A DNA stretch of 28,031 bases, taken from positions 1 to 28,031 of the forward strand of contig CBFFRP010000564.1 of assembly GCA_965644295.1 (NCBI GenBank), read 5' to 3'. The notes beneath the pieces are model-generated. The model saw nothing but the letters and a program-made list of their open reading frames with translations, was not told where the DNA came from and ran no database searches. The position numbers and the translations under genes are program-made. The first letter of the stretch is position 1, and every line of letters starts with the position of its first letter. Origin of the DNA: Paraphysomonas bandaiensis (taxonomy: Eukaryota; Protista; Chrysophyceae). Shown one piece after another: positions 1 to 28,031 of the stretch.

Positions 1-1323
1 CCTAAAAATCTGGCCGCGGAACAAATATTCAAGGGCAAGAAGCCAGGAAAACTTTTCAGAGATTTAAAGAAGAGCGCGGAGGTAGCAAATTCCAGAACGG
101 TTACCATCACGAGGGAAGAGAAGCGTTGCCCGGTGCGCATAGAATCTCTAAAGTTAGGAGTGGTGGCAAAAGCAATTAATGACATTTTAGTATTCCAAGA
201 GGAGGAGGAAACGGTAGTCAGGATACAGAAAGTTCTGTCCAGGAGTGTTAAGGATCATCTGCGAAATGTTTACAGCATTGCGTATTCAGATTTGGCTGCA
301 ATGGACTTGTCAGACTTATTGAGAATCGTTGCTAGAGAGACGCGAGTGTTCAATTGTGTGGGTTTCTACAACGAGCTCAGAGATGCTTTGAAGCACATCA
401 GAATTATGGAATGGAAACATGTAAACTCAGCCACTTTTGAAACGTTCTACAATCAGCAATTGAAGCTGATTCAGGCATTTAAGACCATATTGTCTATAAT
501 GTTGGACTCGGACAACAAGAAGTGGTGCCCGAGGGTTGATGATAAAGAATTCGGTTTAATTCGTCTTTTCAAAAACCTGAATGATGGAAGTTATGTGAAG
601 TTTGTACTGGGATGCATGTCTTCCAACCGCTTTGATTCTATGAATGAATTTTTTGAAGAGTACTCAGCTATTCTGTTGGATCACTACCAAGTAACTATAG
701 CTTACAAGCAAATACCTTTTGAGTCGAACATGCAGTTTCAACAAAAGCATGACGACTACATCAAAAGGAAGAGAGAGTTATTCAGCCAACACAACAATAG
801 CTCTAACTCTAGGAAGCCACAAACTAATCTACGTTTCTCTAGAGTGTCTCACATTGAAGCTTTTGATGATATAAACGAAGAGTGTGAGGATTATAGTTAC
901 TGTGAGGATGAGTTACATGTGGAGGAGGAAGCTTGGGATGCACCGAGTGAGACTTGGAAAACTGCCTTTCCAGGTTCACAACAGGACAATTCAGTGGAGT
1001 CTACGAAGGATACCACACCAGAGGAATTTAATCCCATGCTAGACGAAAGTCCTGATGTCGTCAAGGAACTGTCTGCGATGCATACCTCATATGAAACTCA
1101 GAACAAGAAGACTGAGAAGTACGGTTGTTTAAGGAAGATAATGTATGGGAAATGTAACAAACCGCAGTGCCCATACAATCATAATTCCAAATGTCTCCAA
1201 GATACTGCTGTCGAAATGAGAGAAAAGATCAACGCTTTCTTTCAAACGAAGGACGACACAGCACATCAGGAGAAACCTCCCGCTATCTTGAGGAGAGAAC
1301 GCTTCGGCGATTCTCGTCCTTGA
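1..1323 (+). CDS. gag: Gag-like protein of element A (5'-partial; frame is open from base 1)
   Basis: No stop in frame +1 from 1 to the TGA at 1321-1323. Lies directly upstream of pol. Has an acidic linker and a C-x8-C-x4-C-x3-H finger (CLRKIMYGKCNKPQCPYNH, 1126-1182). Called by position, not by recognised capsid homology. Confidence 0.8.
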   Translation, partial: PKNLAAEQIFKGKKPGKLFRDLKKSAEVANSRTVTITREEKRCPVRIESLKLGVVAKAINDILVFQEEEETVVRIQKVLSRSVKDHLRNVYSIAYSDLAAMDLSDLLRIVARETRVFNCVGFYNELRDALKHIRIMEWKHVNSATFETFYNQQLKLIQAFKTILSIMLDSDNKKWCPRVDDKEFGLIRLFKNLNDGSYVKFVLGCMSSNRFDSMNEFFEEYSAILLDHYQVTIAYKQIPFESNMQFQQKHDDYIKRKRELFSQHNNSSNSRKPQTNLRFSRVSHIEAFDDINEECEDYSYCEDELHVEEEAWDAPSETWKTAFPGSQQDNSVESTKDTTPEEFNPMLDESPDVVKELSAMHTSYETQNKKTEKYGCLRKIMYGKCNKPQCPYNHNSKCLQDTAVEMREKINAFFQTKDDTAHQEKPPAILRRERFGDSRP

Positions 1324-4300
1324 GGTAAGGAGGGATGTGAGGGTGTGGACCTGGATGAGTCTACAGTTAATGTTTGTGATGGAGATGCTGATTGCATGAA
1401 GCTCTCTAACTCTGAACATGAGACTAAAAATTCTTCCAAGGTTCGCACAGACAAGGATGAGGCAAAGCTGTACGCCTGCTATCCTTCCTCTAAAAGTTTT
1501 TCCTCAGCACATACCGTAGGTAGAGTAGTGATAGATAGAAAATTCAAAATGGAGGAATTAGTCAATGTATTGTGTGACACGGGGGCACTTGTGGCAAACT
1601 ATGTCGCAAAAGATTTAATTGAGAAACTTCGTGATAAACTACAGCCAAGCCGTTTCTACAAAGTGAAGCACAGAGTGGTATTAGCTGACAGCAGGACAGT
1701 CCAAGATTTGACTGAAGGAGTTCGACTGAATTTGGTATTGACTGATCCTAAGTCCCACACTTATCAATACACTGGAGAATTCTTGGTCATAGACATGAAA
1801 ACCAATGATATTATTTTGGGATTGCCTGCGCTGACTGGAAAGTTGTATCCTTTCATGTGTGCGGTTATGCGTGAGGCACATGAGACTCAAATCGAAGATG
1901 TCTCTAATAGTGAAAATTCGAATGTGTTGTCATCTCTGGTAGGGGACACGGTTGATTCTGATGACCGTGTGCACCCGTGGAGGAAAGCAAGTGAGGATAC
2001 CGCCCCAGAGGATGACGAAACAGAGTTGCCTGTCCAATTTAAAGATGCGTTGACATTCTTAGGAAAGTCTCGAGAGGAAGCTCTCCAAGACTATCATGAG
2101 CAGATTAAAACTCACGTTAGTGAAGAGTTGAAGAGTGGGACTAACATCATGGAATTGTTAACAACTAAAGCGGAAAAAGTGTTCGTGCCAGACGAGTGGA
2201 GCGGTGTGAGAGGTGTGGAGCCTTTGTCTCTGAAATGGAAAAGTACTCTCCCAGACAGGATGAAACCAAAGGCCAGGCCGATTAATCCAAAGCTGTGGGA
2301 GGCTTCGGAGAAGGAATTTCGACGATTGTGTGGCTATTTCTACAGAAAAAGTCGTTCTCCCTGGGCATCTTGCCTAGTGGTAGCTCCAAAAGCCACTCCT
2401 CCATACATACGTTTTTGTGGTGACTACGTGCAAATTAACAAGCATATGGAGGTAGGGAACTACACTATTCCCAATGTCAAGCATGAGCTTGACAAGATCA
2501 TCAACTTTCCACTGTACATGGACATAGACTTGACAAATGCTTTCCATCAGATTCCGTTGGCAGATGAAACATCAGAGAGGTTGTCTATTCAGACACCATG
2601 GGGGCAATATGCTCCAAACTTCATGCCAGAAGGCATTGCTCCTGCCACAGGTGTTCTACAAGAGACAGTGCGAGACATATTCAGTGACTTTTCTGAATGG
2701 GCAATTGTTATTTTTGATAATATGCTCATACTCGCACATGATGCTCAGGACGCCCATGAAAAATTTGAAAAGATTATTGACCGATGTATTGAAAGAAATG
2801 TAAAACTTAAAATGCCCAAGAGCTGGTTGGGATTTAGAAAAGTAGATTTCTTTGGATATGTTTGTCGACATAAGTCCTATGAAGTTAACCCCGAGAAAAA
2901 AGAAGCACTAGGAAAGATTCCGATGCCTACCACGACCAAGCAGGCTAGATCTCTTTTAGGCAAGGGTGTATTTTTCTCCAGCTTTACTCCAAAATACTCC
3001 GATTTGGTGGCTCATTTGACTGACATGACCAAAAAGACTTTTAATTGGGACAAAAGTACTTGGAGGCATGATTATGAAGCTGAATTCCGTCGCTTCATCA
3101 AGGGTCTTCAAGATTCATGTGAGCTGTTTTATCCAGACTATGAGCTGGAATGGACTTTACGAACCGATGCTAGTGAGTTGGGAGTAGGCGCTGTTTTGTT
3201 ACAGAAAAAGATATTTCCGAGTGGGGAAACACAATTACAGCCTATAGCTTTCATTTCGAAAAAATTTTCCACTCAGGCTCAGAAATGGGCGACCATTGAG
3301 CAAGAGGCTTATGGTATCTTCTATAGTGTCAAGCAATTAGCTTACTATTTGATTGGAAAGCAGTTCACCATTGAAACGGATCACAATAATCTGCTATGGA
3401 TGGAGGCATCAGAGGTACCGAAGATAACCAGGTGGAGGATTTTCCTACAATCTTTCAACTTTAATATTCGCCACATTTCTGGTGCTAAGAACTGGCTAGC
3501 GGATTGGTTGTCTCGGGAACATCAAGTAGCTGCCTTGTCAGGCATATTTTTAGATGAAGACTTGGATGATGTCTATTTTCTCGGCGATGATTGCACTGAG
3601 GACGAGTTTTTCAATTTCTTGGGAAATTTTATGGAACCTGAGGATCGAGAAATAGCACCTCCATCCGAGACACAAGTTACTCCTGAAGAAGCGTTGCTCC
3701 AAGTACATAACGCCCGAGTAGGACACATGGGAGGTAGAGCTACATGGATACGTTTGAATAAGGAGTTCCCGGGTCATAACATTCCTTATAAGGTTGTTGA
3801 GGATTATATTTCCAAGTGTCCAAATTGTGTGAAAACGAGATTAGCTATGAGAGAGGCTCTCATTCCTATAGTTCGAAATCTCAAGCCGCCAAATGCTAGG
3901 AGCGCTATTGGCATTGATGCAGTAGAGATTACACCGCATGGCGCGGATGGATATACTCATATCAATGTGGTGGTTAATCTTTTCACCAAGTTAGTATACC
4001 TTGAACCGGTAAAGGGAGTCACGGCCCTTAATCTTGCCAATACGGTTTGGAAATACTGGACTCACTATGGACACACAGATCTCATTATTTCGGATCAAGG
4101 ACCGGACTTGACTTCCGATCTATTCAAACAGTTGACCGAATATATGGGTGTCAGGCACACTTTCAGCATCGCTAACCGTCACGCTAACGGTTGTGAGCGC
4201 ATTATTGGGGAGGTTGTGCGACACTTGCGTGCTTTGGTCTATGATAACAGTGAGCGTGAAGAACGCAGAGATGTTTTTGAGGATCCCAGCTGGATAGCCA

Positions 4301-5310
4301 ATGTCCAATATATTTTGAATTCGGAGGTTTCATCAGAAACAGGCTATTCTCCTTTCGAGTTGACATTTGGCTCCAATGACCTCGAATATCTAACCATGGA
4401 CATCAAAGAGTTACCAGAAAAGGCTCATGCTCGCCTTTCTGCTCTCAATGATCAATTGGCGAAACTTCGTGAAGCTTCCAAAGCGTATCAACAAAAACTG
4501 GCTAGCGAGAGAGCCAGTGAGGGTGTTCATCCTGACAGACAAAACAGATATCAACCTGGCGACTTTGTATTGTTCGACAAGGGCGCTAAGGTGCATCCAA
4601 AAATGTCTCACAGGTACATGGGACCATTTACAGTCAAACATCAATACAAAAACGATGTTGACTGCCAGCATCTGGCGACTGGACAAATGGTACGCGTTTC
4701 TGTCAGTGATGTAAAATTATTTCCAGGAGATCGTGACACAGCATACAAAATGGCCTTGCGTGATCATGAACAACATGTCATAGATAAAATCCTTTATTAT
4801 AAAGGTGATCGCGACGTGAGATCTACTATGACTTTTACTGTGCGTTTCCAAGATGGTGATGTTAGAGAAGTGCCTTATAGCAAGGATCTTTTTGACTCGA
4901 TACCCTACGCTGAGTTTTGCTCCAGCAAAAGATATCTATACCATCTTATTTATTCTACTGAAGGTGCTAAGAAATACGTATCAGACATTCGCAAACAACC
5001 GATCACTCAATTTCAACCTGGTGATCTCGCATATGTCGATTTGCGAATTTATGGCGATGTCTGGTATGATGAGTTGGATCTACCAGATTCTCATCTGCTT
5101 ACTTATGTAGCTCCTATCCAGTTCACACACTGGTACCACAAGAGCTCTAAGCGAGTATTATCGGTAAAAGATCTTCTCACTCTCCGCACCTACCGTTATG
5201 ACAACTACCTGGTACATTGTTTCGTTCATTCAGAGGTGAATACCAGCAATATGGTACTAGTAGATGAGGATTTTGCCCGACAATTTCCACAAGTCCGTGA
5301 GTCTTATTAG
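1324..5310 (+). CDS. pol: Pol polyprotein of element A: aspartic protease, RT, RNase H, integrase, chromo-like C-terminus
   Basis: Protease LCDTGA (~1570-1587). RT SPWAS, DIDLTNAFHQI, IFDN. RNase H TDASELGVGAVL, EQEAYGI, TDHNNL, ADWLSR. Integrase H-x5-H...CPNC, IGIDAV / SDQG / CERI (DDE) and a GPF motif. The frame is open from 1324, in frame with gag. Confidence 0.97.
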   Translation, partial: GKEGCEGVDLDESTVNVCDGDADCMKLSNSEHETKNSSKVRTDKDEAKLYACYPSSKSFSSAHTVGRVVIDRKFKMEELVNVLCDTGALVANYVAKDLIEKLRDKLQPSRFYKVKHRVVLADSRTVQDLTEGVRLNLVLTDPKSHTYQYTGEFLVIDMKTNDIILGLPALTGKLYPFMCAVMREAHETQIEDVSNSENSNVLSSLVGDTVDSDDRVHPWRKASEDTAPEDDETELPVQFKDALTFLGKSREEALQDYHEQIKTHVSEELKSGTNIMELLTTKAEKVFVPDEWSGVRGVEPLSLKWKSTLPDRMKPKARPINPKLWEASEKEFRRLCGYFYRKSRSPWASCLVVAPKATPPYIRFCGDYVQINKHMEVGNYTIPNVKHELDKIINFPLYMDIDLTNAFHQIPLADETSERLSIQTPWGQYAPNFMPEGIAPATGVLQETVRDIFSDFSEWAIVIFDNMLILAHDAQDAHEKFEKIIDRCIERNVKLKMPKSWLGFRKVDFFGYVCRHKSYEVNPEKKEALGKIPMPTTTKQARSLLGKGVFFSSFTPKYSDLVAHLTDMTKKTFNWDKSTWRHDYEAEFRRFIKGLQDSCELFYPDYELEWTLRTDASELGVGAVLLQKKIFPSGETQLQPIAFISKKFSTQAQKWATIEQEAYGIFYSVKQLAYYLIGKQFTIETDHNNLLWMEASEVPKITRWRIFLQSFNFNIRHISGAKNWLADWLSREHQVAALSGIFLDEDLDDVYFLGDDCTEDEFFNFLGNFMEPEDREIAPPSETQVTPEEALLQVHNARVGHMGGRATWIRLNKEFPGHNIPYKVVEDYISKCPNCVKTRLAMREALIPIVRNLKPPNARSAIGIDAVEITPHGADGYTHINVVVNLFTKLVYLEPVKGVTALNLANTVWKYWTHYGHTDLIISDQGPDLTSDLFKQLTEYMGVRHTFSIANRHANGCERIIGEVVRHLRALVYDNSEREERRDVFEDPSWIANVQYILNSEVSSETGYSPFELTFGSNDLEYLTMDIKELPEKAHARLSALNDQLAKLREASKAYQQKLASERASEGVHPDRQNRYQPGDFVLFDKGAKVHPKMSHRYMGPFTVKHQYKNDVDCQHLATGQMVRVSVSDVKLFPGDRDTAYKMALRDHEQHVIDKILYYKGDRDVRSTMTFTVRFQDGDVREVPYSKDLFDSIPYAEFCSSKRYLYHLIYSTEGAKKYVSDIRKQPITQFQPGDLAYVDLRIYGDVWYDELDLPDSHLLTYVAPIQFTHWYHKSSKRVLSVKDLLTLRTYRYDNYLVHCFVHSEVNTSNMVLVDEDFARQFPQVRESY

Positions 5311-5472
5311 ACTCACACACTCTGCTTTGACTACTTCCTTCAATATAATTTATATATCCCATGAGTTAATCCGGATTGTCTTCGTTCTGATGGCTACGTC
5401 AAACCTAGTTCTGTTGGCATCTGTAGGCGCCGGATCGGGATTTACTCAGTTTTATTTCCAAAAAATTCAACC

Positions 5473-5487
5473 AAAGAGGGGAGGGGG
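5473..5487 (+). promoter_or_regulatory. Polypurine tract of element A
   Basis: AAAGAGGGGAGGGGG, then CAA, then the LTR start TGTGAC. Element B has the same arrangement. Confidence 0.9.
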
Positions 5488-5638
5488 CAATGTGACCACG
5501 TGGCATCTCGCGTGCCTTACTTACGTGGCTATAGTGTTTTCCTAAGGGGCTACAACAAGACACTAGATAGACTAACTACCAAGAAAACACTCAGAAATAA
5601 CAGTCATTATTATTTATCACAGCATTGAAAACAACCAT

Positions 5639-6376
5639 TCACTTACGGCGCAGTTTACTTTTTCGGTGATACCACTCACCGTAGTCAGCGAGCAGCTCTT
5701 CACCTGCCGGTATCGGTCTCAGAGTCTTGACCCAGACCACATCCAACCCAGACTCATCCATGCAGAATTCACAGTTGTAAGTCAGACCCGCAGCGAGATT
5801 CTCATCAAACAAGGTGTTTACGAACCTGCCGTGGTTATAAGGAGTCCTATGATATTTCCTCTCATGGCTGGGAACCGACATGAGATAACCTACGTCATAC
5901 TTCTCATGCTCGGCATCGATGTACACGGAGTCTTGCACACGAAGAATATAAGCACCCCAATTGGGGCACCGGTCATATATTTCTCCGCTATAGAGACACA
6001 CTAGGAATCCAGACGCCAGGTCCACTAGAGCAAAGAGTCCTTTCTGCTGGGGACTCAAGCCATCTGGGTTGGCTATGTTGAGCCCCTTCCTAACCTCGAC
6101 GTATGGATTGTCGGTTCCACAACGAGCATAGAAATCCAGAACGGAGGCGCAAACATCAGGGGCTTCATCAAGGGATGCACTGTGCAAATAGGGGACTACT
6201 CTGCAGTGTTTACCACGCACGTCCGAGTCTCCTTGTGGACATCGGACTGCAAAGTCTCTGGCCCGCCTCTTAGCTGCCTCTTCGCGAAAGGCCTGACGCC
6301 GGCGGTCTTCGTACTTCTTCTTGGAAGGCCGAACACGTGATTTGCATTTGCTTGGGTCTGTAATGGGTTCTTTCAT
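5639..6376 (-). CDS. SET-domain protein (putative lysine methyltransferase), 245 aa, antisense inside the LTR of element A
   Basis: SET motifs in canonical order: KGLFA, LYSGEI, YIDA, GRFVN, NCEF, VWVKTLRPIPAGEELLADYG. Arg/Lys-rich N- and C-termini. Intronless, ATG start, no post-SET cysteines. Confidence 0.92.
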   Translation of the reverse strand: MKEPITDPSKCKSRVRPSKKKYEDRRRQAFREEAAKRRARDFAVRCPQGDSDVRGKHCRVVPYLHSASLDEAPDVCASVLDFYARCGTDNPYVEVRKGLNIANPDGLSPQQKGLFALVDLASGFLVCLYSGEIYDRCPNWGAYILRVQDSVYIDAEHEKYDVGYLMSVPSHERKYHRTPYNHGRFVNTLFDENLAAGLTYNCEFCMDESGLDVVWVKTLRPIPAGEELLADYGEWYHRKSKLRRK

Positions 6377-6678
6377 TGCAAAATGCTGATTTAGGACAAC
6401 TGTTGTTTTGTTATGAAAGTGTACGTTAGTTAGTATTTTTCAAGTACAAGTGTAGTTATGAGGAATGCAACATGATATACATTATACAGTGTTGTACAAC
6501 CGTATTTGATAGAGTCGTTGACATGACTGTATATTGTTATACTGCTTGTATGACACAGCCTGCGTTGTGGTTGTGTGTTGCAACACAGTGTGACATGGAT
6601 GACGTTGTGTGTGTGCAGCTCTACGGTTGTCTTCATACTTTATGTTTCTGTTGTGACTCAGTTTTGTTTATGTTAACC

Positions 6679-6759
6679 ATACTTGGGTACTAGCGACCTG
6701 ACATCACTAGCGGTGGTGTTTGCGTGCTGATTCTTCGCGGGAGTCAGTCACTCGAGTAT
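6679..6759 (+). other. Predicted three-stem RNA structure in the LTR of A (R/U5 side)
   Basis: Closing stem TACTTGGGT (6680-6688) / ACTCGAGTA (6750-6758) encloses hairpins GACATCACT-AGC-GGTGGTGTT (6700-6720) and CTGATTCTT-CGC-GGGAGTCAG (6727-6747). Compensatory changes relative to the B copy. Confidence 0.65.
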
Positions 6760-6922
6760 AGTTGATTGAAACATAAGTTTACCTGTAATAATATCACTTC
6801 TTTGGTCTCATTGTCTTGATTCCTATACAGTGATAGTAGTTAGCGTTATCACGAGCCATAGTCTTGGTTATCAAACCAAACTGTGAGGTGACAGTTGAGT
6901 TGTCAAACGAGGCTGCGTCATA

Positions 6923-9807
6923 ATGTTAATATCAACAAGCACATGCAAGTGGGTAATTATACAATTCCCAATGTCAAGCATGAATTGGACAAGATCATCA
7001 ATTTCCCATTGTATATGGACATCGACTTGACCAACGCTTTCCATCAGATACCTCTAGCGGAAGAAACATCAGAGAGGCTTTCTATCCAGACGCCATGGGG
7101 CCAATATGCGCCAAAGTTCATGCCAGAAGGTATTGCGCCGGCTACTGGAATTCTGCAAGAGGTAGTCAGGGAAATATTTGAAGATTTTTCTGACTGGGCC
7201 ATTGTAATATTTGACAACATGTTGATATTGGCCAACGACCCTCAAGATGCGTATCAGAAATTTGAGAAAGTGATTGACAGATGCATCGAGAGGAATCTCA
7301 AACTGAAAATGCCAAAGAGTTGGCTTGGATTTAGAAAAGTAGACTTCTTCGGATACGTATGCAGACACAAATCCTATGAAGTCAATCCTGAGAAGAAGGA
7401 AGCCCTAGGCAAAATCCCAATGCCTACCAACACCAAACAAGCGAGGTCTCTGCTTGGCAAGGGCGTGTTCTTTTCCAGTTTTACCCCTAGATATTCAGAC
7501 TTGGTTGCTCATCTCACGGATTTGACCAAATCGAAATTCAATTGGGACAAGACTACGTGGCGGCACGATTATGAGGCTGAATATCGTCGCTTCATAAAAG
7601 GCCTGCAAGATTCCTGCGAATTGTTCTACCCAGACTACAATTTGGAGTGGACACTGCGTACTGACGCTAGTGAGCTAGGAATCGGCTCGGTGCTTCTGCA
7701 GAAAAAGATTCTCGCAGATGGAACAGAGCAGTTGCAACCCATTGCCTTCCTGTCAAAGAAGTTTTCAGCTCAGGCTCAGAAATGGGCTACGATAGAGCAA
7801 GAAGCTTATGGTATTTACTACAGTGTCAAGCACTTAGCGTACTATTTGATTGGGAAGCAGTTCACTATAGAGACTGACCACAATAATCTCTTGTGGATGG
7901 AGACGTCTGAAGTACCTAAGATCACAAGATGGAGAATTTTCTTGCAATCTTTCAACTTCAGCATTAAACACATATCGGGTGCCAAGAATTGGTTAGCCGA
8001 TTGGTTATCTCGGGAGCATCAAGTTGCGGCGTTGTCCGGTATATTCTTAGATGAAGACTATGCCGATGCCTACTTCCTTGGAGAGGACTGCACTGAGGAT
8101 GAATTTTTTAACTTCTTGGGCAATTTTATGAACCCAGAAGACAGGGAAGTATCTCCTCATGCGCAAAGTTCAGTCACTCCCGAGGATGCCTTGCAACAAG
8201 TACATAATGCCCGAGTTGGACATCTCGGTGGGCGAGCCACTTGGATTCGACTTAATAAGCAATTCCCCGGCCATGGAATTCCTTACAAAGTAGTCGAAGA
8301 CTTCATTGCGAAGTGTCCAAACTGTGTTAAGACTAGATTGGCGATGAAAGAAGCGCTGATCCCTATAGTCCGAAACCTTAAGCCTCCGAGCGCTCGGAGT
8401 GCTATTGGTATTGATGCGGTAGAAATCACACCCCATGGTGCTGATGGATACACGCACATTAATGTCGTAGTCAACCTGTTCACCAAGTTAGTTTATCTTG
8501 AGCCAGTCAAAGGAGTGACTGCCCTCAACTTGGCAAACACGGTATGGAAGTATTGGAGTTACTACGGACACACTGATCTTATCATCTCAGATCAGGGTCC
8601 TGACCTAACTTCCGATCTTTTCAAACAACTGACTGAATATATGGGCGTCCGACACACCTTCAGCATAGCCAACAGGCATGCTAATGGTTGTGAACGCATC
8701 ATCGGTGAGGTGGTCCGACATTTGCGTGCCCTAGTATATGAAAACAGCAAGCGTGTAGAACGAAAGGATGTTTTTGAGGATCCCAGCTGGATACCCAGCG
8801 CTCAATACATTCTGAATTCAGAAGTCTCATCCGAGACGGGGTACTCACCCTTTGAGCTCACTTTTGGCTCTAATGATCTGGAATATTTAACTATGAATAT
8901 ACAGACTTTGCCTGAGCGTGCACACGCCAGACTGACTGCTCTTAATGAACAGCTAGAAGGCCTACGGGCGGCTTCCAAAACTTACCAGCAGCAGTTAGCG
9001 AGTGAACGTGCTGGGGAGGGAGTTCACCCGGACAAGCAGAACCGATATCAACCGGGCGACTTCATTTTATTTGACAAAGGCGCCAAGGTTCATCCCAAGA
9101 TGTCACATCGATACATGGGACCTTTTGTTGTTAAGACCCAGTACAAAAATGACATTGATTGTCAGCACCTTGCTACAGGGCAAGTGGTACGTGTTTCAGT
9201 GACAGACGTCAAACTGTTTCCAGGTGATAGAGAAACTGCGTACAGCATGGCTCTACGAGACCAGGATCAGCATGTCATTGACAAGATTCTCTACTATCGG
9301 GGTGACAGAGAGTCACGCTCCACTTTGATTTTTACTGTGAGATTTCAGGATGGTGATGTCAGAGAAGTGCCTTATAGCAAGGACCTTTTTGACTCAGTGC
9401 CTTACGCGGACTTTTGTTCCAGCAAACGGTACCTCTACCACCTGATTTATCCAGCGGAGGGTGCCAAGAAATATATCTCGGACATCCGACGCCAGTCTAT
9501 CACTCAGTTCAAACCCGGTGACCATGCATATGTTGACCTACGCATTTATGGCGACGTATGGTACGACGGACTGCAGTTACCAGACTCCCACTTACTGACC
9601 TATGTAGCTCCGATCCAGTTCACACACTGGTATCATCGAAGCTCTAGGAGAGTATTATCCGTCAAGGATCTTCTCACTCTCCGCACTTACCGTTATGACA
9701 ACTACCTCGTGCATTGTTTCGTTCACCCAGAACTAGACACTAGCACTATGGTACTAGTCGACAAGGACTTGGCTACACGCTACCCTCAAGTCCTTGAGTC
9801 CGTTTAG
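6923..9807 (+). pseudogene. pol: Pol of element B (RT C-part, RNase H, integrase, chromo-like domain), 5'-disrupted by insertion
   Basis: Colinear with A pol from (Y)VNINKHM versus A's DYVQINKHM. No stops or frameshifts up to TAG at 9805-9807. The computed start at 6895 lies in A's LTR and is an artefact. Confidence 0.93.
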
Positions 9808-9959
9808 AGCACGGGACCAATCAACTTACACGCGATCTTCCAACTCCAACGCTCCTCTGCTGCACCTTCGTTTTGATGGCTAATTTTTAGTTCCGTTGAA
9901 ATTTGTGGGCCGCAGAGTGACGCCCGTCTTCATCATTTCGCATAATACTTATATCAAAC

Positions 9960-9982
9960 AAAAAAAAAAAAGGGAGGCGGGG
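9960..9982 (+). promoter_or_regulatory. Polypurine tract of element B
   Basis: A12-GGGAGGCGGGG, then CAA, then TGTGACCACGTGGCAT. Confidence 0.88.
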
Positions 9983-10124
9983 CAATGTGACCACGTGGCA
10001 TTTCACATGCCTCAGTCACGTGTCTATAGTAAGTGCAAAACTACTAACTACGGGATGAAGACAGAGACGATAGAAGTATCAGAAACATATCATTATTACG
10101 CTACAGATTACTGAAGAACTAGCA

Positions 10125-10648
10125 CTAGGACGGGAGGTACAATTTCCCATAATCTGCCAACAGCTCTTCGCCGGCCGCAACTGCCCGAGTGGTCTGCACC
10201 CAGACCACGTCCAAACCGGACTCATCTACTACAAATTCGCAGTTGAAGCGCCAGCCAGCAGCATGGTCAGAAGGATACACCGTGTTTATATACCTACCAT
10301 GATTATGAGGCACCCGGGCCAAATAAGCTTGGGACCCCAGCGGCCAAAGGTAACCTATGTCCCGAGTGTCCCACACCTCTGGTAGAAGTCCAACACGCAC
10401 TGGCAGACTTCACCTCTTGCATCATACGATGACGAGTGCAAGTAAGGAACAACTTTGCACAGTTGCCTATGTGCATCAAGTTGTCCCTCGGGGCATCGAA
10501 CGGAGCGTTCCCACATACGCCTAGCAGCAGCCCTTTCACGGTAGGCACACCGATACCGATTGGACCTACGTAATAGAGAGCCCCGTCCCCTACGATTGCG
10601 AGGTTTAGGCTTAGTGGAGCCCGCTGCTGGATCTGTAGTGGCAGACAT
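10125..10648 (-). pseudogene. SET-domain gene of element B's LTR with an internal frameshifting deletion
   Basis: The N-part (VRCPEG...CKVVPYLHS...VCQCVLDFYQRCGT) and the C-part (DIGYL...NHGRYINT...NCEFVVDESGLDVVWVQTTRAVAAGEELLADYG) both match the A protein but lie in different frames. About 70 codons, including KGLFA, YSGE and YIDA, are missing at ~10360-10370. Confidence 0.9.
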
Positions 10649-10923
10649 TGTTTATGCAGCAATGGATATGATGTATGTATCTGATGTGGACATTGGTTCT
10701 TAGTCTGAGATAGTAGATGTAGAAAAAGCATCATACGGTATGCTGCACACTCACATACATGTTGGTCCATTGTAATACAGTAGCAGTACTCTGAATACGC
10801 AGTATTCAACGGCTAATTTACAAACTGGCGAGTGTGGTGTGTGGTGTCATCGCGAGTGTGGTGTGTTGTGCTTGTTCTATGTTGCATTGCTTTACAGCTC
10901 AGTGTTTTGTTAAGTGTTGTTCT

Positions 10924-11000
10924 GTTTGTACACTAGTGTTCTGACTTCACTGGAGGTGGGGTTTGCGCGGTGATTCTTGGAGGGAGTCACTAGTACAAGC
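10924..11000 (+). other. Predicted three-stem RNA structure in the LTR of B
   Basis: GTTTGTAC (10924-10931) / GTACAAGC (10993-11000) encloses GACTTCACT-GGA-GGTGGGGTT (10943-10963) and GTGATTCTT-GGA-GGGAGTCAC (10970-10990). Confidence 0.65.
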
Positions 11001-11134
11001 TTGCAACGCTTGACATACTGTTTAGAGTAATAATCATCCTGTTCTCCTGCAATCAGACGTACATATAGCTCTGGTTAACTCATTGTGTTTGTTTCTGCTG
11101 CACAGCCTTGGTTATCAAACCTGGCTGTGTCATA

Positions 11135-12172
11135 CAGCACCCTTCCACTTATTCTCTCCATCTGCTTCTTCACCCTCCTCACTTCACCCAGTCCCATCAA
11201 GTGCTCTAAGTCCGCTCTCCTCATGAGCTCTCTCGTCCTCATGCTCCACGGCTCCCACATCGTAGTTTGATATTTCACAGCCTTTCCCTGTACTCCTTCC
11301 ACAGCTCTTCTATGCTCTGTTTCCACAATCTTCCTCTGCTCTGCTTCCACCGTCTTCTTCTGTTCTGCTTCCACCATCTTCTTCTCCTTATAATAACATT
11401 TCGGGCAGCTCCTCATGTAGAATGGCACTGCACCTCTCTTCATCACCACACCGCAATCTCTACATCGCTTGTTCTCCGGCAGCGTCCTCACCCACTGGTG
11501 CTTGCCCTTCATTATAGCCCACATTTCATCTCGGTCAACCTCCTCCTTCGTCGCCTTTTCCTGCTGCTCCATCAACCAATCCGGTACCAATGTTTCCTCT
11601 GCAATCTCTCTTTCATCTTCCATAACAGTCTCTTTACTGCTTATGAACTTCAGCAGGTCTTCTTCCCCTTTATCCATGCATCTTTTCTCCTTCACCTCAC
11701 TCATCCTCATCTTTACTTCTTTCATCCGGTGCCTAGAGTACTCTAACAGTCCTCTGTCGCCCTCTTTATCGTGTTCGATTTTCCTTATTACTGCGCTCCT
11801 TCCTGAGTTTTCATCATCTTCGCCACTACTATCTCCCCCCATCTCCAGGTCCTTACTCATCAGCCTGGGTCCACGCCTCTCTTTTCCCTGTTCCTTTGTC
11901 TCCTCATGACCCCATCGGTCCTCCTGCACTTGGATTCGAGGCTCCTCCTTGGACTCTGGCTCCTTTTCTTCCCCATAGTAAAGATTGACATCCCTCTCAT
12001 CAGATGGTATCTCAATCTGGGACCGTGCCAACAATAGTGTGCTGGGTGGATCATGGCTGAGTTGGCCATCCTCAACCACGTTACCCAGCCCACGTTGTCC
12101 ACCAAGTGTGGCAACATCGGGTGATTGAGTATCATCCCTGTGGGTTTCAGTGAACATGTCATCTTTATCCAT
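11135..12172 (-). pseudogene. First ORF (gag position) of element C, truncated by insertion of B
   Basis: Glu/Lys/Arg-rich ORF with CxxC-x15-CxxC (CRDC...CPKC) and 8-aa tandem repeats (KKMVEAEQ/KKTVEAEQ/RKIVETEH/RRAVEGVQ). The last ~20 codons of the computed ORF are read-through into B's LTR. No capsid homology recognised. Confidence 0.55.
12089..12104 (-). promoter_or_regulatory. Primer binding site of element C, tRNA-Ala type
   Basis: The complement CCCACGTTGTCCACCA fits tRNA positions 61-76 with C61, U70 (the G3:U70 alanine determinant), discriminator A73 and CCA. It lies 2 nt from the LTR end. Confidence 0.7.
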
Positions 12173-14259
12173 GTGTGCAACAGACGGCAGGTAGATAGAC
12201 AGCGCTTAACTTCACCAACACTTATATTGAATGTCTGATTATTTAGCAATAGGCGTTGAAAGCCTGCACCAATTAGTGGCTAGAAGAATGCTAGTCATAC
12301 TAGTTAGACTACTACCCGTAACTAATCAATACAAACTCTTTTATCCTACTATTTAACGCTACAGAAGCTGCTTGTGCGTCGCCGCAAGCACCAAGGTGCA
12401 ACCACTTCCGTTCTTAGTGTGTGTTATGAGGCTCGCCATGATCGTGTGTCCTGGGACTCACCGGCGCGTGTGATCTGGAGGTCTCCTCTTGGGATGAGAC
12501 TCCACTCGCTATATGATAGATAGCCTTATGTACCTCACGGGGACTGACTTATTAGCCTTATGGCAGTTAGGGGAAACAGTAATATGCCCTTCTGAGATTG
12601 GCGATCTGGTGGCCTTCCTTTAGGCATTGTTCCAAGTGGCTCGGAGGTATGTGGATGAAGGTCTTGCAAAAGGTTATGGCCTACTGTGAAGAAGCGTCGA
12701 AATCGGCTCTTTTGCTGTCTTAGCCAGCGGTAGAGAACACATGCAAGAGGGTGTATAGCTGTACAGGGGTGGGATGTGAGGGTCATCCGGTGTGTCCAGC
12801 AACAGGGAGTCGAGAGGGAGTGTGATGGTGCAAGAGAGGCAACATCTGATTGAGGAGAGTGAGACTGCGCAACAGAACAAGAGTCACTGAGGTCGAGTAC
12901 TCTGATAGACCTATGCACGAGATGATCGTCATGATGATGATGGTCTGGAGGAGACACTCGGACGTCCTCAGCTGCCCTTGTTAGTGTCTGTGTTAGTGCA
13001 GGGGGGTACAGGCTGAGGCATAGAGTATGTGTGGAAGGAAGATGACGGCAAGGTATCAGAGACGAAGGGAGGGGAGATGGTTTGTCTGGGGGTTTTCTAG
13101 GAGGAGGTAGAGTGTACTGTGTGTGTGTATGACACTGCAGTGGTGTTATGAGTGTGTTGGACAGAGAGAGAGAGCTGGAGATGTGTCCAACAGTACAGGT
13201 AGACAGGTACATGGACATGGTGATGTGTCCAACAGCAGTAGAGGTATACACGGAATGGTATACATCCTGTAGGACACAGTAGTACAGTAGTCGAGTATAC
13301 CGTATGCGGAATACAGTGTCTATCCAATGAGATGGATGGGCTGTGGGGGTGATAGGTGAACAGGGTGAGGGGGTAGCCTGCTGGGTGGATGGACCACAGA
13401 CAAACCATGTTGGGTTGGGCTGGGTTGTCGTCAGGAGACGGCCCTGTTGTGCAGTGGAGAGGTGTCGAGAGGAGACAGGGGTTGCAGAGAAGGTACATGG
13501 GGGCCGTTTGCGTGGATCTGCTCGCACGAGCCATGCTGTAAGTGGTTGTATCCGTAGAGAACCGTGTAGGAGACGAAGGTGTCTCCTTAGGTGATAGCAT
13601 ATGCATGCGGTCAGCGCTGCATTGGTGCAGGCACGTTGTTTAACTGAAGTAGTTGAGTAGGGTGAAGGTTGCAAGGCCAGGCAGGGGGGCTTGGAGCGTG
13701 TACAACATGGTGTGACAGGTAATTTGTCGGAAGCGTGGTGGTCAACAAAATGCAGCAGTAAGGGAGTGTAAAAGGCCCTGGGCACACTGATGTGACTCAG
13801 CCACGTTCTCAATAGAGACATTGGGCTTGGAGCTGGTTAATAGGGTGAAACTTTATGTTGGACTGTATTTGCCATCGTAGGGCAGAGAATTTTTCACCAA
13901 CACTTAACTGTGCTTATTATACCCTTTTACCTTATAATTATGTCCTATCTAAAAACCCGTATAACTTAACCTGTTTTTCAATAGCTGTTCTAGAGATGGG
14001 TTTCTAGCCATAAATAGCTAGTTTCTACTTCCAGAAATATCCCGCCCCTACAGCAACCTTTTACTGTCCTACTATCTACTCCATATTGCCTCATACAATG
14101 CCTACACACTATACAACCCTGTATCTGGCCTTAATACTCGTATCCCTTGACCTTTTCTTAATCATCTTCTACCTCTTATTGCCTATACTACTTCATCTTG
14201 GCCCTTATATCACAACAACCTTATAATCCACCATTTCCACTACACCCAAAATTGCCACA
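12107..14259 (-). repeat. Putative 5' LTR of element C (2153 bp)
   Basis: Perfect 8-bp terminal inverted repeat TGTGGCAA/TTGCCACA with an adjacent PBS. The second LTR is not in the window. Confidence 0.68.
12535..13821 (-). CDS. 428-aa ORF of unknown function inside the putative LTR of element C
   Basis: Long ATG-started open frame rich in Pro/Thr/His/Ser/Cys, with RKRPP/RKPPD/RPPD motifs and an in-frame 42-bp duplication (~13180-13250). No recognised domain; the openness may partly reflect base composition. Confidence 0.3.
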   Translation of the reverse strand: MSLLRTWLSHISVPRAFYTPLLLHFVDHHASDKLPVTPCCTRSKPPCLALQPSPYSTTSVKQRACTNAALTACICYHLRRHLRLLHGSLRIQPLTAWLVRADPRKRPPCTFSATPVSSRHLSTAQQGRLLTTTQPNPTWFVCGPSTQQATPSPCSPITPTAHPSHWIDTVFRIRYTRLLYYCVLQDVYHSVYTSTAVGHITMSMYLSTCTVGHISSSLSLSNTLITPLQCHTHTQYTLPPPRKPPDKPSPLPSSLIPCRHLPSTHTLCLSLYPPALTQTLTRAAEDVRVSPPDHHHHDDHLVHRSIRVLDLSDSCSVAQSHSPQSDVASLAPSHSLSTPCCWTHRMTLTSHPCTAIHPLACVLYRWLRQQKSRFRRFFTVGHNLLQDLHPHTSEPLGTMPKGRPPDRQSQKGILLFPLTAIRLISQSP

Positions 14260-14526
14260 CTGTATGTCGTTATGCAGTGGTAGCTTATGTTAGAGGTAAT
14301 TATCAATATAATTAGAGGTAAATACCTAAAGAGTATTCTTATGCATTTTCTGGTAATGAGTAGTTGTGCAGTAGTACTCTAGAAATCTTTCATAAGATGT
14401 ATAGCTATATTTAGCCAACGATAGGTACATCTAAAATCAACAATCCTACCATTGTTTATATACATGGGAGTGATGTGCGCTAATATACTTACTATGGATA
14501 GATTGGGAAATACAAAGTGTACATTG

Positions 14527-17500
14527 CTACAATATAACACAGCCACCTTTTTTACCGGAGCCAGAAGCCGGAGCGCCTGGATCGCCCGTGCCATTATCCA
14601 CTGCTAAATTAGAAGCACTATCATTGTCAAACTTTTCCATTCTATCCACTGTGCGATCATACTCTAACGATGTCCGTCTCTTCTTCTCTTCGTCGGTTTC
14701 TTTTCGACTATCTACACTCGCTTCCTGACCGTCTGAAGGATTCGAGTCAGGCTTCTTGTCATCAGGAGCACGTTGAGTTGCTGGCGCCTTCGCGTCATCC
14801 GTTTTCTTATTATTATCATCGATAGTAGCATCTGCATTGGTTTTCTCGTCTGTGCAACTATCACCGCCAGTCAAACTTTCAGCTTTGGCATCTGTTGATT
14901 TCTGTTTCGTTGATTTACTTGATTCTCTTAGCAAAGCCTCCTCCACAACCTTCGGCATTTTTTTATCCTTTTCTCTCTGGGCTTTTAGTGCAGCAATTCG
15001 TTTCATTTCCTCCTTCATTTTCTCTTCTAAAAACTTCTTCTTCTCTTCCTTTAACCGTTTCTTGCGCTCGTCTTTCTTGGAATCATATATTTTCTTAGCA
15101 TTTTCTTGATCTTTTCGAAGCTTTTCGTCTTCAAGAGCCTTTCTAAGCTCATCAATACGCTTCTGACGTGCAGCTTCAAATTCTTGCTGCCTCTCAGCCT
15201 CCCTTTGTCGACGAAGCTCATTCTCATGTTCTATCTTTGCTTTTTGCGCCTCTACGATTGCTTGCTCCTTGGCAGCCTCTTGCTTCTTCAGTCTCTGCAT
15301 CTCAGCTACAGCTGCAGCATGTGTTTCTTCTTTCATCTTTTCTTCCTGACGTATATGTGGCACCAATTCGTGACATAGGAAATGTAAAGTAAATCTAGTA
15401 CCTTGATTTCGGCATCCTTCAGATCTTTTTCCTTCTGCACACATGCACACAACACGTATCTCGTGAAACACGAAAGACATAAAACAGTATTTACCTTTAT
15501 TCTAGCTTCTTCTAGCGCTCGTTCTTCCTAGAGTATATATATAATACGGCGCTATAAATATCGTTTGTACTCATACCTCTTCAGCCCGTCGAAGTTCTTC
15601 GCTCCTCTTTTTAACAGCCCGCTGCTGAACACTTGATAACATGCCGCGTATCCGTTTTTTACACACAGTGTTGAGACGAGATGCGGCAAATTGTACCTGA
15701 CATATACATGAGAAGTGATCACGTGATCGCATATTCCGTTATCTCACCTCAGCCCCCAGTGCAGGTGATATACAATCTGACGTTAAACTTTCAATAATAG
15801 AGCTATCCAAACAAGTCATAGGGTGGAAGCCGAACCCCGCAACCTGTATAATCGGCTGTCAGAAAAATATATATATGGGTCAGTCAGGCAAACCATAGCG
15901 TGAAGGGAATCTATACATAAAACAGCTACTGCATTGCAGAAATCCTTTTGCATAATACAGTTCGAATCATTATCATCAGAGCGGATAGCCGACAAAGCTT
16001 CCGTCATTTCTTCCGTATTTTCAGTGGATTCACTACAAATAGCTAAACAACACCTGCATATATATAAAACCAAATTGAATTGAAGCAAATCCTACCTCAC
16101 TATCTTATACAGAACTGCTGCCATCATGTTAACGCCGATGTGAACCCTTTCTATTCCAAACACAGTTAGATAGTAACACAGCCCTTTCGGCAATACACAC
16201 CTGACAGTGCGCACACAGCTGAGAGAATACTCTGAACAGACGACGCGTGAAATCGACTCGACACGTCCTGGAGCAACAATGAACTATAAAAAAATACAGA
16301 GTACAACTTACACAGGATATATTTCTATTGCTTTCTATAATTCGAAGCCTTCCAATAATCATGGCAGGAATTGTGACAATCAAAGAGTACAGCACTGCAG
16401 TATACTCCGCATTATTATATTCGTTCTGTGTCTCCTCGGAAACTTAAATATACCTCAGTTATTTTAAGATAACTTGGTAACTCAATACACTTACCTGTAT
16501 GAATCCTCATCACCAGTGCAACGGATTCTTCCCATAACTTAAAAAGAATCATTATCACGAACATAAAGTAATTAATTTACCTTTGCATCAACAGACAGTA
16601 ACATTTCACATGCTAAAACAGAATTAAGAATCATGTCATCTGCAGCGGAGCCGTTTCTCTCTTTATATTTACACGAATTCTCAACCTACAGCTGATGAAT
16701 ACAAAGCACATCTCAAGAACACTTCTTACACACCTCTGGTAATACTTTGATGACACCAAGCTTGCGGCGATTGACTGCGGATCGACTTGGAAGCTTCAAA
16801 CGGCGAGGCTTAAGATTATCTGCTTTAGAAGATACTTCTACTGGACATGGACTCTCAGGTCTTGTATCATGTGGAGAAGATAAAATTTCTTTGCTATTTA
16901 CACGGCTAACAGTCTCTGTGTTAGGTGCTTCTTCTTCCGGCACTACAGGGGGGCAAGGTTTGCAGGTGTTGCCATTTGCATCAAAACCATCTTTTTGAAT
17001 AAATTCTGTAATAGCTTCCTCAACTAAGCTGTCGATATCAATGCTGTCTAAACTGTCATCGGGCTTCATGCTCTTTTCTTCCGCTGATTCGGGACTTCCC
17101 ACAGCTGTGTGAGGATTCGGTGGCAAACCGGAAACAATTTCGTCATCAGAGCACGAATCGTCAAATTTACGAATTCCAAACAGCAACCGAAAATCACTCA
17201 TAAAAGATAATTTACTTGTCAGTTGGTTTAAGAACAAATAGTGGTCCAAGTGAAGCGCTGACATCGAATCAATAGAACCATCTGTGAAAATAATGTGTCA
17301 GATTTGGGGTGACAGAAGTAAATGTATTACCACGATCAGAGGCAAAACTATCACTATTCCCTTCGACATCTGAATTTTTTACGAAGCAACTGTACAGGTG
17401 AAAAAAAGAATCCCATCCTTTTTCAAGGTGTGACGCTGATCCAGGTAGCGATTGCTGCTTCGGTGTTGGGTACGACAAACAGTGACGGACCCAAACAATC

Positions 17501-18879
17501 CTGAAAAAGTGCTCGATCAAAGAATCCGAATCAATATATGCAGCATTATTTTTCTCGGGCAATGATGCTTCTTCTTGTTGAGTGATCAAGCTCTTATTCC
17601 ACTGCCGTTCACCACGCATAGTACTTTTCGTCGTAATATGATCACGGTAAAATACATGTTTGCAACTGGGAAACGTTCGTTCAAAGTACTGGTGAACAAT
17701 GTTGGAAGCACTCATTAACCCTGGAGTCCATGCACGGTGTATGCAAACAGGAAGATGTTCAAAATCCAAAACTGTTCCAAGAAACATCATCTGAATATTG
17801 CTTGGGAATTTTGTCATATATGTACTAAATATTTGACTTTCTGGAAGCAAGAGTAACTACAGCAAAATGTATAAGTAAAACACAAAACAACAACAAAGAT
17901 TACTTCTTGTTGCCTAGTCCATAAGCTCTCCAGCTTCTTCTCAATTGCTTGTAGACGCTGCTCCAGGTCAATAGTGGATGAGTTTTGGCCTCCTGGAGTG
18001 CCTGGAGAGTGTACAACAGTTGGTGATGAAACCTCCTCCATCTGAGAAACAATTATAGCTTGTGCCTCGATCCAACGATCAATCTGTGCCTTTATCCATA
18101 ACATTTCAGTTATGAGTCCTACTAAAAATATTTTATCATGATTAGATTTATCCGTTAGATCTGCGTGGGCATTAGTATTCAACAGTGCATGCATTTTTTG
18201 CCGCCAGGAATCTAGTATGGAAGTAGAAAGCACATATCGTCGACGACTGCGAGCCAGTCGGAACACTCCTTGAGCAGATTGAGAGCTTCTCTCAACAAAA
18301 CTGTTCCTTGTGTCTTTTACATTTCTCTCTTGTATATGAAGTGCTGAAATTTCACATAGACGGTATCGGTTACTTGCCGAAACAGTGGGATACACTAGTA
18401 AACGAATGAATTGACAATCCAAAACATCATCAACATTTACACGTATAATCATACGATTCTTTGCTAAAACATGCGTAGTAGATACCGAAGGCTCAACTTG
18501 AACAGTCTGTAGATGTGAGAAGATTGCAAGTTGATAGAGGTGTGAGCTGGATGATGAGCTATAGGTTCCACTGTCAGATACTTTCCCTAATTACATGTTT
18601 GATATAATACTCTATCTACTGTATATATAACCATATGAACTCACCCGTATATATCTCTATTCTAGATGGAGGAATACTGCTGTTGTATTCTATGACTATC
18701 TCTCCCTGTGAAGCATATGATAGAGCCCGTCCACTACCATATCCAATTTCTTTCGGATATATTCCATCACTGTTATATAGTAACACTGTTAGGTATGTAT
18801 GTATGTGTATGTATGTATGTATGTATAGATAAGAGGCATGAGACGTACTTCTGAGATATCCATCCATATTCTCCGTCAT
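14527..18879 (-). CDS. Multi-exon host gene; C-terminal charged helical region and CaaX box (KKGGCVIL)
   Basis: 3' exons read with GT-AG borders, all phase 0 and in frame: 15843-15748, 15696-15577, 15527-15495, 15434-15402, 15345-14527. Upstream minus-strand ORFs (~15890-16050, 16713-17264, 17269-17850, 17904-18452, 18616-18879) look like further exons. Their linkage into one gene and the start codon are only partly checked. Confidence 0.65.
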
Positions 18880-19480
18880 AGTTTGAGGGGTAACATATTC
18901 TCATATAATGTTTCTTCATTGGTGTTTATATATACATGATAGATAGATGTGTGTGATAGTGAGTGATGATGTTAAGATGAGCGAGATGATAAGATGGACC
19001 TCTACTGTACTGCTGTACTGTCTATATGTACTGCTGTACATCATGTACCTTACATAAAACAAGTACTTTGTACTTACATACGTACCTATATACTGCTACA
19101 AACTTTTATGCTCTCTGCTGCGGTACATGTTCAGCTGTACGTAGTATTGATGTACGTCTTGGTGTACATTTTCTACACACTTTCAAAATCCTTTAAAAAT
19201 ACCACTATATATCCCATTTTTCCTTTTTTTATCTTCTAAATATCGGATATTTTGATGGTCTTGATTAACGGGCTACAAGGTTTCAACTATATGGACGGTG
19301 AGAATAGATTGTGAAACGACTGTTATGTCATTGATATATGTATGTATGTGTATGTACCTGTGTATGTATGTGTGTGTAGGTGTGTCTATATAACAACCAA
19401 CCCACTCCTGTACTGTTACTATGATGATATACATGAGACTGTTATATGAATAGTAACTATTTCATTATTATAGTGTCATC

Positions 19481-20721
19481 ATGCATACAACAATAGAGAG
19501 ATTGGATAACATTGAAGCAGAGAGAATTATCTCTATTTTGGAAGATTCAACAGAGAAGTTAAACTTTTTAGACAGGTATGATACACTCTTCCTGCTATCT
19601 ATGTATATATATCTGAGAATATGAATAGAATTACACCAGATGTACTTCAACATCGTGATGAATTATCTAAATTTATTGGAGATGAAATATCACGTACAAT
19701 GAATGAACAAAAATATCTTGAGAAGAGATATGAGGAGTTAATTGAACATCGATCATCTATGAAAGGTATGGTCAATAAGACCAAATATAAAGAAGTTCAG
19801 GAGGAAATTCAAGATGTTAGCCGTGCTCTTCGTGAATCTACCAATAATTTAGTTAGAAATTTGAAGGAGAACCCTAATGTATCTGGCAATTTGATTAAAG
19901 TGCAGCGCGATCGCGTAGAGTTGAATGATTTGCTTCTCCGATGCATTCAAGAGCTACGTGATCGTGGTACGTATTACACTATCACGTCAAAAGTAGACGA
20001 AGAGAATAACTCGAGGAAGAAGTTTCAACAATTAAAACTGCGCGAAAAGGAATTACGCGAAACCGTGTTGAAGTTAGAGAAGCAGTTGTCCGAGGAACAG
20101 ACTCAATTCCAGCGCACAGTGGCGGACCAGAAGCAGGCAATATCGCACCTTAAAGACGAATTAGCCACTGTCAAAGGAAGCACTTCGGTGGATGCCAAAT
20201 TCAAAAGGCGAGAGAGTCTAGCGCACGTGTCAGCCATATGGAGGGAATGTAAACTTAAGGAGAGGGTGCTAGAAGAGAAACTCAAAGACCTCGAAGACAA
20301 GCTCCACATGGAAAATGTAGTCCATAACGACTCGAAAGAGTTTTTAATTCGAAAACACCAGCATGTTACCCAGGATTTAAGCACTTGGGAGGCGAAGTAT
20401 GAGCGTGATGTCGGCGAGATGGATGACAAAATAAAACAGATCTCTGATAAGAGGAAAGCCCTTCTCGACAAGTTATCTGTCCTGCAGGCACGACGACAGG
20501 CTGAGATAGAGGAAGAAATGAAGCGCAAAGCCAACGAGGAGCACGAGGCGAAGATGAAGAAAATGAAAGATGCAGAGGAAAAACGGAAGAATCATGCTGC
20601 AAAGTGTATTCAACTTGCACTCAAAGCGTTTATTAAGCGATGCAAGGAGCTGGAGGCCATAAAAGGCGGAGGGGGTAAAAAGAAAGGTGGAGGAAAGAAA
20701 GGAAAGGGAAAGAAGAAATAG
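19481..20721 (+). CDS. DRC9: Dynein regulatory complex subunit 9 / IQ-motif-containing protein G homolog
   Basis: Exon 19481-19575, GT-AG intron 19576-19628, exon 19629-20721, giving ...ILEDSTEKLNFLDRITPD... Motifs KVQRDR...IQELRDRGTY and VHNDSKEFL...WEAKYERD, a degenerate IQ motif (AAKCIQLALKAF) and a Lys/Gly tail match IQCG/DRC9 as I recall it. The paralog IQCD/DRC10 fits less well. Confidence 0.85.
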
Positions 20722-22838
20722 AAGCCAAGGGAAAGTGAATTTTTTTCTACCTAAACTTATCTTCAAATATTTTACCTGCCTTGTCGTGTGCAGGATTATT
20801 TATTGCAATGCAATATAATCATATCAATGATAGTCAGTGTGAGAAGAGGGAACGTTTTGTGTGGCTGTTAATACTACTAATAATATGTGTACAAGTATAT
20901 TTCGTGTCTGATGTGGCTCTTTAAGTGTAAGAATCACGATTGTGCTTGATTATTACTGTAGTTGTAAGCGGTCCGAACTGACACGATGCTCCAACTCGCT
21001 ACTACAGAAAATATTATTCAACTTCGCCAAATTGGTTGAATTACCATAACACAAGAACTTTGGTGTAAAAACTTAGGCAAACAAAAAAATATCTTCATTC
21101 ATGGCTAGGTGACTACCATAAACCCCTATGACCATTTTATTACTAGATTTTCAACCCTTTGACTTTTATTTCACTTTTCTTGGTGTGACTAGGAAATAAA
21201 ATCAAATTGACTAGATTCAATAATAGATCTCCGCTAGTACGAGTACGTATTTATAATTACTTGTTGGTGTCAGGTGTCAGTGTTGAGTTCTGCTATATGA
21301 AAATTATAAGGTATTTAAGTTACAGTAGTCTGCAGTTGTGAGAATGAATGATGATAAGTATATAGTGTATAGTGGTAAAACGGAATATAGTGACGATGCA
21401 AGTTGTAGTGACGAAGTAAGATAGTACCAGAAATGAGTTGTAGTAGACACAATATAAAATTGATGAATGATAAGAGATATTGATTGTAATTTCTAATTCT
21501 CAGCATTGAGTATAATTTTACCTTCTGTTGTTAAGTTAATACTTCTCGTATAATGTCTAACTCTGATATTGTAGCGGCTAGGGAACAATATATTGAATAT
21601 CAATATAGTGTACAAATATTGTAAAATATATTAATTGTTGGACCGGCTGTAGCGGATGTATACTACTACTAACGCATTATAACATACATGTACGAAAATA
21701 TTAAGTAGTAATGTGTCAGCACTAAAGGAAATATCTTATCCTTACTGGATATTATAGATGCGTTGTTAGAATTCTGATTCACAGGCGTAAGAATTTGCAA
21801 GAGTTACCCACAAAGTTACAACAACATAGTAGACTATATCTGTCTTCAAAATTTTCTCGTCAAACCCTACCATAGTGAGTCCTACCGTTCAACTGGAGCA
21901 ATGTTGAAAAATAGTTGAAAGGCTACGAGATATGTGGAAAGTTCAAGTAAAATAAGAATTGATATACATCTGAATAATCCACTTACGGAGGTCTTTCTCG
22001 TAATGAGGCTTAGTGTGGATTGGACCCCATGCGCTGGCCATTTTCTAGTACGAGGTGGTTAAGGAATCTCACAATAATCCTGCACAAGATTCAGTTACTT
22101 GACAAGAAATTCAACAGATAGCAGGGCGGAAAGGATCAAGATTCCACTTTGATCTGCTTTATGTATAATTCATTAGTGTTTCGTAACATGCCCTCATTGA
22201 TAAGACACACTCAGGATTCAGATGCTCTCTATGTCACTACCAGATGTTTTGTAAACGACAAAGACTATTGAGAGATCAACAGGTTGAGAGGGTGTAATGG
22301 AGAGAGGATGTCTAGTGTCTGATGGATCTATCTATATATACATATAGAGGCAGGACATGCATATGTGTGATATATGTCATTATACCGTACATATACACTG
22401 AAGTACATGAACTGCTGTATGTACCACTGTACTGTACTTTGTAGTAGCACTCTGTACTGCTGTATTTAGGCAGCACACAGTACACAAAGTACTTTAGACA
22501 AAATATATGTGGTTTTAAGGTCAGGATATATGAATATCTGTATTTTTATATACCAATATCCGGATATTGACGTCGGATACAGATATACTGTATACAGTGT
22601 GGTATATAGCCGAATACAATCTAAATTTTGGGCATATGTTGACTTATTATACGTTGGAAATACATAAGAATACGTTTCACTTACCCCTACTATATCGTAC
22701 TTGTATATGGTATATGTATGTCTGTATACAGCACAGTGTGTGGATAGTGTAGACGGAGTATTTCATATGTTATCATACTCAGGGGTGGTGTGGATGTACT
22801 GCTGTATGTATGTATGTGTGAGATATGCGGTCGATGCA

Positions 22839-23955
22839 TGTATACCGACAACAGCATCGGAGGGGCAGCACCCACATCGGAGGGGCAACATCCGTAGTCC
22901 CGTTTTTGTGTTCTGTACGTGAATATTAGTATGATCGAATGGGGATGGCGGGCTCTTCATATCTACACACCACATCCAAATAAGCATATCTTCATATTTA
23001 AACTATTCGGAATGTACTGTTGTGTTGTTGTGCCCACTGTAGAAACTTAATTTTATCGATTTTATGCTGTAATGATGCAGGAAAACCACCCAAATAATGA
23101 CCACAGTGGGGATCACACAATCCCATTATCATGAAGTGCTCGTGACAATCATACATCCCTACTAGATGAAGACTGTCCCCTGGATGATTTGTCATTAGAT
23201 ATCTTTTGAAGGAGCTTCAGAAAGAGCTATCAGCGGATGAGGTATACGACGAAAAGTGTTTACATGAAGCTCTTCTGCAGCAGTGCAGGGCAACTATGAA
23301 AGGAAGGATATATGCAAAGATATCCAAAAAGAATGGGGAAATGGAGGGAGAAACAAAACTAGGAGACAAGATTTGAAGATAGGTGGCATTGAATATATAT
23401 CATTATGCTTTATCATGAAGACTTTAAAGCGAACTAGAATTTAAGGACATACATACTTCCCTTGCAGTAAGTTGTAAGACGAAGTTGTTTGTGAGTATGG
23501 ATTTCATGATATATACAACTAATGTGGTGTACGTTGTAGATCGCCGTAATGATATTGCATTTCGGTCAATAGTACATACTTAAATCATCGTATGCCTTAT
23601 TTGCATAAACCATTTGATGTAACCTAAAACTGTAATGATGTATGTTATACTTTCCGTGTAGTAAGCTATTTATGCATGTATATTGCATGATGTAACAAAT
23701 GTAATGTATGCTGTAGGCCGCTGCAATGATATTCGAATTTGTTTTTGTTAATTGCACATACTCAAACCTTCGTATGTCACAACTATTTGTCTAACGTTAT
23801 CTCGCAGCAGCAATTTCTAGCGAGCGTGTGCAAGCAAGCTAGGGACTATTTATTATAGTTTACAGACAATCGTTTCAATGTACTCATGCTAAGGTATAGC
23901 AAGTAGCTATGTAACGCTTGTAAAATGTTTATATGTGCGCGAATAATAAGACGAA
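22839..23955. repeat. Left arm of long inverted repeat
   Basis: Mirror coordinates sum to 48683 throughout, e.g. identical ORFs 22998-23195(-)/25488-25685(+) and 23566-23757(-)/24926-25117(+). Confidence 0.97.
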
Positions 23956-24360
23956 GAGCCGTTGCATCTAACACTATTATAAAACGGGACAACCTCACCC
24001 CTGTACGTCATTTGTCTAAATTTTAAAGTCTAAAATATTTACTACCTGCCAAACTGTGTCTAGGTACAAGTAGGAAAAGGCTTGTTAAGACCCTGATATA
24101 GTGGAGAAATTTTGCAAGGAGGAGGGGTGAGAAGAAAGAAATAATGCCGCAGCTTTGGCGAAACATGCGAAGGCGGCTTAGGCTCTGTTGGGAAGGTAAT
24201 CAGAGAAGGACAGGTTTAATTCCTTATCTCCAGAGCAGTATAAGGCTGAGAAAGTGACCAAGAAAAGAGTAGGAGCTGAAGCAATAAGACAGAAGTTTGA
24301 AGCAGTCGCTGGAGAATTAGCTGAAGCTCTTGTTTTCCTTGAAACATATCATCGTTGCAG

Positions 24361-24615
24361 AGTATCTGAGTTAAACGTTTTTGAAGTATATTAGTTGAAA
24401 CATGTTTTGTTTGAAAAGTGTTTCAGCTGTAACATGTCTTGTTTGAAAAGTGTTTTAGTTGTAACATGTCTTGTTTGAAAAATATTTTAGTTTTAACATG
24501 TTTTGGATGAACAAATGAGAAGTATTCTAGCTGAACCATGTTTTGTTTAAAAAGTGTATTAAGTAGAAACGTACTAACCTTTTTTAAAAGTATCTGAATT
24601 GAAACAACTTTTGAA
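24361..24615. repeat. 32-bp tandem minisatellite in the inverted-repeat spacer
   Basis: AACATGT cores at 24399, 24431, 24463 and 24495 (period 32; unit ~TTTTAGTTGTAACATGTCTTGTTTGAAAAGTG), with degenerate copies on both sides. Confidence 0.9.
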
Positions 24616-24727
24616 ACATCTAAACGATGTATGAAATAAATTGCCCAGGAATAGTATGAAAAAAATTCCATGTACCTGCACGAAACAGATTGCTTACGAG
24701 GCCAGGCAGCAAGCAGTATAACCGTTT

Positions 24728-25844
24728 TTCGTCTTATTATTCGCGCACATATAAACATTTTACAAGCGTTACATAGCTACTTGCTATACCTTAGCATGAG
24801 TACATTGAAACGATTGTCTGTAAACTATAATAAATAGTCCCTAGCCTGCTTGCACATGCTCGCTAGAAATTGTTGCTGCGAGATAACGTTAGACAAATAG
24901 TTGTGACATACGAAGGTTTGAGTATGTGCAATTAACAAAAACAAATTCGAATATCATTGCAGCGGCCTACAGCATACATTACATTTGTTACATCATGCAA
25001 TATACATGCATAAATAGCTTACTACACGGAAAGTATAACATACATCATTACAGTTTTAGGTTACATCAAATGGTTTATGCAAATAAGGCATACGATGATT
25101 TAAGTATGTACTATTGACCAAAAAGCAATATCATTACGGCGATCTACAACGTACACCACATTAGTTGTATATATCATGAAATCCATACTCACAAACAACT
25201 TCGTCTTACAACTTACTGCAAGGGAAGTATGTATGTCCTTAAATTCTAGTTCGCTTTAAAGTCTTCATGATAAAGCATAATGATATATATTCAATGCCAC
25301 CTATCTTCAAATCTTGTCTCCTAGTTTTGTTTCTCCCTCCATTTCCCCATTCTCTTTGGATATCTTTGCATATATCCTTCCTTTCATAGTTGCCCTGCAC
25401 TGCTGCAGAAGAGCTTCATGTAAACACTTTTCGTCGTATACCTCATCCGCTGATAGCTCTTTCTGAAGCTCCTTCAAAAGATATCTAATGACAAATCATC
25501 CAGGGGACAGTCTTCATCTAGTAGGGATGTATGATTGTCACGAGCACTTCATGATAATGGGATTGTGTGATCCCCACTGTGGTCATTATTTGGGTGGTTT
25601 TCCTGCATCATTACAGCATAAAATCGATAAAATTAAGTTTCTACAGTGGGCACAACAACACAACAGTACATTCCGAATAGTTTAAATATGAAGATATGCT
25701 TATTTGGATGTGGTGTGTAGATGTGAAGAGCCCGCCATCCCCATTCGATCATACTAATATTCACGTACAGAACACAAAAACGGGACTACGGATGTTGCCC
25801 CTCCGATGTGGGTGCTGCCCCTCCGATGCTGTTGTCGGTATACA
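24728..25844. repeat. Right arm of long inverted repeat
   Basis: Reverse complement of 22839-23955. Confidence 0.97.
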
Positions 25845-25994
25845 CATACATACTTGAATACTGTGACGCATCATACACATAGATAGACATCACTATCATC
25901 CCCATACCTCCACATCCCCCTCTCTGACCCCCTCAACTAACCTCATCTTGCCTCATCTATCTCTCAAACACATCTCTATATATCCCTCATCAAT

Positions 25995-27631
25995 ATGCAA
26001 CACGCATATCATCGTGCCTATCTATTTATAGGCTTACAACTCCTCTTAGTATCATCTCAACCATTTGATCTCATTAACAAGGAATACATCGACTACAGTT
26101 GGCTTGAAATAGGATTCAAGAGAGTAGAGGCACTCAATGCTGTATCATGGACCACTGTATCGACATCAACGCCCTTACCTATAGATAAGGCTGTAGCGTT
26201 TATCAGTATTCCTGATGTAGCCGATATCGTACAGTCATCATGGTACATACCATACAGACATATGTATACCTGCTGTGTATTATATGAACAATCTTGCGCT
26301 AGTTGTATACAGTAAATCATCGTGGTATATATCATACACTACTTACGTACATACTTACCTCCATATCATTTATTGGCCATCTTGTGAGAGTTAAACACTG
26401 TAGTGAATATGTGACTTTTTTATATTGTTTTTTTACAGGTATCCTGAAAACTATGGGGTTCAACTGATTCCCCCAATTGTTGCAAAAGTTCGTGAGCGTC
26501 CAAAGCAAAATGAAGATGGGACCTATTCATTTGATTTTAAGTTGGTATTTCCCAACGACAGCTATTGCTCAAAGGAGTGGTTTGTTCCACAGACACCCCC
26601 AACTCCAGTGTATGTAGATGTGTCGTGGGTTGTTTGTCCAGAAGGGGCGTACAATATTATATCGAATACAACGAATGAATTTTTTAATACTAATTTTGTT
26701 ATTGGGTCGGGCAATATTACCCGTGCCTCTGCCGATCCGGAGGTGTCCAATAGCAACGGAAATGCGATCCAGCTTTTGTACCCTGCTGGATGTACAGAGC
26801 CAGAGGAGTTGTGTACTGTCAACGAGAATGCTGGGAGTATCCAGCAGCTTCAGACGAGCGTAAATACTGTGGACAACGGGAGGGACCTATTCTTATCAGT
26901 CAGAGCTTGGCAGGTGAGTCTCATAGTTTATACATGGAATAGGGGATTTATTTCGACGTGGCTTTTACATATATATGACTAAGTTTTGTTGCAGGTAAAA
27001 GTTCGGAGCATCTGGTTCGTACTGGTTCCCCATGATTCAAGTGACCCCAGCTACTTTGTTATTGATACACCCGAAACTGTTGCATACGTTGTGTTTCCCA
27101 CAGAGACAAGTGTTGTGTGCTTGGAAGGATTCGCTTTCGAAACCCGGACATTCACGAATGTTACCCACCATGAGATTCCTTTGGACTTTATCCACCAGCC
27201 ATATGATACCCCCCCTGGTGTATTTGGCATGATCGGCTCAGCTTTTAGTCTAGTCGACTCGACGACCTTGTCCGTCTTTGACCGAACTGTCAATAATGCC
27301 GTGTTTGTGACCAAAGAGGATCAGTGTGTGTCCGAGCAGACGAAGCACACAACACCCGAAATTGTACGTATATACTAGCTGCTATCGACGATATTGAACA
27401 CTCCAATGTATCACGTACATAATATATATTTGTGTGACGAGCTGCTATTATTTTATGCACTGTTGCAATTTTGTGCTAACTAGATTTATACAGGTTCATG
27501 TGCTCATTATTGGAGATTACAGTGAGGGGATACCCACGCTTCAGTGCGGCGCTAAGATTAATCGTGAAAATACCTCTGCCCCAACTGCATCCCCCACACG
27601 GGAGTGTTTTGAAGTTTATGTTACACATTAA
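25995..27631 (+). CDS. Multi-exon gene for a secreted/cell-surface protein with lectin-like beta repeats and the start of a Ser/Thr/Pro linker; 3' end uncertain
   Basis: Signal-peptide-like MQHAYHRAYLFIGLQLLLVSS. Exons 25995-26242, 26439-26913, 26995-27363 and 27494- join in frame with GT-AG borders. Repeat-end motifs ETVAYVV / EIVHVLII, PPGVFG and EDQC...H resemble H-type-lectin-like repeats (inference). Followed by TSAPTASPT. Confidence 0.7.
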
Positions 27632-28031
27632 CGCGATAAGCGACTCGATACATGCATGAATACAATTTACTGTTGTATTCGTGCTGTAATACTGCGGCGA
27701 CCAGCTGTCATCTAGGATTGTATCAATTAGTTATCCTGAGAACGTTTTGTGTCGCCTATTGATCTGACGAGATAGTCATGAGTATTAATATTAACCATGA
27801 ATGATATACATATCAAGATGTTTTGATAAAGTTTTGGTCCTAATAGCGAGGAGCTGGTGGTGTTTTATCAACACCGAATACCTTATATGATTGTTACTTA
27901 GTTTGTTGTCATAAGTACTTCTATTAGAACACAACGGTTACTGCAATTGTGTGCAGTCTGATGTAAATGCAAGAATATGGTGATCCTTATTTTTCATTAG
28001 TTACTCCGTACTCTCACTAGCTGAGCTTCAA

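What the first reader, a model, noticed from the sequence alone, without database searches (positions are those of the whole stretch)
4771..5310. Integrase ends in a degenerate chromo-like domain plus an extra barrel: possible reader to pair with the SET writer
Seen in both A and B after the GPF module: HVIDKILYY[K/R]GDR..RST..FTVRFQDGD.REVPY. This follows the chromodomain pattern (xVEKIL...FLVKW.G) but lacks the typical cage tryptophans. It is followed by a further ~100 aa that starts F[Q/K]PGD.AYVDLR and is rich in conserved aromatics (YGDVWYD, FTHWYH), echoing the Y.PGD.V start of the integrase SH3-like fold. Known: chromovirus integrase chromodomains are implicated in chromatin targeting. 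Inference: the element may write a methyl mark and read it at integration, which would favour insertion into its own kind, as seen here (A inside B).
Basis: partly seen in the sequence, partly recalled or inferred. Interest (0 to 1): 0.75.

Follow-up and report, generated by a model that had tools for sequence, protein, structure and literature searches.

The report
Chromo-plus-barrel tail on retrotransposon integrase
The integrase of this marine-protist jumping gene ends in a conserved, unannotated two-part tail. It is predicted to fold like two chromatin "reader" domains, a very divergent chromodomain and a Tudor/MBT-like barrel, which most likely steers where the element inserts, though no binding has been shown.

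Summary

- **Constraint:** synonymous sites are saturated while dN is about 0.05-0.4, so the tail is under strong purifying selection.
- **Spread:** the tail is one unit, present in at least 153 places in this 62.6-Mb genome. It also occurs in 1,115 public protein clusters, always whole and at the C-terminus of Ty3/gypsy pol.
- **Fold:** AlphaFold2 models are confident (pLDDT 91 and 95). Residues ~12-70 match only chromo and chromoshadow domains. Residues ~88-187 form an SH3-like barrel closest to MBT and Tudor domains.
- **Sequence:** no sequence method links either domain to Pfam or PDB families.
- **Cage:** the chromo cage is incomplete. Position 1 is aromatic (His in this copy), position 2 is Phe/Tyr and never Trp, and position 3 is missing.
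- **SET pairing:** a SET gene is optional. It is present in three lineages here and in one element of another organism, and absent in at least five lineages that keep the tail.
- **Nesting:** insertion into related elements occurs (3 of about 24 junctions) and copies cluster, but retention bias is not excluded.

Verdict: a new variant of the chromovirus-type integrase targeting domain. Writer-reader coupling remains speculative. The scan had already noted a "chromodomain-like integrase + SET" on another piece of this genome (s1-456033).

The parts
1345..5310 (+). pol ORF of copy A (1321 aa): RT, RNase H, integrase, C-terminal tail
   Evidence: Pfam hits: RVT_1 378-505, RT_RNaseH 598-704, Integrase_H2C2 782-831, rve 857-944. 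There is no Pfam hit after residue ~1070.
4543..4719 (+). Integrase C-terminal SH3-like domain (GPF/Y module), directly upstream of the tail
   Evidence: The motifs YQPGDFV and MGPF are present. In 27 of 83 external relatives the equivalent stretch hits Pfam PF24626 SH3_Tf2-1, best E 1e-6. It is aligned in A5.
4741..4773 (+). Conserved lead-in (A-x3-A-x2-D-x-D/E-Q) joining the integrase SH3 domain to domain 1
   Evidence: Family-wide conservation is A1 100%, A5 94%, D8 99% and Q11 93%. The model shows a helix here but with low confidence (pLDDT 45), because the model starts at this point.
4774..4950 (+). Domain 1: divergent chromo-like domain (model residues 12-70): three strands plus C-terminal helices
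   Evidence: The AF2 model has pLDDT 88-96 over this stretch. VIA-align matches to it are all chromo or chromoshadow domains: CHD4 Z 5.6, CHD1 5.4, cpSRP43 5.4 (rmsd 2.1 over 50), HP1, Chp1, Rhino, SUV39H1, Pc, CBX. The nearest named ESM Atlas clusters are all PF00385, but the score is only 0.83. No Pfam or PDB sequence hit was found.
4951..5001 (+). Basic linker helix (model residues 71-87)
   Evidence: The model shows helix 73-85. Net charge is +2 in the window copy and in the family median, and the length is fixed at 17 aa.
5002..5301 (+). Domain 2: SH3-like beta-barrel with helical insertions (model residues 88-187), closest to MBT/Tudor folds
   Evidence: The domain-only AF2 model has pLDDT 94.7. 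Best matches: SETDB1 Tudor Z 5.8 (rmsd 1.8 over 54), L3MBTL1 MBT Z 5.8 (77 aligned), KIAA1798 MBT 5.6, BAHCC1 tandem Tudor 5.2-5.6, PHF20L1, SMN, TDRD3. Generic SH3-like barrels also appear (myosin SH3, CarD, MscS). Ten positions are aromatic in at least 80% of the family.
9238..9804 (+). Same tail in copy B (domain 1 about 9271-9447, domain 2 about 9499-9798); the B pol ORF 6895-9807 is truncated at its 5' end
   Evidence: B aligns to A pol residues 362-1320 at 88% identity.
5639..6376 (-). Antisense SET-domain ORF 3' of pol in copy A (context for the writer-reader idea)
   Evidence: Pfam PF00856, E 3.8e-7. It is homologous to the SET ORF of the external element L049 (phmmer 1e-21).
10128..10651 (-). 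Broken SET remnant of copy B (two pieces in different frames)
   Evidence: The pieces match SET residues 160-235 and 42-87, at 57-59% identity.

Best explanation
The last ~190 residues of pol form a bipartite chromatin-tethering module fused to the integrase. It consists of a very divergent chromo-like domain, a short basic helix and a Tudor/MBT-like SH3-type barrel, which evolve and probably fold as one unit.

By analogy with chromovirus integrases, the module would dock the pre-integration complex onto a nucleosome feature. That feature could be a histone tail, possibly a low-methylation-state lysine, or a chromatin protein. Docking would bias insertion toward repeat-rich or silent chromatin, where new copies do little harm.

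**Shown:** position in pol, conservation, purifying selection, predicted folds, the degenerate cage, and the patchy presence of SET.

**Inferred:** chromatin binding, the identity of the ligand, and any effect on target choice.
For: - **Position:** the module sits immediately C-terminal to the integrase SH3/GPF domain, where chromoviruses, Chronos and CoDi-I carry their chromodomains (PMC5348765).
- **Folds:** both halves fold with high confidence (pLDDT 91/pTM 0.83 and pLDDT 94.7). All 22 top hits to domain 1 are chromo or chromoshadow domains. About 17 of 28 hits to domain 2 are MBT, Tudor or PWWP readers, and they include the best ones.
- **Single unit:** the module is matched end to end in every listed relative and lies at the C-terminus, with a median of 4 residues after it.
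- **Constraint:** purifying selection equals that on the integrase SH3 domain.
- **Family pattern:** it is chromo-like. Position 12 is aromatic in 95%, position 36 is Phe/Tyr in 99%, Asp38-Gly39 are conserved, and Trp43 is present in 87% at the TWEP-equivalent site. Sub-threshold HMMER alignments place the F-x-D-G motif on the same motif of KDM4A Tudor domains.
- **Charge:** both domains are mildly acidic (family median -2 each; domain 2 is -5 in the window copy). This fits a basic ligand better than DNA.
- **Genome pattern:** I counted 18 same-contig pairs within 15 kb against about 5 expected (hand count). Three of about 24 3' junctions lie in related elements.
- **Precedent:** plant group II chromodomains lack cage residues yet still target heterochromatin. 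This is from my recollection of Gao et al. 2008, cited in PMC5348765; I did not re-read it.
Against: - No sequence-level homology to any reader family was found. Pfam Chromo hits 0 of 83 divergent members at E<=1 and none of the genomic copies at E<=10. PDB profile searches were empty.
- Structural Z scores (5.2-5.8) lie within the range that the tool says is common for unrelated folds. Foldseek gave no match at E<=1e-3.
- The third cage residue is absent family-wide. In the window copy the first is His and the TWEP-type Trp is Glu.
- Fifteen other elements with at least 2 kb of 3' flank showed no related coding sequence there.
- Clustering of elements is also what purging of harmful insertions would produce.
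Confidence: 0.55

Rival explanations
1. The module is a protein-protein interaction domain that does not read methyl marks. The chromo-like half would work like a chromoshadow domain (dimerisation, peptide-motif binding) or like cpSRP43 chromodomains (binding of Arg-rich peptides). The barrel would bind a host factor or help assemble integrase multimers in the intasome.
For: Chromoshadow domains (HP1alpha Z 5.4, Chp2 5.3, Swi6 5.2) and cpSRP43 chromodomains (Z 5.4 with the lowest rmsd, 2.1, and the highest identity, 18%) score as well as histone-binding chromodomains. The aromatic cage is incomplete across the family. Generic SH3-like barrels that bind proteins (myosin SH3, CarD) are among the domain 2 hits.
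Against: Positions 12 and 36 stay aromatic in 95-99% of 138 divergent members, next to a conserved Asp38. That would be unnecessary for a chromoshadow-type dimer. Most of the best domain 2 hits are histone readers. This reading could still produce targeting through a chromatin-bound partner, so it overlaps the main explanation.
Confidence: 0.22
2. The element's own SET enzyme writes a methyl mark and this tail reads that same mark, so that new copies land in or beside older copies of the family.
For: SET ORFs lie antisense just 3' of pol in copy A, in B-type copies and in the 65% lineage. A homologous SET (phmmer 1e-21) lies in the same position in an element of another organism whose tail is only 44% identical. 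The combination is therefore old or recurrent. Copy A abuts B's pol, and two 87%-lineage copies sit inside 68%-lineage gag and pol.
Against: The tail is much more widespread than SET. The 87% lineage (13 near-identical, so recently active, copies), the 68% lineage and all 33-46% lineages have no detectable SET but keep the tail under selection. The two nested copies found belong to the SET-less lineage. Many B-type SETs, including the one in this window, are broken. Another element in the foreign sample carries a different antisense ORF with no SET. The substrate of the SET is unknown.
Confidence: 0.12
3. The tail is an extra nucleic-acid-binding extension of the integrase C-terminal domain, either a duplicated SH3 domain or a DNA-binding barrel, that stabilises the intasome on target DNA.
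For: Domain 2 begins with QPGDxAYV, like the QPGDFVLF start of the integrase SH3 domain. SH3-like barrels that bind DNA (a PWWP with ssDNA, CarD) and the PFV integrase appear low in the hit lists.
Against: Profile-profile comparison of domain 2 with the integrase SH3 domain aligns only 15 columns, probability 5%. Both domains are net acidic, unlike DNA-binding CTDs. Domain 1 has no nucleic-acid-binding relatives among its hits.
Confidence: 0.08

Closest known systems
Chromovirus integrase chromodomains (Ty3/gypsy: MAGGY, Tf1, plant group II chromodomains). Independent acquisitions are reported in oomycete Chronos and diatom Copia CoDi-I elements (PMC5348765; 10.1101/2021.11.30.470311).
   Same: A small chromo-fold domain is fused directly after the integrase SH3/GPF module at the end of pol. 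As in plant group II chromodomains, the aromatic cage is incomplete. The expected role is tethering integration to chromatin.
   Different: The domain is not detectable with Pfam Chromo in any of 83 divergent members or in any genomic copy. It is always followed by a second ~100-aa Tudor/MBT-like barrel, which I did not find described for chromoviruses in the papers I read. Cage position 2 is Phe/Tyr rather than Trp, and the loop that carries cage position 3 is three residues shorter by my motif-level alignment. Whether this clade lies inside or outside chromoviruses on an RT tree was not tested.
Royal-family tandem readers (SETDB1 triple Tudor, L3MBTL1 MBT repeats, BAHCC1 and 53BP1 tandem Tudor)
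   Same: Two small beta-barrel or sheet domains are packed in tandem. The best Foldseek hit of the whole model is the SETDB1 Tudor module (E 2e-3). Domain 2 superposes on SETDB1 Tudor at rmsd 1.8 over 54 residues and on MBT repeats over 76-77 residues. The F-x-D-G motif of domain 1 resembles the cage motif of KDM4A Tudors and, from memory, of 53BP1 Tudors.
   Different: Sequence identity is 7-9% and no HMM hit was found. Z scores of 5-6 do not stand out from generic SH3-like barrels. The helical insertion between strands 1 and 2 of domain 2, with its conserved aromatic-G-x-x-W-Y motif, is not a feature I know from those families. Whether a cage exists could not be checked.
Integrase C-terminal SH3 domain (Pfam PF24626 SH3_Tf2-1; retroviral IN CTD)
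   Same: It has an SH3-like barrel fold and a P-G-D-x-V motif on the first strand.
   Different: hhalign aligns only 15 columns, probability 5%. Domain 2 is about 40 aa longer, acidic and rich in conserved aromatics.

Membership tests
Chromo domain (Pfam PF00385) | Sequence match to the family HMM at or near the curated threshold | tested here: not met
   The window copy has no hit at E<=0.1. The 16 genomic members have none at E<=10. Of 83 external members, 0 hit at E<=1. A PF00385 scan of the whole genome at E<=10 gave 20 hits, none at a module copy.
Chromo domain (fold) | Three-stranded antiparallel sheet packed against a C-terminal helix, superposable on solved chromodomains | tested here: met
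   The model shows strands 14-21, 31-36 and 41-45 and helices 48-70, with pLDDT 88-96. All 22 rows that align to residues ~1-68 are chromo or chromoshadow domains, Z 4.4-5.7. The Z values themselves are modest.
Chromo domain (methyl-lysine reader subtype, HP1/Pc) | Three-residue aromatic cage (HP1 Tyr24, Trp45, Tyr48 equivalents) | tested here: not met
   The mapping is a motif-level alignment made by eye, not a superposition. Position 12 is Tyr/Phe/His (His in the window copy). Position 36 is Phe 86%/Tyr 14%. The third position falls on Gly39/Asp40 in a shortened loop.
Chromo domain (methyl-lysine reader subtype, HP1/Pc) | Binding of methylated histone peptide | not testable with these tools
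   This needs peptide arrays or ITC with the recombinant tail.
Chromoviruses (clade of Ty3/gypsy) | Chromodomain immediately after the integrase GPY/F module | tested here: inconclusive
   The architecture is met at the fold level but not at the sequence level.
Chromoviruses (clade of Ty3/gypsy) | RT/IN phylogeny places the element within the chromovirus clade | not tested
Tudor / MBT (Royal family barrels) | Five-stranded SH3-like barrel superposable on Tudor/MBT cores | tested here: met
   The domain-only model has pLDDT 94.7. Matches: SETDB1 Tudor Z 5.8 at rmsd 1.8 over 54, L3MBTL1 Z 5.8 over 77, KIAA1798 MBT Z 5.6. Generic SH3-like barrels score within 1 Z unit.
Tudor / MBT (Royal family barrels) | Sequence match to a Tudor/MBT family HMM | tested here: not met
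   There are only isolated weak hits: PTM_DIR17_Tudor E 0.006-0.09 in 1-2 members and Tudor_5 E 0.052 in one. The ESM Atlas gave no usable hit.
Tudor / MBT (Royal family barrels) | Aromatic cage on the barrel mouth | not testable with these tools
   Model coordinates are not exposed. Conserved aromatics exist at positions 98, 104, 108, 109, 122, 128, 131, 151, 161 and 182, but their geometry is unknown.
Duplicate of the integrase C-terminal SH3 domain (PF24626) | Profile-profile similarity across the domain | tested here: not met
   hhalign of A4 against A5 aligns 15 columns, probability 5.5%.

The most novel reading that the evidence does not exclude
A clade of marine-protist retrotransposons carries a self-contained chromatin system. 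An element-encoded SET methyltransferase writes a histone mark, and a bipartite chromo-plus-Tudor-like integrase tail reads it. Old copies would thereby mark safe landing sites for new ones. The SET-less lineages would be free riders that read marks written by their relatives or by the host.
Probability: 0.12. Interest if true: 0.9.

Novelty: new variant of a known kind. Interest (0 to 1): 0.6.

Why it matters
Integrase-fused chromodomains are the textbook case of a transposon choosing its landing site by reading chromatin. This tail would add three things.

- **An invisible family:** the clade holds at least 1,100 clusters at 50% identity and is abundant in marine metagenomes. Its reader-like module cannot be seen by current domain databases, so surveys of chromatin domains captured by transposons would miss it.
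- **A two-domain design:** a chromo-like domain plus a Tudor/MBT-like barrel suggests combinatorial or multivalent recognition.
- **A natural experiment:** closely related lineages with and without an element-borne SET gene allow a direct test of whether a transposon can write as well as read its target mark.

It also defines a candidate domain family that could be curated.

Tried and rejected
- **Pfam:** scans of the tail, of 16 genomic members and of 83 external members found no Chromo or Tudor hit. Only the upstream SH3_Tf2-1 domain was hit.
- **PDB sequence searches:** a single sequence and three profiles (whole module with 16 and with 41 sequences; domain 1 alone) gave only noise, plus sub-threshold KDM4A Tudor alignments at E about 0.2.
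- **Foldseek:** nothing at E<=1e-3 against PDB or BFVD. BFVD gave only phage proteins of no relevance.
- **ESM Atlas:** domain 2 gave no usable hit. Domain 1 gave Chromo clusters, but at 0.83 this is a lead only.
- **Internal duplication:** rejected for domain 2 against the integrase SH3 domain and for domain 1 against domain 2.
- **Canonical chromodomains from this genome:** I wanted to fetch them for a profile-profile comparison and a residue-level cage mapping. The cage mapping therefore rests on a motif-level alignment made by eye.
- **Naming the relatives:** the clusters carry no names or only 'hypothetical protein'.
- **Context of external relatives:** most contigs end within 1 kb of pol and say nothing about SET.
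- **'Degenerate junk tail':** rejected because of conservation and omega <=0.12.
Full report
**What is there**

The window begins inside a Ty3/gypsy-type LTR retrotransposon, copy A. It has gag at 133-1323 and pol at 1345-5310. Pfam finds RT, RNase H, the integrase zinc finger and the integrase core, but nothing in the last ~250 residues. A second copy, B, is truncated at its 5' end. Its pol ORF runs 6895-9807 and aligns to A from pol residue 362 onward at a constant offset of 4497 nt.

Over the last 268 residues the copies are 85% identical without gaps, against about 80% at the DNA level.

**Is it more than chance?**

Yes. A six-frame search of the host genome (62.6 Mb, 669 contigs) with the 179 residues returns at least 153 matches, graded from 100% to 33% identity. 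About 59 of the 150 listed lie in open frames of 1300 aa or more.

A profile of 16 genomic members (A1) finds 1,115 clusters (50% identity) at E<=1e-3 among 1.84 billion representatives, and 812 at E<=1e-10. In all 150 listed hits the module is matched essentially end to end. It sits at the protein's C-terminus, with a median of 4 residues after it and no more than 25 in 129 of 148. Cluster members come from ENA, JGI, Logan and NCBI assemblies and carry no informative names.

Between lineages, synonymous sites are saturated while dN is 0.04-0.4. Where it can be computed, omega is 0.05-0.12 in both halves of the tail, the same as for the integrase SH3 domain next to it. The tail is therefore a functional, ancient part of these elements.

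**Fold**

AlphaFold2 on A1 gives a confident model of 189 residues (window 4741-5307): mean pLDDT 91.1 and pTM 0.83. It has two domains joined by a helix.

- **Domain 1 (about 12-70)** has three strands followed by helices. In an all-against-all structural search of 48,161 PDB representatives, every one of the 22 top rows that align to residues ~1-68 is a chromodomain or chromoshadow domain. These include CHD4 (Z 5.6), CHD1 (5.4), cpSRP43 (5.4, rmsd 2.1 over 50 residues, 18% identity), HP1 chromoshadow (5.4), Chp1, Rhino, SUV39H1, Polycomb and CBX4.
- **How strong this is:** the Z values are modest and by the tool's own calibration are not significant individually. The exclusive family composition of the list is what makes the chromo-fold assignment convincing.
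- **Domain 2 (about 88-187)** was also modelled alone with 28 sequences (pLDDT 94.7). It is an SH3-like barrel with a helical insertion between strands 1 and 2. Its best matches are MBT repeats (KIAA1798 Z 5.6; L3MBTL1 Z 5.8 over 77 residues) and Tudor domains (SETDB1 Z 5.8 at rmsd 1.8 over 54; BAHCC1; PHF20L1; SMN; TDRD3; Spindlin).
- **How strong this is:** generic SH3-like barrels such as myosin SH3, CarD and the MscS beta-domain score within one Z unit. The barrel fold is therefore solid and the Royal-family assignment only probable.
- **Foldseek:** the best match of the whole model is the SETDB1 triple-Tudor module (E 2e-3). Nothing reaches 1e-3, and BFVD gives nothing relevant.

**Sequence-level tests all fail**

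- Pfam Chromo hits none of the 16 genomic members at E<=10 and none of 83 divergent external members at E<=1.
- None of the 20 PF00385 hits in the whole genome at E<=10 falls on a module copy.
- PDB sequence searches with three profiles found no reader domain. The nearest were sub-threshold alignments (E about 0.2) of the F-x-V-x-F-x-D-G stretch to KDM4A Tudor domains.
- The language-model search places domain 1 nearest to Chromo clusters, but at 0.83, a score that is a lead only. Domain 2 gets nothing.
Domains 1 and 2 are not detectably related to each other.

**The cage**

Across 138 divergent relatives the chromo-like pattern is clearer than in the window copy.

| Position | Family | Window copy |
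|---|---|---|
| 12 | Tyr 37%, Phe 33%, His 25% | His |
| 36 | Phe 86%, Tyr 14%, never Trp | Phe |
| 38-39 | Asp 93%, Gly 80% | Asp-Gly |
| 43 | Trp 87% | Glu |
| 46 | Trp/Tyr/Phe 98% | Tyr |

I aligned these by motif to HP1, from my own knowledge of the HP1 sequence rather than by superposition.

- Position 12 corresponds to cage residue Tyr24 and position 36 to Trp45.
- The loop that carries Tyr48 is three residues shorter and has no aromatic.
- Trp43 corresponds to the structural Trp of the TWEP motif, which the window's lineage has lost.

The cage is at best two-thirds complete, with a conserved Asp beside it. From memory, F-x-D-G is also the cage motif of 53BP1-type Tudors that prefer lower methylation states. 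I record that as a lead, not a result.

Domain 2 has ten positions that are aromatic in at least 80% of members (98, 104, 108, 109, 122, 128, 131, 151, 161, 182). Without model coordinates I could not tell core residues from pocket residues.

Both domains are mildly acidic (family median -2 each; domain 2 is -5 in the window copy) and the linker is basic at +2. This fits a basic peptide ligand better than DNA.

**The SET pairing**

The antisense SET ORF (5639-6376, PF00856 E 3.8e-7) has homologues in several places:

- just 3' of pol in A-type copies;
- in B-type copies, many of them broken, including the one in this window at 10128-10651;
- in one 65%-identity lineage (L033);
- in an element from another organism, where P0009 on a 586-kb contig has a tail only 44% identical but a SET ORF in the same antisense position (phmmer 1e-21 to A's SET).

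The combination is therefore old or recurrent. However, several lineages have no SET detectable by tblastn or phmmer, yet keep the tail under the same constraint. They are the lineage closest to A (87% identity, 13 near-identical and so recently active copies), the 68% lineage and all the 33-46% lineages. A second element in the foreign sample has a different antisense ORF of 259 aa with no SET. The tail does not depend on an element-borne SET. At most, SET is an optional add-on to a pre-existing module.

**Nesting and clustering**

- **Copy A and B:** only the 3' junction of A is in the window, because the contig starts inside A. A's 3' LTR ends within about 40 nt of where homology to B's pol begins, at codon ~362. 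'A inside B' is plausible but cannot be verified.
- **The 87% lineage:** copies stop being alike 1193-1195 nt after the pol stop. Of eight copies with about 300 nt of 3' flank, one lies in pol (antisense) and one in gag (sense) of a 68%-lineage element, at 98% identity. A third lies in a repeat also found near another family member.
- **Other elements:** fifteen elements with at least 2 kb of 3' flank show no related coding sequence there.
- **Overall:** about 3 of 24 junctions lie in kin. These elements occupy roughly 2-3% of the genome, which is my own estimate from 153 copies of about 7 kb. The excess is suggestive, with binomial P about 0.01-0.04.
- **Clustering:** a hand count gives 18 same-contig pairs within 15 kb, against about 5 expected.
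- **Caveat:** none of this separates targeted integration from preferential survival of insertions in repeat-rich DNA.

**Comparison with the known**

Chromodomain capture by integrases is known for three groups: chromoviruses, oomycete Chronos elements and diatom Copia CoDi-I elements (PMC5348765). A survey of 172 eukaryotic genomes found Chromo, PHD and SET domains fused to transposons (10.1101/2021.11.30.470311, section 10). The diatom GyDi description does not mention a chromodomain (PMC2806351).

In these papers and in three full-text searches I found no description of a chromo-like domain followed by a Tudor/MBT-like barrel on an integrase. That is absence in a limited library, not proof. 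Domain surveys based on Pfam would miss this family.

Earlier notes of this scan had already flagged the SET ORF in this window (s1-446389). They had also flagged a 'chromodomain-like integrase + SET' on another piece of the genome (s1-456033).

**Verdict**

The writer-reader coupling is possible but not required by the data. I class the tail as a new variant of the chromovirus-type integrase targeting domain.

Noticed in passing
L048:2159-4244 (G000 contig C181, about 10158-12243): This is a tandem array with a 424-bp unit, 4.9 copies and 98% matches. It is made from the 3' end of an A-lineage pol (tail residues ~41-179), so it is a young satellite-like array born from the barrel-coding sequence.
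   Followed up: partly
L013 and L016 (G000 C161 about 17.7 kb; C119 about 98.7 kb), 3' flanks: Two copies of the SET-less 87% lineage are inserted in pol (antisense) and gag (sense) of 68%-lineage elements; the flanks are 98% identical to L031/L032. The element ends 1193-1195 nt after the pol stop with a YA terminus.
   Followed up: partly
L049:10047-11036 (-) and L055:8348-9127 (-), both from sample ERZ25071330: Related elements of another organism also carry an antisense ORF just 3' of pol. One is a 329-aa SET protein homologous to the window's SET. The other is a 259-aa ORF with no Pfam hit. The antisense slot seems to hold varied cargo.
   Followed up: partly
G000 C288:644039, C297:1061367, C510:14256 and 5406, C298:200013, C321:486, C461:32407, C2:199661; also C150:175321 and C218:171827: Canonical Pfam chromodomains (47-53 bits) sit in at least 8 ORFs of 349-352 aa, which looks like a multi-copy family. 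Two 1614-aa ORFs carry weak Chromo hits (20.6 bits) and may belong to another chromodomain-bearing element.
   Followed up: no
window 10300-27400: Ten ORFs of 130-427 aa on both strands have no Pfam hit at E<=0.01. The stretch 11-14 kb shows strong GC and AT skew that switches sign.
   Followed up: no
window 1141-1188 (gag residues ~337-352): The gag of copy A has a Cys/His finger with a weak hit to zf-CCCH_12 (PF25542, E 0.041) instead of the usual CCHC knuckle.
   Followed up: no
window 5473-5491: A purine-rich tract (AAAGAGGGGAGGGGG) lies 163 nt after the pol stop and is conserved in copy B at 9968. It is probably the polypurine tract that marks the start of the 3' LTR.
   Followed up: no

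Follow-up and report, generated by a model that had tools for sequence, protein, structure and literature searches.

A Ty3/Gypsy-type retrotransposon family of a marine protist carries a complete antisense SET-domain gene within its long terminal repeat

In a Gypsy-type element family of a marine protist (Paraphysomonas bandaiensis), and in its relatives from ocean metagenomes, a complete antisense gene for a SET-type lysine methyltransferase lies within the long terminal repeat (LTR). The window analysed here (the whole stretch of 28,031 nucleotides) contains one member of this family, element A, a Ty3/Gypsy-type LTR retrotransposon that is nested in a related element, element B. As the contig begins inside element A, the window has just the 3' LTR of this element. 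The relevant features are as follows, in window coordinates:

133 to 1323, plus strand: gag-like open reading frame (ORF) of element A, 396 aa, assigned from its position upstream of pol
1345 to 5310, plus strand: pol ORF of element A, 1321 aa, with reverse transcriptase (RT), RNase H, integrase and a long C-terminal extension (Pfam)
5473 to 5490, plus strand: polypurine tract AAAGAGGGGAGGGGGCAA, directly abutting the 3' LTR start TGTGACC at 5491
5491 to 6922, plus strand: 3' LTR of element A, 1432 bp, TGTGACC...GTCATA, forming the two LTRs of a complete copy on C599
5603 to 6377, minus strand: stretch under a 777-nt contig from poly(A) metatranscriptome run X5, spanning the window's SET ORF
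5639 to 6376, minus strand: SET-domain gene, 245 aa, within the LTR and antisense to gag-pol (Pfam SET, AF2 model, KMT5A profile match, dN/dS)
6377 to 6922, no strand assigned: LTR part upstream of the SET ATG, presumed from the layout to hold the promoter (SET mRNA leftward, genomic RNA rightward) and R/U5
6923 to 9807, plus strand: pol of element B, its 5' side truncated by insertion of element A into the RT region (Pfam RT/RNaseH/IN on ORF 6895-9807)
9986 to 11134, plus strand: 3' LTR of element B, of the C70 type but lacking 205 bp internally, preceded by a polypurine tract at 9968-9985
10125 to 10648, minus strand: broken SET remnant in the element B LTR, two ORF pieces in different frames

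The Pfam domains of element A pol are in Gypsy order: RVT_1 (378-505), RT_RNaseH (598-704), Integrase_H2C2 (782-831) and rve (857-944), with RT_RNaseH_2 also matched. The gag-like ORF matches no Pfam family at E≤0.01; there is only a faint match to a CCCH zinc finger (E 0.04). Element B pol is colinear with that of element A from approximately 2434 onward (76-81% DNA identity), and the end of the element A LTR at 6922 is directly against the element B RT. The polypurine tract and LTR terminus are conserved between the two elements.

The edges of the LTR were located using the full copy on C599. In a self-comparison, this sequence has direct repeats at 3498-4921 and 11395-12826 that are 98.4% identical and whose edges coincide with window positions 5491 and 6922, and the copy has a 4-bp target-site duplication (ATGG) on both sides. 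An earlier reading of the window made from its letters alone (the sequence-only reading) had placed the ORF inside the LTR, between the TGTGAC start and the LTR end, and the two edges shared by the C599 repeats agree with this placement. It had also proposed that the 5' LTR should duplicate 5491-6922 together with the SET sequence, giving two gene copies per full element. This duplication is present on C599, where both LTRs hold SET sequence, although in the 5' LTR an 8-base indel shifts its reading frame. The distance from the SET ORF to the LTR start is 148 nt and to the LTR end 546 nt, such that the gene is wholly in U3. As it lies between the LTR start defined by the polypurine tract and the LTR end, reverse transcription copies the gene to both ends of each new insertion. 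The 3' terminus of the LTR (...GTCATA) has two bases after the CA, and the inverted terminal match is imperfect. No TGG-type primer binding site follows the C599 5' LTR; the sequence there, GTAATTAATTACTTAATTGC..., opens with a 12-nt palindrome.

The SET ORF starts with an ATG, is 245 aa long and needs no introns, confirming the earlier description of it as intact and intronless. A sense-strand ORF overlapping the gene (5666-6004, plus strand) is regarded as a chance occurrence. The predicted protein matches Pfam SET (PF00856) with 30.9 bits against a cutoff of 22.4 (E 3.8e-7; residues 112-233, with profile positions 2-105 covered in full), thereby passing the profile check that had been suggested for it, and the same family is matched by its relatives. 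Its AF2 model has a pLDDT of 90.2 and a pTM of 0.84. A Foldseek search of the PDB gave 282 matches at E≤1e-3, the top 50 of which are all SET enzymes, and matches at probability 1.0 include MLL1, SET7/9, SETD8, LegAS4 and NSD. In a search of the PDB with the family profile, the best match is KMT5A/SETD8 (E 7e-9), with KMT2C, EHMT2 and LegAS4 within a factor of approximately 30. Because the fold search ranks MLL1, SET7/9, LegAS4 and NSD equally, neither subfamily membership nor substrate can be assigned from these matches, KMT5A included. An ESM Atlas search returned generic SET clusters only.

Three of the four SAM-binding/catalytic motifs are intact, and all three align with those of SETD8: G.GVFA, the Y.G motif with its invariant Tyr (Y129) and GEELL.DYG (E227 and Y232). 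Across 33 diverse members, Y129, Y143, N187, E227, Y232 and the G.G motif are invariant or nearly so, N187 belonging to the latter group. The His of the NHS motif is replaced by Thr or Ser (GRFVNT in the window protein, GRY.NT in the family consensus), and catalytic activity therefore cannot be taken for granted. The family shares its G.G, Y.G and GEELL.DYG motifs with KMT5A/SETD8, the H4K20 monomethyltransferase, which is likewise a small SET protein without pre/post-SET zinc clusters. It differs from KMT5A/SETD8 in its low identity (approximately 20%), in the absence of the NHS His, and in a conserved pre-SET region (FY...N.YVEV...NVSNP.G) and an insert (YD.GYL...PPNYGRY) that are peculiar to the family. 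Neither histone-reader modules nor pre/post-SET zinc modules can be recognised in the family. The window protein has a basic N-terminal helix and a nuclear-type composition.

Sequence comparisons indicate that the SET gene is under purifying selection and has co-diverged with pol across a clade of marine-protist elements. Between subfamilies, dN/dS is far below the neutral value of 1 with which the sequence-only reading had proposed to compare it: 0.09 for A versus C338 and 0.15-0.18 for C338 versus the C70-type, with dS saturated. Differences at the three codon positions are 0.21/0.19/0.52, a third-position excess. The synonymous changes reported earlier for the LADYG motif were confirmed (CTC GCT GAC TAC GGT in element A, TTG GCA GAT TAT GGG in element B), as was the statement that the flanking LTR DNA barely aligns: A-type and B/C70-type LTRs share only three aligned blocks of 45-59 bp (including a 58-bp block at 6689-6746), with a SET protein identity of approximately 57%. 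Within subfamilies, omega is 0.4-1 and deletions are many, reflecting decay of copies after insertion.

The SET family is rare, with 110 cluster representatives among 1.84 billion proteins. Elements from metagenomes have the same layout at just 30-42% SET identity. On DNA contigs of six relative lineages, the SET gene is tail-to-tail with an opposite-strand gene in all six; this neighbour is a Gypsy pol in five and a cut ORF in L062/L063. In four of the six, a polypurine tract and a T(G/A)TGACCGC terminus lie between the stop codons of the neighbour and the SET gene. SET and pol divergence are correlated (Mantel r 0.89, exact p 0.0014, n=7), a signal that is partly driven by the closest pairs. 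The proposal that the gene is a selected component of the family and not a one-off capture is upheld by the dN/dS values (approximately 0.09-0.18), the co-divergence with pol and the like arrangement of distant metagenome elements.

At least three diverged subfamilies in the genome have the SET gene at the same place and in the same orientation, and intact SET ORFs remain in at least four. LTR pairs with SET sequence were found in other subfamilies on C378, C645, C153 and C589. The two LTR copies on C338 are only 92% identical, with indels, and there the TGTGACC-type edge alone was used; the elements on C70, C242, C338, C51 and C656 were covered in part, from stretches of up to 10 kb. The homolog in element B, described earlier as being at the same position and orientation, does share the place and strand of the element A gene, but is a broken remnant: ORFs 10355-10648 and 10125-10400 (both minus strand) match residues 6-92 and 159-236 of the element A SET protein. 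The middle of the domain is missing because of the 205-bp internal deletion relative to the full subfamily LTR; apart from the missing L041 positions 1740-1944, the element B LTR is 99.5% identical to the 1360-bp LTR on C589.

Genome-wide, approximately 12 LTR copies have an intact SET gene versus at least 30 in which it is deleted or frameshifted. SET-deleted elements on C378 and C645 have LTR pairs that are 100% identical, so that recent transposition is probable for these elements even though they had no intact SET gene in cis, which makes the gene dispensable in cis. Their transposition fits trans-complementation, but also fits dispensability. Five single intact copies (on C242, C218, C496 and two on C70) are each preceded by a pol 3' end and are therefore 3' LTRs; no solo LTR with an intact SET gene, of the kind that the sequence-only reading had expected to spread it, was found among them. 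No stand-alone copy of the family outside an LTR was seen in the genome.

Transcription of the SET gene was observed in a sister subfamily (from this species or a close strain), where the SET mRNA is unspliced, polyadenylated and approximately 0.9 kb in length, with its poly(A) site within the LTR. The MMETSP transcript L068 aligns gaplessly with the C338 LTR copy at 98.8% identity and carries a poly(A) tail that is not templated and is attached 82 nt in from the edge of the LTR. L068 belongs to the C338 subfamily; RNA support for the window's own subfamily consists of assembled contigs, which carry neither strand nor ends. Run X5, which has a contig over the SET ORF, has no contig on pol between 3000 and 5498. 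RNA contigs on 6624-6922 continue beyond the LTR end. By analogy with L068, the window SET mRNA would start approximately 100 nt before the ATG and be polyadenylated approximately 90 nt past the stop codon, inside the LTR. Since close relatives of the SET gene are present as separate RNA, these elements apparently supply a candidate chromatin-marking enzyme themselves.

We consider it probable that the U3 of the element A LTR contains an independently transcribed antisense SET gene, and that its product is an active, nuclear, trans-acting lysine methyltransferase that benefits the element lineage. The predicted enzyme would be supplied in trans to all copies of the element, and would alter, at these copies or in their vicinity, the methylation of chromatin or a nucleoprotein partner, to the benefit of the lineage: host silencing may be countered, the element's own expression tuned or places for integration marked. 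The region from the SET ATG to the right end of the LTR is probably a divergent promoter serving the genomic RNA as well as the SET mRNA. With the antisense SET sequence present in the 3' U3 of the genomic RNA, these transcripts are complementary to each other, and their regulation may be coupled as a result.

A more elaborate form of this proposal is tentative and, in our view, rather doubtful. It holds that the LTR of this marine-protist Gypsy clade is an antisense cassette for an active histone lysine methyltransferase whose mark is perhaps read by Royal-family-like modules at the integrase C-terminus, steering insertions to marked, element-rich DNA in a writer-reader circuit, and that LINE-like and pol-fused contexts in the genome have likewise received this SET subtype. 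The model of the C-terminal 210 aa of element A pol shows two small beta-barrel modules, for which the chromo-like and Tudor/MBT-like matches are weak (Z 4.4-5.8). VIA-align scores for this extension are Z 4.4-5.2 for chromo/chromoshadow domains (residues 28-86) and Z 4.7-5.8 for Tudor/MBT domains (residues 107-190), a range that the tool calls common, and Foldseek gave nothing at E≤1e-3. An integrase chromodomain was not matched by Pfam Chromo even at E≤10, nor was one found in 10 pol relatives or by sequence match to the PDB.

The SET protein could instead methylate a non-histone target (for example, the element's own Gag or integrase, or a host factor that replication requires), making it a replication accessory factor and not an epigenetic writer. 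This is unlikely, and is a variant of the main explanation that does not exclude it. SETD8/KMT5A and SET7/9, which are among the solved structures nearest to it in profile and fold, have well-known non-histone substrates, and the family is without the histone-reader and zinc modules mentioned above. However, no particular substrate is indicated, and the basic N-terminal helix and nuclear-type composition suit chromatin equally.

The replaced NHS His raises the possibility that the protein is a catalytically dead fold retained for binding, acting as a decoy or adaptor for histone tails or host silencing factors. Inactive SET/PR folds retained in this way do occur in other proteins. We regard this as quite improbable here, as the remaining SAM-site and catalytic residues are invariant or nearly so in the 33 diverse members, which is unexpected of a mere scaffold.

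It is less probable again, and very improbable overall, that the gene now serves the host, as a domesticated or mutualistic multi-copy gene (for example, by heterochromatinising repeats), with the LTR as its vehicle and selection at the level of the host. The insertions of element A within elements of the same kind (at 6922/6923 in the window, and on C599), through which copies cluster in repeat-rich DNA, and the expression in both culture and field poly(A) RNA would suit such a role. Against it, the SET gene co-diverges with pol and accompanies elements in many unrelated samples, and copies decay after insertion, as seen in their omega values and many deletions; together with the lack of a non-LTR copy in the genome, this argues for selection on the element lineage. 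That the ORF is a functionless chance or decaying remnant, as its many broken copies might suggest, or that it belongs to the 3' internal region, has a negligible probability given the omega of 0.09-0.18 with saturated dS, the third-position excess, the intact ORFs in at least four subfamilies and the existence of an mRNA for the former, and the LTR edges fixed by repeat, target-site duplication and polypurine tract for the latter.

Parts of this arrangement have precedents. The sag gene of MMTV lies in the LTR U3 and nef of HIV/SIV overlaps U3, with coding sequence at both provirus ends. The SET coding sequence is likewise in U3, but sag and nef are unrelated to SET, belong to vertebrate retroviruses and are read from viral sense transcripts, whereas the SET gene is opposite in strand to gag-pol, departing from the sense orientation that characterises sag-type genes, and its mRNA is polyadenylated at a separate site within the LTR. 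SET domains have been tied to mobile or viral genomes in SETMAR, a host gene that captured a mariner transposase, and in vSET, the minimal stand-alone SET protein of a chlorovirus, a large DNA virus. The window protein is, like vSET, minimal and stand-alone; SETMAR and vSET do not form part of an active retrotransposon, nor are they close in sequence (the best solved relatives are approximately 20% identical).

Retrotransposons with acquired DNA cytosine methyltransferases have been described as SymbioLINE-Dnmt, SymbioDIRS-Dnmt3 and KnitGypsy-Dnmt3 (de Mendoza et al. 2018, PMC5890265). As here, these elements of microbial eukaryotes have their own epigenetic writer under purifying selection (Ka/Ks < 0.2 there, 0.09-0.18 here). 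Their methyltransferase domain is fused into the Pol/ORF2 polyprotein on the sense strand (PMC5890265), in contrast to the separate antisense LTR gene, with its own mRNA and predicted protein lysine methyltransferase product, of the SET elements. Antisense accessory genes near the 3' end of LTR elements are reported for plant Gypsy elements (Retand, Ogre and others) and, as HBZ, for HTLV-1 (PMC7264820, PMC11963269). These ORFs are antisense to gag-pol, as is the SET gene, but are internal, between pol and the 3' LTR, or are driven by the 3' LTR into the interior; mostly, their fold is unassigned. Being internal, they would be present in a single copy per element, whereas the SET gene, with its defined enzymatic fold, is entirely within the LTR. 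A literature search, covering sources other than Repbase, Dfam and subscription journals, yielded no report of a SET gene embedded in an LTR or encoded by a retrotransposon, in line with the earlier remark that no such gene was known to have been described.

Transposons are usually viewed as targets of host chromatin marking, and few are known to carry an epigenetic enzyme themselves; among retrotransposons, the published examples are DNA methyltransferases fused into pol. Placing an accessory gene antisense within the LTR is a new form of organisation for a retroelement: in this location, the SET gene is doubled at each insertion, would remain in any solo LTR and is transcribed alone, against the direction of the element. 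For annotation, LTR-borne SET ORFs will be mistaken for ordinary host SET genes, inflating counts of 'epigenetic machinery' in protist genomes and transcriptomes. The presence of the family in Tara Oceans and other plankton data suggests that it is ecologically widespread, and it provides a concrete, testable starting point for asking if mobile elements play an active part in writing chromatin states in marine protists, whose genomes have received little study.

The SET gene lies on a complete 28-kb contig, C564, within a 62.6-Mb eukaryotic assembly. The ORF described in the sequence-only reading was confirmed: it is intact from its ATG and matches Pfam SET (PF00856) at 30.9 bits over the full profile (curated cutoff 22.4). 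It belongs to element A, a Ty3/Gypsy-type LTR retrotransposon, and the window contains the following features.

Features of the window
133-1323, plus strand: gag-like ORF of element A, upstream of the SET gene
1345-5310, plus strand: pol ORF of element A, with RT, RNase H and integrase in Gypsy order (Pfam)
4678-5307: pol C-terminal extension, approximately 210 aa after the integrase core, conserved, modelled as two small beta-barrel modules
5473-5490, plus strand: polypurine tract, adjoining TGTGACC at 5491
5639-6376, minus strand: SET ORF, ATG start, 245 aa
9986-11134: LTR of element B, C70-type, 99.5% identical to the LTR of contig C589
11075-12172, 12535-13821, 14527-15480 and 16713-18452, minus strand, and 19621-20721, plus strand: long ORFs right of element B

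From position 6923 a second pol, that of element B, resumes in register with the RT of element A (76–81% DNA identity); element A is therefore inserted into the RT region of this older relative. No Pfam family was found in the long ORFs right of element B; two of these are Lys/Glu-rich and coiled-coil-like, and one ends in Cys-x2-Cys...Cys-x2-Cys.

The 5' LTR of element A is absent from the window, as the contig starts inside the element. A full copy is found on contig C599: self-comparison identifies direct repeats at 3498-4921 and 11395-12826 that are 98.4% identical, with edges corresponding exactly to window positions 5491 and 6922. A polypurine tract abuts the 3' repeat, and the same four bases (ATGG) are present at both flanks of the element. 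Both repeats hold SET sequence, and the protein of the 3' copy is identical to that of the window. The SET gene is thus located in U3, in antisense orientation, and is duplicated in both LTRs. Its presence in the 5' LTR favours the earlier proposal that the gene is a part of the LTR, and the structural interpretation is supported by the LTR edges, the SET sequence in both LTRs and the selection described below. The expectation of two copies per full element holds for the sequence, but not for an intact gene, as the C599 5' copy is frameshifted by an 8-base indel. No tRNA primer-binding site of TGG type directly follows this 5' LTR (locus L061); a perfect 12-nt palindrome, GTAATTAATTAC, is located there (L061 4922-4933).

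A protein search of the assembly with SET gave 66 matches, many of them paired approximately 7.5 kb apart; pairwise comparison of fetched loci identifies the matches with this spacing as LTR pairs. Intact SET ORFs occur in at least four diverged subfamilies.

Subfamilies with intact SET ORFs
A: 245 aa, 2 intact copies seen (window C564; C599 3' LTR)
C338-type: 237 aa, 2 intact copies seen
C70-type: 244 aa, 6 intact copies seen
C51-type: 230 aa, 1 intact copy seen

The gene is under purifying selection. Between subfamilies dS is saturated (>2) and dN is 0.2–0.5, with omega values of 0.09 (A versus C338) and 0.15–0.18 (C338 versus C70-type). Third codon positions differ at a rate of 0.52, approximately 2.5 times that of first (0.21) and second (0.19) positions. 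Within subfamilies omega rises to 0.4–1, as expected of neutral decay in inserted copies. The A-type and C70-type SET proteins are approximately 57% identical, whereas their LTR DNA aligns only in three short blocks: 5491-5535 (the LTR terminus), 5724-5781 (within the SET ORF) and 6689-6746. The between-subfamily omega and third-position excess agree with the sequence-only reading of SET as a selected family component with barely alignable flanks, and its example of synonymous codons in LADYG is exact.

RNA with SET sequence was found for two subfamilies. P0001, a relative of the SET protein, derives from an MMETSP poly(A) transcriptome, and its 915-nt contig (L068) is 98.8% identical over a gapless 909 nt to the C338 LTR copy, beginning 104 nt before the ATG and ending 91 nt beyond the stop codon. 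L068 ends in an A run that is absent from the genome and preceded by an AAUAAA-like signal, with the poly(A) site 82 nt inside the LTR edge: the C338 subfamily produces a separate polyadenylated SET mRNA. For the A subfamily, one 777-nt contig from a marine poly(A) metatranscriptome (X5) lies on window 5603-6377; more contigs of X5 lie on 6624-6922, and pol 3000-5498 has none. As assembled contigs, these are evidence of presence only, not of strand, transcript ends or level. RNA-derived contigs of three runs (X5, X3 and X9) have three extra bases, TGT, behind 6075, which add one SET codon, so the expressed A-type copy is a close variant and not the exact window locus.

An alignment of 33 family members shows a basic N-terminus followed by FY...N.YVEV...NVSNP.G...G.GVFA...CPYVG...YD.GYL...PPNYGRY.NT...FNC.F...GEELL.DYG. 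The AlphaFold model of the 245-aa protein (pLDDT 90.2, pTM 0.84) shows a SET core and, at residues 16-44, a long N-terminal helix; its top Foldseek matches are all SET enzymes (MLL1, SET7/9, SETD8, LegAS4 and NSD) at approximately 20% identity. Among solved structures the family profile best matches KMT5A/SETD8 (E 7e-9), aligning G.GVFA with GRGVIA, the invariant Tyr with EYHG, GRY.NT with GRLINHS, and GEELL.DYG with GEELLYDYG. The SET fold thus retains most of its catalytic motifs (one of the four classic motifs, NHS, has its histidine replaced, and the other three are intact), and the protein is probably a catalytically active lysine methyltransferase in a subfamily of its own. On contig C566, a 1907-aa LINE-like ORF (L069, 162-5885) carries a SET domain of this subtype at residues 24-194, followed by a second PR/SET (1394-1498) and an AP endonuclease (1565-1807). 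Its N-terminal 170 residues match the LTR-SET profile (hhalign probability 99.3%, E 1.6e-20), and the match extends over the pre-SET region specific to the family, so different retroelement classes in this genome share the subtype.

Many copies have decayed: the assembly holds approximately 12 intact SET copies versus at least 30 that are deleted, frameshifted or fragmentary. The homologue earlier placed in element B does have the same position and orientation, but is a broken remnant, with a 205-bp deletion leaving SET in two out-of-frame pieces.

LTR pairs of other elements
C378: 286884-287942 and 294437-295495, 1059 bp, 100% identical
C645: 164731-165790 and 172283-173342, 1060 bp, 100% identical
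C153: 1058 bp, 99.7% identical
C589 (L041, L047): 2028-3387 versus 9884-10942, unequal, with a 1360-bp 5' LTR and a 3' LTR lacking 298 bp

The C589 5' LTR holds a complete 244-aa ORF and the 3' LTR has a 298-bp deletion, the two being otherwise approximately 99% identical, a pattern suggestive of recombination between elements or of a template switch between RNAs packaged together. In the C378 and C645 elements (L045, L046, L048, L049), 298 bp of SET is missing from both LTRs. Because these pairs are 100% identical, the elements are probably very recent insertions of SET-deleted derivatives and, with the same deletion in both LTRs, must have transposed after SET loss. The SET gene is therefore dispensable in cis. 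A protein acting in trans, much as gag and pol serve non-autonomous elements, would be compatible with this, and SET may contribute to transposition modestly or only under certain conditions.

LTRs on C433, C315, C273, C567, C634, C366, C182 and C472 (L004-L009, L026-L030, L054-L060) are 98–100% identical to the A-type LTR in their right 520 bp (window 6401-6922) and only 84% identical to it in their left 347 bp, the two parts being separated by a shortened SET remnant in two pieces; their sequences point to mosaics formed by LTR recombination between subfamilies. On C70, two C70-type LTRs (7237-8596 and 13380-14739; L036, L038) lie only 6143 bp apart. A pol 3' end precedes each of them and the usual start of gag follows neither; the arrangement is tandem or carries an internal deletion.

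Among 1.84 billion cluster representatives, searched exhaustively with HMMER, only 110 relatives were found at E≤1e-3, most of them stand-alone proteins of 200–330 aa that align over nearly the full query, including the region before the SET core. Contig context was examined for six lineages (30–42% SET identity). SET lies tail to tail with an opposite-strand gene in all six (gap 114–330 nt); this neighbour is a Gypsy pol in five (Pfam) and a cut, unscanned ORF in L062/L063. In L064, L065 and L066 the SET gene also lies upstream of the gag-like ORF, which would be the expected place of a collapsed or shared LTR. Between the stops of the neighbour and SET, four of the six lineages have a polypurine tract and, directly after it, T(G/A)TGACCGC...GCTAT, the LTR terminus also seen in the window (L071 is ambiguous, and the L064 contig does not contain that interval). 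SET and integrase-region identities are correlated (Mantel r 0.89, exact p 0.0014, n=7 elements): SET has co-diverged with pol, which fits a single old acquisition followed by co-inheritance, and SET diverges faster than pol. The LTR-SET family is spread in marine plankton.

The SET protein could be a methyltransferase that works in trans in the nucleus, changing methylation on element copies or close to them. A divergent promoter would lie between the SET ATG (6376) and the right-hand portion of the LTR, and the SET mRNA would be complementary to the genomic RNA within U3, possibly coupling the two. More speculatively, the integrase C-terminal extension might read the mark. Its model contains a chromo/chromoshadow-like and a Tudor/MBT-like module, both weak matches (Z 4.4–5.8, a range the tool calls common) in which an aromatic cage is not clearly kept; sequence-based tests of the extension were all negative, with no Pfam match. 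Both datable element A insertions (loci L061 and L002) sit in pol genes of related B-like elements: at 6922/6923 in RT in the window, and on C599, at 3497/3498 and 12826/12827, in the 3' end of pol. Such nesting in its own kind would fit targeted insertion, although n=2 in a fragmented, repeat-rich assembly proves nothing.

Genes within LTRs include MMTV sag and, in part, HIV nef; these are on the sense strand, in contrast to the antisense LTR-SET. SETMAR and chlorovirus vSET tie SET to mobile or viral genomes by other routes. HTLV-1 HBZ and the antisense accessory ORFs known from plant Gypsy elements occupy the internal region, unlike the SET gene within its LTR. The nearest published concept is that of DNA methyltransferases, which retrotransposons have recurrently acquired, but as domains fused into pol or ORF2 (PMC5890265). 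A literature search (with Repbase, Dfam and subscription journals outside its scope) turned up no SET gene encoded by a retrotransposon or embedded in an LTR. LTR retrotransposons with accessory genes are a known kind, as are mobile elements that carry epigenetic enzymes; the interest of the LTR-SET family lies in the unusual placement of its gene, the evidence for selection and expression, and its spread in marine plankton.
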